From: Limnothrix sp. BL-A-16
Lineage (GTDB): Bacteria > Cyanobacteriota > Cyanobacteriia > CACIAM-69d
Length of the DNA stretch: 64,000 nucleotides
Direction: 5' to 3'
Assembly (NCBI GenBank): GCA_041937175.2
Contig: CP166615.1
Coordinates: 1,536,001 to 1,600,000 of the forward strand
The notes under the pieces were generated by a model. That model saw nothing but the letters and a program-made list of their open reading frames with translations. It did no database searches and was not told the origin of the DNA. Of this stretch, positions 1 to 64,000 are shown one piece after another. The position numbers were made by a program, and so were the translations under genes. The first letter of the stretch is position 1; each line of letters begins with the position of its first letter.

Positions 1-663
1 CGTACCGCTGAACTGCGCAAGGAAAAGGAGCGATCGGAATTATTATTGCTGAATATTTTGCCCAGTCGGGTGGCCGATCAGCTCAAGGATTCCAACGAAT
101 CACCAGCGGAGCAATTTGAGGAAGCAACGATTCTGTTTGCCGATATTGTGGGCTTCACCACCCTGGCGGCGCAACTGGAGCCTTTGGAATTAATTAATTG
201 CTTAAACCAAGTTTTCTCCACCTTTGATCGGCTCGCAGAAAAGCACCATCTCGAAAAAATCAAGACGATCGGGGATGCCTACATGGTGGTGGGGGGCGTG
301 CCGGTTCCCCAGTCTAACCATGCGGAATCCGTGGCGGATATGGCCTTGGAAATGCGATCGAGCATGGCCCATGCACTGGGGCCCTTGGGTGAACGGTTGG
401 AAATCCGGATTGGCATCAACACGGGCCCTGTGATTGCCGGTGTGATTGGCACGAAAAAGTTCATCTACGATCTATGGGGCGATGCGGTTAATATTGCTTC
501 GCGGATGGAGTCCCATGGGGTTCCTGGCTCGATTCAAGTCACCGACTCTACCTATGAACGGCTGAAGGATCGCTATCACTTTGAAGAACGGGGTTCAATT
601 CACATCAAAGGTCGTGGTGAAATGAATACCTACTGGCTGCTGGACAAGCGATCGACCCTGTAG
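1..663 (+). CDS. Class III adenylate cyclase, C-terminal part (gene begins upstream of the window)
   Basis: Frame is open from base 1 (RTAELRKEKERSELLLLNILP). Motifs ILFADIVGFT, KIKTIGDAYM, RIGINTG, YDLWGDAVNIASRMES. Lys/Asp specificity residues point to ATP. Confidence 0.93.
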   Translation, partial: RTAELRKEKERSELLLLNILPSRVADQLKDSNESPAEQFEEATILFADIVGFTTLAAQLEPLELINCLNQVFSTFDRLAEKHHLEKIKTIGDAYMVVGGVPVPQSNHAESVADMALEMRSSMAHALGPLGERLEIRIGINTGPVIAGVIGTKKFIYDLWGDAVNIASRMESHGVPGSIQVTDSTYERLKDRYHFEERGSIHIKGRGEMNTYWLLDKRSTL

Positions 664-808
664 CCCTTCTTCAGCCCTTTGGGTTTAGCCTGTTTTGTTT
701 CTGGGGCAGTACTTTGGGGTTGGGTTTCGGATCTGATTTTTTGAGGTGCATTGCTGAAGTTTCGGACTGAGATTTTCCAGGTGGAAATTTTCCAGACCGG
801 AATTATTA

Positions 809-1122
809 GAGGCTGCTGGAAAAGTATTGCTCAGCAATTGCCCAGCTCCAATTGTTGTGGGAGCAAGGGGCTTAGGGCGTGTCGTCAAATCGCCTGAAAC
901 CCTGATTCCACCGTTGGCAGATCGTGAGGGACAAGGGGCTTAAACCCCTCGTTGGCAGATCGTGAGGGACAAGGGGCTTAAGCCCCTTGTTACAACAACT
1001 GGGACATAGAAAATCAATCGTTTTCACCTGATCCTAGGAAATGACGACACGCCCTAATCCTCTGGTTTCCGTCGATCGCTGGGGCAAGTTGGGGTATCAA
1101 TTTGGGCTTTTCAGACATCTTC
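809..1122. mobile_element. MITE family A copy, interrupted by a family B MITE
   Basis: Ends GAGGCTGCTGGAAAAG / CTTTTCAGACATCTTC, flanked by TTA at 806-808 and 1123-1125. Body matches the copy at 49509-49652. Confidence 0.8.
875..1054. mobile_element. MITE family B copy with an internal 38-bp tandem duplication
   Basis: Perfect 13-bp TIRs GGGCGTGTCGTCA (875-887) / TGACGACACGCCC (1042-1054), flanked by TA on both sides. Palindromes at 932-951 (imperfect) and 969-990. Confidence 0.85.
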
Positions 1123-1183
1123 TTAGATTGAGATTTCTCGTTTTAGGTTGAGATTCCTCGTTGAAGTTTTTGGGCTAAAGGCA

Positions 1184-2251
1184 ATGACCGATCGTTTAGG
1201 ACTGGCGGTATTTGGGGCGGGTCGGTGGGGAACGCATCTGATTCGAAATTTTTTGGAGCACCCCCGATCGCACCTGAAGGCCGTGGTGGAAACCAATCCA
1301 GACCTGCTAGCCGCCGTGGGCGATCGATTTGCCAGCTATCCCGGTTGGGCCGGGGTGCAGCGGGTCAGCGACAGCCGATCAATCTGGAGCAATCCGGACA
1401 TTGGGGCCGTGGTGATTGCCACGCCGGCCGCCAGCCATTTTGAACTGGTGCGATCGGCGCTGTTGGCGGGCAAGCATGTGCTGGTGGAAAAGCCCCTAAC
1501 CCTGGATGTGGCTGAGTGCGAGGATTTGTGTACCCTGGCGCAACGGGTCGATCGCCGGCTGATGGTTGACCATACCTATCTTTTTCATCCGGCAGTGGAA
1601 GCGGGGGCCAAGGCTCTGCGATCGGGCGCGATCGGCAATCGGCGCTACGGCTATGCGGCTCGCACCCATTTGGGCCCCGTGCGCCAGGATGTGGATGTGT
1701 TGTGGGACTTGGCCATTCACGACATTGCCATCTTTAACCATTGGCTGCAGTCAACCCCGATCGCCCTGCAAGCCAAGGGGCAAACCTGGTTACAACGGGG
1801 GCGCGGAACTGGGCTGGAGGTGACCGATCGCCCCAGTCCTGCGGCGGGCTTGGCGGATTTGGTTTGGCTTACCCTTTACTATCCTGAGCAGTTCACCGCC
1901 ACGATTCACCTGGCTTGGCACAATCCCGATCGGGCCCGGCGTTTGGCCCTGGTCGGAACCGAAGGAACGTTGGTTTTTGATGAAATGAACGCCCGATCGC
2001 CCCTCACCCTGTGGGCGGGATCCTTGGAACAATCTGGCAGCCATTGGCTTCCTTGCAACCAATCGGAGCAGTCGATCGAGTTAGCGAGCGGTGAACCCCT
2101 GGGGCAGGTTTGCGATCAATTCCTGGCCGGCGTTTTGGACGGCGCACCGCTCGATCGCTCCGATGGTTCCGTCGGCACGGCCCTGGTGCGGTTGTTGGCG
2201 GCTGCTTCGCGATCGTTAGCCCGCCAAGGGGAACTGGTTTGGGTTCCTTAG
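1184..2251 (+). CDS. Gfo/Idh/MocA family oxidoreductase
   Basis: GAGRWG Rossmann motif, IATPAASH, KHVLVEKP, DLAIHD. ATG at 1184 preferred over TTG at 1148. Confidence 0.9.
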   Translation: MTDRLGLAVFGAGRWGTHLIRNFLEHPRSHLKAVVETNPDLLAAVGDRFASYPGWAGVQRVSDSRSIWSNPDIGAVVIATPAASHFELVRSALLAGKHVLVEKPLTLDVAECEDLCTLAQRVDRRLMVDHTYLFHPAVEAGAKALRSGAIGNRRYGYAARTHLGPVRQDVDVLWDLAIHDIAIFNHWLQSTPIALQAKGQTWLQRGRGTGLEVTDRPSPAAGLADLVWLTLYYPEQFTATIHLAWHNPDRARRLALVGTEGTLVFDEMNARSPLTLWAGSLEQSGSHWLPCNQSEQSIELASGEPLGQVCDQFLAGVLDGAPLDRSDGSVGTALVRLLAAASRSLARQGELVWVP

Positions 2252-2449
2252 AAAGGCGATCCAAGGCTCACGATCGCAACAATACTCCCAACAGTGATCC
2301 CAACGCTGGCGGCGGGTTCTGATCACCGGCTGCCGGCCCCCGAGTCAAGGGGCAACTTGCGCAAATTCGCATTGCCCGTTTGGCCCTTCGGTGGGACACT
2401 GAGACTCGATCGAATTTCAGGACGACTTTTAGGACGACCCACGGCGATC

Positions 2450-3748
2450 ATGCGAATTCTGTTCTTGCATCCCAACTTCCCCGCACAGTTTCGCCACGTC
2501 GCGGCGGCCCTCGGGCGTGACCCCGAAAACCAAGTGGTTTTTGGCACGAAAAACGAAAACCCTGAGTGGCAAATTGCCGGCGTTCAAAAAGTATTGTTCA
2601 AACCCAGCCGCGACCCCGCCCCTGGAACCCATCACTACATCCGCCCCTTCGAGGCCGCCGTGCTTCAGGGGCAATCCATGTTCCGGGTGGCCGAAGCGCT
2701 GAAATCCAATGGGTTTGTGCCCGACGTGGTTTATGGCCACTCCGGCTGGGGATCCACCCTGTTCATGAAAGATGCCTTCCCGGACACCAAGCTCTTGGGC
2801 TATTTCGAGTGGTTTTATAAATCTAAGGGAGCCGATGCGGACTTTGATCCGGCGGAACCCCTGTCCGTGGACGATCAGGCCCGGATTCGGATTAAAAATG
2901 CGTCGATTTTGCAGGATCTCTACACCTGCGATCGGGGAATTTGCCCCACGGCCTGGCAGCGATCGCAATTTCCTGCCGAATACCAATCCAAGCTGCATGT
3001 GCTGCACGACGGCGTAGACACCGATTTCTTTGTGCCCGAGCCGAACGCCAAGCTCGTGCTGCCGAATTTGGACTTGTCCCATGTGGATGAAATCGTTACC
3101 TACGTGGGTCGGGGTATGGAACCCTATCGCGGTTTCCCCGAATTCATGGAATCGTTGGTTTATTTGCAAGAAAAGCGCCCCAACTGCCATGTGGTGATTG
3201 TGGGGAGTGATCGGGTTTGCTATGGCCGCGCCCTGCCCGACGGCAAAACCTACAAGCAACTGATGCTGGAACGGTTGCCCCTGGATCTGTCGCGGATCCA
3301 CTTTGTTGGTTCCTTGCCCTATGGCCTGTACCTGAAGGTGCTGCAAGCCTCGAAGGCTCACATTTATCTCACGCGGCCCTTTGTGCTCTCCTGGTCGATG
3401 ATTGAATCCATGTCGGCCGGTTGCTTGGTGGTGGGTTCGGCCACCGCGCCCGTGCAGGAAGTGATTCGCGACGGGGAAAACGGCCTGTTAGCGGATTTCT
3501 TCTCGCCCAAGCAAATTGCCGATCGGGTGTCGGAAGTGCTGGATCACCCCACCCAAATGGCCCACATTCGCCAAGCGGCCCGCAACACCGTTCTGGAGCG
3601 CTATTCACACCAAGCGCTCCTTTGGCGACATGTGCAGTTCCTGAAGGATTTTGCGGCTGATCGCCTGCCGCCGATTCAATATCCCCCCGCCAGCACCTTG
3701 GTGGATTACTACAACGAACCCAGTCGCGAGCCGGCCACAGTGGTCTAG
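2450..3748 (+). CDS. Glycosyltransferase family 4 (GT-B)
   Basis: Typical start MRILFLHPNFPAQF; GHSGWG, RGMEPYRGFPEF, PFVLSWSMIESMSAG. Confidence 0.92.
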   Translation: MRILFLHPNFPAQFRHVAAALGRDPENQVVFGTKNENPEWQIAGVQKVLFKPSRDPAPGTHHYIRPFEAAVLQGQSMFRVAEALKSNGFVPDVVYGHSGWGSTLFMKDAFPDTKLLGYFEWFYKSKGADADFDPAEPLSVDDQARIRIKNASILQDLYTCDRGICPTAWQRSQFPAEYQSKLHVLHDGVDTDFFVPEPNAKLVLPNLDLSHVDEIVTYVGRGMEPYRGFPEFMESLVYLQEKRPNCHVVIVGSDRVCYGRALPDGKTYKQLMLERLPLDLSRIHFVGSLPYGLYLKVLQASKAHIYLTRPFVLSWSMIESMSAGCLVVGSATAPVQEVIRDGENGLLADFFSPKQIADRVSEVLDHPTQMAHIRQAARNTVLERYSHQALLWRHVQFLKDFAADRLPPIQYPPASTLVDYYNEPSREPATVV

Positions 3749-3891
3749 GGATCTGCAACCCCTGCCAGCCGGTCTGAGCAATGGAGGGCCCAAGCGGGCG
3801 GGGGTTGATCAACGGTCGTGATTCTGGCCAATTTTTCCCCTCCAATTTGCGCGTTTTGCCAACTTCGCCTCCCTCTGCCCTGGATTTTGTC

Positions 3892-6642
3892 ATGGATGAT
3901 GCTGCTGTTTCTCAGGCCCTTACGCGGGCGATCCAACTGCTGCGATCGGGTCAGCTCGAACAATCGGGCCTGATTTACAAGAAAATCCTGGAGCACCATC
4001 CCAACCACCCGGAGGCGCTGCACTGGTTCGGGGCGATCGCCTATCAAATGGGCGAAATGGCGATCGCGGTGGAATATGTGGAAAAAGCCCTCACCCTCAC
4101 TCCCAACGATCCGGCGGTGTTGAACACCTCGGGGCTGATTTGCCACGCGATCGGCAGTTGGGATCAGGCGCTTCAGTATTACACCAAGGCCCAAAAGATC
4201 AAGCCCGACAGTCCGGAGGTGTTGGATAACCTGCGGGTCTTGGTGGCGGATCTGTTGCCGGCCTACAGCCAATATGCCCAGTGGCATTACTTGGCGGGTA
4301 GTTTCGATCGCGTGGCCGAAATTGAGCTGGTGTCGGGCAACCTGCTGCTGGAGATTGGTGACCTGGCCGGCGCTGAACAACACTATCGTCGGGGGTTGGC
4401 CGTGCGCCCAACCCTCTGGGGCATCGAAGCGCCCGCCGCCGTGATTCAGGCCGATCGCGCCGGCCAGCCCGTTCCCCCCAAAGCCAGCCAAACCACCTGC
4501 GACTTGGGACGCGAAGCCGACCTGCGCACCATGGCGAGCGCGGTTCCCTTTGCCCAGTTGTTGGAGCGGTTGGGGGCGTTACTGTTCGATCGGGGTGAAT
4601 TGGACGCGGCCCATGAGTTGGTAACCGAAGCCCTCGCAATCCAAAATGCCTTCCCGGAAGCCCATAAACTGCTGGGCAACATCATGCTCGGCCGCGGCAA
4701 CTACCAAGAAGCCGCCAACGCTTACCAAACCGCTGTGCAGTTGAACCCCAACTACGCGGAAGCTTGGTCAAACCTGGGCAGCATTCTGCTGGGCAAGCGG
4801 CAAACGGACGAGGCAATCCAATGCTTTCAGCGAGCCATTCAGGCCAATCCCCAAATGGCCCAAGCCTACTGGAGCATGGGTTGCACCTTTGAAGTGGCCG
4901 ACAAAAAGGAAGAGGCCATTCAGTGCTGGCAACAGGCCTTGGCGGTGGATCCGAAAGTGCAAGGGATTCAGGGCTACATCCGAATTGCCCAAACCCTGGT
5001 TGGCATGGGCAAGCGCCCGGAAGGGTTTGAGTGGTATGAGCGGGCGATCCACTTCGATCGCAAGCACCTGGATGCCCATTGGGACTTGATGGAACATCTA
5101 TTGTTCTGGGGATATTTGCCCCAGGCCCGCCAAGTGGCCGATCGCTGCTGGCGCACCTTCAACGAGCCAGGCAGCAGCCCCCGGGAGCGCGTCCTTGCGG
5201 GCATCATCTCGACCAAAGCCTTTTGTTTTATAGGATTGGGCCAGGTGGCCCGTCAGCGGTTCCTGGAAATCGAAGGCGAGTTTGTGCAGGTCATTGACCA
5301 GCTCTCTCCCTTCGACATCACGAAGCTCTATGGGAACGTGCTGTTTGATATGCCCCACTTGCGCGACGATGTAGCGGCCAACACTCGGGTGGCCAATGCC
5401 CTGGCGGAGGCCTATCGCAAGCTGGTGGAAAATGCCTTTAAGGATCACCAGGCCGCCAGCAGCCCCCTGTATGCCATGCCCACGGCCCGATCGCCCCGCA
5501 CGTCCGATCGGCTGCGGATTGGGTTCATGTCTCGCCACTATCGCCGCCATTCCGTGGGGTGGTGCAGTGGCGAAATCCTCACCGCCCTCAAGGAGCATAC
5601 GCCGCACCTGTTCCTTTATGTCACTGGCGACATGCCCAAGGACGATCGAACCAAGGTGTTTGAAGGCTTGGCCGAAAAGTTCTACATGCCCGGTGAAGAA
5701 GGATTCCCCGATGCCAACGCCCCCACCATCATTCGCCGGGCCCGGGAAGACAACCTCGATATCTTGTTTGACCTCGATTCGATCACGATCCTGCCCCACG
5801 CGGAAGTGCTCTATCACCGGCCCGCGCCCGTTTGCCTGACCTGGTTGGGCTACGATGCGCCCCACATTTGCCCCGATAACTACAACCTGGTGGACTGGAA
5901 CACCCATCCGGCCGGCGTTGAGCACTATTACATCGAAAAGCTCGTGCGGATGTCGGGTTCCTTTGCGGCTCTGTCCTATCTGCCCACTGTGCCGACCGAT
6001 CGGGCCAAACAGCGCCAAGCGTTCCGGATTGACCCCAACCAAACCATCTTCCTCAGCGTGCCCACGGGTCAAAAGGTCAGCATGGAAATGCTGCAAGCCC
6101 AAGTCCATGTGCTGCGCTATGTGCCCGATAGCATTTTGTTCTTCAAATCGCGGATTGGGGATTTGGAACTGATGCTGAGTCTCTATCACGAGGAATGCCG
6201 CCGCCAGGGCGTGAACCCCAATCGGGTGCGGCTGTTGCCCCGCACCGCCAGCGAGGAAGAACACCGGGCCGTCTATCAAATCACCGATGTGTTGCTGGAT
6301 TCCTATCCCTACAGCGGCGCAACCCACAACCTGGAAGCCCTTTACTTCAACCAACCGATCGTGACCAGGGTGGGCGAGCAGTCCTTCTCTCGCCTGGGCT
6401 ATTCCCTGATGCGGGCGGCGGGCCTTGACCGCGAGGGCATGGCCTGGACTTGGGATGAATATATTGAGTGGGGCGTGCGCTTAGGGCGCGATCGGGAGTT
6501 GTGCAGTGCGGTGCGCCACAAGCTGCAACAGGCCAAGAATCCGGCGAATCCCGCCCCGCTTTGGAACCCCAAGGGTTTTGCGGCGGAAATGTACGGAATT
6601 TTGCAAGATTTACGTAGCAAGGCAGAATTTAGCCAAGTTTAG
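3892..6642 (+). CDS. TPR-repeat O-GlcNAc transferase / SPINDLY-like (GT41) protein
   Basis: Multiple TPRs followed by LRIGFMSRHYRRHSVG, APVCLTWLGY, DVLLDSYPYSGAT, EALYFNQPIVT. ATG at 3892 is likelier than 3781. Confidence 0.88.
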   Translation: MDDAAVSQALTRAIQLLRSGQLEQSGLIYKKILEHHPNHPEALHWFGAIAYQMGEMAIAVEYVEKALTLTPNDPAVLNTSGLICHAIGSWDQALQYYTKAQKIKPDSPEVLDNLRVLVADLLPAYSQYAQWHYLAGSFDRVAEIELVSGNLLLEIGDLAGAEQHYRRGLAVRPTLWGIEAPAAVIQADRAGQPVPPKASQTTCDLGREADLRTMASAVPFAQLLERLGALLFDRGELDAAHELVTEALAIQNAFPEAHKLLGNIMLGRGNYQEAANAYQTAVQLNPNYAEAWSNLGSILLGKRQTDEAIQCFQRAIQANPQMAQAYWSMGCTFEVADKKEEAIQCWQQALAVDPKVQGIQGYIRIAQTLVGMGKRPEGFEWYERAIHFDRKHLDAHWDLMEHLLFWGYLPQARQVADRCWRTFNEPGSSPRERVLAGIISTKAFCFIGLGQVARQRFLEIEGEFVQVIDQLSPFDITKLYGNVLFDMPHLRDDVAANTRVANALAEAYRKLVENAFKDHQAASSPLYAMPTARSPRTSDRLRIGFMSRHYRRHSVGWCSGEILTALKEHTPHLFLYVTGDMPKDDRTKVFEGLAEKFYMPGEEGFPDANAPTIIRRAREDNLDILFDLDSITILPHAEVLYHRPAPVCLTWLGYDAPHICPDNYNLVDWNTHPAGVEHYYIEKLVRMSGSFAALSYLPTVPTDRAKQRQAFRIDPNQTIFLSVPTGQKVSMEMLQAQVHVLRYVPDSILFFKSRIGDLELMLSLYHEECRRQGVNPNRVRLLPRTASEEEHRAVYQITDVLLDSYPYSGATHNLEALYFNQPIVTRVGEQSFSRLGYSLMRAAGLDREGMAWTWDEYIEWGVRLGRDRELCSAVRHKLQQAKNPANPAPLWNPKGFAAEMYGILQDLRSKAEFSQV

Positions 6643-6728
6643 GGGGCATTTTGCGGCTTTTTTGCTCCTCTGCTCGCTTGCTGTTCTGAGTTCTGGCCAT
6701 GCAACAGGCGCATTATTCAAAGGGCGTA

Positions 6729-9700
6729 TTATTCAAAGGGCGCATTCAGGCAGCGGCTAACCAGTTGATGGATTTTGTCAAAGGCAAAATCGTAAATCAG
6801 TTGTCCCAAATAATCAGACAACGGGGCCTGCTCCTTGGGAATGGTCTGGAGTAATGCGCGCATGGAATCTTCAGCGCAAAGGGCCGCGGCATGTTGTAAC
6901 TGCATGAGCCAATCACGGGGCATTTTGGCCAGGAATTCTTGGACTTGTTGATGATGTCGAAGGCCCGAGAGTGCGTCAGCACGATCGCCCAATTGCTCGG
7001 GGAAAAAATTCATGAAATGGTCGGAAAAGTGATCCAGCCGTTGATTCAGCAGTTGATTCCATGGATCTGGCGTATCTAATGGATCTAGAGGCTCTTGACT
7101 ATCCAAAGCGCCATTGAAGGGCGCAACAAATTCCGGTGAGTGATTCGGTATTGTCAATAAAAAATCAGATTGATCCCTGGGAACGTGATCCAGCGGATCC
7201 GAGGATTGATCGGCTTTTTGACAGTAATAGTCCAGTTTTTGGATCAGGATTTGATCGGAAATCGGCTTGCTTAAATAGTCATCACAGCCAACTGCGATCG
7301 CCTGATCTCGATCTTCCACCAATGCCTGGGCCGTGATCGCCAAAATTACCGTTGATCGCGAAGGCTCCAACGCCCGAATTTGTTGAGTTGCCTGATAACC
7401 ATCGCAACCGGGCATTCTTAAATCCATCAAAATTAAATGCGGATGCCAATCTTGCCACCGCTGCACCGCATCAGCCCCGTCCATGGCTTCCTGCACCGCA
7501 AACCCCAATTGACTCAACAATTGCACTAATAACAGGCGATTATCTGGGCGATCGTCCACAATCAAAATGCGATAGTGCGATCGAATGGCTGCCAAACCGA
7601 TCGTTGGTGATTCTGCTGGGCGATCGCTCGCTAGAGAATCAGCCACAGCCCCCGATTCCCGGTGATTCAGCCTTGACTGAGACAACATTTTAGAATCCAG
7701 ACGATCGCCCCAGAAGGACGCGGGCGATCGAGCTAATTCAGCAATCATCGTTTGGTTTTGAGGTGGCCCCCAAGGCTGATGTTCAGACTTTTTCCCAGGC
7801 GATCGACCGGTACGCAGCGGCAGGGTAAACATAAATGTGCTCCCCAAGCCAACGGCACTTTCCACCGTCAACACTCCACCCATCAACTGCACCAACTGTT
7901 GGCTAATTGTTAAGCCTAAACCAGTGCCTTCCGAGCTTTTTTTGCCGGCTGCCGATTGGGAAAAAGCATCAAAAATCGCTTTTAAATCTTCAGATTCAAT
8001 ACCGGCTCCCGTATCAATCACTTGAAACTGAAGATAGTCATGATTACAAAACTGCCCTTTATAGGTCTCGTTTTGGCCTGGCTGAAATGTTGTAGCCTTG
8101 AAATCTGGATTCTCGGTCAATATTGGATCGCAAGCACCGGAATTAACCGGTGATCGTCCCCCTGCCAGAGATGGGTAGGGATAGACCTGAAATGTATTAA
8201 CAATTAGGGTTGAAATTAAATCAACTCGAATGGCGATCGATCCTTGGGCAGTGAACTTAATCGCATTACCAACCAAGTTGAACAGAATTTGCTTCAGTTT
8301 TTTGGAATCTAAAACAATATATCGAGGAACTCTGTCGCCAATTTCCAAAATAAGTTGATTTTCTCGCTTAAGAGCCTGTTGTTGAAAAGTAATTTGCAGG
8401 GAATAGAGAATTTCATAAAGATCTACTTCTTCTTCGTCAAGGGTAAATTGACCTGCTTCAATTTTAGAAAGATCCAAAATATCATTAATTAGCATTAATA
8501 AATGAGTACCACTATTCTGAATTAAATTCATATATTCGCGATGACTTTCTGATAAATGAATGTCGCGGTTAATGAGCTGCGAAAATCCCAAGATAATATT
8601 TAACGGTGTTCTGAGTTCATGGCTCATATTGGCCAAAAATAGACTTTTTGCTCGATTAGCGGCCTCAGCCTTATCCTTCGCTTCCTGAAGTTGCAGTTCG
8701 GCCAGCTTGCGATCGGTAATGTCACGAGCTGCCGCATAAATCACCGAGTTAACCGGCACAGAGCGCCATTCAATCCAACGATAGGAACCGTCTTTGCAAC
8801 GGTAGCGGTTCACAAATCCATGAAGTTCATTTTGATTAACCAGTTCATTCAAAGCCAGCATGGTTTCTTCAACATCCTCTGGATGAACATAGTCCATAAA
8901 CCGTGATCCCTCTAATTCTTCTAAGGGATAGCCCAGAATTTTAGACCACTGTAAATTCAAGCGCTGAAAGCGCCCGTTCACATCCGCAATACACAATAAA
9001 TCTAGTGCCACAGAAAAGAATTGATCGAGTTCTTCCGTTGTTTTAGCCAAGGCGTTGGCGATCGCCTTTTGATCTGTAATATCTTGAACAACCCCATGCC
9101 AAACAATTTCCTGATTCCCACGCAGCTCTGGGCGTGAATTGGCTTGCAACCACTTCACCTTACCGGAAGGTGTAATAATTCGCCATTCATGGCGGAAGTT
9201 CTGTAAATTTTGGCTTGACCATTCCACAGCCTGGATATAGCTTTCTTGATCATCTGGGTGAATTTGATTGAAAGTAATCATTGGATTTTGGATTGCTGCA
9301 CTGAGAGGAACTTCATGAATTTCCTCAAAAGCAGCGCTGAGATATTCATACTCCACCGGTTTTCCCGGTTCTTCCACCACGGAATAGATCACTACAGGAG
9401 ACACACTGGAAAGCCGCACTAGCCGACTTTCACTTTCACTTAAAGCATCTTGGGCAATCTTGCGATCGGTAATATCAATTGCAACGCCATACCAAGCAAT
9501 TTCACCGTTTTCTCGCCGTTTTGGGCTGGCACTTCCCTGCAACCACTTCACTTTCCCCGATGGATTGATGACTCGCCATTCATGTTCAAAGGGTCGCAAA
9601 CCTTCAATGCTACGTTCAACGGCTTGGTAATAGGCTTCTTGGTCATCGGGGTGAATGCGATCGAGCAAAGTATTGGCATCTTGTAAAAGAGTTGATACAG

Positions 9701-12032
9701 GAATTTCATGAATAATTTCAGCCGCTCGACTAATGTGCTCAAAATAAAAAGAACCATCGATGCGGCGCACCAAAATGTAGATATTGGCTGGTGAGGAATC
9801 GGAAATATCTAGAAACTTTAACTCACTTTGTTTCAGAGCAACTTCTGTTAATTTTCGATCAGTAATATCAATGGCCGTGATCGTGACATGCCAACAATCC
9901 CCTAGCACATCCCACACAGCATTATTGGTTTGCGAAATCCATCGAATAAGTCCTTGATGATTATAAATTCGATATTCATATGTTCCCGTTCTTTCATGAA
10001 TAATGTCTTCTATAATTTGATCATAAACATTTTGCCAATCCTCTGGATCAATATCTTGCATCCAAAGATTTTGATTGATCAACAGCTCTTCGCAGGTGTA
10101 GCCAAATAAAGTTTCGCAACCGGCAGAAACGCGATCAATTTTCCAGGTATGATTCTTAAAAAAACGCAGACTCACGATTCCCGCGATCGCACTGTTCAAA
10201 ATGTCCTTTGCTTGAGCCTCTGATGTTTTGAGGGCCCGCTCTAACTGCTTGCGCTCTGTGATGTCTGCAATAATTCCTGTAACTTGAATAATTTCCTGCT
10301 GTGCATTCAGGATTGGTTTTCCTTTAATTTGAATGTAACGGGAATTGCCCTTAGCCGTGATGATTCGTAAATCAGCATCAAAAGGCCGATGAGTAATCAC
10401 TAAATTAATGACATCTTGCTGAAATCGTTCTCGATAGGCTGGATGGATGAAGTTGATTAATTGCTGAGCTTTCAAACCCTTGACTGGTTTGTCAAATTCA
10501 CAAATTCGATAAATTTCCGGTGACCAGACGATCGCCCGCTTGGCCACGTTCAGCTCCCAATGGCCCACATGGGCAATTCTTTGGGCTTCTAAAAGACGGG
10601 CTTGGCTTTTTTGTAAGGCGGCGGTTTTTTCTTCAACCTTTAATTGCAGGATTTTTTCATAATCTGCCTGGGCTTGTCGAGATTTTTTCAGTGCCTTCAA
10701 AACTTTCTGAATGGAAAGATTGAGCAGATCAAATTCCAAAATCTGAACATTTTCAACTGGTTGTAATTCTTGGGTTTGGCGATCATGGTTGAGAGCCTTG
10801 GTCGCCACTCGCAACCATTGGAGCGATCGACTAATTCGATAGCCAGTCCAAATTCCTGTGGCTACTGCTCCCAACAAAGCCAACAGGCAAAGCAAGATTG
10901 TGCGGTAAATATTGCTATGGATTTGATCCATAAATACCGACTGGGGCAGCACAATCACCGTGAACCAATTTAGCTCGCCTCGGATAGGAATAATCTGTAC
11001 AAAATAGTTTTGCTCTCGAATTTGAATCGTTAGCTTAAGCTTTGTTTTAATTTGTTCTAGATTGATTTTGTTATTTCTAATAATCTGTGCCGTTTTTGAA
11101 ATTAAATTATCCTTGCTTTGAGTGGCATCTAAGCGCCGATTATGGTGTTGAGTGTTTTGGGCTAATATTTTTCGAGGACTGGCATCAAAGGGTAACTCAT
11201 TGGCAGAGCTGGCCACCAATAGCCCGTTGGGTTCCATCACAAAGATTTGCCCCTGACCATTGGTGTTAATGGATTGAAGAAAGTCTCCAAATTGTTGCAA
11301 ATAAAAGCTGGCTGCTAGGACACCTTGAAACCGGCCAGACTGATCATAAAAAGGCACCGTCCGAATCAAGTGCAAGATTGGATTTTGCTTGCCCTTAGAT
11401 AGACTAATTCCCAATGTCCAAAGACCAGCGGGGGTGCGTTTGGCCTTCAAGTACCAAGGATCGTGGGGTGGATCGCGATGGGGATAATAATCACGGCGAA
11501 TTTCGAGCAAAACGCGCTGCTGACCCTCACGATTTGCCCAATAGCGGAGGAGCGATCGATCGGGTGAGGCAGCTTGCAACCGACGAATAATCAGCGCGTT
11601 TGGATCCGGACGCTCAACGGCTAGAAAATCGCCCGCCTCATTAGACAGGGCCAAAGTACTCAGTTTAGGAAATAGCTTAAGCTGTTCAATAAAAAATGAC
11701 TCAATCCCGTTTAGGTCTAGGCTACTCAAGTGACCTTTGCGGATCAAAAACGCATTGTTTTGAGTTGTGATTTTGGGAATGGATAGGTAATGATCTAAAT
11801 CCTGCTGAATTTGATTTGCTTTATTATCTAGCAGCCGATCGACCAGAGATTCAACAGCATCGCTGCCACTGCGATAGGACAAATATCCCACCACACTCAC
11901 CACGATTCCCACTTGCAGCACAAAGGGAACCGTAATGACGTAATTGAGGGGAAGTTTATGTGTTGTAATTCGCCGAGCTAGCCTTTTCAGATACCCGGGA
12001 AAACTGACCCGTTGTAGAGACCCAAAATTCAT
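6729..12032 (-). CDS. Hybrid sensor histidine kinase (TM-dCache-TM, 5 PAS, HisKA, HATPase, receiver)
   Basis: FLANMSHELRTPL, QILFNLVGNAIKFT, DTGAGI, GTGLGL; receiver ILIVDD...ILMDLRMP...SKP; five PAS/PAC units. Confidence 0.93.
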   Translation of the reverse strand: MNFGSLQRVSFPGYLKRLARRITTHKLPLNYVITVPFVLQVGIVVSVVGYLSYRSGSDAVESLVDRLLDNKANQIQQDLDHYLSIPKITTQNNAFLIRKGHLSSLDLNGIESFFIEQLKLFPKLSTLALSNEAGDFLAVERPDPNALIIRRLQAASPDRSLLRYWANREGQQRVLLEIRRDYYPHRDPPHDPWYLKAKRTPAGLWTLGISLSKGKQNPILHLIRTVPFYDQSGRFQGVLAASFYLQQFGDFLQSINTNGQGQIFVMEPNGLLVASSANELPFDASPRKILAQNTQHHNRRLDATQSKDNLISKTAQIIRNNKINLEQIKTKLKLTIQIREQNYFVQIIPIRGELNWFTVIVLPQSVFMDQIHSNIYRTILLCLLALLGAVATGIWTGYRISRSLQWLRVATKALNHDRQTQELQPVENVQILEFDLLNLSIQKVLKALKKSRQAQADYEKILQLKVEEKTAALQKSQARLLEAQRIAHVGHWELNVAKRAIVWSPEIYRICEFDKPVKGLKAQQLINFIHPAYRERFQQDVINLVITHRPFDADLRIITAKGNSRYIQIKGKPILNAQQEIIQVTGIIADITERKQLERALKTSEAQAKDILNSAIAGIVSLRFFKNHTWKIDRVSAGCETLFGYTCEELLINQNLWMQDIDPEDWQNVYDQIIEDIIHERTGTYEYRIYNHQGLIRWISQTNNAVWDVLGDCWHVTITAIDITDRKLTEVALKQSELKFLDISDSSPANIYILVRRIDGSFYFEHISRAAEIIHEIPVSTLLQDANTLLDRIHPDDQEAYYQAVERSIEGLRPFEHEWRVINPSGKVKWLQGSASPKRRENGEIAWYGVAIDITDRKIAQDALSESESRLVRLSSVSPVVIYSVVEEPGKPVEYEYLSAAFEEIHEVPLSAAIQNPMITFNQIHPDDQESYIQAVEWSSQNLQNFRHEWRIITPSGKVKWLQANSRPELRGNQEIVWHGVVQDITDQKAIANALAKTTEELDQFFSVALDLLCIADVNGRFQRLNLQWSKILGYPLEELEGSRFMDYVHPEDVEETMLALNELVNQNELHGFVNRYRCKDGSYRWIEWRSVPVNSVIYAAARDITDRKLAELQLQEAKDKAEAANRAKSLFLANMSHELRTPLNIILGFSQLINRDIHLSESHREYMNLIQNSGTHLLMLINDILDLSKIEAGQFTLDEEEVDLYEILYSLQITFQQQALKRENQLILEIGDRVPRYIVLDSKKLKQILFNLVGNAIKFTAQGSIAIRVDLISTLIVNTFQVYPYPSLAGGRSPVNSGACDPILTENPDFKATTFQPGQNETYKGQFCNHDYLQFQVIDTGAGIESEDLKAIFDAFSQSAAGKKSSEGTGLGLTISQQLVQLMGGVLTVESAVGLGSTFMFTLPLRTGRSPGKKSEHQPWGPPQNQTMIAELARSPASFWGDRLDSKMLSQSRLNHRESGAVADSLASDRPAESPTIGLAAIRSHYRILIVDDRPDNRLLLVQLLSQLGFAVQEAMDGADAVQRWQDWHPHLILMDLRMPGCDGYQATQQIRALEPSRSTVILAITAQALVEDRDQAIAVGCDDYLSKPISDQILIQKLDYYCQKADQSSDPLDHVPRDQSDFLLTIPNHSPEFVAPFNGALDSQEPLDPLDTPDPWNQLLNQRLDHFSDHFMNFFPEQLGDRADALSGLRHHQQVQEFLAKMPRDWLMQLQHAAALCAEDSMRALLQTIPKEQAPLSDYLGQLIYDFAFDKIHQLVSRCLNAPFE

Positions 12033-12392
12033 AAATACCCAAAATAAGACCCAGAGTCAGAGGGTGGGCGCTGGTGTCCCGGGAACTATCGCATGGGTCT
12101 AACCAGCTTTTGCAGGAAGCTTTTACAAGGAGCTTTTGCAGGAATTGATCCCACCATAACTCTGATAACAAGCAAAAGCGCCCTCCTTTTTAGCAAGGAA
12201 AGCGCCCTGATTTAGCGATATATGAAGCCTGCCGCTTCCTGGGGTAAATGCACAAAAATTCCTGGCTCTAGGAATTAACAGGCTTTGGCAGGATGGCTCC
12301 AGCCCCATGCTTCAGCCCAGCGCGTTTTGTTTTGTGTTTTGCGTTGTACTTTGTTGTTTCGCCTGTTTCGCCTGTTTCGCCATTTTCTGGTG

Positions 12393-12776
12393 CTAAGGAA
12401 CGATCAACACCGGACAGGGAGACAGGTCAATGACGCGATGGGCAGTGCTTTCGGCGGCTCCTTCGGTGGTTAGACCCATGCCCCGGCTGCCCATGACGAC
12501 CAGGCTTGCTTCCACTTCATCGGCCACATCACAGATGGTGAACGCGGGCATTCCCTCGCGCTCAATCACTTCGGCTTCGAGGCCCCGCTCGGCAAACATG
12601 GCTTTAGCCCGGCTGAGGAGGGTTTCAGCCGCTTCGATGGCCCCTTCATCGGGGCCTGGAACGACCGACAGAATGACTAATCGACTGTTGTGCAGTTGCG
12701 CCAGTTGGGCAACGGTTTCGGCCGCCTCGCGAGATTCGGGCGATCGATCGATCGGAAAAAGAATCGTCTCGAACAT
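12393..12776 (-). CDS. Universal stress protein
   Basis: MFETILFPIDRS, VVMGSRG, SPCPVLIVP. Confidence 0.92.
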   Translation of the reverse strand: MFETILFPIDRSPESREAAETVAQLAQLHNSRLVILSVVPGPDEGAIEAAETLLSRAKAMFAERGLEAEVIEREGMPAFTICDVADEVEASLVVMGSRGMGLTTEGAAESTAHRVIDLSPCPVLIVP

Positions 12777-12862
12777 CTTTAGGGGAAAATATTCACCGCG
12801 TGAACTTCCGCGAAAACTCCCGCGCGAATTTCCGCGAGACGCATTGAAAGGAGGTTTTTATC

Positions 12863-14068
12863 GTGTCAAAGAAAACTGTAGCAAATTTGTCGGCGGCTGA
12901 TGTAGCTGGCAAGCGCGTCCTTGTGCGCGTTGATTTCAACGTACCTCTCGACGATGCTGGCAAAATCACCGACGACACCCGGGTTCGGGCCGCCCTGCCC
13001 ACAATCCAAGACCTGACCGGCAAAGGCGCGAAGGTCATCCTGACCAGCCACTTCGGCCGTCCTAAGGGGAAGGTTGTTGATTCGATGCGTCTCACGCCCG
13101 TGGCTGTGCGGTTGTCGGAACTGCTGGGCAAACCGGTAGTGAAAACCGATGACTGCATTGGTGACGAGGCAGCAGCAACGGTTGCAGCCATGAACGATGG
13201 CGATGTGGTGCTGCTGGAAAACGTGCGGTTCTACGCGGAAGAGGAAGCAAACGATCCTGAGTTCTCGAAGAAGCTGGCTTCGCTGGCGGATCTGTACGTG
13301 AACGATGCGTTCGGTACGGCTCACCGGGCCCATGCCTCCACCGAAGGCGTGACCAAGTTCCTCAGCCCCTCCGTTGCGGGTTACCTGATCGAAAAGGAAC
13401 TGCAATACCTGCAAGCGGCGATCGAACATCCGAAGCGGCCTCTGGCGGCGATCGTGGGTGGCTCGAAGGTGTCGAGCAAAATCACCGTGATCGAAACCCT
13501 GCTGGACAAGGTGGACAAGCTGTTCATCGGCGGCGGCATGATCTTTACCTTCTACAAAGCCCGTGGCCTGTCCGTGGGTAAGTCGCTGGTGGAAGAGGAC
13601 AAGCTGGAGCTAGCACAGGCTCTGGAAGCCAAGGCCAAGGATAAAGGCGTGGAACTGTTGTTGCCCACCGATGTGGTGTTGGCGGATAACTTCGCTCCTG
13701 ATGCCAACAGCCAAACGGTCAGCGTGGAGAAAATCCCCGATGGCTGGATGGGTCTGGACATTGGCCCCGACTCGGTGAAGGCGTTCCAAGCGGCGCTGGA
13801 AACTTGCCAATCGGTGATCTGGAACGGGCCCATGGGCGTGTTCGAGTTCGACAAATTCGCGGCCGGCACCAAGGCGATCGCGGAAACCTTGGCGACCCTG
13901 ACTCCGAAGGGCGTGACCACGATTATTGGTGGTGGCGACTCGGTGGCTGCGGTGGAAAAGGTGGGCGTGGCTGACCAAATGAGCCACATTTCGACCGGTG
14001 GCGGCGCAAGCTTGGAGTTGCTGGAAGGCAAGGTGCTGCCCGGGATTGCGGCATTGGATGAGGCCTAA
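12863..14068 (+). CDS. pgk: Phosphoglycerate kinase
   Basis: [49 protein letters not shown] precedes the GTG start. Confidence 0.99.
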
Positions 14069-14126
14069 ATCTCAGGCTAGGATCCATTAACCCCCGAAGA
14101 TTGCGGGAATCCCTGAAGATTGTGGG

Positions 14127-14221
14127 GACAAGGGGCTTAAGCCCCTTGTCTTGCGCGATCCCTTGTAGGGGCACACCATCCTTGCAATCCTCCGTGGGGG
14201 CGTACGCCGGTGCGTCCCCAC
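14127..14221. repeat. Solo 24-bp palindrome followed by a GTAG/GTGG-type REP-like hairpin downstream of pgk
   Basis: GACAAGGGGCTTAAGCCCCTTGTC at 14127-14150; GTGGGGGCGTAC-GCCG-GTGCGTCCCCAC at 14194-14221. Confidence 0.75.
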
Positions 14222-14329
14222 CCGGGTTTTCGTTCCCTTGCTTGGGGTTTGTGGAATGACTCTTAGGTTTGAGTAACTTGAGTTTGAATAACTTGAGTTT
14301 GAATAGATTTAAGCCGTTAAGTTTGAGCC

Positions 14330-15376
14330 ATGAAATTTAGCGAATTATTGAAACAGTTAGAAAAGCTGAGCGATCGCCCCTTCGATCAATTCTCCTTGGC
14401 GGATGATCCTGAGCTGACCACGATCGCCCCGATCGCCCAGGCCCAGGGCGGTCAGTTGACCTACTTGGAAGGCGATAAGTTTGCGGACTGCTTGGAAAGC
14501 ACCCAAGCCGCCGTGATTTTGCCCAATCGCCCTGAGTTAATTCACCAAGCCCGCACGCAGGGGTTAGCCTGGGTGGCGGTGCAAGATCCCAAAATGCTAT
14601 TTGCAGTGGCTGTGCGGCTGTTCTATCAACCCTTTAAGCCCAAACCCGGGATTCACCCCAGCGCCTGGATTGATCCGACCGTGCAACTGGGTCAAGAGGT
14701 GTCGATCGGGCCCCATGTGGCGATTTATGAGGGGGTGACGATCGGCGATCGGGTTTGCCTCATGGCCAATGTGGTGATTTATGGGGGCGCGTCGATCGGG
14801 GCCGATTCCTGGCTCCATGCCAACTGCACCATTCACGAGCGATCGATCATTGGGCAACATTGCATCATCCACAGTGGCGCAGTCATTGGTGATGAAGGAT
14901 TTGGCTTTGTGCCCACGGCCCAAGGCTGGCAAAAGTTGGATCAAACCGGGCGCGTTGTACTCGAAGACGGCGTAGATGTGGGAGTCAACAGCACGATCGA
15001 CCGGCCAGCCATGGGCGAAACCCGCATTGGCCGGGGTACCAAGCTCGATAATATGGTTCACATTGGCCACGGCTGCCAATTGGGTGAAGGCTGTGCGATC
15101 GCCGCTCAAACGGGCTTGGCGGGTGGCGTGGAGTTGGGCAAAGGGGTAATTCTGGCCGGACAGGTGGGCGTAGCCAACAATGTCAAAATGGGCGATCGGG
15201 CGATCGCCTCCTCCAAGTCCGGTTTGCACAGTGACGTACCGGCCGGCGAGGTTGTCTCCGGCTATCCAGCCATTCCCAACAGTCAATGGCTCAAAACCTC
15301 CGCCATCTATCGCCGCTTGCCCGAGATGCAAAAGCTACTGCGGCAGATTCAATCTCACTTGGGCCTCAAGGACTAG
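14330..15376 (+). CDS. lpxD: UDP-3-O-acylglucosamine N-acyltransferase
   Basis: Hexapeptide repeats, [32 protein letters not shown]. Confidence 0.97.
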
Positions 15377-15429
15377 GTGGTTGGGAGAATTTTCCAGTGA
15401 AAGTTCCTCATTCCTGCGACACTCTGTAA

Positions 15430-15654
15430 TCAATCGCCCCAAGCTTCCGTATTCAGAGGACGAATTAGACGGCTTTGAATTAAGTGTTCAACGGCCCGCT
15501 CGATCGCATCCAGCGCATAGCCCGTGTTCACTTGAATCAAATCCAACGTGGCTGCAAAGCCCTTGCGATCGCACTGTTGAATAACACGTAAAACATCCTG
15601 CTCAATGGATGTTAGCTCTTGGGGAGCAAGGTGCATGGAAGATGCTTTAGACAT
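15430..15654 (-). CDS. Small hypothetical protein, possible winged helix
   Basis: LTSIEQDVLRVI...IQVNTGYALDAIERAVEHLIQSRLI resembles a wHTH. Start is uncertain. Confidence 0.5.
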   Translation of the reverse strand: MSKASSMHLAPQELTSIEQDVLRVIQQCDRKGFAATLDLIQVNTGYALDAIERAVEHLIQSRLIRPLNTEAWGD

Positions 15655-16115
15655 GACAACCCTCCGACAACGTAGCAGTTCGGTGGCAGGTGTGTGGCGA
15701 GGAACTGGAATCTTCATCGACCCCATGGAAATCAATCTAGAAATTGGCCCAGAAACTAACCTGGAAGTCAATCTAGAAATCAATCCAAAAATCAAAAAGG
15801 TCGGTGAGTGAACCCATGGCAAAACAGCCTATCCATGGCGCTCATCTACGAAAAAACCAGAACGAAGGAAAGCCGACCTAAAAAACCAAAGTAAAATAGG
15901 CTATCCTTCTGAACTCTACTGTCTTTTAGAGAGCTTGACGGCAATTTCCGGACAATGTTCTCGTTTAGTTACGTAATTTTACGTAGAGTGCTGCCAAGGG
16001 CGATCGCCACTGTCTGGGATCCAGCAGAAGCGGTTGATTTTCCATGCTCTAAGCCCCTTGCTCCCGCGATCTGGTTACGGTGGAATCCTGGTTTCGGGCG
16101 ATGTGACGACGGGCC

Positions 16116-16637
16116 CTATTGTCCCGATCGCAGGTGGTAAACTTCCTCGGCCACGCGCTTCAAACGACGGAGCTGGGCTTGCATGTCGCCTTGCACCCAC
16201 CCGGCTGCCACCCGATCGAACCCCCAACGAACGAGGGGATTGGGGATCACGAATTCAAACCGATTGATTAACTGAGTGCCGGATCCATCGGGAATACATT
16301 CCCAAGAGTCGCGCCCCATAAAAAAGCCAGAAAAAGCCCAAACAATTTTGCCGGGCGATCGCTCCGCCACCGTGCATTGCAACGCCGGTTCCAGCAGGGG
16401 AATTTGCAACACAAATCGGGTGCGATCGCCCAAATTGGTTCCCCAGCGATCGCCCACGGGATCACAGCGTAGGGCCGGGTTTAGCCATCGATGCATCAGC
16501 TCGCGATCGGTGAAGCACCATTCAACCGCCGTGGCACTAGCCTGAATCGCGATCGACTGTTCATAAACTCGCGGCAAAACCGATTTACCTTGGCCGCGAG
16601 CCAGTTGAGTTCGAGTTGTAAAAAGACGGGAAGACAT
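16116..16637 (-). CDS. SRPBCC / polyketide cyclase-dehydrase family protein
   Basis: EQSIAIQASATAVE...MHRWLNPALRC...QLRRLKRVAE. The longer ORF start at 16769 lies inside a MITE. Confidence 0.85.
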   Translation of the reverse strand: MSSRLFTTRTQLARGQGKSVLPRVYEQSIAIQASATAVEWCFTDRELMHRWLNPALRCDPVGDRWGTNLGDRTRFVLQIPLLEPALQCTVAERSPGKIVWAFSGFFMGRDSWECIPDGSGTQLINRFEFVIPNPLVRWGFDRVAAGWVQGDMQAQLRRLKRVAEEVYHLRSGQ

Positions 16638-16729
16638 GCCAGGGGCCAAGGAAAAGTAAAAATGGGCGGCTGTATTTCTAGCTGTATTTCTAGAATTTGC
16701 TAGAGGACTTGAGAGACTTCTAGACCTGT

Positions 16730-16869
16730 GAGGGCGTTTGAAACGTCCCTTTTGGCACGGGCCAATCATGAATCGTCATGGGAGCAAGGGGCTTAAGCCC
16801 CTTGTCTGCGTTGATCACTGGGGCGTACAGAGGATCAACTGGGGAGGATCAACTGGTTCAGACATCCTC
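16730..16869. mobile_element. MITE family A copy
   Basis: Ends GAGGGCGTTTGAA / TTCAGACATCCTC, with a TGT direct repeat at 16727-16729 and 16870-16872. Palindrome at 16785-16804. Confidence 0.82.
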
Positions 16870-16923
16870 TGTGGTTTTAGCTATTTCTGAGCATTACCAA
16901 CATTCATGGCCGGTTCCCTAGTC

Positions 16924-17547
16924 CTAATTGGCAACCGACGCACCGTGACTGCGAGGATCCGTTGCCGCCGATTTTTGGGCCGAATCTCCAGACAACGGAG
17001 CATCAAAATCCGAAGTTTGGCCTTCGTTCACCTTTGCGTAGGGCAGGGTGGCGGTTCCATCGGCCAAGGCCGCCAAATTCGCCGCCATGATTGATTTAGG
17101 CTGCTCCCCGATCGCCTGGGCTAGCTCCTGGCCCTGGGCATTCAAAAAAACAAAGTGCGGAATTCCATCCACTCGATAGCTCAGAATCTCAGGCAGCCAT
17201 TTGGTGTTATCCACATTCAGCATCGAGAAATTGACCCGATCGCCATAGTCCTGCTTCAACTCCCGCAAATCATTGGCCATGGCCTGGCAACTGGTACACC
17301 AATCCGCATAGAACTCCAGCACCGTCGGCTTGCCATTGACGATCGCCTGATCCAACGGCACAGAGTCACGCGCCAACCGTTCCAGAATGTTGCTGTTGGG
17401 TTCCGTGCGTAGCCCCAAAAACAGCACCACCCCTAACAACGCCGCCACAATGGCCACCACCAAATTTGGCAGACGACTACCGGCCGCGGCAGCTCCGGGG
17501 ATCACGGTTGAGGGCTGGGAAGTGGATTCGGGAGAAAGCTGGCTCAT
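16924..17547 (-). CDS. txlA: Membrane-anchored thioredoxin-like protein (TxlA/HCF164 type)
   Basis: TM helix, then EFYADWCTSC and YRVDGIPHFVF. Confidence 0.85.
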   Translation of the reverse strand: MSQLSPESTSQPSTVIPGAAAAGSRLPNLVVAIVAALLGVVLFLGLRTEPNSNILERLARDSVPLDQAIVNGKPTVLEFYADWCTSCQAMANDLRELKQDYGDRVNFSMLNVDNTKWLPEILSYRVDGIPHFVFLNAQGQELAQAIGEQPKSIMAANLAALADGTATLPYAKVNEGQTSDFDAPLSGDSAQKSAATDPRSHGASVAN

Positions 17548-18090
17548 GGCAGAATGGCAAGACGAGAGGGCAAAGCGGAATGGCGGATCAGTTCTGGTGC
17601 TAGGCTAGCGATACAGTCCTCAAGAGCTAAGGACGATCGGGCCCGAACTTCTTTTTGGTGACTCGTTTTTGGTTCCCCGTTGCTGGTGCTCCAGAGTTTT
17701 CGGTGCAGGTTTGGCCGATCGCCCAAACCCCACGACTCCGAAACCAACGGGATCGCCCCCACAACCCCAATCACGACCGCTTTGCTCCGGTAATTGGCGC
17801 TTTGGTCAGTGTTCTAGGGTTAACAGTATTCTGCAAGGGCTATTTTGATTGTAACAACTTCGTTACGTGTCTTCATGGGCTTGTTGAATTGCTGCTGGGT
17901 GGGCCGCCCGCTATTTAGGATTTAGGGGGCATTGGTCGCTGAAGGCTCGATCGCCCTATCCACCGGCCCGAGCGCTGTGGTTTTGCCTAACTGATCTGAA
18001 TTGATCTGAACTAATCCGAATTATCCTAAGTTGACCGGAATTGACCCGATTGCCCTGGTTTCCCCGATCGTTCGCTGGCGGTGATTTGTT

Positions 18091-18495
18091 TTGAAAAAGC
18101 GCGTCACACTCACCTTTCCGAAACATGCGGTACAAATGCCAATCACCTATCGATTGGCGAAAGAATTTAACGTGGCTGCCAACATCATTCGAGCGCAAGT
18201 GGCCCCCGATCGTGTCGGGAAATTAGTCGTTGAACTGATTGGCGACATTGACCAAATGGACGCGGCCATGGAGTGGATGGAATCCCTCGATATTGATGTT
18301 TCTTCTGCCAATCGAGAAATCTCGATCGATGAAGTAAGCTGTGTCCATTGCGGTCTTTGCACAGGGGTTTGTCCCACGGGGGCATTGTCGCTCCACCCAG
18401 AAACCTTCCGCCTAGAATTTGCTCGATCGCGCTGTGTAGTTTGCGAGCAATGTGTTCCCACCTGCCCGGTTCAAGCAATTTCCACCAGCTTTTAA
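18091..18495 (+). CDS. NIL-domain 2[4Fe-4S] ferredoxin
   Basis: KKRVTLTFP NIL-like N-terminus; CVHCGLCTGVCP and CVVCEQCVPTCP. Confidence 0.92.
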   Translation: MKKRVTLTFPKHAVQMPITYRLAKEFNVAANIIRAQVAPDRVGKLVVELIGDIDQMDAAMEWMESLDIDVSSANREISIDEVSCVHCGLCTGVCPTGALSLHPETFRLEFARSRCVVCEQCVPTCPVQAISTSF

Positions 18496-18604
18496 TTTTG
18501 CCGGTTTCTTAAAATTCATCAGCTTCTCAATTACGCATTGATTTTCCATGAAAGTTACCTTTCTTATCGATAAAACCTTGTAGTTAAAGAGGAGACAAGG
18601 TTCT

Positions 18605-19063
18605 GTGCGTCTATATAACAATCACACCGGACTATCGTTATTCATTCTGGCGCTGGTTTACTTAGCCTTGAGTTGGGTAGCGCTGCTCGCTGTGCCCCAG
18701 CCCCCCTCATTGGTGGAGGTGACGGTGGCGGCCCTGTTGGTTGCTGTGGCCTTGGCAGCCCTGTTTACGCTCAAGTTACCTTGGCCGAATTTTAGTCAAT
18801 TCTCTTGGTTTCAAACGGCCACCAAGTCCTTCGGAGGCGCAATTCTGGCAGCGATGGCCGTTGTGATTGTGTTGTCGCGGTTGGACATTACAACGGATGT
18901 GATGTTGTTGTTGGCGGCGGAATTTTTGGCCAAGGTGGAGTTGCGGGTGGCGGGTCGATCGCGCTGGCAATCGTTTTGGCAAATGTTGGCGGCCAGTGCT
19001 GTGGGCATTGGGAGCGCGATCGGGCTGGCCCCTTGGTTTTTGATGTCGCGAGTCAGCGAGTAG
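18605..19063 (+). CDS. Hypothetical membrane protein
   Basis: Four to five hydrophobic segments; co-oriented with cobU. Confidence 0.6.
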   Translation: MRLYNNHTGLSLFILALVYLALSWVALLAVPQPPSLVEVTVAALLVAVALAALFTLKLPWPNFSQFSWFQTATKSFGGAILAAMAVVIVLSRLDITTDVMLLLAAEFLAKVELRVAGRSRWQSFWQMLAASAVGIGSAIGLAPWFLMSRVSE

Positions 19064-19100
19064 TTGATTCACCCAGCTATTGACCGAGGAACCCGTCATC

Positions 19101-19673
19101 ATGGCTCAGTCTCAGACTTCAGGATCGGGATGGTCGCGAGTGGTGCTGGTGACGGGGCCAGCGCGATCGGGCAAGAGTGAGTGGGCGGAGCGGTTGGCCG
19201 CGGCCTCGGGGCGATCGGTCATCTATGTGGCCACCTCGTACCTGGATCCCCAGGATCAAGAGTGGGGCGATCGGGTGGCCCAACACCGCCAGCGCCGCCC
19301 GAAAGCTTGGCAAAATTGGGAAGTGCCGCTGGAACTGGCCGCCGCCTTGGGCCAAGCGCCGGTCGATAGTTGTTTGTTGGTGGATTCACTGGGAACTTGG
19401 GTGGCCAACTGGCTCGATCGCCCCGATCCCGAATGGCAACAAACCTGTGAAGCGCTGTTGGCCACCTGTGCCGCTTTGCCAGCCATGTGTATTTTTGTGG
19501 CCGAAGAAACGGGCTGGGGTGTGGTTCCGGCCTTCCCCGCTGGTCGTCTGTTTCGCGATCGGCTGGGCAAGCTCGTGCGGGAATTGGGCAGCCGATCCGA
19601 TGCCTGTTACCTAGTGACAGCGGGCTTTGCAGTTAATTTGCGGGCGATCGGTCAATCCTTAACAACCGGATAA
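19101..19673 (+). CDS. cobU: Adenosylcobinamide kinase / adenosylcobinamide-phosphate guanylyltransferase
   Basis: LVTGPARSGKSEWAE, YVAT, LVDSLGTW, EETGWGVVP, RLFRDRLG. Confidence 0.95.
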   Translation: MAQSQTSGSGWSRVVLVTGPARSGKSEWAERLAAASGRSVIYVATSYLDPQDQEWGDRVAQHRQRRPKAWQNWEVPLELAAALGQAPVDSCLLVDSLGTWVANWLDRPDPEWQQTCEALLATCAALPAMCIFVAEETGWGVVPAFPAGRLFRDRLGKLVRELGSRSDACYLVTAGFAVNLRAIGQSLTTG

Positions 19674-20094
19674 AAACTATTTAATTTCCTTAAATATTGT
19701 CCAAGAATTGTCCAAAACTTTAATCTAAGCTCAAGATTCTTTGTCGGTAGTCCCTCTACCCTTCGCTTAGGATCGAAGTCAGGATAGTTGGTAACCCAAC
19801 TTCCCATTCAAGCTTTTCGGTTAACCTGTTTCCATGCGCGCTGTTCACTCAGGTTTCCCCAATTATTTTTCCGAGTACCTCCCCAATAATTGTTTTAAGC
19901 CAGAAGTTTGTAATTTGAAACGAACCATTAACTCGGAATTTTAATTTGCTTCTAATTTGCTTCATAAGACCAGTTTTAACTGATCTTGAATTGAGCCTCT
20001 AAACCCAGTTTTGTTGAATCAAGCCAGCTCTAATTCCCAATCCTGGCCATCAGTTTTTTAACCTTTGGCCCTCGCCCACGGACTCCACACCAAA

Positions 20095-20619
20095 ATGGCT
20101 CCTGAAGAACGCGTTAAACAATATCTTGCCCTTTGGTTGCAGTTGGGTAAGCAAGTGGTGTGCAGTCACGATGATCGCTTGCTGGGAACTCGCCGCACCA
20201 TTGACGGTGAAGCTTACTCCGCAGAATTTGAGCAACTTTGGCAGCAAATTCTCCAAAAACCTCAGGTGTATCACTTGGCGGGCACAACCTGTTCCATGAA
20301 GGATTTATTGTCGGGACATTGGAGCTTGCTGCCCTGTGCAAGGTGTAGTTTGCTCTATCCCATCAATGACAGCTACTTGGAAGCGGGGCCCTGTCCCTGT
20401 CAGGATTTAGCCTCTTGGCCCGATGATGGGCCGCCGCCACGGGGGCCCGTTCGTGTGCAGGATTATTTGGATCAGATTCGGCTACGGCTGTCTCGCCAAA
20501 AGTTGATCCCCACACCGCCCAGCGAGGAAGCGACCGAGGGCGAGGCCCGCGAATCAGATACTTGTAGTTTGCATGGGGGCGGCTTGCATGGGGGGCGATC
20601 GGAGCATTCCCTGTCCTAG
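20095..20619 (+). CDS. Conserved cyanobacterial hypothetical protein
   Basis: VKQYLALWLQLGK...CARC...CPC pattern, recalled from cyanobacterial hypotheticals. Confidence 0.7.
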   Translation: MAPEERVKQYLALWLQLGKQVVCSHDDRLLGTRRTIDGEAYSAEFEQLWQQILQKPQVYHLAGTTCSMKDLLSGHWSLLPCARCSLLYPINDSYLEAGPCPCQDLASWPDDGPPPRGPVRVQDYLDQIRLRLSRQKLIPTPPSEEATEGEARESDTCSLHGGGLHGGRSEHSLS

Positions 20620-20681
20620 GGGTTAATCAACAAGTCAACAGTGCTTGATCTGAGCTACAGACTGCTGGCCATAGACTCCTA

Positions 20682-20808
20682 ATATTTGCAAAGCCAAAAT
20701 TGCTACTCTGCACGCCCCAGCGATCGACATAGACAAGGGGCTTAAGCCCCTTGCCCCCACGACGATTGATGCTTGGCCCGTGCCAAAAGATGCTTGCCAA
20801 ACATCCTC
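20682..20808. mobile_element. MITE family A copy, inverted, left end eroded
   Basis: Right end CCAAACATCCTC followed by TAA; palindrome at 20734-20753; body is the reverse complement of the 49509 copy. Confidence 0.75.
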
Positions 20809-21126
20809 TAATCACATAATCACAGGCGATCGATCGGGTCGCTCGGCATCAGTTTCAGGGTCGGGATGGGGTTCTGGTGGGCTGGACTGTCCGGGTTGGG
20901 TTGCCATCTGGGTTATACTGATCAATCGCGCTCTCAATCGGTCATCGATCGCCCGCTGAAGGATCGCCCGCCTAAGCCGGCCGCAATGGCCGATGCTTCC
21001 AACGGGCCATTGCCTGGAGAAGCGTTTTTGGGGTTGGAGTTGTGGTGAATCTTGCCTCGATCGCTTGATGGGCCGGGATCAACACAACCGCTAAGTTTTA
21101 CCTTTTCGTCCTGCTTGGAGAACGTC

Positions 21127-21363
21127 ATGTCCCGTGTTTGCCAATTGACCGGCAAAAAGGCGAACAACGCCTACGCCATTTCTCACTCGCACCGCCGCAC
21201 CAAAAAGCTCCAAGAAGTTAACCTGCAATGGAAGCGAATTTGGTGGCCCCAAGGTAATCGTTGGGTGCGGTTGCGTCTTTCGACCAAAGCTCTGAAAACC
21301 CTGAACACCAAGGGTCTGCAAGCATTTGCTAAGGAAGCTGGCATTGATTTGAATAAGTGCTAG
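21127..21363 (+). CDS. rpmB: 50S ribosomal protein L28
   Basis: [40 protein letters not shown] lies upstream. Confidence 0.98.
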
Positions 21364-21621
21364 GGCTTGTCGTTAAATTTCCTGAAACCCTGATTCCACC
21401 CTTAGCGAATCGATTTCACCCTTAGCGAATCGTGAAAGACAAGGGGCTTAAGCCCCTTGCCCCCACGACGACTGGGATATGGAAAATCAATAGATTGTCT
21501 GAAACATCGATTCCACCCTTAGCGGATCGTGAGAGACAAGGGGCTTAAGCCCCTCGTTACGACGATCGGGATATGGAAAATCAATCGTTTCTGCCTGATC
21601 CTAGGAAATGACGACAAACCC
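21363..21621. mobile_element. MITE family B copy with internal duplications
   Basis: Ends GGGCTTGTCGTTA / TGACGACAAACCC, with TA at 21361-21362 and 21622-21623. Palindromes at 21440-21459 and 21537-21556. Body homologous to 875-1054. Confidence 0.85.
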
Positions 21622-21735
21622 TAATCCCATCCAAAGATTAAGCACTGAGCTGTTTAATCCATCCCGTCCAACTTGTCCCATGTGACAACTTTTGTTGGAT
21701 GGGAATTTTTTTGGGAAATTTGAGGATTTTTCCAG

Positions 21736-22887
21736 TTGCCACAGTCAGCCCGATCCTTGGTTTTGTTGGGAGGCGGTCACAGCCACGCGATCGCCCTGCG
21801 ACGGTTGATCCAAAAACCCCTGCCCAGCGGCGCGATCGACTCAATCACCCTGATCAGCGAAGCACCCCAAGCGCCCTACTCAGGTATGGTTCCCGGCCAT
21901 GTGGCGGGGATTTATAACCGGGAAGATTGTTTTATTGATTTGCAGTCCCTGTGCGATCGGGCGGGGGTGGCGTTACGGGTCGATCGCGTTGTGGGGTTGA
22001 ATTTGGGCGATCGGCAAGTGCAACTAGCCAGCGGGGAAACGGTTGGGTTTCGCTGGCTCTCGGTTAATTTGGGCAGCACGCCCCTGGTTCCCCCGGGTGT
22101 TCAACCGCTTCTGGGGCGATCGATTATTGCCGCGAAGCCGATCCAAGCCCTGTTGGCAAACTGGGACGCGCTGTTGTCGGCCTTGCCCCAATGGGGATCC
22201 AAACCGTTGCGGTTGGTGGTGGTGGGCGGTGGTGCAGGTGGTGTTGAGCTGGCCTTGGCGGCTCAGCGACGTTTGCAACCCCTGGCGGGCGATCGCCTGT
22301 CGATTACTTTGATCCAGCGAGAGGCAAAACTTCTACCTCACTTGGCCCCGGCGGTGGGCGATCGGGTGGCCCAGGTACTGCAATCCCAAGGAATTGAGCT
22401 GGTTTTGAGTGAGACCATCACCCACGCCACTTTCGTAGGCACAGATACCCAGTTGCGGGCTGCCTCGGGGCAATTGTTTTGGGGCGATCGGGTGCTGTGG
22501 GCCACCCAAGCCGCTGCGGCCCCTTGGTTGGCGGCCACCGGCCTCGCCACGGATCCCCAGGGATTCATTGCGGTTAACCGCTATCTGCAATCCTGCTCCC
22601 ATCCCCAGGTCTTTGCGGCGGGAGATGTGGCGACCATGCTGGAGCAGCCACGCCCCAAAGCTGGCGTGTTTGCGGTGCGTCAAGGCCGCCCCCTGGCTGA
22701 CAACTTGCGAGCGGCCATTTTGGGCCAGCCCCTGAAGCCTTTCAAAGCCCAAAAGCAGTTTCTCAGCCTCATTAATTTAGCCAATGGCCAGGCGATCGCT
22801 ACCCGTGGCAATTGGACTTTTACAGGCGCTTGGGCTTGGATTTGGAAAGATTATATTGATCGGAAATTTATGCGGCAATTTCAATAG
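21736..22887 (+). CDS. FAD-dependent pyridine nucleotide-disulfide oxidoreductase (like the N-terminal domain of SelD fusions)
   Basis: LVLLGGGHSH, YSGMVPG, VVGGGAGGVE, FAAGDVA, PKAGVFAVRQG, WKDYIDRKFM. Confidence 0.88.
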   Translation: MPQSARSLVLLGGGHSHAIALRRLIQKPLPSGAIDSITLISEAPQAPYSGMVPGHVAGIYNREDCFIDLQSLCDRAGVALRVDRVVGLNLGDRQVQLASGETVGFRWLSVNLGSTPLVPPGVQPLLGRSIIAAKPIQALLANWDALLSALPQWGSKPLRLVVVGGGAGGVELALAAQRRLQPLAGDRLSITLIQREAKLLPHLAPAVGDRVAQVLQSQGIELVLSETITHATFVGTDTQLRAASGQLFWGDRVLWATQAAAAPWLAATGLATDPQGFIAVNRYLQSCSHPQVFAAGDVATMLEQPRPKAGVFAVRQGRPLADNLRAAILGQPLKPFKAQKQFLSLINLANGQAIATRGNWTFTGAWAWIWKDYIDRKFMRQFQ

Positions 22888-22907
22888 CTTGAAAGTAAGT
22901 ATTTTTA

Positions 22908-23061
22908 GATAGTCTCTAAAAAGTTTCTTTGATCCTGACCAAGTGTTAATTCAAAGTGTTAATGCAAGGAGCAATAGTCGTGGTGCAAGGGGCTTAAGCC
23001 CCTTGTTTATGATGATAGCTCAGGCATACAGAATAGCAATTTTGACCTTTCAAGTATCCTT
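22908..23061. mobile_element. Degenerate MITE family A copy
   Basis: Intact palindrome at 22986-23005, followed by CATACAGAATAGCAATTTTGACCTTTC, which resembles the family A right arm. Ends are approximate. Confidence 0.6.
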
Positions 23062-23104
23062 TTAAATTTCAAAATTCCTAGAGTTTTCACCACAACTCTC
23101 AAGA

Positions 23105-25063
23105 TTAGCTGTCTCGTAAACATTGCGCGTCTAACAGCACCCAGGTTTGATCTTGCAACACGGCGCAACTATTCATTAGGGATTGCACGAGGGGTATTTG
23201 TCCTTGCCTCAGGGTTTGCAGCGCTGGCTCACTGGCCTCTGGATATTGCTCTAGCCAAGAATCTTTGAGGTAATTTTCTGAAAAAGCGGCTCGATCGATC
23301 AGCCAAAATGAAATGTGATATCGCGCCAAAAAGAATTTCATGGTTTGGGCATCGGTGCTGTATTGGGCTTCAATGGTTCGTAAAATTCGTTCCCGAAACA
23401 GGCGGTAATATCCCAGATGATAGGGGACAGCGTATTCTTTTCCCGTGAGAATTGAACGTCCTGCAAAAGTGGGAATGTCATCACCAACATTGCTCAGAGA
23501 AGCAGTTTTAATATCAATTGGTTGACTCTGAAGGAATTGATAAAGCTTGGCGGCACGACCCGTTTGATAGCTATTCGCTGGAAAAGTAGGAACTAACAGC
23601 GGATACCCCAACACCAGCACAATTAAAATAACGCTGAAGCTTCTGGAAACATAGATTTTCCAGCGAAGGGATTTTGGTTTTGGTCGAATGGCTTGTGAAA
23701 TTGGGGCATTGAAAAGCGGGGGCAAGGAATAAACCGCAGAGGAATCAAAATTTGGAATCGATCGCCCGGCCCAGCGCTGGAGAGCTTCCCAAACAACCAC
23801 AAGGCTAATGGCCGCTGCGATCGCGATTATGATTCGGAAGCTATGCCCCGTGTAGCGACTGGGCAAATGAAGCCGAAACAGCAAACCATGGGCCAACAAA
23901 AACCACCCGATCGAAGCCAAGCCCAGTTGCCATAAATTGTTAACCTCAGGCGTAATGCGGTGGCTGAGGGGAAATCGCGCTTGAATACCTTTGAACTGAG
24001 AAAGAGACAGTTGAAAAACGGGCAAAGCAAAGCCAAAAATCAAAGTAACTGGTGTCAGGAGCGATCGGGGAATGAGATTAGTACCGCGACCGAAAAACCA
24101 GTAATCAATCCAGTCGCGATCGAAAATATTTGTGCGTCCCCCATCCAGAAATTCCGGCATTGCACGGGCAATTTTTTCAGAAACCACCGGCCCAAAATTC
24201 TGCCCCAAAAAGAGCACCGGCAACAGCACAAAAAACAAGCTGCCCAAAGCACCAATATATAAAAATAGTTGTTGACGTTCCGCATCAATAAGGCGGCTTT
24301 GAATTGCCAAAACCAGATCTGATTTCTGTAATGCCAAGTCTTCTGCCACGTTCAAGTCCGAAGGATCGCGAATCGTCCAAGTGGCCGACAACCAGGCGCG
24401 TTCTAGCTTTTGATAGCCTACCCAAGCAAGTTTTAGCGAAATCAAACCACCAGAAACCAAGGCATAGGTTGGACAAATTAACCCCTGAAGGGCAATGGAA
24501 CTCCACAACAATTGAGGCGATTTTCGAACTAATCCATCTAAAACTGCTAAGAAGAGCGGAAAGGCAAAGGCTCGCGACGTACCAGAAACCAGATCATCCT
24601 TGAGCCAAAGACTTTGATTGAGCAAGATAGTTGCTAAAAAACCGGCCACCGGAACTGGGAAAATGGCAAAAGTGACCCGATAGGTAAAGAAGGTGATAAT
24701 CAGTCCAAGGATCGGCGGTAGGAGCTTATTAAAAATCAGGGGATTGATTTGCAAAAAAGCGGCCAGTTGATAGAGTTTGGTGTAGCCGATCGGGGCGATC
24801 GATTCAAAATAATCAGCAATCAAATCATTATGAAAAAGGCTAGGATTTAAAAATCGCTGCATCCAAAACACATGTTGGCGAGCGTCATCCTGCACCACAA
24901 ACTCACCGCTGAACCCTTGATGCAGGGACAGGCCACCATAGAGCGCTGCGATCGCTAGACTCCACCACAAGGGCCAGGGCGATCGCCCCGATCGATCAAA
25001 ACAAATTTGCACGAGACGATCGCGCCAGTTCCGCCCTTGAGGATGATTAACAAAATTGCTCAC
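23105..25063 (-). CDS. Polytopic membrane protein, possible GT-C-like glycosyltransferase
   Basis: Many TM helices; an acidic QDDARQH motif in the first loop. Confidence 0.6.
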   Translation of the reverse strand: MSNFVNHPQGRNWRDRLVQICFDRSGRSPWPLWWSLAIAALYGGLSLHQGFSGEFVVQDDARQHVFWMQRFLNPSLFHNDLIADYFESIAPIGYTKLYQLAAFLQINPLIFNKLLPPILGLIITFFTYRVTFAIFPVPVAGFLATILLNQSLWLKDDLVSGTSRAFAFPLFLAVLDGLVRKSPQLLWSSIALQGLICPTYALVSGGLISLKLAWVGYQKLERAWLSATWTIRDPSDLNVAEDLALQKSDLVLAIQSRLIDAERQQLFLYIGALGSLFFVLLPVLFLGQNFGPVVSEKIARAMPEFLDGGRTNIFDRDWIDYWFFGRGTNLIPRSLLTPVTLIFGFALPVFQLSLSQFKGIQARFPLSHRITPEVNNLWQLGLASIGWFLLAHGLLFRLHLPSRYTGHSFRIIIAIAAAISLVVVWEALQRWAGRSIPNFDSSAVYSLPPLFNAPISQAIRPKPKSLRWKIYVSRSFSVILIVLVLGYPLLVPTFPANSYQTGRAAKLYQFLQSQPIDIKTASLSNVGDDIPTFAGRSILTGKEYAVPYHLGYYRLFRERILRTIEAQYSTDAQTMKFFLARYHISFWLIDRAAFSENYLKDSWLEQYPEASEPALQTLRQGQIPLVQSLMNSCAVLQDQTWVLLDAQCLRDS

Positions 25064-25298
25064 GGCATCAGCCCAGATTGATTTTTTGATAGCTCGTCAA
25101 TTTATCGATCGTCAGTTGATGAGCAACCGATCATCAATGGACAAGTGATATGATTCTACTGAATTTTCAGAAAGCTTACCCCGGCAAGATTGACAGCAAA
25201 GGAATCAAGACCCCCAAGCACAAAATCAACAAGAAACCCATCAATCAAATTTTGTCAGTCTCAAGGTTCTGTAATTTATTGGTAATTTCACGACAGAA

Positions 25299-26276
25299 CT
25301 ACAACAGTCCCAAAGTTCTGAGGCAACGATAGGTAATTTCCTTGCGAGCGGTTGCCTGAGCCGGTTCCTGGAGTTCTAGGTTTGTGGCAAAGAAATAGAC
25401 CTGTTCATTTTGCTCCAAATAGCCCACATACCAGCCAATTTGAGGGTTCGCGCTCATGGCCCAGCCCGTTTTCGCTCTGACGGTGTATTGTGCCGTTTGA
25501 TCCATGATCATGATGTCTTTCACGATCGCGATCGCCCGTTCAGAAAAAGGCAACTGGTTTAGATAAAGACGCTGAAGAAACTGAATTTGTTCTTCGGGGG
25601 TAATTTTGAGCGGGCCCGAAAGCCAAAATTGATCAATATTAGAGGAATCGCCAATGTTGCGATCGCCGTAATTTGCCCCAATCACCCCAGCTTTCATACG
25701 CTCATAGCCAACACGCCGAGCCAGAATTTGATAGAACCAGACGGCTGAAACCTTGAAGGCCTCGCGCATGTTTAAATCTTGGTTCCAACCGGGAAAGGGT
25801 CGCTGAATGCCATCCCAAGTGAACCGCACATCTTGATCGGGAATCACTTGGGCATCAAGGGAAATTAGCGAATTTAAAATCTTGAAAGTGGAAGCGGGAG
25901 AAAACGGCGTTTGATTGCGCTCTGGATTGTGTTCATAAATTTGATTCTTCTGAGGGTCATAAATAATAATGGAGCCTTCAACGTTGAGATCTTGAAAATG
26001 TTGACCAAATTCAGAAACCACTTGTCGCTTGATCACAGCTTGCGGTTGAGATTTTGGTGTTAGTAATGCTTGTGAAAATTCTTGATGAGTCACCAACAAA
26101 TTAATTGGTTTTTCAATCAGGCTTTCGTTGGTTTTAGCCAAGCTGGGCAGAGAAAAATTTAGACAACAAAAACTTAAAAATGAACCAATTATTATCAAAA
26201 TCTGATCGCTCATTCGATAATTAGATTGATTCTTTTTTTGATCACTTGGTTGATTGCTGATTTGACTATTTTTCAT
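25299..26276 (-). CDS. Class D beta-lactamase (OXA-like) / penicillin-binding family protein
   Basis: PASTFKI, SAV, YGD (YGN-like), FWL, KTGW, GWYVG; N-terminal signal/TM segment. Confidence 0.88.
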   Translation of the reverse strand: MKNSQISNQPSDQKKNQSNYRMSDQILIIIGSFLSFCCLNFSLPSLAKTNESLIEKPINLLVTHQEFSQALLTPKSQPQAVIKRQVVSEFGQHFQDLNVEGSIIIYDPQKNQIYEHNPERNQTPFSPASTFKILNSLISLDAQVIPDQDVRFTWDGIQRPFPGWNQDLNMREAFKVSAVWFYQILARRVGYERMKAGVIGANYGDRNIGDSSNIDQFWLSGPLKITPEEQIQFLQRLYLNQLPFSERAIAIVKDIMIMDQTAQYTVRAKTGWAMSANPQIGWYVGYLEQNEQVYFFATNLELQEPAQATARKEITYRCLRTLGLL

Positions 26277-26456
26277 GATTCTATAATTAATGAAAATTCA
26301 AAAAATACCTAGATTAACCTAGGTTTTGGCTCAATAACTCGAACTGAGTTGGCCGTTCCAGCATACCACTAATTTGATCCCTCTTAAACCAGATCCAAGA
26401 TGGTTTCCAGCTTAAAATCAGGAAGTGAATGAAATACCAACCAATCTCAATCAACC

Positions 26457-27104
26457 ATGAGTGATCATCAACCCAGTTTAGAAACTGAGACAACGCCAGC
26501 TATCAACCCCGATCGCCTGCAAAAAATTAAGGCCGCCAAGGACAAGGCCCGAAACAATCGAGCTGGCAACGAACGGGGTTTATATTTGCTATTCACCGGA
26601 TTGGGCAAAGGCAAAACCAGCAGCGCCATGAACTTGGTCTATCGCCATTTAGCCCATGATTTGCCCGTGGCGGTGGTGCAATTTGTGAAAAATAACGAGG
26701 CGTTTCCCGATGGCGATCGCCTGTTGCTCACCCGGTTGCAAAACTTGGGATTTCCGGTGCAAATGCACACCATGGGCGGTGGATTCACCTGGGAAACCCA
26801 GGATCCCGATCGCGATCGGGCCATGGCCGCCGCTGCCTGGGAACAAGCCCTAATTTATATCCAAGATCCGCAAATTTCCCTGGTGGTGCTCGATGAGCTG
26901 CACATTGCCCTCAAGCATCAGCAACTGGATCTGGAGCTGGTGCAGGGGGGAATTCAAAATCGGCCTCACCATTGCCATGTGGCAAGCACGGGGCGTTATG
27001 CTCCTCAGGGGTTGATTGAAATGGCGGATTTGGTGACTGAAATGAACCGCATCAAACACCCGATCGCCCAGGGAATTCCCGCCCAGCAGGGTATTGAGTT
27101 TTAA
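26457..27104 (+). CDS. cobO: Cob(I)yrinic acid a,c-diamide adenosyltransferase
   Basis: FTGLGKGKTSSA, VQFVK, GFTWETQD, VLDEL, TGRYAP, KHP...AQQGIEF. Confidence 0.93.
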   Translation: MSDHQPSLETETTPAINPDRLQKIKAAKDKARNNRAGNERGLYLLFTGLGKGKTSSAMNLVYRHLAHDLPVAVVQFVKNNEAFPDGDRLLLTRLQNLGFPVQMHTMGGGFTWETQDPDRDRAMAAAAWEQALIYIQDPQISLVVLDELHIALKHQQLDLELVQGGIQNRPHHCHVASTGRYAPQGLIEMADLVTEMNRIKHPIAQGIPAQQGIEF

Positions 27105-27111
27105 AAAGCCT

Positions 27112-27133
27112 CAGGGCGCAGGATTGCGCCCTG
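27112..27133 (+). terminator. Hairpin downstream of cobO
   Basis: CAGGGCGCA-GGAT-TGCGCCCTG, a 9-bp stem with no clear U tract. Confidence 0.4.
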
Positions 27134-27463
27134 CATTCATCATAGGTTACGAATCTGGGGTGATTGCAATCTTGCTTGATATTTCTTAATCAAAAAGACA
27201 ACGAACTCTAAAGATTCTCAGCCGTTTGTGAACCGTACCTTTGGCCCCCGCCGATCGGGAAACTGCTCCAGGCGATCCGGTTGCCCGCCTTGAGAGACTG
27301 AATAGCCAATCTGCGATCGATAGCAGTGAAATTGGGTAAATTCGGAAGAGGCTGAACGTTGCTGAACGTTGCCGCTGAATGCTTGACCCTTCACCATGCC
27401 CCTTTGCTATCGCATCAATCAAGCGGACATCCCAGGCAAGAGACCCCAACCGAGAACCTGGCC

Positions 27464-28438
27464 ATGAACTGGGCAATTGAAACCCGTGGTTTAAGTAAAC
27501 AGTTCGATCGCAAGCTGGCCGTCAATCAGGTGGATTTGAAAATTTCCCCTGGGGAAGTTTATGGGCTAATTGGTCCCAACGGAGCAGGCAAAACCACTCT
27601 GATTCGGATGTTGGCGGCCGTGGAAGCGCCAACTCTCGGGGAAATTTTGATTGATGGTGAATATTTAACGGGTGAATCTCTCAGCAGTGAAGATCCCCAT
27701 CGGCGCGGTCGGCGGGCAAAACTGAAACAGCGAATTGGCTTTTTACCGGACGATTTCCCGGTCTATGAAGATCTGACCGTTTGGGATTATTTGGACTATT
27801 TTGGGCGGCTCTATGGCCTGCGGCGATCGCACCTGCGGCAGCGGCTTTATGAAGTGCTGGATTTGGTGCAACTGCTGCCGAAACGAGATAGCCCGATCGC
27901 CACCCTTTCGCGCGGCATGAAACAGCGGCTGAGCCTAGCTCGCACCATTATTCACGAGCCGATTTTGCTCCTGTTGGATGAACCCGTTTCCGGCCTTGAC
28001 CCGATCGCCCGTTTGGAATTTCGCAACCTGATGCGGATTTTGCAAGGGGCTGGCATGACCGTGCTGATTTCGTCCCATGTGCTCAGCGACTTGGCGGAAC
28101 TTTGCACCGCGATCGGGGTGATGGAACTGGGGCGGTTGGTGGCCAGCGCACCTCTGGAAGCCCTCTACGCCCAATTTGCACGCCACACCCTGGTCATCAC
28201 AGCCCTCGATCGGCTCAATGATTTGCAAACGATCCTGAAAGCCGACCCAAGGGCGATCGCCTGGGAATGTCATCCCACCACCGGCCGCATTACTGTGGAT
28301 TTTCAGGGTGATGAAACCGACTGCGCCAACCTGCTCGGGGAAATGGTGCGGGCCCAAATTCCGATTGTGGAATTCCGGCGCGATCGAGAAAGCCTGGAGC
28401 AAATTTTCTTGAAACTGGGACACCAACAAGCTTCATGA
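27464..28438 (+). CDS. ABC-2 type transporter ATP-binding protein
   Basis: GPNGAGKTT, LSRGMKQR, LLLDEP, SSH. Confidence 0.95.
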   Translation: MNWAIETRGLSKQFDRKLAVNQVDLKISPGEVYGLIGPNGAGKTTLIRMLAAVEAPTLGEILIDGEYLTGESLSSEDPHRRGRRAKLKQRIGFLPDDFPVYEDLTVWDYLDYFGRLYGLRRSHLRQRLYEVLDLVQLLPKRDSPIATLSRGMKQRLSLARTIIHEPILLLLDEPVSGLDPIARLEFRNLMRILQGAGMTVLISSHVLSDLAELCTAIGVMELGRLVASAPLEALYAQFARHTLVITALDRLNDLQTILKADPRAIAWECHPTTGRITVDFQGDETDCANLLGEMVRAQIPIVEFRRDRESLEQIFLKLGHQQAS

Positions 28439-30141
28439 ACCCCCACCCCTCACGTTGGCTGAATCGCCTGCAAACCACCCAACGATCGCTCAAAATTCAG
28501 CTCGATCGCTGGCTCGATCGGCTCGGAAACTGGAATCCCCAACTGCTGCGAGAACTGAAAGGCAACTGCACCTCGCGCAACTTGACCTTAGCCACCCTTA
28601 GCTCCCTGATTGCCCAAGCAACCTTTTGGATGTGCTGGCAAAGGATCGCCGTTGAAACCGCCACCGTTGCCACCGAAACCGAAGGCATCCTGCGGTTTTA
28701 TTGCACTGGCGAGGCCGATGAAGAACTGCGAGCTTGTGAATTGCTGTCATCCTCAACCTTTGCGGTGAATTGGCCCATATGGTGGCTGGACTTGTTCTTT
28801 TGGCTGTCTTCAATTTTGGTGGGCCTGTTGGTTTTGGGTGGCACTCAGGCCCTCATCGCCAACTGGCTTGAAGAAACCAAACAGGGAACCCTTGACTTCA
28901 TCCGCATGACCCCGGAACCCAGCCATCGAGTTTTGTTGGGAAAACTGTTGGGTGCGCCGGCCCTGATTCATTGGGCAGTGCTGCTGGCCTTGCCCCTACA
29001 TACCCTAGTTGGCCTGCAAGCGGGCCTTGGTGTTAGCGGCCTGTTGCTGGTGGATGGCACAGCGGTGGCTTTTCTAGGCGCGCTTTATCTGTTGGGGTTG
29101 TCTTATGCCAGCGTCAGCGACAGCAGACAAGCCCTATCCGCTTGGGCCTTTGGCATTTTGGGCCTCTTCCTGTTTGCCCCCGTCCTGACGATCGCCCGAG
29201 GGGTGATGATCCGAGGCACGATGGACACCCCTGTATCCCCTTCCTGGGTGTGGTTTGGTCAAGATTTGATCGTCCAGCCGCAGCTTTGCGCCGCCATCGC
29301 GATCGCTGGGTTTGCGGGGGTGGCCCTGGCTTTTTGGCAAGCCGTGACCCGACGGTTTCAGAACCCCGCTAACACCTGCATCACCAAAGTGCAAAGCTAT
29401 TGGCTGACGATCGGGTTCAACCTGTTGGCTATGGGGTTTTTTGTGCCCTGGCATCCAACCCAATTCAAAGCTTGGGCGGTGGTGGGCTTCTTTTGGCTGA
29501 TTCAAATGTTCGCTTGGGTGGTGTTGCTGTTGCCCCCGCGCCAAACCCTGTTGGACTGGGCCCGCTATCGCCATCTTCAAAAAAACCGAGACGCGCGATC
29601 GAACCAACGGGCGATCGATGACTGGCTGTGGGGAGAAAACAGCCCGCCCCTGTTGGCCTTGCTGGTAAACGGTGGGCTAACGATCGCCCTTTGGTCGCCT
29701 TGGGCCCTGGCCTTTGGTTTCAACAGCTCCACCCAAGGCCTGTTGGTGTTGGTGGCGATCGGCTGTACCACGGGTTTAGTGCTGCTCTATGGAGCGCTGG
29801 CCCAGTGGGCCCTGCTGTGGCGGGTGCGCCAACCGGTCGCCTGGGCCACGGGATTGGTGGGAGCGGCGATCATCGGTTCGCTCGTGCTGGGTCTGATCAT
29901 GCGATCGCGCGATGCGATCGGGTGGACCAATGCTTGGGACTGGGTTTGGCTCATGACCCCTGTGGCCCCGATGCTGATGGGCATCATTTCTGATCCGCTT
30001 TCCCTGAGCATGGCGGGAGTGGCCTTTGCGATCAACGGTGTGGCGGCCGTGGGGATCAGTTATGTGGCCCTGAACCAGCTCGATCGGCTGGGGCGATCGG
30101 AGTCGGCGGCGTTGATTCAGGGCGATCGCCCCCAAGTCTAG
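28435..30141 (+). CDS. ABC-2 type transporter permease-like membrane protein
   Basis: ATGA overlap with the ATPase; NPQLLRELKG and EETKQGTLDFIRMTP; multiple TM helices. Confidence 0.82.
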   Translation: MNPHPSRWLNRLQTTQRSLKIQLDRWLDRLGNWNPQLLRELKGNCTSRNLTLATLSSLIAQATFWMCWQRIAVETATVATETEGILRFYCTGEADEELRACELLSSSTFAVNWPIWWLDLFFWLSSILVGLLVLGGTQALIANWLEETKQGTLDFIRMTPEPSHRVLLGKLLGAPALIHWAVLLALPLHTLVGLQAGLGVSGLLLVDGTAVAFLGALYLLGLSYASVSDSRQALSAWAFGILGLFLFAPVLTIARGVMIRGTMDTPVSPSWVWFGQDLIVQPQLCAAIAIAGFAGVALAFWQAVTRRFQNPANTCITKVQSYWLTIGFNLLAMGFFVPWHPTQFKAWAVVGFFWLIQMFAWVVLLLPPRQTLLDWARYRHLQKNRDARSNQRAIDDWLWGENSPPLLALLVNGGLTIALWSPWALAFGFNSSTQGLLVLVAIGCTTGLVLLYGALAQWALLWRVRQPVAWATGLVGAAIIGSLVLGLIMRSRDAIGWTNAWDWVWLMTPVAPMLMGIISDPLSLSMAGVAFAINGVAAVGISYVALNQLDRLGRSESAALIQGDRPQV

Positions 30142-30231
30142 GAATTCAATAGGAACGCTATAGGAATTCAACCCGCATGATTCATCAACAACTCAAGCGG
30201 GTTCCATCCATTTTTTCACTCAGGCCAAATC

Positions 30232-30963
30232 ATGAAATATTTTGTACCGAACCTCAAGCTCAGTGCCGATCTACCGCCTCAAAATCAGTTAGAAGATAAG
30301 CTGGGGGGACTCCCTTGGGGCCTGCCGCCAGACCAGTATCCAATCTGTAGTCATTGCGGAAAAAGTCAGTCCCTTTTGGCACAACTCATTCACCACCCAG
30401 AGCGACTAGATTTGGGGCGATCGGGTCGTGTGCTGCTCGTTTTTCAATGCAATCACGATCCGGGCACATGCCCCACCTGGGAAGGGGGATCAGGAGCCAA
30501 CGCCTGTTTAATTCTGGATCCGGAAGTATTGTCCGATCGGCTCGTGCCCATGCCGGCCGACTCACCGCCGCTAGAGTTGGAAGCCCGAATTACGACCTGG
30601 ATTCCCAAAAAAGATGCGGTGACCAAGAATCAAAAACCAGCATTTTTTGATGATGATCAATATTGGGACTTGCCCGATGCTGCCACCGACAGCGTTGGTT
30701 TTATGACCAAGTTAGGCAGCGTTCCGGCATGGTTGCAAAGCCCGAGTGAAGCCCCAGGGGAAGGCTGGGTTTTTGTGGGTCAACTCAGTGATTCATACCA
30801 ATTTTTAGAGCAGCCCACTAGTCCAATCGATATTTTTTGGGATGAATCAGAAAATACTTGGATTTGCGAGGGGCCGAACTTTGGTGATGGTGGCATTGGC
30901 TATATTTTTCTGCGATTTGGTGCGGATCAACCTGAAGGTTGGTTCTTTTGGCAATGTGGTTGA
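30232..30963 (+). CDS. YwqG/DUF1963-like hypothetical protein
   Basis: KLGGLP, CSHC...LAQL, KLGSVPAWLQ, NFGDGGIGYIF, FFWQC. Confidence 0.65.
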   Translation: MKYFVPNLKLSADLPPQNQLEDKLGGLPWGLPPDQYPICSHCGKSQSLLAQLIHHPERLDLGRSGRVLLVFQCNHDPGTCPTWEGGSGANACLILDPEVLSDRLVPMPADSPPLELEARITTWIPKKDAVTKNQKPAFFDDDQYWDLPDAATDSVGFMTKLGSVPAWLQSPSEAPGEGWVFVGQLSDSYQFLEQPTSPIDIFWDESENTWICEGPNFGDGGIGYIFLRFGADQPEGWFFWQCG

Positions 30964-31016
30964 GGGTGGGTCGCAGAAAATAGCCTTGATCTTGCTGAAT
31001 CAGTTAGCGTTCTGAC

Positions 31017-31607
31017 TCATGCTGAAGAGTCGGCGGCTGGGGTGAGGTTGAGACCGCGATAGATCTGTTCGATCGGGAATTGCAAATCAATGCTTTTCAG
31101 GGCGATCGTGTCACCGGCTTGATAGTTCAAAATCAGCCAATCGCCTGCTTCATTCTTGTGGTACAAATCTACGGCGATGCTGGTGGAACTGACTAATAGA
31201 TAGTCGATCAGCATGGGGTTTTGGCGATAGCGGCGGAATTTTTGACCGCGATCGTAGGCTTCGGTGCTTTCGGATAGCACTTCGACAATTAGGCAGGGAT
31301 AGGTGATGTATTGGCTGCTGGTTTTGTCGCGATCGTCGCAACTGACGCTGGCATCGGGATAGGTGTAATCTTTGCTTCCCAGGATATTCACCCTAACGTC
31401 AGAGTTACCGGTGATACACTTGCGATCGCCCAAATGGACATCAAACAAACCAGTTAACCGAATGGCAATGCGACCATGGTTAACACTGCCACCGCCCATG
31501 GCATAGACTTGACCATCAATCAGCTCATATTTTTCGAGTTGCTGTTCTTCCCAAAGGAAATATTCTTCTGGCGTAAAGAAGTGATGGTTATCTCTGGCGG
31601 CAATCAT
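31017..31607 (-). CDS. Uma2 family PD-(D/E)XK endonuclease-like protein
   Basis: YELIDG, YPDASV, IVEVLSESTEAYDRGQKF. Confidence 0.92.
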   Translation of the reverse strand: MIAARDNHHFFTPEEYFLWEEQQLEKYELIDGQVYAMGGGSVNHGRIAIRLTGLFDVHLGDRKCITGNSDVRVNILGSKDYTYPDASVSCDDRDKTSSQYITYPCLIVEVLSESTEAYDRGQKFRRYRQNPMLIDYLLVSSTSIAVDLYHKNEAGDWLILNYQAGDTIALKSIDLQFPIEQIYRGLNLTPAADSSA

Positions 31608-31677
31608 AACTTACCCCTTACCAATCAGGCTAAAAATTCTGAAGAAAAGCCATCTTCTAGGTTGATTCTAGAAGTTC

Positions 31678-32853
31678 TTACAATCCGTCTTCCTCTATTT
31701 GTAAGTCGCGCAAAGAGTACCTTCTTTCAGGTGATTTGTCAGACCTTTCAATGACTTCTGCAATTACAGGACGATTAACCATTGGCCCAACTCGGTCATC
31801 AATTTCATCTCCAGCACCATATATTTTCTGCGACTTTCCATCAATACTGATTTCAATCCAGTCGTCGTCCAAATGTAGATTGCGCAGAACTCCTTTGAGA
31901 GTTGTAATTCTAGACTCTGGAAGCTCTGAAGGTTGAGGCGCAGATTTATTTAAAGCCTCTTTAATTACTGAACGAGTTTCGGGCAGGAGAACTACAGGAT
32001 ATTGCTCATCACTAATGTTCGACTTAATCTCAATTTGGCTAAAGATTTTTCCTGTTGTCGGTGGTGCAAGGTCATGAGCTGATTTCAGAAATGCTTTTCG
32101 ATAATCTTCTTGAGGAATAAGCTCTACTAACTCACCCTCAGGGTCTTGGGTTGCTGCACGAATAACAGTGAGGAATCGTTTTGTAATTTGTTCCACACGA
32201 AGTTCAAGATCAGCAGCGGATATCCCAGGAATACTCAAGCTTAGCTGCTCATGAGTCTGAGGTTTGCGGACTTGAACTGAGAACTGATAACTACCTGGCA
32301 CAGATTGGAAAAGCCAAGGATCGCAATATTTTTTGACATCTTGCGTCGGACCTCCACGCTTGCGAAGGGGAAGACCTAAGAGTTCTTCCGTTATTCTATA
32401 AAGGTCTTTATTGATTTGATCAACTTTTCGAAGAACAAGATCTAAGGGAGCAGCACCATACAAGATATCACCCCCCTTTACAGAGACAAGCACCTCGCCT
32501 TCAATAAATTCAATTCCCGATTGTAGGCGCGATTCTTCGAAACGGATAACCTGCAGTAGTTCTTCCAATTCGTCTACTGCAAAGTTAGGGAGGAGATCAG
32601 TTGCCAGCCACTTGTGAGCCAGCTTTCTGGCTTGTGAAAATTCTTGAGCTTTGAGGTAAAGAGAAACAGCACTAATGGCTGTTATGCCAATTGTTCTGAT
32701 TTTGCTAGAGTCGAGCTGATCCAGGGCGTTTACTTCTGCATTTGCAGCCAGACGATAAAATTCAGTAGCATGCTTACTCTCATGCTGTCTGCGCAATTCT
32801 TCAGCTTGGCTTGCATACTCTTCACTTTGAGTATGGTGAACTAACCAACTCAT
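31678..32853 (-). CDS. Hypothetical protein (391 aa), AT-rich
   Basis: Long ORF with an ATGA overlap to its upstream partner; no recognisable catalytic motif. Confidence 0.8.
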   Translation of the reverse strand: MSWLVHHTQSEEYASQAEELRRQHESKHATEFYRLAANAEVNALDQLDSSKIRTIGITAISAVSLYLKAQEFSQARKLAHKWLATDLLPNFAVDELEELLQVIRFEESRLQSGIEFIEGEVLVSVKGGDILYGAAPLDLVLRKVDQINKDLYRITEELLGLPLRKRGGPTQDVKKYCDPWLFQSVPGSYQFSVQVRKPQTHEQLSLSIPGISAADLELRVEQITKRFLTVIRAATQDPEGELVELIPQEDYRKAFLKSAHDLAPPTTGKIFSQIEIKSNISDEQYPVVLLPETRSVIKEALNKSAPQPSELPESRITTLKGVLRNLHLDDDWIEISIDGKSQKIYGAGDEIDDRVGPMVNRPVIAEVIERSDKSPERRYSLRDLQIEEDGL

Positions 32854-33413
32854 GATTTTCCATCAACTGTTTGAAGTAGTATTAACTGCACCCGAAATCC
32901 AACCACTGCTGCTAATGCAGGTAAATTACTGTTACCCTGCCTTGCTTGCTCAAGCTTAACTCGTAATCGCTTTTTGACTTCCGACTTATCTGAATGTGTC
33001 CCAGAAACTTCTAGTCGAAAACAACTCTCTAAGTCTTCTAGATCTTGGTCTGATGATGCGATATAGTAATCAGCGCCAGTACGTGTTTCTGCACGTCGCA
33101 CAGCAACCATCCCTCGTAAAAGCTCTGTAGCTGCGATTGCAACAGCATAAGCTCCATCCCTGGTCGCATCATCTACATTTGCCCAAGCTGCTTGAACTCT
33201 ACTATCTGTTACTTCCCATTCTACTTTCGCCACAGATTCTGCCTGATCGTCTCCCAAGGTAAATTCCTTAGGAGAAATATGATGTCGGTCAAGACACACC
33301 CTTGCAGCTTCAAGATAGCTGCCGGCTACCGAAGGGGTAAGAGCTTGATGGCGATCAGCCATATTTTGCAAGGGAAGAAGAGGTGGATTATTTTCAGTCA
33401 AGATGATTTCCAA
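32850..33413 (-). CDS. Hypothetical protein (187 aa), possible restriction-endonuclease fold
   Basis: TGADYYI...RLEVSG pattern resembles a PD-(D/E)XK core. Start is uncertain. Confidence 0.7.
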   Translation of the reverse strand: MEIILTENNPPLLPLQNMADRHQALTPSVAGSYLEAARVCLDRHHISPKEFTLGDDQAESVAKVEWEVTDSRVQAAWANVDDATRDGAYAVAIAATELLRGMVAVRRAETRTGADYYIASSDQDLEDLESCFRLEVSGTHSDKSEVKKRLRVKLEQARQGNSNLPALAAVVGFRVQLILLQTVDGKS

Positions 33414-33595
33414 AAAAATGGGGAGTGAATTCGCACTACCAAGTAGTCTAATATGCCTGACCTACTCAAAACATATTCAGAAGTATAGAAATTCGTGAAG
33501 TGATGTAATTGTTCCCACGTATAGAAAAATTTTCTTTGATCTGGCTTTTAAGTACGCAAGTCTAGCAATGATCGTCCACCATTAAACATCATCCT

Positions 33596-34126
33596 TTAAG
33601 GTTTGGCGGGTGAGGCGGGGTTGATCGCGAGTCGATCGCCCACTTTTAGACCTAACTGAGCCGATCGCCCTGCTGGTAATTCCAACACCGCATCCACCCA
33701 CAGATTCGGGCCATAACTCGGGCAGGGATCCTCGCGGCATGGCGGCACATTCGCCTCGATCGCCACCACACGCCCCTCCCGCAAAAACACCATATCCAAC
33801 GGGATCAGCGTGTTTTTCATCCAAAACCGCGCTAACCGAGCTTGCTCAAAGGGAAATAACATCCCTCGACCCGGAGCCAACGATCGCCGAAACATCAGCC
33901 CGATCGCCTGTTGCTCCGGCGTGCGAGCCACCTCCAACAAAATCTCCTGAGTCCCGATTGTGGTGCGCGCCTCGATCGGCAACTGCTGCCCGCCCGGCTC
34001 TGGTTGGCTCGCCTCCAACGGTGCACAGGCCATCAGCCCGATCGCCCCCAACACCAGGAGCGATCGCGCCAATTTGTGAGCCACCGCACCAAACAGACCA
34101 GGTTGATCGGGCGATCTCAGCGTCAT
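33596..34126 (-). CDS. DUF192 family protein, probable lipoprotein
   Basis: LEVARTPEQQAIGLMFR, GMLFPF, FWMKNTLIPLDMVF, VLELPAG; lipobox-like LMAC. Confidence 0.92.
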   Translation of the reverse strand: MTLRSPDQPGLFGAVAHKLARSLLVLGAIGLMACAPLEASQPEPGGQQLPIEARTTIGTQEILLEVARTPEQQAIGLMFRRSLAPGRGMLFPFEQARLARFWMKNTLIPLDMVFLREGRVVAIEANVPPCREDPCPSYGPNLWVDAVLELPAGRSAQLGLKVGDRLAINPASPAKP

Positions 34127-34152
34127 AACTTCAGAGCCAATCCTTGAGCGTC

Positions 34153-34824
34153 CTAGACACTCAATAATGCAGCCGTCATCGCTTGGAACAGCGCCAACCC
34201 GTCCGTATTGCCCAGCGCCGCATCGGCCGCCCGCTCCGGGTGGGGCATCATCCCCAGAACGTTGCCCCGATCGTTGCAGAGGCCCGCGATTTGGTTCAAC
34301 GAGCCATTCGGGTTGCTGCCCTCATAGCGGAACAGCACTTGGCCCTTGTCCTCAATCTCCTTCAGGGTGTCCGGATCGGCATAGTAGCGACCCTCCCCGT
34401 GGGCGATCGGTAGGTTCAGCACTTGCCCCGCCGCGTAGCTCTCCGTCCACAGGCGGGCGCTGCGTTCCACCTTCACAGCCACCCGATCGCACACAAAGTG
34501 CAAATTCTCGTTGCGAATCAGGGCCCCCGGCAGCAGCCCCGCTTCCGTGAGGATTTGGAACCCGTTGCACACGCCCAAAACCGGCTTGCCCTGATCCGCC
34601 GATTCAATCACCGATCGCATGGCCGGCGAGAACCGGGCGATCGCCCCGCAGCGCAAATAGTCGCCATAGCTGAAACCGCCGGGAATCACAATTGCATCAA
34701 GATCGCTCAGGTCGCTGTCTTGGTGCCAAACCATGCGCGTGGGCAGGCCCAATAGCCCCTGAAACACCCACTGCATATCCCGATCGCAATTGGAACCCGG
34801 AAAAACGATAACGCCAACTTTCAT
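34153..34824 (-). CDS. purQ: Phosphoribosylformylglycinamidine synthase subunit PurQ
   Basis: [35 protein letters not shown]. Confidence 0.98.
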
Positions 34825-34887
34825 GGACTGGAGCAAACCCGCGACTTGCGCTCCTATCCTATCGTGCGATCGGTTAACTTTAGTTTC

Positions 34888-36384
34888 ATGCTCCTAACCG
34901 CTGACGATCTACTCTTTTTTCAGCGCTGCCCCCGGCGCGTCTTTTTGGATTTCTATGGCGATCCCAGTCGGCGCGCCCCCACCGCCGGTTTTATCCAAAA
35001 ACTCCATGACGAGAGCGATCGCCACAAGCGCGATGCGGCCCAGCAAGTTGCCGAAAAGCTGGAACTCGAACCCGTGCGGCCGCAGTTTCGCCGGGGCGAT
35101 CGGGAGGCGGGCGCGGCGGCCACCTTGGCGCTGATGGAAGCGGGGGCGGGGTTGATTGTGGGTGGCCTGTTGCGGGTCGAGGAAATCCCCGGCGTGGAGC
35201 TGGTGGGCCATCCCGATTTATTGGTGAAACGGCCGGGCCAGTCGGCCTTTGGCGATTGGATCTATGAGCCGGTGGATATTCGATTGGGCAAGAAGCCGAA
35301 GCTGGAATATCAACTGGTGGCGGCGCTCCATGCGGACTTGTTGACGATGATTCAGGGGGCGGCTCCGGCCAAGGCGGGCGTGATTTTGCGCGGGCGATCG
35401 CCCCATTGGGTGGACTTGCGGACGCGGCTGAAACAGGTGCAAGATTTGCTGGCGAACTTGATCGACCAACTGATGGAGGACGATCGGGAGCCGGAGCTGT
35501 TCATTTCCCGCAACCGCTGTTCCCTCTGCCATTGGGTGGGGGACTGCACCGATCGGGCACGGCAAACCAAGCACCTGTCGCTGATCCCCGGTGTGACTCC
35601 CGCCCGCTACCGGGTGTTGGAGCGACTGAAGATCCAGACGATCGAGCAGTTGGCGGCCACACCGGTCGATCGGCTCCAAGCATTTCCCGAGTTCGACGGT
35701 GCGGCGGAGGCGGTGTTGCTGCAAACCCGCGCCACCTTGACCCAGCAACCGATCGCCCTGGCCGTTCGTGAGGCTTGGTCGCCCGATCGCCTACCCGTTG
35801 CCCCGGTGGAACTCTATTTCGACATCGAAGCGGAGCCGGATATTTCTCTGGATTATTTGTTAGGGGTGTTGGTGGTGGATCGATCGCAACCGGAGCCGAC
35901 CTTTCACCGATTTCTAGCAGAAACTCCCGAGGATGAGCAGCGAATTTGGGGGGAATTTTTGGCGCTGGTCGATCGCTACCCGACCGCACCAATTTTCCAC
36001 TTTTGTGAGTATGAGCGGGATGCGAGCAAGCGCCTGGCCAAGCTCTACGGGTTAAGTGCTCAGCGGCTGGAATCCCTGCTCGATCGGTTTGTGGATGTCC
36101 ATGCTTGGGTGACGCAAACGGTGGTGTTGCCGGTGGAAGGCTATGCCCTGAAGCAAATCGCGGGCTATTTGGGGTTTGAGTGGCGCGATCGCACGGCCAA
36201 TGGCTCCCAAGCGGTCTATTGGTACGATAAGTGGCTGAAAACGGGCGATCGTTCCTATTTAGAGGCGATCGTCACTTACAACGAGGACGATTGTTTGGCC
36301 ACCTATCGGGTCAAACATTGGCTCGAACAATTCCATCAACAGCAATTAGAACTGCGATCAGAACTCGTTGATCTAGCGGTGTAG
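34888..36384 (+). CDS. TM0106 family RecB-like putative nuclease with a C-terminal RNase H-like domain
   Basis: [40 protein letters not shown]. Confidence 0.9.
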
Positions 36385-36416
36385 AAACTATCGCAGTGAG
36401 CCAGTGATGACCATGC

Positions 36417-39400
36417 CTATCTTGACTGAAAAGAGTTAGGCCACGAGTAGGTCTCTTGCTTCACGGCCTCATAATTAACATTCAATTGGGGTTCCAAGAA
36501 CAACAGGGCTGCAATCCGCCGAGCCATGTTGCTAACTTCCTGAACTTCTTCTCGTTTCAAGGGACGGCCAAGCAACGGCTCTTCTCGATAACTCAGCCAT
36601 TTTTTAATGACTTGATATCCCCCGATCGTATAATTCCACACGCGATCGGGAATATTTTTCCAGTAAGCAACATCATTCAAATAAATGTCATAGGTCATGG
36701 ATCCCAGGACAGATTGATCAGAGTCATTCAGCCGCTCCTGAAATTTGCCCTCTCCAGGCATAATTGCTCCCTTTTTCAAATATCCCCACCCACCCAATAG
36801 GGCTAAATCAGTCTCCGGATTCAATTGACCACCACCCACCTTAGAGATCACGGCAATGCTGCGTAAATGAGGATCAAGCTTCCCAGTTGTTATGCCATCA
36901 ACCTTTGTTTCTGTATCCAAATAACTGGCGATTTGCCGACCTAGGCTTGCAGAAGCCAGCAATAGTTCTCGGCTCTTAGGGAGCGGAATTCTTGGCCAGT
37001 TTTGTTGAATTCCATCAGCATTCTCTTGTAAATAAGTCGATGAGTATCCGATCGCCAAGGTGTGCATCCAAATCAACTGAGAAGTTTCAGCATCATGGTC
37101 AGGGTTTGGCAATCCTAAATCGGCTAAGTATTGACGAGCAGGATCAGAAAGATTTGCAAAGGGCTGATCAACTTCGGGTTTTTCGTCCAAAAAATTTAAG
37201 ATGCTTAACTGCTGTTGACGACGCAGCCTCGCTCCATTCATTAATTGCAACGGGAAATAGTAGGCATGACCTTTTAGAGAATCATTATCTCCAAGCAAGC
37301 GAGTAAAAAAGAATGGGTAACCTTCTGGACTGGCTACTCCGGCAGGTCGAGTCACTAAAAAGGAGTTGCCAGGCCAACATTGTTTCCAAAGAAAAGGACG
37401 CGGCTCATTCCAAATTGGTCGAGTTCCTGTGTAATAGCACCATCGAACTTCAAAAGGGCGAATAGAGTAACGAATTAAGTGACGTGACCGAAATCGTTCG
37501 ATTAATAACACTTTTTTCCTGGTTACTTTAGGATTAAACCGAGATTGTGGCTTGACAAGCCCATAGTTGAGTGACTTGTAAGCTTCCCAATCTAAATCGG
37601 GATTGAAATAGGCTTGCATCCGTTGTTCTAAAGCATCCTGATCAATATCAATCAATGCACCACTCCGCTTCTCCATCAATCCATTACTGGGGGAAACGGC
37701 ACAAAAATCACGAACTTTCGCCCACTCTAGATAATGCGGCTCAATTTTAGCAGGATAGAACGAGAACCGAGTTTCACGAATCGGATGGGTGATAGTGTAT
37801 TGTTTAGCGAAATTCTTCGCCTGCAAACTCTTCAGCAGATCTTCCCGCTTATTAACACCCCAAAAATGTCGGAAGCGCGTCACAGGTTTTGGGCTTTGCA
37901 AGCCTGTTTGGATCATCAGGGCGATCGCAGTACCTTTTTTGATACCTTCACGGTTGTAATGTGTTGAAAAAATGGAAGGATCAGGTTCGCCTTCTGGTGT
38001 AAGCTTTTTAGTTTCACGGCTATCACCATTCAAACAATCAATCCATAGCTGATCAAACGTTTGGAGAAATTGCTGGCGCATCACCACATAGGATGGATAT
38101 CTCAAATAGGAGAAATTTGAGATAAAACAAACTACACCCCTAGGGATTGCTTGCTTAGAAATACAACACTCAGCGACTCGAAAAAATCGGACATAAAGAT
38201 CATCTAAGTTGAATTTCTTGATGCCCCACTGATCAATCAGTCCTTTTTTATAAACTTCAACCAGCCCTTCTTCTTCCTTAGGACTCACACCGGCATAGGC
38301 ATTGTAGGGAGGATTTCCCAACACAACTAAAATGGGTTTACCTCGTTTAATTTCATCAGCCGCTTCTCGTTCTGCTTGCAATTCAGGATAGTTGATCGTT
38401 AATTGCTGAAATTTTTGTTTTGTTACATCATTCGGCGGCTCCCAGCCTGTCAGTGCATTGGTTAGATATACACCCACCCGTTCGCGATCGCCCTGCAACG
38501 ATGCACCCATGCTTTGCAATACGAGTCCCAGTTGCAAATGAGCCACAACGAATGGAGCCGTTAGGATTTCAAATCCAAAGACGCGATTTTTAGCCGCTTC
38601 TTTGAGATCAATCCCCACCAGAGCATTATCTCCTTTCTCGATTAAGGTTTGATGAATTCGCTTCAAAACCTCAACTAAAAATGCTCCAGTTCCACAGCAA
38701 GGATCAAGAATATAAACATTCTCATCAGCCAACCCATCTACAATGCCAAGTTCTTCCCTGAGAGCCGTATCAACCCTCGCCACCATGTATTGCACAATTT
38801 CTGGTGGCGTATACCAAACGCCCAGATCCTTGCGTAATTTCGGATCAAAAGCCTTCAAAAAGGGTTCATAGAAATATTGAACGGCTTGCCCTTCATCAAA
38901 TTGAGTAAAGAAAGCGGCACGATCGACTCGGTTCAGCACCTCTCCAGCCCAATCCAGCACTTCAACCAAATCTAAGCGGCCCAAGTTCGTGGGTGTCGCT
39001 ACTTTTTCAAACAAAGCTTTAACCATTGGGACATGGAGCGACCAAGCGGCTGTTTGCCAATCAAAGTAACCGCGCCTTGCCCCCTGCTTATGCCACAAAA
39101 CCCAAGCCGAAAAAATTCCGTAAAACAGTGTCTGAATCAGTGTTGATTTAAAAAAGTGATCCCCTTTTTGATCTTGAAACTGAATCCCTAAAGCATCTTC
39201 TAAAGCAGTACGAACTGCTTTTAACGCAGGAAGATCAGACTTGCCAATTCTCGCCCTTGCATCCTTAGCATAGGATGCTAAAAACCAGGCTAAGTCTTGA
39301 GGAGAGGTGATTACTGCTTTTTGCAGCATCACGCGCTTTAAATATTCATTAATTTGCTCTTCATGCTCTTGAGCAAATGCGCGAGGATTTTGTGCTTTTT

Positions 39401-39854
39401 GCCAAAATTCTTTTTCATTGGCAGCTAGCCGATAGGTTTCCAATGTAATAGGTTGACCGTTACTATCCTGTCCAATCAAAACAAAATCACGATAGTTGGT
39501 CACTAAAACTTGTCGATACTTATCCCAATATTTGGCTACTTGCTGAGTGGCTGATGTCACCCAGGCATCATCTCCGGTGCTCTTAACCTCGATCACCCCT
39601 CGCTCTGGATTTTGTGGATCGCTTGGTTGTTCACCCAGTTGGCGCTGATATTGCCGTGCCGTGAACAGACCACCATCGGGCATCCCCGCTCCCAGATTTT
39701 TGAGCTGCATGAAACAGCGAACTTTAGGTTTTAGTGTTCCCCCGATCGCATTGAGTAAGTTGACTAATGGAGTGTAATAGGAGGTTTCTTTGACAGTCGC
39801 TCCTGTTGCACGAATATCTCTTAACTCTTGGATATATTGTTCAAAGTGTCCCAT
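36417..39854 (-). CDS. Single-chain restriction-modification enzyme (Type IIG-like; N6-adenine MTase with an ISP/LlaBIII-like specificity domain)
   Basis: N-terminal PDGG...IEVK nuclease; GVWYTPPEIV, LDPCCGTGAF, GNPPY; C-terminal WNYTIGGYQVIKKWLSYR. Confidence 0.88.
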   Translation of the reverse strand: MGHFEQYIQELRDIRATGATVKETSYYTPLVNLLNAIGGTLKPKVRCFMQLKNLGAGMPDGGLFTARQYQRQLGEQPSDPQNPERGVIEVKSTGDDAWVTSATQQVAKYWDKYRQVLVTNYRDFVLIGQDSNGQPITLETYRLAANEKEFWQKAQNPRAFAQEHEEQINEYLKRVMLQKAVITSPQDLAWFLASYAKDARARIGKSDLPALKAVRTALEDALGIQFQDQKGDHFFKSTLIQTLFYGIFSAWVLWHKQGARRGYFDWQTAAWSLHVPMVKALFEKVATPTNLGRLDLVEVLDWAGEVLNRVDRAAFFTQFDEGQAVQYFYEPFLKAFDPKLRKDLGVWYTPPEIVQYMVARVDTALREELGIVDGLADENVYILDPCCGTGAFLVEVLKRIHQTLIEKGDNALVGIDLKEAAKNRVFGFEILTAPFVVAHLQLGLVLQSMGASLQGDRERVGVYLTNALTGWEPPNDVTKQKFQQLTINYPELQAEREAADEIKRGKPILVVLGNPPYNAYAGVSPKEEEGLVEVYKKGLIDQWGIKKFNLDDLYVRFFRVAECCISKQAIPRGVVCFISNFSYLRYPSYVVMRQQFLQTFDQLWIDCLNGDSRETKKLTPEGEPDPSIFSTHYNREGIKKGTAIALMIQTGLQSPKPVTRFRHFWGVNKREDLLKSLQAKNFAKQYTITHPIRETRFSFYPAKIEPHYLEWAKVRDFCAVSPSNGLMEKRSGALIDIDQDALEQRMQAYFNPDLDWEAYKSLNYGLVKPQSRFNPKVTRKKVLLIERFRSRHLIRYSIRPFEVRWCYYTGTRPIWNEPRPFLWKQCWPGNSFLVTRPAGVASPEGYPFFFTRLLGDNDSLKGHAYYFPLQLMNGARLRRQQQLSILNFLDEKPEVDQPFANLSDPARQYLADLGLPNPDHDAETSQLIWMHTLAIGYSSTYLQENADGIQQNWPRIPLPKSRELLLASASLGRQIASYLDTETKVDGITTGKLDPHLRSIAVISKVGGGQLNPETDLALLGGWGYLKKGAIMPGEGKFQERLNDSDQSVLGSMTYDIYLNDVAYWKNIPDRVWNYTIGGYQVIKKWLSYREEPLLGRPLKREEVQEVSNMARRIAALLFLEPQLNVNYEAVKQETYSWPNSFQSR

Positions 39855-40103
39855 GTCGATCAAGTTTCCGTAGTTAAAGTTGATGATTTGATATTAAAGC
39901 CCTTACCTCACTTAATAAGTACAGCGGACTGTAGGGTGAGCAATGTCCACCGACTAACAGCTTCGTATCATCTGCGATCTGACGTACCAATCGTTTGAGG
40001 TAAAGCCTGTAATTAGAGTTGATATTGATTTTTAAAGGTTAAGAATTCCGAGGATATTCAACACAAAACAAAATGAGAAGATACCAAAGTCTTTCTGTCC
40101 AAG

Positions 40104-40715
40104 CTAATTCATTTTAGAACACTGAAGACTCGTGGCGAAAATCCAGTCGATCGCCCCCATCAGCTCAGACAATCGATCGAGTGTGTAGCCCGTCGGGTGT
40201 TTTGTGAAGGTTTCCCCGTACAGCCGCCCAAATTCCCATAACTTCCCGTTGGACACCATGCCAAACAACGGGCGATCGCCCTCTTGGTTCAACCGTTGCG
40301 CCGCCCACAGCTCCGCCAAACATTGACCCCAGCCCGCCTCAAAATCATCCCGCTTGGCCTCAACCACAATCAAATAGGGCTGCTCAAACACTACCTTTCC
40401 TCGGGGCGATCGCCTAGCCACCACATAATCCGGCGTACCCGATAGCTCATCGCTGTAGCGCAGCGGTTGATGACTCCAAATCAGCAACTCACCCACATAC
40501 GATCGCCACACTTCCGTCAAAATGGGCGAGATAATATTTTCGCAAATTGCATATTCCGAATTGAAAACCATCCCTTCGGTCAAAACCAGTTGCAAGCGAT
40601 CTATAAAGCTGGGATCGATCGCTAGGGCATGATGTTCAAGGAAAGATGCTTCCTGATAAGTCATCGGGAACTCTGCCAAAACATCCGCGACGGTTTTGTA
40701 CTGTGTGAATGACAT
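40104..40715 (-). CDS. PD-(D/E)XK nuclease-like protein (HsdR-N-like cyanobacterial family)
   Basis: LSGTPDYVV...IVVEAKRDD...GQCLAEL...GMVSNGKLWEF. Confidence 0.8.
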   Translation of the reverse strand: MSFTQYKTVADVLAEFPMTYQEASFLEHHALAIDPSFIDRLQLVLTEGMVFNSEYAICENIISPILTEVWRSYVGELLIWSHQPLRYSDELSGTPDYVVARRSPRGKVVFEQPYLIVVEAKRDDFEAGWGQCLAELWAAQRLNQEGDRPLFGMVSNGKLWEFGRLYGETFTKHPTGYTLDRLSELMGAIDWIFATSLQCSKMN

Positions 40716-40877
40716 GATTAGGATTGAAATTGGATGGAATTTTAGAATCAGGAAAGTGCTTTTAGAATTTTGGTTTAATACAATAAATTTCCCGATCGAT
40801 GATTGAGAACTCAACCACCGTATCGGGAATTATCTGGAGCTGAATGATCACTGGGGCAACCCGCTTGACGGATTTTG

Positions 40878-41567
40878 TTAGCTTGAGCGTGCCTGATCCA
40901 ACAAAGCAACCAAATCGTTTTTCTTGGGATTCGGCTTGCTCGCCAGACCATGCAACCGCACCAGATCCTTGAGTTCTTTGACCTTCAAAGACTTCAATAC
41001 TGATAATTCTGGAATGGGTGGCAATGGCGGCGGCGTAATGTAAAAAACGCGCTCTAAATAGTCCAGCTTTGGCCCCTTGGTGATGCCGCACTTCAGCTTT
41101 GTGATTGGCTCCAAGTCTGACCAAGTTTCTCGGGGGGCTTCGCTGATCCGGGGAGCTGCGAGCTGTACTTTCAAGGTTTTGAGCGGTGTGTCTGGCTGAC
41201 TCACCACATATTCCAGTGCTTCAACAATTTGGTCATAGGATGCAGAGCTAAGGTTAATGCGGGGTGCAATTTCTTGCGACAAAACCCGCGCCACCTCGAT
41301 CGCGAGTTCGCTATCTTCCGCCACCACGCACCAAATGCGATCGAGTCCGGCTTCTGCGGCTGCTGAATAAACAAAAGAGTTGCCGATCACTTCATAGTCA
41401 TATTCAGGGTCTTGAATTTCTCGAACCACCACGGGCAACCAGTTTGATCCGCCCGATCGCGTCAGAATGTCTGCTGCTCCTTGCACCAAAAAGCTAGGCG
41501 CGGCTGTGGGCAACCCAGACCGAACTTTGTGCATCCAAAGATGCATCAGATTCCCAACATTGCTCAT
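40878..41567 (-). CDS. ParB/Srx-like N-domain + HhH-like + Rho-N/SAP-like DNA-binding protein
   Basis: PVVVRE...YEVIGNSFVYSAAAEAGL; RINLSSASYDQI; LKSLKVKELKDLVRLHGL...KKNDLVALL. Confidence 0.7.
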   Translation of the reverse strand: MSNVGNLMHLWMHKVRSGLPTAAPSFLVQGAADILTRSGGSNWLPVVVREIQDPEYDYEVIGNSFVYSAAAEAGLDRIWCVVAEDSELAIEVARVLSQEIAPRINLSSASYDQIVEALEYVVSQPDTPLKTLKVQLAAPRISEAPRETWSDLEPITKLKCGITKGPKLDYLERVFYITPPPLPPIPELSVLKSLKVKELKDLVRLHGLASKPNPKKNDLVALLDQARSS

Positions 41568-42940
41568 TGGATGAAGTACTCCTTGGCAAGATTCAGGTAA
41601 TAGTCACGAGCGGTTTTGTGGGCGTAGACTGCTGGCAAGCGCGAGAAGCTGGCTCCAGAAATTTCGGCATGATTTTCCAGCTCAAAAACCCGATAGTCTT
41701 TTCGAGCATTGGTCAATCGTGGAAAAAAGTAGGGTGTAAGGTCAAATTTATAGTCTTTCTTATGGCGTGCAATTAACTCTTCTAGGTAAACTCGCACGCG
41801 CTGGTGCTGAGAATTGGAGAGTTTTTCGCCATTGAAGAAAATCGGAAGGGCGATCGGGCCGCCATCTTGTCGCTTGGCCTGAATGGCTGGAAAGAATTCG
41901 CGAATGGCTTCGGCGGCGTTGTCGATCGAGTAGACATTGTTGGGCTTGACTGGCATCAAGATCACATCGGACGCATAAACCGCCTCTTGGCTGAAATATT
42001 GCCAGTTGGGTGGTGAATCAATAAAGATATAGTCATACTCAGAACGCAGGGAGTCGATGGCTTTCTTGAGCTTGTGATAGCCAATTTTACGAATCAAATC
42101 GTTGATGTCAATGCCCTTGCTATTCGGGTCATCGGTTTTGAGATCTTCAACTTTTGGGGCGGGTAGGATGTCAATGCCATACTCTTTGTTGGCTTTCTTA
42201 TCGAGCTTGCGATAGGTCGCGATCGCCTCATGAATATCAAGTCGATCGTCATCTAAGCAATCAAACAGGGTTGGCGATTGACTGGTCACCTCCAGGGTTT
42301 CTGTTAAGTCCCGTTGGTTTGGGTCAAAATCAATCACCAAGGTTGAATAGCCAATGAAGTTGAGAAGGCTGGCTAGGTTAATGGTGGTGGTGGTTTTGCC
42401 TACGCCGCCTTTGTTGTTGTAAACCGCAACCACCAAGGCGCGGGAAGGTTGGCGCAACAGGGGAGCAATCTGGTCATGAACCACTTGATCGATCGTTTCG
42501 GGTTTGATTTCCAAGCAGGGAGTTGCTGGAAAAATCACCTTATGGTGCTTCCGAAAAAGTTGCATGTGGACTGAATTGATGATCAATCCCCATTGAGCGT
42601 TTTTGCATTTGGGTGCTAGCAGATAGCGCCGCAATTGATTGAAAGTCGATCGATATTGCGGCGTGCCATAGCTTAAATTGCTATCGGTTCCCTTCGCTTC
42701 CACCAGAAAGTAGGGATCCACGGGAGATTGAATAAACGATCGCCCTTCTGAGTCGTCATAGCGTGCGGCAAAGTCAACGTGATCTGCACCCTGGCCCGTG
42801 GCGAATTGGGGAATTCGTTTTTGCTTGTCGAACCCCAAGACATCCATCAGAGCGTCAACAAAGTTCTGGATGACAATTGCCTCAGGAGCGGGAGCGGGCA
42901 CAGTGCGGAGTGCTTGAGCTAGGACTGGTTCATTTGCCAT
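41564..42940 (-). CDS. HsdR-N-like nuclease fused to a ParA/Soj ATPase
   Basis: VDFAAR...LVEAKG...QLRRY, then NNKGGVGKTTT, IDFDPNQ, IFIDSPP. Confidence 0.85.
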   Translation of the reverse strand: MANEPVLAQALRTVPAPAPEAIVIQNFVDALMDVLGFDKQKRIPQFATGQGADHVDFAARYDDSEGRSFIQSPVDPYFLVEAKGTDSNLSYGTPQYRSTFNQLRRYLLAPKCKNAQWGLIINSVHMQLFRKHHKVIFPATPCLEIKPETIDQVVHDQIAPLLRQPSRALVVAVYNNKGGVGKTTTTINLASLLNFIGYSTLVIDFDPNQRDLTETLEVTSQSPTLFDCLDDDRLDIHEAIATYRKLDKKANKEYGIDILPAPKVEDLKTDDPNSKGIDINDLIRKIGYHKLKKAIDSLRSEYDYIFIDSPPNWQYFSQEAVYASDVILMPVKPNNVYSIDNAAEAIREFFPAIQAKRQDGGPIALPIFFNGEKLSNSQHQRVRVYLEELIARHKKDYKFDLTPYFFPRLTNARKDYRVFELENHAEISGASFSRLPAVYAHKTARDYYLNLAKEYFIQ

Positions 42941-42975
42941 AGGACAGTCAAGGAAGTTCGATCGCCCATATCATC

Positions 42976-44370
42976 TTAACGGCGCTCACTCAAAAAGGCG
43001 ACACATTCCACATGGGGCGTTTGGGGGAAAAAGTCCGCTGGCTGCACCCGATCGAGCTGATATTGTCCCTGTTCACAGAGCAGCTTCAAATCTCGGGCCA
43101 GGGTGGCCGGTTTGCAGCTCATGTAAACAATCCGTGCCGGGGCGATCGCCCGCAAGGCTTCAATCACGCCCGGCTCACAACCTTTTCGAGGCGGATCCAG
43201 CAACACCACATCCGGTTGCAGTCCCAATTGGGGCAGCAGATCCGCCACTTTCCCCACCTGAAATTCAACATTGGTGAGCTGGTTGCGTTCGGCGTTGTGG
43301 CGGGCTTGGGTGACGGCTTCCGCTTGGGCTTCCATCCCGATCGCCCGGCCGGCCCGCTGGGCCAAGGGCAGGGTCAGGGTTCCCACGCCGCAATAGGCAT
43401 CCACCAAAATTTCCCGGCCGGTCAGGGCCAGTTGTTGGTGCATGGTTTTCAGCAGCTCTTCGGTTTGGTCGGTGTTCACCTGAAAGAAGGTTTCCGGGCG
43501 AATTTCAAACACCAATCCATTCAGGTGTTCCTCCAGGGCCGGCCGCCCCAGAACGCAGCGGGTTTCGGGCCCAAAAATCACGTTGTTGCGCTGGGGCTGC
43601 TGGTTCACACAGACCCCCACTAATTGCGGAAATTGCTCGCGCCACAGTTCCGCCTGGGTGACCAAACCGGGCAGCGCTTCCCAGTCGCGCACCACCAGGG
43701 TGAGGAGCATTTCGCCCGTGCGCCGCCCAATCCGTAGGGCCAGATGACGCACCGTGCCCGTGTGGGTGGTTTCGTCGTAGGGTTCCCAACCGCTGGCGGT
43801 CAAGTCCTGTTTCACCTGTCGCAGCAGGGGATCGAGTCGATCGTCCTGCACGGGACATTGGTTCAGGTTCACGATTTTGTGGCTGCCCTTTTGGTAATAG
43901 CCCGCACGGATTTGATCATCGGGGCCGGGAGCCACGGGATAGGTGGCTTTGTTGCGGTAGGCCAAGGGGGCCGCGGCGGCCAAAATGGGCAAAACGGGCG
44001 GTTCTTCAAAGCCGCCAAGCCGAGTGAGGGCCTGTTCCACCTGTCGCTGTTTGGCCAGCAGTTGGGATCCATAGGCCACATGCTGCCATTGGCAACCGCC
44101 GCACTTGTCCGCCACGATGCAGCCGGGTCGGACGCGATCGGGCGAAGGATCCAGAATCGACAAAATTTTGGCCCGGGCAAAGGTGGGCTTTACCTGCAAG
44201 AGCCGCACCGATAGGTAGTCACCCGGGACGGTTTCCGGCACAAACACCACCCGATCGGCCCAACGGCCCACGCCATCCCCCGAGTCGGCCAGGTCGGTAA
44301 TTTCCAGCTCGATCGCCGCCCCCTGTTTCCATTCCGGTTGGCTCATCTGATTGTCAAGGGTGGTGGTCAT
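42976..44370 (-). CDS. rlmD: 23S rRNA (uracil-5)-methyltransferase
   Basis: TRAM domain, CIVADKCGGCQWQH, FFQVN, DAYCGVG, LDPPRKG, FFPQTPHVE. Confidence 0.95.
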   Translation of the reverse strand: MTTTLDNQMSQPEWKQGAAIELEITDLADSGDGVGRWADRVVFVPETVPGDYLSVRLLQVKPTFARAKILSILDPSPDRVRPGCIVADKCGGCQWQHVAYGSQLLAKQRQVEQALTRLGGFEEPPVLPILAAAAPLAYRNKATYPVAPGPDDQIRAGYYQKGSHKIVNLNQCPVQDDRLDPLLRQVKQDLTASGWEPYDETTHTGTVRHLALRIGRRTGEMLLTLVVRDWEALPGLVTQAELWREQFPQLVGVCVNQQPQRNNVIFGPETRCVLGRPALEEHLNGLVFEIRPETFFQVNTDQTEELLKTMHQQLALTGREILVDAYCGVGTLTLPLAQRAGRAIGMEAQAEAVTQARHNAERNQLTNVEFQVGKVADLLPQLGLQPDVVLLDPPRKGCEPGVIEALRAIAPARIVYMSCKPATLARDLKLLCEQGQYQLDRVQPADFFPQTPHVECVAFLSERR

Positions 44371-44628
44371 GGCTCGATCGGCCTCAATCTCAATAGCGTG
44401 CAACGGCGGGCCAATGCGGTTGAGTGGCGTTGTGGGCCCTGGGCCTCCGGTCGATCGTGCCCTTGTACCTTGGCGACGGGAAACCGAACCGGCCCGGCGC
44501 AAAGGTGCGGTGATACGATGGAGGCGCGCCACAGCTCGATCGCGTCATGACGCTCGATCGGGCGATCGCCACCGGCCAACTGCATTGGCCCCCATTATCT
44601 CGCCTAGTACGCCACCCGATCGCCTGCC

Positions 44629-47433
44629 ATGTTGAAAGCTCTGCTGGGAGACCCCAACGCCCGCAAACTCAAGCGGTTCCAACCCGACGTGGTGGAAGTC
44701 AACCTCCTTGAAGAGGACATCGCGAAGCTGTCGGACGACGAACTCAGGGGCAAAACCGCCGAATTTCGCCAAAAACTGGCCCAAGCCCGCAACGACAGCG
44801 AACGCAAGGAACTGCTAGACGACATCCTGCCCGAAGCCTTCGCTGTGGTTCGCGAAGCGGGCAAGCGGGTGTTGGGAATGCGCCACTTTGATGTGCAACT
44901 CCTGGGCGGCATTGTGCTGCACAACGGGCAAATTGCAGAAATGAAAACCGGGGAAGGGAAAACCCTGGTGGCCACCCTGCCGTCCTATCTGAATGCCCTC
45001 ACGGGCCGCGGGGTGCATGTGGTGACGGTAAACGATTACTTGGCCCGCCGGGATGCGGAGTGGATGGGCCAGGTGCATCGGTTCCTGGGCCTGTCCGTGG
45101 GGCTGATTCAGCAGGGCATGAGTCCCGAAGAGCGCCGCCGGAACTATGCCTGCGACATCACCTACGCCACCAACAGTGAGCTAGGGTTTGATTATCTGCG
45201 CGACAACATGGCCACCACCATCAACGAAGTGGTGCAGCGGCCCTTTAACTATTGCGTGATTGACGAAGTGGATTCGGTGCTGGTTGATGAGGCCCGCACC
45301 CCGTTGATCATTTCTGGCCAGGTCGATCGCCCCACCGAAAAATATCTGACCGCCGATGAGCTGGTGCGGCAACTGGTGCGCGATGACCACTACGAAGTGG
45401 ACGAAAAAGCCCGCAACGTGATCATGAGCGATGAGGGGTTCATCGCCGCCGAGCAAATGTTGGGGGTTACGGATCTGTTTGATTCGGAAGATCCCTGGGC
45501 CCACTACATCTTCAACGCCCTGAAGGCCAAAGAACTCTACCTGCGGGATGTGAACTACATCGTGCGGGCCGGGGAAGTGGTGATTGTGGATGAATTCACC
45601 GGGCGGGTGATGCCGGGTCGCCGCTGGAGCGACGGCTTGCACCAGGCGATCGAAGCCAAGGAGCGGGTGGAAATCCAAAACGAAACCCAAACCCTCGCTT
45701 CCATCACCTACCAAAACTTCTTCCTGCTCTATCCCAAACTGGCGGGCATGACCGGCACGGCCAAAACCGAAGAGGCCGAGTTTGAGAAGATCTACAACCT
45801 GGAAGTGACGATCATTCCCACCAACCGCACCAACTCGCGGAAGAACTACTCGGATGTGGTTTACAAAACCGAGGTGGCCAAGTGGAAGGCCGTGGCCGAA
45901 GAGTGCTTGGAAATGCACGAAATGGGTCGTCCCGTGTTGGTGGGAACCACGAGCGTTGAAAAGTCGGAATTGCTGTCGGAATTGCTGGCAGAGCGCAATA
46001 TTCCCCACAACCTGCTGAACGCCAAGCCGGAAAACGTGGAGCGGGAGTCGGAAATCGTGGCCCAGGCGGGGCGGCGCGGAGCCGTGACGATCGCCACGAA
46101 CATGGCCGGTCGCGGCACGGACATCATCTTGGGCGGGAACGCGGACTACATGGCCCGGCTGAAGGTGCGGGAATATCTGATGCCCAAGTTGGTGCGCCTG
46201 GAAGAAGAGGATGAGTTTGAAGTGATGCAGGTGGCGGGCCTGAGCGGCCGGCAAAAGGCCCAGGGCTTTGGCAACTCGGGCAAGAAGCGCAAAACCTGGC
46301 AAGCGGCTCCGGAAATTTTCCCCACCCCGATTACGGCCGAGGCGGAAAAGATGCTGAAGGATGCGGTGACCTTCGCGGTCAAGACCTATGGCGAGCGATC
46401 GCTCCCGGAGCTAGAAGCCGAAGAACTGTTGGCGATCGCCTCGGAAAAGGCCCCCACCGATAATGAGGTGGTGCAAGGCCTGCGGGAAGCCTACAACCAA
46501 ATTCGCCGGGAATATGAGGCTTTCACCGACAGCGAGCATGAAGAGGTGATCCAACTGGGTGGCCTGCATGTGATCGGGACGGAGCGCCACGAATCGCGCC
46601 GGATTGATAACCAGTTGCGCGGGCGGGCCGGTCGCCAGGGTGACCCCGGTTCCACTCGGTTTTTCCTGAGCTTGGAAGATAACCTGCTGCGGATCTTTGG
46701 GGGCGATCGGGTGGCTGGCCTGATGCAAATGTTCCGTGTGGAAGAGGACATGCCGATCGAGTCGGGAATGCTGACCCGATCGCTCGAAGGGGCCCAACGA
46801 AAGGTCGAAACCTATTACTACGACATCCGGAAGCAGGTTTTTGAATACGACGAGGTGATGAATAACCAACGTCGCGCCATCTATGCCGAGCGTCGCCGCG
46901 TCCTCGAAGGGGAAGACCTGAAAGAGCGGGTGATTGAATATGCCGAGCGGACAATGTTCGACATTGTGGATGCCTATGTGAACCCCGATTTGCCAGCGGA
47001 GGAATGGAATCTGGAGAAGATGGTGGACAAGGTAAAAGAATTTGTCAGCACCATCCAAGACCTGACTCCCCAACAGATTGAGGATTTCAACCCCACGGAA
47101 ATCAAGACCTTCTTGGCCGAGCAGGTGCGGATTGCCTACGACATCAAGGAAGGGCAAATCGACAGCCTGCGCCCCGGCTTGATGCGGGACGCGGAACGCT
47201 ATTTCATCCTTCAGCAAATTGACACCCTCTGGCGCGAGCACCTGCAACAGATGGATGCGCTGCGGGAAACAGTGGGTCTGCGCGGCTACGGCCAGAAGGA
47301 TCCGCTGGTGGAATACAAGAGCGAAGGCTATGAACTCTTCTTGGACATGATGACCAACATGCGCCGGAACGTGGTTTATTCCCTGTTCCAATTCCAACCG
47401 CAAGTCCAGGAGCGCGAACCGGAAACGGTTTAG
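44629..47433 (+). CDS. secA: Preprotein translocase subunit SecA
   Basis: [44 protein letters not shown]. Confidence 0.99.
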
Positions 47434-47453
47434 GGCAGATTTCGACAGCCCCA

Positions 47454-47602
47454 GAGGATATCTGAGGAGTCGCTTGGGGCGCTTGCAAAACACCAGTCGT
47501 CGTTTAGGCAAGGGGCTTAAGCCCCTTGTCTGTGTTGACCGCTTGTCTGTGTTGATCAATCGAGATTCACAAGGTTGCCGTTTTGGCTGTGCAGATATCC
47601 TC
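47454..47602. mobile_element. MITE family A copy between convergent secA and xseA
   Basis: TIRs GAGGATATCTG / CAGATATCCTC; flanks CCA and TCA; palindrome at 47509-47528. Confidence 0.82.
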
Positions 47603-48883
47603 TCAAGGCGACTGCTTAAGGTCGATCGAGAGCTGCGCGATCTCGGGTGGGGGCGGAACCACCTTCACCTCCAACCAACCATCGGCCAACTGAATTCGGA
47701 GCCGATCGCCCGGTTGGGTTTGGGCCGCCCGCCGGACGATCGCCCCTTGATCATCACGCACCAAGCTATAGCCCCGTTGCAACACTTGGTGTGGATCCAG
47801 CGATCGGAGGGTCTGGTTCAGGGCCCGTTGCCGCTGCTGTTCCCGATCGAGTCGGTGTTGCATGGCCATGCAACACCGCCGCCGAAGATCAGTCAACCGC
47901 TCCGTTTCCCGCTGCCATTGACGATCGGGGCGCAGCCGTCCCAACCGTTGCTGGAGCAGATCCACCCGATCGAGTCGCCCTTGCAAGTAGCGATCCATGG
48001 CTAACTTCAGGCCCAAGGCCTGTTCCGCCCAGCGGTTACGCAACTCCACCAGGCTCGGCACGGCCCGTTCCGCTGCGGCCGTGGGCGTGTGGGCACACCA
48101 GTCCGCCACCTGATCGCAAAGGGACTGATCCCGTTGGTGACCAATGCCGGTGATCACTGGAATCGGACAGTCTGCCAGGGTTCGCACCAGTTGCTCATCG
48201 TTGAAGCAGGACAAATCCTCCGTGGCCCCGCCGCCCCGGGCCAAAATCAGCAGATCGGCTCGACCATCCACCACCACTTGCGCGATCGCCCGGATCAGAC
48301 TGATCGGGGCCCGATCGCCCTGCACCAAAGCGGGCACAAACAACACCTGCAAACCGGGATGGCGCTGAAGCAAGGTGCGCTGGATGTCTCCCCAGGCCGC
48401 CGCCCGGGGAGACGTGATCACCGCCACGGTTTGGGGAAAAGCGGGCAGGGGCCGACGGCGATCGGGATCAAACAACCCTTCGGCGGCTAGGCGATCGTGC
48501 AGTTGTTGCATTCGCAGGGCCTGCAAACCTGCCCCGGCCGGCAACAGTTGCCAGGTCACTAGTTTCAGCTCGCCCCGTTTGGGCCAAAGCTGCAATTCTC
48601 CCAAGGCGATCACCTGCTGACCCGGTTCGGGCAAGCTCGCCAGTCGATCGACCTGACCTCGCCACACCACACAGCCGATCGCGGCCGTTGCCTCCCGATC
48701 GGTCAAGGTGAAATAGATGCCGCTGGGAAACGGCTTGGCACTGGACACCTCCCCAATCACCCAAACCCGATGAAACGCCGGTTCCGCCTCCACGCAATCC
48801 TTCAACCACTGGTTGAGGGTGGCCACTGACCAAGGTTCCGTGGCACTGCTGGGGGGCAACTCCGCAGCCCAATCTTCCGCCAT
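47603..48883 (-). CDS. xseA: Exodeoxyribonuclease VII large subunit
   Basis: WVIGEVS, YFTLTD, ARGGGATEDL, GIGHQRD, TPTAAAE, LQRGYS. Confidence 0.96.
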   Translation of the reverse strand: MAEDWAAELPPSSATEPWSVATLNQWLKDCVEAEPAFHRVWVIGEVSSAKPFPSGIYFTLTDREATAAIGCVVWRGQVDRLASLPEPGQQVIALGELQLWPKRGELKLVTWQLLPAGAGLQALRMQQLHDRLAAEGLFDPDRRRPLPAFPQTVAVITSPRAAAWGDIQRTLLQRHPGLQVLFVPALVQGDRAPISLIRAIAQVVVDGRADLLILARGGGATEDLSCFNDEQLVRTLADCPIPVITGIGHQRDQSLCDQVADWCAHTPTAAAERAVPSLVELRNRWAEQALGLKLAMDRYLQGRLDRVDLLQQRLGRLRPDRQWQRETERLTDLRRRCCMAMQHRLDREQQRQRALNQTLRSLDPHQVLQRGYSLVRDDQGAIVRRAAQTQPGDRLRIQLADGWLEVKVVPPPPEIAQLSIDLKQSP

Positions 48884-48886
48884 GGC

Positions 48887-49468
48887 CTATGGCTCCTGGG
48901 GACGGGCCGCCAAAATCCGTTCCACCAAACCGCTGGTGCTGCTAGGCACTTCAATTTGCACCAGCTCAATGCGGCCACCTCCGGCAAAGACGGCCGGCGC
49001 TTCCGGCAAGGTTTCCACCCGATAATCGCCCCCTTTGGCATAGATGTCGGGTTGCAACGCTTCGATCAGCGCCGTGGCCGTGGGTTGCTCAAAAATCACC
49101 ACCGCCGCCACCGCCCGCAGCGCCAACAACACCTCCGCCCGCTGGGCTTGGGGCACGATCGGGCGAGGAGGGAAACCGGGCCGCGCTGGTTTCAAGCCCG
49201 CCACCGATTGATCGCTGTTCAATCCCACCACCAACGATCGCCCCAGTGCGCGCGCCGCGTTCAGGTAGCGCACATGGCCCGCATGGAGCAAATCAAAACA
49301 GCCATTGGTGAACACCAACGGTCGCCAGCGATCGGGATTCTGGGCGATCGCCCGTTGCAGTCCTGCCAAATCGCTCACCATTGAGGGCAACTCGGATTCT
49401 TCCATCAGGCTCGGAGCTACCAGGGCGATCGACTGAGCGGCATCTTCAACGGCTAAGGGGGCGGTCAT
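48887..49468 (-). CDS. Cytidyltransferase-like protein (RfaE/HldE domain II type)
   Basis: VFTNGCFDLLHAGHVRYL, VGLNSD, KGGDY, STSGL. The ORF start at 49579 lies inside a MITE. Confidence 0.9.
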   Translation of the reverse strand: MTAPLAVEDAAQSIALVAPSLMEESELPSMVSDLAGLQRAIAQNPDRWRPLVFTNGCFDLLHAGHVRYLNAARALGRSLVVGLNSDQSVAGLKPARPGFPPRPIVPQAQRAEVLLALRAVAAVVIFEQPTATALIEALQPDIYAKGGDYRVETLPEAPAVFAGGGRIELVQIEVPSSTSGLVERILAARPQEP

Positions 49469-49508
49469 GGGGAGAATTTCGGGGCTTAATTTCAGGATTT
49501 GATCGTTA

Positions 49509-49652
49509 GAGGATGTCTGAGAAGTATCTTTTGGCCTGTGCCAAACACCAATAGTTGTGGGCAATAGTTGTGGGGGCAAGGGGCTTAAGCCCCTTGTCTA
49601 CGTCGATCACTGGAGCGTACAGAGTAGCAATTTTGGCTTTTCAGACATCTTC
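49509..49652. mobile_element. MITE family A, best-preserved copy (144 bp)
   Basis: TIRs GAGGATGTCTGAGAAG / CTTTTCAGACATCTTC; TTA duplication at 49506-49508 and 49653-49655; palindrome at 49577-49596. Confidence 0.88.
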
Positions 49653-49714
49653 TTAGGAGATTGGTTGCAAATCAGTGGTTGGAAGTCAGTCGCTTTCAAG
49701 CACTTGCAAGCCAC

Positions 49715-50548
49715 CTAACTTTCCTGCTTCACGGCACTTTCATGCCAATCTTTGAGAAGGGCATCGGACAGGGCCGAAAGACCCACAAAAATCACAATCC
49801 CCAAGCCCGTCACCAATAACAATGCTGCAAACATTTTCGGAATTTGCAGATTGTAACTGGCAATCAGAATTTGATAGGCAATTCCCGATTTTGCGCCACC
49901 GGTTCCGGCCACAAATTCCGCCACCACGGCCCCAATGAGTGACAGGCCACCGCTGATTCGTAAGCCCCCTAAAAAGTAGGGCAACGCGCTGGGTAACCGG
50001 AGATAAATCAATCGTTGCCAGGGATTGGTGTTATAGAGCTTGAAGAGATTAGTTAGGTTGCGATCGACGCTGTTTAGCCCCAAGGTGGTGTTAGCGACAA
50101 CTGGAAAAAAGGCCGCAATCCAGGCACAAAGTACCAATGCGCCTAGAGTATTATCCTTGAGCCAAATCACAATCAGCGGCGCGATCGCCACCAAGGGTGT
50201 GGTTTGCAAAATCACCGCATAGGGAAACAGGCTTCGTTCAATCCACTTGTTCACCGTAAACAGCACGGAAATCCCTAGGCCAGAAACCGCCGCCGCAAAA
50301 AATGCAATGACCGTAATTTGCAACGTCACCATCAAGGAAGAAAACAGCTCATTCCAGTTTTCAAAGAGGGTTTGCAACACCAAACCAGGCCGAGGGAGTA
50401 GATAGGGTGGCAGTCCGGTGATTTGGACAAATAAATCCCAAGCCAACAGAAAAGCCAATCCCACCCCCAAGGGGGCCAACACGTCGGCGGAAAAAACACG
50501 TTGAATGAGCGATCGCTTGGGAACGAGGGAAGAACGACTGCGATTCAT
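49715..50548 (-). CDS. NitT/TauT family ABC transporter permease
   Basis: LQTTPLVAIAPL, LRLPSALPY, GAVVAEF. Confidence 0.93.
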   Translation of the reverse strand: MNRSRSSLVPKRSLIQRVFSADVLAPLGVGLAFLLAWDLFVQITGLPPYLLPRPGLVLQTLFENWNELFSSLMVTLQITVIAFFAAAVSGLGISVLFTVNKWIERSLFPYAVILQTTPLVAIAPLIVIWLKDNTLGALVLCAWIAAFFPVVANTTLGLNSVDRNLTNLFKLYNTNPWQRLIYLRLPSALPYFLGGLRISGGLSLIGAVVAEFVAGTGGAKSGIAYQILIASYNLQIPKMFAALLLVTGLGIVIFVGLSALSDALLKDWHESAVKQES

Positions 50549-50814
50549 AGGCCTTAAATTGCGGGAATAATTCAGAAGATTCAGGATCAGGAAGGAATGC
50601 TCAAAACCGATCTTTCAGCGGTTTTTCAGCAGTTCTCAAGCAGTTTTTAAGGGGTCGCTGGGCGGTTCTGGAATAATTTTAGGGAGTTTTCCAGCCATTC
50701 AAAACCGGAATTTTGCAATCCAAGCTCAGTCAATGCTCAGTTGATTTTGAGTAAATTTGGGTAAATTGGGGCAAATTCGCAAAATTGACATTTGCACCAT
50801 TCCCATTGACACCC

Positions 50815-51630
50815 TTACAAAGGAACCGTCGCACCCATTCCGAGGGCCAACGCTTCCGCCAATTGATAGCGATATTGACCAAAAGTTGGAGATTGACGAA
50901 ACGTTTCCGATCGGGGATAGGGTTCGGGAATATCCAGCTCCGTGACGATCCGCCCGGGATTAACCCCCATTACTGCCACCCGCGTTGATAGATAAACCGC
51001 TTCATAGATGTTGTGGGTGACAAAAGCGATCGTCCAGCGCTTTTGATGCCACAGGTTCATCACGTCTTCGTTCAGTTTGTTGCGGGTAATTTCATCCAGG
51101 GCCCCAAAGGGTTCATCCATCAACAACACCTTGGGTTGGGTGACGATCGCCCGGGCAATCGAAACCCGCATTTTCATCCCGCCGGATAGTTGCCGGGGAA
51201 AGGATTTTTCAAACCCCTGTAGCCCCACCAGCTCGATCGCCTCCGCCACACGGTCTTCGCTGGCCGATCGGGAAATTCCCGCCAACTTCAACGGCAACCG
51301 AATATTTTCTTGCACTGTCGCCCAAGGCAACAAGGCAGCATCTTGGAACACAAAGGCCAAATTCCGGCGAGCGTCTGGCATCTGCCAAGTCAAATCACCT
51401 TGGGTGGGGCTGCTCAGACCCGCAATCAAGCTCAAAATGGTGCTTTTCCCACAACCGGAGGGCCCCACCAAGCTCAAAAACTCACCCTCGTGGATCGTGA
51501 GGGATACGTCTTGCAGGGCAACGGTTCCCGTGGAAAAAGCCTTGGTGACGTTGCTCAGGGAAATGGCGGGTTGCAAGGTCGATCGCGCTGGAGGAAGGGT
51601 GGAACTCACGGGGCAGGCACTCAAAAACAA
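50815..51630 (-). CDS. NitT/TauT family ABC transporter ATP-binding protein
   Basis: GPSGCGKST, LSGGMKMR, LMDEPFGALD, VTH. Confidence 0.94.
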   Translation of the reverse strand: MFLSACPVSSTLPPARSTLQPAISLSNVTKAFSTGTVALQDVSLTIHEGEFLSLVGPSGCGKSTILSLIAGLSSPTQGDLTWQMPDARRNLAFVFQDAALLPWATVQENIRLPLKLAGISRSASEDRVAEAIELVGLQGFEKSFPRQLSGGMKMRVSIARAIVTQPKVLLMDEPFGALDEITRNKLNEDVMNLWHQKRWTIAFVTHNIYEAVYLSTRVAVMGVNPGRIVTELDIPEPYPRSETFRQSPTFGQYRYQLAEALALGMGATVPL

Positions 51631-51789
51631 ACTTCAGCGCTGTTAACCAGCATGGTTGGCTCCTGCTGTTCACCGGAACGCGGCCAACGACCGTTCAGCA
51701 CGGCTGTTAACCATTGTAGCGGCTTGCTTTGACCCGTCTGGGAAGCGAAGGGGCGCGAATCGGTTCCTCCCGAACCACCCAAACTCCCC

Positions 51790-52782
51790 TTACCCGGCCG
51801 GTGGACGACGGGGCCGCGGTGGGCGCGGGGGCAACTCTTCGTAATCCACCACCACTTCATCGGGCAAATTAGCCCCGTCGAGTTTGACCGTGCGCGAGGG
51901 GGTGGGTCTGGGTCTGGGTGTCCTGGGGGCGATCGGTGCTGAATTGTCCGGCTTTGTGGCAGCGGGCGACGGTGAATCCGCCGCTGCATTGGCGGGAGCT
52001 ACGGGATCCTCACTGGGGGTGGGGGCAGAGGATGGGTTTTCCAGGGCCTGACGATATTTTTTGCGCACGTAAACGGGTTTGGAACCCTCAGCGGCAGGCT
52101 CGGGCAAGGGAGCGGGCGATGGTGCAGCTTGGTTCGGGGGCACACCGTCCGGCGGTTGACGATATTTTTTGCGCACATAAACCGGTTGCCCTGCACTTTG
52201 CCCCTCACTGCCTGTGGTGGTGCTCACCGGAGCGGGCGGCGCGGGAGCGGCGTTGGTCGGGGGTGGCGTTGAGCTGGGCGTTGGTTTGGAGGCTGGGTTG
52301 GGTGCTGGGTTGGGTGTTGGGGCCGGACTGCCGCCGGGCGATCGAGAAGCTCGCAGGTTGGCCAATTGGCCCTGGATCTGGATCCAAAGCACAATCCCAA
52401 AGCTGGTTAGGGATTGGCGGAAGGCTTGCCAACCGGTCAGGTTAGGCTGGCTGGGGCGAAAGAGATTCAGCAACCCGGCCCAGCGATCGAATTGAGGCAA
52501 CGCGGCAACGAGCACTTCATCGAGGGTCGATCGCGCCACTTGTTCGCGCAACACTAAGGTTTGCCACCCTTGCCAGGCCATCAGCCCCACCACCACCCCT
52601 TGGCTGAGCAGCACGGCCCCATGCAGTTGACCACTGCAAACCCACAAGACGAGGGCATAAAACAGGCCAAAGCTGCTCCAAATCACGTCACTACGCCGTG
52701 ACAGGATCGGAAACCGCAGGGCGATCGCGTAGAGCAACAGGCTCCCGATCGCCACTAAAATCGCCAATCCATACGCCAACAT
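51790..52782 (-). CDS. Ycf66-family membrane protein with a Pro-rich disordered tail
   Basis: LYAIALRFPILSRRSDVIWSSFGLFYALVLW...QTLVLR; P/S/A-rich C-terminus. Confidence 0.8.
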   Translation of the reverse strand: MLAYGLAILVAIGSLLLYAIALRFPILSRRSDVIWSSFGLFYALVLWVCSGQLHGAVLLSQGVVVGLMAWQGWQTLVLREQVARSTLDEVLVAALPQFDRWAGLLNLFRPSQPNLTGWQAFRQSLTSFGIVLWIQIQGQLANLRASRSPGGSPAPTPNPAPNPASKPTPSSTPPPTNAAPAPPAPVSTTTGSEGQSAGQPVYVRKKYRQPPDGVPPNQAAPSPAPLPEPAAEGSKPVYVRKKYRQALENPSSAPTPSEDPVAPANAAADSPSPAATKPDNSAPIAPRTPRPRPTPSRTVKLDGANLPDEVVVDYEELPPRPPRPRRPPAG

Positions 52783-52809
52783 CCCGTCTTTATTCCCCCG
52801 TGGATCACG

Positions 52810-53439
52810 CTAGAAACGATCGCTTTCTTGGGCCGGAACCACGCCGGGCTGATTCAAGAACAGGTTCCCCGCCGAATCGTTTTGATAAACACAGTCCACT
52901 CGGGGCTTGCTGTCAATGCTGCCGGTGAACGCAAAGGTGTTCATCCGGTTTTTGCATTCGGAAACCTGCTTATCTGTCACCACGCCCCGTTGTTGCAGCA
53001 CGGCCCAGTTGTTGCTGCGCATGACGCAACCGGGTTGCATTTCCGGCTGGGACACGTAAACACTGAAGGGGCTGAGGGTCACGAAAATGCGCGCATTCAT
53101 GGAAATGGCGCTGGCTCCAAATTGGGCGCAGAGTTCCGGATTGGGAGCCGCCCGATCGATAAATTCCCGCGAAGCCACGTTTTGCGGATCAACACTGGCC
53201 GAAGAGCTGAACCCAATGCCCACGCCCATCCCCAGGATGAACACGCCGGCCAAAATCGCCACCACCGTGTAGTTAAAGCCTTTTTTCTTGGGTGGTTCGG
53301 GCGATCGCCCTTCCGATCGCGGTTCGCGTTCCACGTCGCGCCCGGCTGACTCGCGAGCGCTTCCCCGATAATCACTGCGATAACTGTCGCGATCGCGGTA
53401 GGGATCGCGGGCGGGTTGCCGTTTGCGGTTCATAGCCAA
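52810..53439 (-). CDS. DUF3172 family protein
   Basis: NVASREFIDRAAPNPELCAQFGASA, QPGCVMRSNNW, CKNRMNTF. Confidence 0.88.
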   Translation of the reverse strand: MAMNRKRQPARDPYRDRDSYRSDYRGSARESAGRDVEREPRSEGRSPEPPKKKGFNYTVVAILAGVFILGMGVGIGFSSSASVDPQNVASREFIDRAAPNPELCAQFGASAISMNARIFVTLSPFSVYVSQPEMQPGCVMRSNNWAVLQQRGVVTDKQVSECKNRMNTFAFTGSIDSKPRVDCVYQNDSAGNLFLNQPGVVPAQESDRF

Positions 53440-53570
53440 TGGTTAATCACCGATAGGAATTTACTGATAATCAATCTGAATCTCAGTCTAGATTGATCCA
53501 GTCTGGATTGATGCATGGTTTGTCTATTTCATGGGGCCCCGATCGGGATCCCCAACCCTAAAATTTCAAT

Positions 53571-54474
53571 AGACCTCTTGCACGAATCAAATTGGATGCA
53601 TTGCCTGGTAGTTGAGCAACCCAGCTAACAGATGGAGCCTCAAGCCAAAACGGCGACGACGATTGCGATAGCGTCCTGAGAAAATCCGAAATCGCTTCAA
53701 GCGACGAATGGCATGCTCAATCCGAATGCGCACCGCAGCCAACGCCTGATTGCAAGCTTTTTCCACCTCCGGCAGAGACTTTCGAGGTGGTTTCCGTTTC
53801 GGGAGGATCGTGGCCTCATGGTGACGAGCTAGCCCTTGATACCCACTATCCGCTAGACACAGCCGGTCTGGAGCTAAACGAAAAGCACTCTCACGCCAAA
53901 GCCGCAGGTCATGGGTGCGACCTCGACCCATCGCCGCGGCCAGGAATTGACCGGAGCGCCAATCAATCACCAATTGCCCTTTCAGCGTATGTTGCTTCTG
54001 CTTGCCGCTGTAGTAAGCACGCTGTTTTTTTTGGGTCGTTCAATGGCGACTTCGGTCACATCAATCACCACTACTGACTCATCAGCCTCGGGGTCTAAGA
54101 GGCGGCGTTTGCCGGGCAACGCAAACCGACCACTTTTGACCAAGACAGTCTCAACGCGGTTGATGATCCGACAGACGGTCGCTTCTGAGACCCCGAAATC
54201 AAGACCGATATGGAATTGGGTGCGATACTCGCGCCAGTATTGCAGGGTCAGCAGGAGTTGATTCTCCACGCTGAGGCTATTTTGTCCACCGCGTTTGCCG
54301 CTACGGTCGAGGGCGGGACGGAGGACATCGAGCATGGCTTGGAAGGTAGAGCGACTGAAGCCACAAGCGCGGCGAAATTGCGATGGGGGAAGTGATGCAA
54401 GGTTTTCGTAGAGCATCTCCCAGGGATGGTGACGACGACTTTCTACATTACTCCTTTATTCGTGCAAGAGGTCT
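53571..54474 (-). mobile_element. IS5 family (ISL2-group-like) insertion sequence, 904 bp
   Basis: Perfect 17-bp TIRs AGACCTCTTGCACGAAT / ATTCGTGCAAGAGGTCT; AAT duplication at 53568-53570 and 54475-54477. Confidence 0.93.
53587..54416 (-). CDS. IS5-family DDE transposase in two frames, joined by a probable -1 frameshift
   Basis: OrfA carries an HTH and IDVTE..IERPKK. An A8 run lies at 54025-54032. The shifted frame gives YYSGKQKQHTLK...ADSGYQG...RIRIEH. Confidence 0.88.
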
Positions 54475-54512
54475 AATGAGTCTGGTATCTTGCAATCGAT
54501 CGCTTGCCTACG

Positions 54513-54579
54513 AAAAAGCGCCCCACCGATGGGACGCTCGTGTGCAGAGGAGCGATAGTCGATCGTTTTGATGAGTCAC
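54513..54579 (-). ncRNA. Candidate small RNA with an anti-SD motif and an intrinsic terminator
   Basis: Extended -10 TGtTAGACT (54585-54593, minus strand); CUCCUCUGCACAC; hairpin AGCGUCCCA-UCGG-UGGGGCGCU followed by a U tract. Confidence 0.45.
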
Positions 54580-54653
54580 ATGCGAGTCTAACATGGGAGC
54601 CAGACCCCTCTGGGCCGGGATGGTTAACCGGTTTGGGGGTTGGGTTAGGTTGC

Positions 54654-55745
54654 CTATTTGGTGATCGTCATCAGATGGGATCGCAGATCCAAAAGCTTTT
54701 GCCAGGCCAATCCTTGATCCAAAATTGTGGCCGCTTGGGCCAAGCCATCCTTCAATGGCGTTGAATCCATGAAGTCAGTGGGGCGATCGGAGCCAGCGCT
54801 GTTCAGTCGCCAAAGATAAAAACCCGCATTCCAAATCACACTGGTGCGCCAGGGGTGATCTTGACCATGACTCCCTTGGAACAGGGAACTCAAGTTTTCA
54901 GCCCATTCAGCGGCCGTCCCCAGGGGCAGATTGCCTTGGCTATATCCCAAATCCCAGGGATTGAGACAGAGGCGATCGAACCGGCCCGGCTGCCCCAACC
55001 CCGTGATCACCGTCCGATCGTGCGGTAAATCGGGACTGCCTTCGAGGCCCTTGACCGTGGTGAAAGACTCAATTTGATGCAGCGCCAAGGCATCACGCAT
55101 CATCTGTTCCGTGGGCGGATGCACAAACCCCATCACCCGATGTTGGGGCCCTTGGTAGGGCGACCAAAGCAGCTCCAGGGTGGCCAGGGGCGGCCGTTTG
55201 CCAATTTCATCGCGGTAGGCCGCCAGGGGCACGGTTTCGGGAAAATGCTTCGGCACATAGCAGTAGGTTAAACCCTGCTCTGCCAAGCACCGTTCCACCT
55301 GCTCCCAACTGGCCCGAGTCCAATCCAAACCCAAGGCCTGCCATAGTTCCGTGAGGGTGATGCCATACTTCGTGGCCATGCGATCGCCCCCATGGAACAG
55401 CAAGGGAAACCCCGCCGCCGCCAGGATCAGCCCCGTGGCAATCCCCAAAGGAGCCGTGCGCGATCGCCCGTCGTAGGGAATTCCAAAGCTGACCAAGGGC
55501 CGATCGCCCTTGATCGGCCCGAAGCGCGGCCCCAACTCAGCGTAAGCATCCAACATGCCCGCCAACTCTTCCCCCGTGGGCCGCTTAATCCGATGGGCAA
55601 TCAGAAATGCACCAATTTGGGCTGGGGTGGCCGCCTGGGTCAACATCAGTCGCATGGCTTCGGCGGCCTGCGATCGATCCAAATTTTTGCCTGTGTGGGG
55701 CCCGCTGCCGATGGTTTTCAGCAGCTCGCGGAAGACTTTGCTCAT
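54654..55745 (-). CDS. Anthranilate phosphoribosyltransferase family protein (YbiB/TrpD2-like)
   Basis: IGSGPHTGKNL, QIGAFLIAHRIKR, PYDGRSR, GFVHPPTE, KGLEGS. Confidence 0.88.
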   Translation of the reverse strand: MSKVFRELLKTIGSGPHTGKNLDRSQAAEAMRLMLTQAATPAQIGAFLIAHRIKRPTGEELAGMLDAYAELGPRFGPIKGDRPLVSFGIPYDGRSRTAPLGIATGLILAAAGFPLLFHGGDRMATKYGITLTELWQALGLDWTRASWEQVERCLAEQGLTYCYVPKHFPETVPLAAYRDEIGKRPPLATLELLWSPYQGPQHRVMGFVHPPTEQMMRDALALHQIESFTTVKGLEGSPDLPHDRTVITGLGQPGRFDRLCLNPWDLGYSQGNLPLGTAAEWAENLSSLFQGSHGQDHPWRTSVIWNAGFYLWRLNSAGSDRPTDFMDSTPLKDGLAQAATILDQGLAWQKLLDLRSHLMTITK

Positions 55746-56103
55746 GGGAAACGGCGGGTTACTTGCGGGTTATTGAGGACGAGACTCAGGATGATTCGGT
55801 GGAGTTTTGCGGGAGAGGCGGTCGGGGCAATCCGGGGCGTATTATCAAGGGCGATCGAGAGATTAGCAAACTCCTTTGGTGGCCGATGTAGCCTGTTGCG
55901 TGCTTTTGGCTTAAACCGGATTTGCCCAAACCGGGCCCATCAGCCGCCACCGTCGCCAAAACTGTCCCGATCGGCCCCTTTGTCCCGGAGCCAGGCGCAA
56001 CCTCACTGTCAGCATGATTAGGGATGGGTGATTGCCTCAAGCGTCTCAGCAGTGATACATTCCGGCTCAATTCCTTTCTCGATCGCGTTCCACGCCGCAG
56101 CCT

Positions 56104-56838
56104 ATGCAAGCCCCGATCGCGTCTCCTGTCATGCGCCATAACGCCGTGGTGACTCCATTTCGGCCCAAGCAACCGCAACCCCTCCGCATCATTGCCATGG
56201 GCGACAGTGTGATTTATGGCTACGGCGATCTCAGTGGCGGCGGTTGGGTTGAACGGTTGCGCCGCCAGTGGATGGCTCCCGACTCAGCCGGCCATGTGAT
56301 TTATAACTTGGGTGTTCGGGGCGACAAAGTGGCCCAAGTGAGCGATCGACTGGAGTTGGAATTTCGGAGCCGGGGCGAGTTGCGCAATCGCCTGCCCGAT
56401 CGCCTGATTCTTTCCGTGGGCACCAATGATTCGCCGCGAGTGGGCCGGGCCGACGGCAAAACCATGACTCCCATTGAAATTTTTGGGCCCCAAGTGGAAG
56501 CCTTGCTCGATCGGGCCCAGGGTCTCTGCCCCGTTTTGTTTGTGGGTATGATTCCCGTCAACCCCAGCAAAATGCCTTTTTTAGAGTGTTTGTATTACAA
56601 CCACGCCGATCAGTACCAACATAAAGAAGTGATCCGTCGGGCCTGTGAGGCGCGGCGGATTCCATTTTTAGACTGTTTTGAATTGTGGCTTGCGCGTGGA
56701 GCATCCTGGGTTGAACAGCGCCTCGGTTCCGATGGCTTGCATCCTAATGATTTGGGCTATGAAAGTCTCCTGGCTGATGTGACCGCATGGCAACCGATCG
56801 CCCAACTTGCCGCCATGGACACCAAGCCGATCGCCTAA
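56104..56838 (+). CDS. GDSL/SGNH hydrolase
   Basis: GDSVIYG, NLGVRGD, GTND, DGLHPN. Confidence 0.92.
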   Translation: MQAPIASPVMRHNAVVTPFRPKQPQPLRIIAMGDSVIYGYGDLSGGGWVERLRRQWMAPDSAGHVIYNLGVRGDKVAQVSDRLELEFRSRGELRNRLPDRLILSVGTNDSPRVGRADGKTMTPIEIFGPQVEALLDRAQGLCPVLFVGMIPVNPSKMPFLECLYYNHADQYQHKEVIRRACEARRIPFLDCFELWLARGASWVEQRLGSDGLHPNDLGYESLLADVTAWQPIAQLAAMDTKPIA

Positions 56839-56894
56839 AACCAGTTTTGGTTTAATCCATCCCCAACCACTCGATCGCCCTTTCCTTCAGTCCC

Positions 56895-56928
56895 ATCCTC
56901 CAATCTAGCCATCGGTTGGAGGATTTTT
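56895..56928 (+). terminator. Intrinsic terminator after the GDSL gene
   Basis: ATCCTCCAA...TTGGAGGAT stem followed by a T run. Confidence 0.65.
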
Positions 56929-57219
56929 ATGAGGTGATCAGCACAATCAGCCATGATTGAGCCTTCCAGCGCAAACAATCGCGTTCTGCTTAGAAAACAG
57001 CCGAAAACCTCTCTTATTTGCTTCCTGAGAGGTTGATTTCATTCTCTAGTAATAGATTCATCACAGGTTTAATTTTTGTTTCGCCTTTAAAGCAAATCTC
57101 AAAAAATCATTTTCAAAATTCACTTTTTCTAGATTTCTCCAACCGCAATCAGTAAAATCGTTTACCATGATTTGCGTGATCCATTCATCCATGCACGGGT
57201 CACAAAGGAGTAAGGCGAG

Positions 57220-57882
57220 ATGCAATCAACTCTGCTGTTGCTGGTCTTGTGGGATCTGGAACGCATGACGGGGGCGGGTGTGCCTCGCAAGGGCAAAGTG
57301 GGCGGCAAGGGTAAGGATGACACGGCGCGATCGCGCTGTGGCAGCAAGGTCAAGGTTTCGGATTTTGAAGAAGCGGTGGACGCGCTGCTCCAAGCGGGAG
57401 CTGTGAGCGAGAACGGGGGACGGTTATCCCTGACGGCGGCGGGTAAGGCGCGGCTGGATCAAGAATTGCGGGCGGGCAAACTGGCGTTTTGGACGAAGGG
57501 ACAGAAGGGCACGGTGGTGAGTGCCAAAAATGCTCAGGCGGCGTTGAATTGGTTGCAACAGGCTCCCGCTCCGGCGGCTGGGGCTATTTCGGCGGGCGAA
57601 AAAATTACGTCCTACGACGAATTTAAGACGGTGGTTTTGGACACCCACAAGTTCTTGAATGAGGAACATCGATGCGAAAACTTTGTGCCGATCTACCAAA
57701 TTCGTCGGCAACTGGGCGATCGAATTTCGCGCACACAATTCGATGAATGGCTACTGGAAATGCAGGGCGATGACATTTTTCAATTGGAAAAGGGCAATGC
57801 ATCCGATGCGTCTAAGGATCAGCTCAAAGATTCAATTGAAACAAAAACTAGTGGTTTACGGTTCTATGCCAAGTTGCTGTAA
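57220..57882 (+). CDS. Hypothetical protein with probable winged-helix domains
   Basis: AAGGAG SD; LLQAGAV...LSLTAAGKARL wHTH wing; C-terminal VPIYQIRRQLG...FDEWLLEMQ. Confidence 0.8.
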   Translation: MQSTLLLLVLWDLERMTGAGVPRKGKVGGKGKDDTARSRCGSKVKVSDFEEAVDALLQAGAVSENGGRLSLTAAGKARLDQELRAGKLAFWTKGQKGTVVSAKNAQAALNWLQQAPAPAAGAISAGEKITSYDEFKTVVLDTHKFLNEEHRCENFVPIYQIRRQLGDRISRTQFDEWLLEMQGDDIFQLEKGNASDASKDQLKDSIETKTSGLRFYAKLL

Positions 57883-57944
57883 AGCGGCTTGATTGTTTCT
57901 GTTTTGTTCCTTGCACACCAGATCGCAAAGTTGAGTTTTGGGTT

Positions 57945-60347
57945 ATGACGAATGCTTCCCCTTTGCATGAAATTCATCAAGCCATTCAGGAATATAACCC
58001 GTTCAACTTGCGATCTGTTGTCAAGCATCAGGATGTTTGGAATACAGACTTTATTGATTTTGAGTTTTTGCACGCTTCTGCATCGGACTTGATTTTAAAA
58101 AGACTGAAGGAAGTTCAAGAAAATTCTGACCGAGAAAAAAAGATTTCATCTTTCGTAATCACTGCCGAGCAGGGGATGGGAAAAAGTCACTTGGTTCGAC
58201 GGCTTCACAGGCGGATCTATGAAGCTCAAGATGCTTTTTTCCTCTACATGAGTTTTTCTCTATGTGGAAATATTGATCTGATCAATTATGAGCTACGTCA
58301 AGCTATTTCCCGAAGCTTGTCGCAACTTACTGTGCTAGGTATTTCTCAGTGGCAAGCATTGGCAACTTCTATTATCGAGAAAAGAATACTGACCTCCAAA
58401 AGTAATCAGAGTCTCGATTCAGTACGCTTTGTCAAGCAGTTTGATGAAAACTGCCGTAGCTATCAAGCAAAGGGGAAAAGCTTAATTGAGACGCTGTTTG
58501 CTAAGTGCCAGCCTTACTTTCCAGAAGTTGATCCTGACATTCTCAAGGCCTTGATTTGGACTCTATCAGAATCTTACGCTCCTTATGCCATTAAATGGCT
58601 GAGCGGCGATGAGCTATCAACAGCCTATCTTGAGAAAATGGGTTTACCCAGTATTCCAACTTCTGATTCATCTAGGGAGTCGGAATCTTTAAAGGCGAAC
58701 CTGGCAATTTTGAAGCTTTTGGTTGCTCATCGTCCTGTTTTACTTTGTTTTGATGAGACTGAAATTTCACAATTGAATAATCAGGGCTTGACCTCAACGC
58801 AAGTTTTAGCTTATTTGATCAAGTATATCTTTGATTCACTACATCTTTCCGAGGAAGATTGTGGATTAATTCTAACCTCCTTCCTGTTTCCTAATTCATG
58901 GCAATCTGAGATACCGTCTCTGGCTGGTGCTACTGATCGAATGACAGCGGGTACTGGTCAGCCTATTAGCCTGAAGCAACTAGATAGTCAGTTACTCCTC
59001 AAACTAGTTAGATTCTTACTAGAGAAGAAATTTTATGAGCCACGCAATTTAACGCCGCCTCATCCGCTCTATCCCTTCGATGAAAATGAGCTGAGGGAAC
59101 TTGGTAAAAAAGAACGCCCACCGATTCGTTACGCCCTGCGTTGGTGTGCTGAAAACTTTGTGGTAACAGCGCCGCCGATTCCGCCTGAGGAGCGTTTTCA
59201 AAAGGGATTTGAAGAGAAACTCCAAGATGATTATCGCGAAGCAATGGCCGACGGCACTACTGTTGCTGAAACCCTGCGCTATTGCTTTGAGTTGGTTGTC
59301 AATCAAACCATCAGCGGTGAAACAAAATCCGGCGAGAGAATTGAAGGGGCTACGATTACCGCGATCGCCAATATTGAACCCAAAGCCAAAAATGCTGGCT
59401 ACATCAACTTCAAGATTGTCGGAACCGAACAGGACAAACCCTTCGCGATCGGGGTAGCCGTCCTGCAACAATCGGGCCTCTCCTTTGCCGCCGGTTTGAA
59501 TCGCCTAGTGGACTACAAAACCTATGGGCTGACGCGCGGCTGTCTGATTCGTGGCGCAGACTTCAAGATCAAGACCTTCTGGGATTCCTACAAAACCTAC
59601 CAGAACTTTATCCAGCGCCAAGGTGGCGAGCACATTGAACCCGACCCGGAACAATTGAAAGTCTTGATGGCTCTGAAAGCCGTCTTTGAAAGCGCTTCAA
59701 TTTATGGTTTGACGGAAGCAGAAGTACAAGAATTTTCTCGCGAAATTGCACTGAATAATGAGATTCTGTTGGAGATTCTCAGTGATCCATCGGGCTTGAT
59801 TGATCCCAGCATTATCGATGACGAAACCCTCGTCAGCATCATTATTGGCGACGATGATTTGATCGATACCAGCGCGATCGAGGACAATGAAGAAGACCTG
59901 ATCGATTTGTTGGTGGGCAGCGGCGATGATGATTTAGAACCAGACGATGCGAGCCAGCCAGCAACTCCACCCGCTGATACATCGACAATCCAGTCACTCA
60001 CCCTCAAGTCTGACTACAAAGGTAAGAAACTTTGTGCTTTTACCCTGCGTGGCGAAAATTATTCGGTCAAGAGCTGGCGCGAGTTCTTTATCACTATTAA
60101 CCAAGTACTAGCAGAGAAACACGCCGAGAAATTTGTCAAGGTTGCGCTAGAGTCCAATGGACGAAAGGCTCGGTTTTCTCAAAAAACTGAGGGGATGTTT
60201 AAGCCTATCTTCCTAGAAAAGGTAGGGCTATACATTGAAACAGATTTGGGAATTTCTAGCGTTCTAACTCTCACGGAAAAACTGCTAGCTCCTCTGGGGT
60301 ATTTGGAGGACGAATTGACTTTGCAAGTGGTTGACAAAATTAATTAG
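57945..60347 (+). CDS. AAA+/P-loop ATPase with an acidic linker and a C-terminal putative DNA-binding domain
   Basis: Walker A AEQGMGKS, Walker B LLCFDETE, HPLYPF..R; C-terminal AFTLRGENYSVKSW...YIETDL...GY. Confidence 0.85.
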   Translation: MTNASPLHEIHQAIQEYNPFNLRSVVKHQDVWNTDFIDFEFLHASASDLILKRLKEVQENSDREKKISSFVITAEQGMGKSHLVRRLHRRIYEAQDAFFLYMSFSLCGNIDLINYELRQAISRSLSQLTVLGISQWQALATSIIEKRILTSKSNQSLDSVRFVKQFDENCRSYQAKGKSLIETLFAKCQPYFPEVDPDILKALIWTLSESYAPYAIKWLSGDELSTAYLEKMGLPSIPTSDSSRESESLKANLAILKLLVAHRPVLLCFDETEISQLNNQGLTSTQVLAYLIKYIFDSLHLSEEDCGLILTSFLFPNSWQSEIPSLAGATDRMTAGTGQPISLKQLDSQLLLKLVRFLLEKKFYEPRNLTPPHPLYPFDENELRELGKKERPPIRYALRWCAENFVVTAPPIPPEERFQKGFEEKLQDDYREAMADGTTVAETLRYCFELVVNQTISGETKSGERIEGATITAIANIEPKAKNAGYINFKIVGTEQDKPFAIGVAVLQQSGLSFAAGLNRLVDYKTYGLTRGCLIRGADFKIKTFWDSYKTYQNFIQRQGGEHIEPDPEQLKVLMALKAVFESASIYGLTEAEVQEFSREIALNNEILLEILSDPSGLIDPSIIDDETLVSIIIGDDDLIDTSAIEDNEEDLIDLLVGSGDDDLEPDDASQPATPPADTSTIQSLTLKSDYKGKKLCAFTLRGENYSVKSWREFFITINQVLAEKHAEKFVKVALESNGRKARFSQKTEGMFKPIFLEKVGLYIETDLGISSVLTLTEKLLAPLGYLEDELTLQVVDKIN

Positions 60348-60359
60348 TAATCCAGCCAC

Positions 60360-61814
60360 ATGGAACTACAACCCAAACCTACCGCCGCCCTCTGCTTGCC
60401 AGAATCTGAGATTTCAGCACTGTTGCAAGGGCGAATGCTGGCGATGTTGTCCGCCACGTTCATCAAGCCCCAGCGCATGTTGGCGCTTCAGCCGATTCCC
60501 GATCGCCTCAATCCCCGATCGCACGATCGCCCCTACCGATTCGCAGATTTGGGTTCCGAGAGCCTTCCCCCCGCCATCCGGGCGATCGTCACCTGTGTGG
60601 AATGCCAAATTATTGACGACTTGGCGGCCGTCGATGCGATCGCCGCCCTCACCATTTGGTCTGAGGATTTCCTCGCCCGTTCGATCGCCACCAAAGGACA
60701 CTTATTCCTAGCCACCGTCCGTGCTTTTCGACTGGTCACCCCCCACCCCCTAGAGCACGATTTTGAAGACCTCAGCGCGATCGGAAAATGCGTGGTGATG
60801 CCCCGTCCCTTCACGGGCGAAAATCCTGAGCCGGTGCTGCCGGAAGCGGTGTTTAAACGGCGATCGCAACAACTGCGCGATCAACAACCGCCCGAACATT
60901 CAGAACTTGAAGCTCTGCAATCCGCCCTTGCTGATTTAGCCAACACACTGCCCAGCGCCACACAATTAGACAACCGCATCCAAGCCTTTTTGGGGTGGCG
61001 CGTGCCAGGGCGATCGTCCCGTCTCAGTCCCTGGATGAGCAAAATTTCTAAAGTCGGTGCATCCAGCGAAGGCAACGAATTCGAGCGGCTGGTGCGCCAA
61101 GCCATGATTTCCTTAGGATTTTCTAACCGCAATCAAAATCCCAAAGCTAGCCTTGATCCCGATAGTGTCGGCGGCGCAGGCGGTCTAGATTTTGTTTGTG
61201 AATCGCCCTATTTAATCATCGGTGAGTGTAAATCAAGCAGCCGCGATACGCTACCCGATGGGGTGTTTTCGCAGCTTATGAAACTTGGTAACAAATATCT
61301 CAATCCTGAAGACTATGAACAAGCCATAAAATTAGTTATTTCTGTTGGCAAACCCAACCACCATGCTCAAAAAACAGCCCAAGGCAACCGTATGAATTTG
61401 ATTAAGCCCACCACCCTAGAACGCTTGGTTAAGCTCAATGTTTCCTATCCTGGTTCGTTGAATTTATGGGAGCTAGAAAATTGCCTAAAAAATCCGCCCT
61501 ATGCTCAAGAAGCTGATGACCAAATCAATGATTTTATAGATGAAAAAATTGAACAATTGCGAATCCGTGCATTTTTGATTGATTGCCTAAAACGACTAAC
61601 AAGTAACAATCAAAATAAAGGAGCTAGCACAGTCGAGCTTCACGCAGTCTATATCACCTCCCAGCCCCCCAAATTGCTGGAAATGGAAGACCTGCACAGC
61701 GTGGCGATCGAACTGGCTTCCCCACTCACCGGTTATCTAAGTCGCGAAAAGGGTCGTGAGTGGCGGGACGATCGCTTCTTTTGGTTGCGCGACTTGGCGA
61801 TCGAGAAAATCTAG
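60360..61814 (+). CDS. DUF1802-like N-domain fused to an Mrr-like PD-(D/E)XK nuclease
   Basis: ALCLPESEISALLQGR...LTIWS...LFLATVRAFRL, then NEFERLVRQAMISLGF, GGLDF, IGECKS, QL. True start may be ATG at 60360 or nearby. Confidence 0.75.
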   Translation: MELQPKPTAALCLPESEISALLQGRMLAMLSATFIKPQRMLALQPIPDRLNPRSHDRPYRFADLGSESLPPAIRAIVTCVECQIIDDLAAVDAIAALTIWSEDFLARSIATKGHLFLATVRAFRLVTPHPLEHDFEDLSAIGKCVVMPRPFTGENPEPVLPEAVFKRRSQQLRDQQPPEHSELEALQSALADLANTLPSATQLDNRIQAFLGWRVPGRSSRLSPWMSKISKVGASSEGNEFERLVRQAMISLGFSNRNQNPKASLDPDSVGGAGGLDFVCESPYLIIGECKSSSRDTLPDGVFSQLMKLGNKYLNPEDYEQAIKLVISVGKPNHHAQKTAQGNRMNLIKPTTLERLVKLNVSYPGSLNLWELENCLKNPPYAQEADDQINDFIDEKIEQLRIRAFLIDCLKRLTSNNQNKGASTVELHAVYITSQPPKLLEMEDLHSVAIELASPLTGYLSREKGREWRDDRFFWLRDLAIEKI

Positions 61815-61832
61815 GCGATTCCTTTTCAGTCC

Positions 61833-63899
61833 TCATTCTCGGGCTGCTTCAATGCAGGTTTCCCGATCTTTCTGTAAATTGGGCTTGCCTTCCCGTTCTC
61901 GCCCAACAGAAAATCGCGTTTCAATATAGGGCAACTCGATCGTAAAACAACTGCCCACAGTCACCTCACTGGTCACCCCCACACGACCACCGTGAAGTTC
62001 AACAATCCGCTTCACCAGAGCCAAGCCCAGACCCGTCCCCTCATATTTACGATTGAGGGCACTGTCAATTTGCACAAACGGCTGAAAAAGACGCTTAATA
62101 TCCTCTGGTGCAATCCCAATACCCGTATCAGTGATTGAAATTCGCACAAAATATTTTTGTAATTCTCCATTTTTTTCCGCCTCATTCTCGCCCTCTTTCT
62201 TTTGGCAAGTCACTTCTAGGGTGATGCGTCCGCCTTCCGGCGTAAATTTAAAGGCATTATTGAGCAAATTCAACAAAACTTGGCGGATACGACGTTCATC
62301 GATATATAAATCTGGCAAATTAGGCGATAGATTAACTTCCAGTTGAATATTTTTTTGCTCGGCTTGGGGCTGAATGAATGTCAAGCTTGATGTGCAAAGC
62401 GGCCCGATCGCAACGGTCGTGCAATTTAGCTCCAAAAACTCCGATTCGATCTTGGCAATATCCAAAATATCGTTAATTAAATCCAGAAGATGTGCGCCGC
62501 TTTTTTCAATATTCTCTAGTGCTTTGTATTGCTGCTTATTAACACTGCCAAAGATACCCTCTTGCAAAATCTCCGCCACTCCCAAAATTGTGTTTAAGGG
62601 AGTGCGGAGTTCGTGGCTCATGGTTGCCAAAAAATTGTCTTTCAGTCGATTTGACTGCGTGAGTTGACTATTGGCTTTTTGTAACCTTTGCAGAAGGCTC
62701 TGTTGTTGATTTACCATGCTGAAAAAGACATCGGATAAATGGCTAATTTCATCCTGTGAATGGTTGGCGTTTTCATGATTCCCGATCATGCGATCGCAAA
62801 CATCTAAAATGGGTTGCAAACGGCGATTTAAAAATCGAATGAATAACCAAACAACCAGCAACAACAGAAATGCTGCAATGATCGTGGCGCTGATAGCTCC
62901 CAATAGGGCAGGTTTGGCAATAGCCTCGTAAGGAATAGCCTCCAGCATCACCCATTGAGTTCTGGGAACTGTTTGATAAACCCAATAAATCGAATCAGAT
63001 TCAAAATGTGATTTTTCAATGCCTTGATTGATTCGGTAAAGAATTTGTTCCCAAACAGGTTTTAGGGACGGAATGGATGAAACATTAGCCAATTGGGCAG
63101 CCTTACGAGGATCAAGAGAATAGCTCAAGAGTTGCCCATTTTTTGTGATTAGAGCATAATAGCCATTGTTATTGAACGAAAGATCATCTTGACTTAAATT
63201 AAGATCGCCAGCATCAATGTCTTTATTAAGATCATCAATATTAATATCTCCGTTCATTACAGCAATTAGCTGACCTTTTTGATTGCGAATCGTTCCTGAA
63301 AAGGTCATGAGTGGAATGGGATAATTATCATTCATATAAGGCTTTGACCAAAGGTAGCGATCAGCCTTAACCGCGTCTCTGAAGTATTGCAGTTTTGGAT
63401 ACTGATCGACTTCCCATAGATCAACCAATGTAAATCTAGGATCTTGAGTAAGAGTAACCCCGCGATCGGGAATAGATTCTTCAACATAGGGGCCAAACCA
63501 CTCGCGATCGACCAAGCCCTTGGGGAACTGCATCACCCCAAATCCGGTGATCAGTTTAGGACGAGCTGACATAAATGAAAGCACTAATTTCTCGTAGGCC
63601 TCGGGCGATCGCACACCACTATCGTGTAAGAAAATCGTTGCGGAAACCAAACTTTTTAAAAAAGTTTCACCACTGAGCAGCTCCGCATCGAGATGCCGAA
63701 CCTTATTATCCGTTTCCGAAGTTAGTTGCAAAATCCGAACGGATTTCAGCTCACTATAAAATAAATACCCTAAGCTGCCGAGACCAATGGAGGCGGCAGA
63801 AATCACCGCCACAAACAAGCGAGTGCCGATCGAACGAAGTCCAAATTTCATTGATTTAGCCGGAACAGTTAGACCGTTTTGGGTTGAATGGCTTGTCAT
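61833..63899 (-). CDS. Sensor histidine kinase (TM-dCache-TM, HisKA, HATPase)
   Basis: WSKPY Cache motif, FLATMSHELRTPL, NLLNNAFKFT, DTGIGI, GTGLGL; no receiver domain. Confidence 0.92.
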   Translation of the reverse strand: MTSHSTQNGLTVPAKSMKFGLRSIGTRLFVAVISAASIGLGSLGYLFYSELKSVRILQLTSETDNKVRHLDAELLSGETFLKSLVSATIFLHDSGVRSPEAYEKLVLSFMSARPKLITGFGVMQFPKGLVDREWFGPYVEESIPDRGVTLTQDPRFTLVDLWEVDQYPKLQYFRDAVKADRYLWSKPYMNDNYPIPLMTFSGTIRNQKGQLIAVMNGDINIDDLNKDIDAGDLNLSQDDLSFNNNGYYALITKNGQLLSYSLDPRKAAQLANVSSIPSLKPVWEQILYRINQGIEKSHFESDSIYWVYQTVPRTQWVMLEAIPYEAIAKPALLGAISATIIAAFLLLLVVWLFIRFLNRRLQPILDVCDRMIGNHENANHSQDEISHLSDVFFSMVNQQQSLLQRLQKANSQLTQSNRLKDNFLATMSHELRTPLNTILGVAEILQEGIFGSVNKQQYKALENIEKSGAHLLDLINDILDIAKIESEFLELNCTTVAIGPLCTSSLTFIQPQAEQKNIQLEVNLSPNLPDLYIDERRIRQVLLNLLNNAFKFTPEGGRITLEVTCQKKEGENEAEKNGELQKYFVRISITDTGIGIAPEDIKRLFQPFVQIDSALNRKYEGTGLGLALVKRIVELHGGRVGVTSEVTVGSCFTIELPYIETRFSVGREREGKPNLQKDRETCIEAARE

Positions 63900-64000
63900 T
63901 GCTTAGCCCAGTAGCCTCAGTGGCGGACTGTTCAAAGTATAAAGAAGCACCTCTTTAACTAAAGAAAACCTAGTCTGAAACGCTGGCTCAAGCATGTGGC

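Follow-up and report, generated by a model that had tools for sequence, protein, structure and literature searches.

A nuclease::ParA fusion and its arginine-less ParB-like partner in Limnothrix: a candidate anti-mobile-element module of the effector-ParAB kind

In the GmrSD, BrxU and SspE class, a ParB/Srx-like DUF262 domain that is an active NTPase is fused to an HNH-type nuclease within one protein. A closer counterpart of the locus studied here is the effector-ParAB system, for which a computational description has recently appeared (Li, Burroughs and Aravind, bioRxiv 10.64898/2026.10.19.760177, 22 October 2026). The parts of this preprint considered here predict, without experiments, that effector-ParAB is an immune system directed against selfish elements (plasmids, viruses). 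Its ParA is of the PriB1/ConB1 type and is marked by an Asn that precedes Walker A and a Val within it (section 12 of the preprint). The effector, most commonly a REase, stands N-terminal to the ParA, the ParA and ParB genes form an operon, the ParB is predicted to be inactive and to carry HhH and Rho-N-type HeH modules C-terminally instead of an HTH, and the system is enriched in cyanobacteria. We describe a gene pair of Limnothrix sp. BL-A-16 that is a member of this kind, as every testable architectural feature taken from those parts of the preprint fits. On balance, we favour with moderate confidence the view that the two genes make up a self-contained conflict module directed against mobile elements and derived from a ParAB partition operon.

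Both genes are read from the minus strand of the window, the 64,000-nucleotide stretch of DNA that was analysed. As the original prediction had stated, the list of open reading frames contains a fusion gene of 458 aa (41564..42940, stop codon at 41564-41566) and a partner gene of 229 aa (40878..41567), and the ATG of the partner overlaps the TGA of the fusion within a shared ATGA (...CAATGAGC..., read in the sequence). A scan of the locus for promoters and terminators did not exceed the level of shuffled sequences, with five promoter-like sites, against 3.6 expected, and no terminator. Among four candidate RNA runs, no read fell on 34800-47500, even on the SecA gene, the organism being absent from those runs. 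The nuclease, ParA, ParB/Srx, (HhH)2 and Rho-N/SAP folds that had been proposed were all recovered in the AF2 models of the fusion (pLDDT 84.3, pTM 0.88) and of the partner (pLDDT 92.7). For the complex of the two proteins, the prediction runs disagreed, with scores of 0.50, 0.06 and 0.17 against a mark of 0.32.

The N-terminal part of the fusion (residues 1-165; 42446..42940, minus strand) is a PD-(D/E)xK nuclease domain akin to those of type I and type IIG restriction enzymes, with D56, E81 and K83 followed by Q102...Y106. The window protein's own N-domain has no Pfam match at E<=0.01; among 36 aligned N-domains of the family, PF13588 HSDR_N_2 matches 34 (best E 2.1e-9) and PF04313 HSDR_N matches 10. 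A sequence search of solved structures with the N-domain profile gave chance-level matches alone (E>=0.09). In structure comparison, residues 4-166 of the model matched the nuclease domain of BpuSI (3s1s_A, Z 12.5, 139 aligned residues, rmsd 3.0), DrdV (7lo5_A, Z 11.4, 128 aligned) and the type I HsdR subunit 3h1t_A (Z 10.8, 115 aligned). Its fold, its D...ExK triad and its QxxxY motif thus mark the domain as an HSDR_N-type restriction nuclease, whose activity is predicted. The nuclease residues put forward originally are conserved in homologues: D56, E81, K83 and Q102 are invariant in 81/81 fusions, and Y106 is kept in 72 of them. The N-domain profile recovered 134 cluster representatives among 1.84 billion, of which about a third have the size of the fusion (424-515 aa) and most of the others are shorter than 300 aa.

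The remainder of the protein (residues 166-458; 41567..42445, minus strand) is a ParA/MinD-type ATPase domain with a deviant Walker A motif NNKGGVGKTT (N175-T184), D204xD206 and a Walker B D308. Pfam AAA_31 covers residues 170-343 (E 9.6e-27), and the model of the domain matches ParA 8ray_A with Z 25.7 and, among its other best fold matches, McdA (6noo_A, Z 24.3). When the fusion was searched by sequence against solved structures, the ParA part was matched and nothing was found for the rest. The NCBIfam model ParA_partition scores 84 bits, far under its cut-off of 180. Residues N175, N176, K177, V180, K182, D204, D206 and D308 are all invariant in the 81 fusions, so that the domain has the deviant Walker A ATPase with signature lysine (K177) of canonical ParABS. 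Pfam, structure matches and conserved motifs therefore agree with the earlier proposal of a nuclease joined to a complete ParA, in which every motif for ATP binding and dimerisation is present. Five further proteins of 1065-1306 aa carry an SF1 helicase joined to the nuclease-ParA unit. Overall identity among the fusions is about 45-50%; that the catalytic residues and those of the Walker A, A' and B motifs are nevertheless retained in 81/81 points to selection on catalysis and speaks for a conflict role.

The completeness of the ParA motifs, K177 included, also suits the main rival explanation, in which the pair would serve replicon maintenance, that is, the partition or positioning of cyanobacterial plasmids and polyploid chromosomes. 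There, the ParA would be ordinary, the restriction-fold domain a DNA-binding or processing module and the ParB-like partner an adaptor. Type Ia ParA proteins have an N-terminal DNA-binding extension, and both the parA-parB gene order and the translational coupling of the pair are in keeping with such a role. However, DNA binding alone needs no invariant catalytic triad, and we regard maintenance as fairly unlikely, the more so in view of the partner.

The first domain of the partner (residues 1-102; 41262..41567, minus strand) has a ParB/Srx fold, with GNSF (62-65) at the position aligned to the canonical GxxR arginine motif through which ParB binds CTP. By structure comparison, it is closest to PadC (Z 10.6), KorB (Z 10.4) and sulfiredoxin (Z 9.3), and the best Foldseek matches of the partner are CTP-bound ParB structures (E 9e-6); whole-chain ParB alignments extend over ~234 columns, but at an rmsd of >=15. 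By sequence the relationship is faint: ParB_N scores 18.7 bits, short of its 26.3-bit cut-off, and a search of solved structures gave nothing significant (best ParB match, E 0.96). The presence of the ParB fold, on which the original prediction depended, is thus borne out by the KorB and PadC matches. Among 80 partners, N63 is kept in 80, F65 in 78 and G62 in 68, and an Arg occurs anywhere in residues 58-72 in a single one.

The second part of the partner (residues 103-180; 41028..41261, minus strand) resembles the (HhH)2 modules of ComEA proteins and has conserved INLS and LKCGIT motifs; residues 101-178 match ComEA-like structures (8dss_B, Z 6.8; 2duy_A, Z 6.6) and Tex (Z 5.5). It is followed by a helix-extension-helix module of the Rho-N / SAP / HeH type (residues 186-229; 40881..41012, minus strand), which matches Rho (1a62_A, Z 6.7) and, at lower scores (Z ~5.3-5.5), SAP domains. 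Since these Z values are middling, the assignment of both modules rests on fold likeness plus Pfam, in which PF07498 Rho_N is precomputed for most of the homologues listed and SAP matches the window partner weakly (E 0.033). The Pfam search of the partner returned no HTH family, and L106, R146, W149 and C160 are kept in 80/80 partners. According to the models, HhH and Rho-N/SAP modules, kinds known elsewhere as DNA binders, stand where canonical ParB has its HTH. Structure comparison and conservation therefore agree with the anatomy first proposed for this protein (a ParB/Srx domain lacking the arginine, then HhH, then Rho-N). A partner that lacks GxxR, that by structure search has HhH in place of the centromere-binding HTH, and whose first 30 residues contain, in the consensus, no conserved basic residue of the ParA-stimulating kind counts against a maintenance role.

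To place the pair in its wider setting, we turn to its distribution. The fusion is neither a one-off joining nor an assembly artefact, as its best 120 listed homologues are full-length (432-505 aa, 94-100% query coverage) and 434 genomic stretches in a collection of species genomes encode a relative. The co-occurrence of the two genes proposed earlier is strict, with the partner directly downstream of the fusion in 80/80 related loci. No third conserved gene was found around them, the next largest cluster of neighbours being present in 9/80 loci, and the genomic site of the pair varies. This combination of strict pairing, variable site and lack of any other conserved neighbour argues for a self-contained conflict module. 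It is also favoured by the 145 immediate neighbours, of which about 23 (a raw count) encode integrase, HNH, Uma2, XisI, PIN, MazF, HicB, P63C, DNA-methylase or transposase-related domains. The majority of these neighbours are housekeeping or metabolic genes, so that the raw counts do not demonstrate enrichment in defence islands; this point, like the lack of a known counterpart considered below, weighs against a conflict role.

The same features recall an addiction system of the toxin-antitoxin type, in which the nuclease-ParA protein would be the toxin and the partner its neutraliser, stabilising an island or plasmid and conferring no immunity. The two genes are indeed translationally coupled and strictly co-inherited, the nuclease appears intact from its motifs, the pair occurs both on plasmids and, here, within a low-GC island, and some of its variable sites lie beside PIN, MazF, HicB or Uma2 genes. 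Nevertheless, the two proteins are larger and have more domains than would suit a type II toxin-antitoxin pair, a simple antidote would have no need of the two DNA-binding-type modules of the partner, and toxicity of the fusion and its binding by the partner are hypothetical. We therefore hold addiction to be distinctly unlikely.

The pair is patchily distributed: it is present in 42/301 genomes of the phylum and in 31/132 genera, and it is patchy even within genera (6/11 and 2/8 in two of them). It is absent from the sole other genome of the same family that was searched, and some genomes have two copies. The Limnothrix genome itself carries a second module, divergent but built on the same plan, and a canonical ParB is already present in it. 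In the tree of the family, the orders require 22 label changes, against a minimum of 11, and Nostocales appear in at least four places. Patchiness and discordance of the tree with the orders support the conflict reading, as do the second module in the same genome and the SF1 helicase-nuclease-ParA super-fusions. The family occurs almost exclusively in records labelled cyanobacteria, and this restriction, together with the association of a nuclease with DNA-binding-type modules and the existence of helicase fusions, could also be explained by a housekeeping factor of DNA repair or recombination, for instance in DNA-end processing or in the resolution of chromosome copies in polyploid cyanobacteria. 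Such a factor would not be expected to be confined to so few genomes and missing from the same-family genome, to change location, to occur twice in some genomes and to lie in a low-GC island as this copy does, and we consider it highly improbable. On the other side, two observations weigh against conflict. Divergence is moderate and the motifs are rigid, with no trace of the rapid arms-race evolution that sensors typically show, and none of the 47 matching phage records covers >=80% of the query, the matches being confined to the ParA part, so that no fused homologue was seen in phage records.

In the window, the pair is embedded in a ~6.5-kb island of low GC (36400..42950; 43-51% GC against 58-63% in the flanks), around which synteny is broken in the same-family genome. 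The island is a matter of context and not a conserved module. It contains, besides the pair, a Type IIG restriction-methylase gene (36417-39863, minus strand; PADLOC REase_MTase_IIG, E 2.8e-83), and the location of this copy of the pair with a restriction enzyme in such an island is consistent with a conflict function. It also contains a gene for a 236-aa PD-DExK protein (40104-40814, minus strand; PADLOC PD_DExK, E 1.1e-44), and a TM0106 RecB-like nuclease is encoded nearby (TIGR03491, E 2.7e-157). The original prediction spoke of two other nuclease-fold genes next to the pair; nuclease-fold neighbours do exist, but there are three. They are not members of the system, as the PD-DExK, Type IIG and TM0106 genes accompany the pair in 0/80 related loci. 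A search of 39800-43200 for parS-like repeats, which would miss a single or distant site, found HIP1 copies (GCGATCGC) and chance-level repeats only. That no repeat array was found near the operon and that the genome already has a canonical ParB both argue for the conflict reading and against maintenance, for which the accessory, patchy nature of the chromosomal copies is a further difficulty. In PADLOC-DB v2.0.0, no whole-protein model matched: the matches of the fusion are local ones to its P-loop (PDC-M28B, E 5.9e-5, residues 166-208), and the partner has none. This result and a literature search that returned no experimental paper on such a module count against the conflict reading.

A further argument for maintenance comes from plasmids. 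Distant but full-length relatives are found on eight cyanobacterial plasmids, and on the 12.5-kb Pseudanabaena plasmid ABRG53g the one annotated ParA-type gene is a relative with 26% identity (the annotation being incomplete by design). This plasmid also carries a CyRepA1 replication gene and, beside the fusion-like ATPase, a 134-aa ParB_N-like gene, so that the two together make up its sole annotated ParA-type cassette, as would fit a maintenance role. Recruitment of plasmid ParA-type systems in cyanobacteria, as reported in the part of MacCready et al. (PMC7182216) considered here, is in line with this. By contrast, the Nostoc plasmid 'unnamed9' encodes ParM and a small ParA besides the pair, which speaks against maintenance. 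The plasmid relatives nonetheless count against the conflict reading. The two functions might also be combined, in a partition system used as a weapon and still partitioning: it would keep its own small plasmid and cut DNA without a cognate ParB-like protector by means of an ATP-gated nuclease pair joined through ParA dimerisation, and the chromosomal copies would be domesticated plasmid excluders. We give this combination only a slim chance; were it true, it would amount to nuclease-based plasmid incompatibility and exclusion.

Taken together, the original proposal of a partition-derived module repurposed for conflict holds in part. The ParAB derivation and the anatomy fit, and the invariant catalytic residues, patchy occurrence, variable site and island are consistent with repurposing; maintenance stays viable given the relatives on plasmids, and the function is a prediction from sequence. 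Independent computational work also predicts a conflict function (bioRxiv 10.64898/2026.10.19.760177, sections 12 and 15, as far as these go). If the pair is a conflict module, ATP would cause the ParA part to form a sandwich dimer on DNA, and dimerisation could bring two nuclease domains together and so enable cutting. The partner, whose HhH and SAP modules would attach it to DNA, may either mark invading plasmid or phage DNA and recruit the ParA-nuclease to it, or restrain the ParA-nuclease on host DNA; we judge recruiter and brake about equally probable, and gating of the nuclease by the partner, as first proposed, is a hypothesis. The invader would be destroyed or immobilised, or the infected cell would die or become dormant.

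If this prediction is true, a chromosome-partitioning machine has been rebuilt as a DNA-targeting immune or exclusion device, in which the ATP switch of ParA controls a restriction-type nuclease and an Arg-less ParB fold acts as sensor or brake. With two genes and with motifs that are rigid and simple to mutate, the family offers a compact system from cyanobacteria, where the number of defence systems tested so far is small. It is also relevant to the plasmid tools used in engineering cyanobacteria. The locus is valuable as a clean test case; the idea as such is already contained in the preprint (bioRxiv 10.64898/2026.10.19.760177), as its compared sections indicate.

Compared with known systems, the pair shares with McdAB carboxysome positioning a cyanobacterial ParA-family ATPase and a dedicated downstream partner; in the passages compared, however, McdB is predicted to be intrinsically disordered and not ParB-like, and no nuclease on McdA is mentioned (PMC7182216). 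With GmrSD, BrxU and SspE, compared by description, it has in common a ParB/Srx-fold domain, a DNA nuclease and a conflict setting, whereas here the Arg-less ParB-like domain is on a separate protein and a PD-(D/E)xK nuclease is fused to ParA. The nuclease has the same fold (Z 10.8-12.5), triad and QxxxY motif as those of type I HsdR and of the Type IIG/IIL enzymes (BpuSI, DrdV, MmeI class), but the fusion lacks the methyltransferase, specificity and translocase modules and instead couples its nuclease with a ParA switch. Canonical ParABS (Soj/Spo0J, plasmid type I) has the same ParA fold, ATPase motifs, parA-then-parB order and ParB/Srx N-domain; it differs in that here ParA bears a nuclease, the partner has GNSF and not GxxR and, by structure comparison, HhH plus SAP in the HTH place, no parS-like array was found in 39800-43200, and the gene is accessory and patchy. 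Finally, relative to effector-ParAB (bioRxiv 10.64898/2026.10.19.760177), the plasmid-borne relatives and the SF1-helicase super-fusions found here are absent from the preprint passages compared. Measured against the same passages, the Asn and Val markers are present, as read from the sequence (N175, N176 and V180 in 81/81; NNKGGVGKT), the ParA and ParB genes are operonic (ATGA overlap, partner downstream in 80/80 loci) and an enzymatic effector is N-terminal (HSDR_N_2 in 34/36, BpuSI Z 12.5, triad in 81/81). The ParB is likewise predicted to be inactive from its sequence (GNSF for GxxR, N63 in 80/80) and carries HhH and HeH modules (ComEA Z 6.8/6.6, Rho-N Z 6.7). In architecture, the Limnothrix pair thus shows no difference from effector-ParAB as those passages describe it, and the two have cyanobacterial enrichment in common.

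The pair consists of a 458-aa ORF (41564-42940, minus strand), in which a nuclease domain is fused to ParA, and a 229-aa partner ORF (40878-41567, minus strand), whose start overlaps the fusion stop in the sequence ATGA. An RNA uracil-5 methyltransferase gene lies upstream of the fusion ORF, with a gap of only 35 nt. Residues 170-343 of the fusion match Pfam AAA_31 (E 9.6e-27), further ParA/MinD families match too, and the NCBIfam partition models remain far under cut-off (ParA_partition, 84 bits, cut-off 180). The AlphaFold2 model of the fusion, made with 34 homologues as input, is confident (pLDDT 84.3, pTM 0.88). In this model, residues 166-458 superpose on ParA (8ray_A, Z 25.7), MinD (1g3r_A, Z 24.6) and McdA (6noo_A, Z 24.3), and residues 4-166 on three nuclease domains, from BpuSI (Type IIG; Z 12.5, 139 aligned residues, rmsd 3.0), DrdV (Z 11.4) and a type I HsdR (Z 10.8). 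The N-domain of the window's own fusion found no Pfam match at E<=0.01; among 36 aligned N-domains, 34 matched HSDR_N_2 (best E 2.1e-9) and 10 matched HSDR_N.

The partner model (pLDDT 92.7) comprises three modules: a ParB/Srx fold at residues 1-102 (PadC Z 10.6, KorB Z 10.4, sulfiredoxin Z 9.3), a ComEA-like (HhH)2 module at residues 101-178 (Z 6.8 and 6.6) and a Rho-N/SAP/LEM-type module at residues 186-229 (Z 6.7 and about 5.3). Its top whole-chain Foldseek matches are CTP-bound ParB structures (E 9e-6). The original prediction had described an HsdR/RecB-type nuclease joined to a complete ParA, followed by a degenerate ParB-like protein with two small nucleic-acid-binding-like modules; the Pfam and model matches therefore bear out this structural description on every point.

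Database searches with the fusion gave >3000 relatives. Among the 120 top entries listed, length is 432-505 aa, query coverage 94-100% and identity 44-82%, and every organism named as source is a cyanobacterium. For the partner, 173 relatives were found, and the best 120 of these are 213-265 aa long, most with Rho_N. We noted two partner homologues of 261-265 aa (P0123 and P0124) in which a second HhH-type middle module replaces the Rho-N tail. In contigs of one genome per species, 434 stretches encode a relative, and 80 loci were kept. The partner gene directly follows the fusion in 80/80 of them; the two genes are mostly separated by about 8-30 nt, and by about 380-390 nt in three loci (L048, L052, L077) and about 970 nt in a fourth (L079).

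Residue conservation was counted in 81 fusions (the window and the 80 loci) and 80 partners. The nuclease residues D56, E81, K83 and Q102 are present in 81/81 fusions, and Y106 in 72/81. The ATPase residues N175, N176, K177, V180, K182, D204, D206, Q209 and D308 are likewise found in 81/81. The restriction-type catalytic centre of the fusion is intact, and the ParA switch to which it is joined is complete. In the partner, GNSF (residues 62-65) stands in place of the ParB GxxR motif, and N63 is kept in all 80 proteins, F65 in 78, G62 in 68 and S64 in 62. An arginine anywhere within residues 58-72, aligned with the GxxR box, occurs in only 1/80 partners; the first 30 positions of the partner consensus include no conserved basic residue. 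The partner is an obligatory protein of ParB fold, devoid of the arginine motif and equipped with two modules of types that bind DNA in other proteins. A profile search with the fusion N-domain (E<=0.001) over 1.84 billion cluster representatives retrieved only 134. About a third of these have fusion size (424-515 aa), and most others are <300 aa, either fragments or stand-alone domains. The nuclease subfamily is therefore small, with full-length members that are mostly ParA-fused.

In the window, GC content is 43-51% over 36.4-42.9 kb, compared with 58-63% on either side, and the pair thus lies within an island of about 6.5 kb. The island also contains a 1148-aa Type IIG restriction-methylase (36417-39863, minus strand; PADLOC REase_MTase_IIG E 2.8e-83, Type_ISP_C E 2.5e-27) and a 236-aa PD-DExK protein of a Cas-associated PADLOC family (40104-40814, minus strand; E 1.1e-44). 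A RecB-like nuclease of the TM0106 family that includes an RNase_H_2 domain (34846-36384, plus strand; TIGR03491 E 2.7e-157) is probably native and outside the island, because its GC content is about 60%, as in the host genome. Several copies of the HIP1 palindrome (GCGATCGC) occur in 39800-43200, inside the island and in part within the fusion gene, which suggests that the island is a long resident; the repeat scan of this interval found no other repeat arrays. Three other low-GC stretches of the window (8001-12000, 24001-28000 and 58001-64000; GC 0.42-0.48, background about 0.52-0.60) may likewise be acquired islands.

The window neighbours of the pair, namely the PD-DExK protein, the Type IIG enzyme, the TM0106 nuclease, a methyltransferase and SecA, were found in 0/80 loci. 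When 1003 ORFs from the loci were clustered, the fusion (80 loci) and the partner (79 loci) formed the only recurrent families; the largest of the remaining families reached 9 loci. Of the 146 immediate neighbours, 145 were scanned with Pfam; 47 had no family at E<=1e-5 and about 23 had domains typical of mobile elements, toxin-antitoxin systems or nucleases (integrase 4, HNH 4, Uma2 3, XisI 3, transposase-related 3, PIN 2, and MazF, HicB, P63C and DNA methylase 1 each); the others were ordinary metabolic, photosynthetic and signalling genes. These raw counts show a variable site and not defence-island enrichment. In two Microcoleus loci (L045:7498-10456 and L064:7473-10437), small HNH endonuclease genes flank the pair on either side.

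The occurrence of the fusion is patchy. At E<=1e-30 it was detected in 42/301 genomes of the phylum and 31/132 genera, with 6/11, 2/8 and 2/5 genomes in genera g4, g19 and g10. It was found in 0/166 genomes of ten families, nor was there a match in the only other genome of the window's family (G203); the search scored only five first-look candidates per genome, and a genome without a match counts as not found with the fusion query, not as a proven absence. A housekeeping repair factor is a very improbable reading of a pair so distributed. A quick maximum-likelihood analysis of the 81 fusion sequences gave a tree with two major subclades, in each of which Nostocales and Oscillatoriales are mixed; its well-supported branches put Nostocales in no fewer than 4 places, and order labels need 22 changes against a minimum of 11 and a shuffled mean of 38.5. 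The window fusion sits on a long branch (0.77). This sequence tree fits old paralogy with gain, loss and some transfer. The pair was also present in two MAG contigs labelled Rhizobium and Actinomycetota (L080 and L060); the tree places L060 among cyanobacterial sequences and joins L080 to the long branch of the window fusion, and both are therefore probably mis-binned cyanobacterial contigs.

Full-length relatives were present in eight plasmid records. The same pair occurs on two Nostoc plasmids (45% and 43.5% identity), one of which also has ParM and a separate, small ParA beside it. More distant relatives (25-32% identity) reside on plasmids of Acaryochloris, Pseudanabaena, Nostoc and Leptolyngbya; the one aligned keeps the PD...ExK and Walker A motifs. 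In each of the three plasmid records inspected, the gene after the relative encodes a protein with an N-domain that can be aligned to the partner. This domain retains Asn63 and lacks arginine at the GxxR position, but the tails range from none (134 aa) through one HhH (178 aa) to two HhH plus HeH (306 aa, Acaryochloris). On the 12.5-kb Pseudanabaena plasmid ABRG53g, the cassette adjoins a CyRepA1 replication gene and is the only annotated ParA-type gene, in a PLSDB annotation that is incomplete by design. Plasmid-borne relatives keep alive the reading of the pair as a replicon maintenance system, which we regard as unlikely; a pure addiction cassette seems a shade more doubtful. The plasmid data also allow a mixed reading, a partition system doubling as an exclusion nuclease, which we hold improbable. 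Phage records gave no fused homologue, as 0/47 matching records covered >=80% of the fusion query.

Moreover, outside the window the same genome encodes another module of this design, divergent in sequence (locus L089:2549-4980, G000:C1:1009548-1011979). Its first gene is a 487-aa HSDR_N_2::ParA (PF13588 E 2.3e-4, AAA_31 E 9e-44) with 25% identity to the fusion, and its 323-aa partner, in 4-nt overlap, has HGAD at the GNSF position, a SAP-like tail and a weak match to the partner profile (hhalign probability 49%, E 1.8e-4). In five database proteins of 1065-1306 aa (P0375, P0294, P0376, P0377, P0305), an SF1 helicase (AAA_11/AAA_12) precedes the nuclease-ParA unit, and P0305 has an extra DUF559 endonuclease domain (residues 30-135).

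The cassette is self-contained and accessory, its location is variable, and it is present on plasmids too. We lean, by a narrow preference, towards an anti-mobile-element conflict module. The ParA moiety would dimerise on DNA in an ATP-dependent manner, two nuclease domains would then meet and cut, and the partner would either steer cutting to foreign DNA or hold it back on host DNA. The proposed repurposing of a partition module is partly supported: the intact nuclease and the accessory, variable-site cassette speak for it, whereas the plasmid relatives leave maintenance as a rival.

PADLOC v2 gave no whole-protein model match for the fusion or the partner, and literature searches turned up no experimental study of a nuclease-ParA/ParB-like pair of this sort. 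An "effector-ParAB system" has been defined by computation (Li, Burroughs and Aravind, bioRxiv 10.64898/2026.10.19.760177, 22 Oct 2026). In this definition, the ParA belongs to the ConB1 clade, with Asn ahead of Walker A and Val within, and bears a variable N-terminal effector, "most commonly" a REase. ParA-ParB operonic coupling is retained, and ParB, predicted to be enzymatically inactive, has C-terminal HhH or Rho-N-type HeH modules instead of HTH. The systems are over-represented in multicellular bacteria, e.g. cyanobacteria, and the authors propose that ParB recognises invader DNA and recruits ParA into a static complex, the effector acting as a second line of defence (bioRxiv 10.64898/2026.10.19.760177). 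Our pair matches all these defining features. The locus is, on that description, a typical member of a kind already described computationally and not a new discovery, and it offers a clean, experimentally tractable case of a purely computational effector-ParAB prediction.
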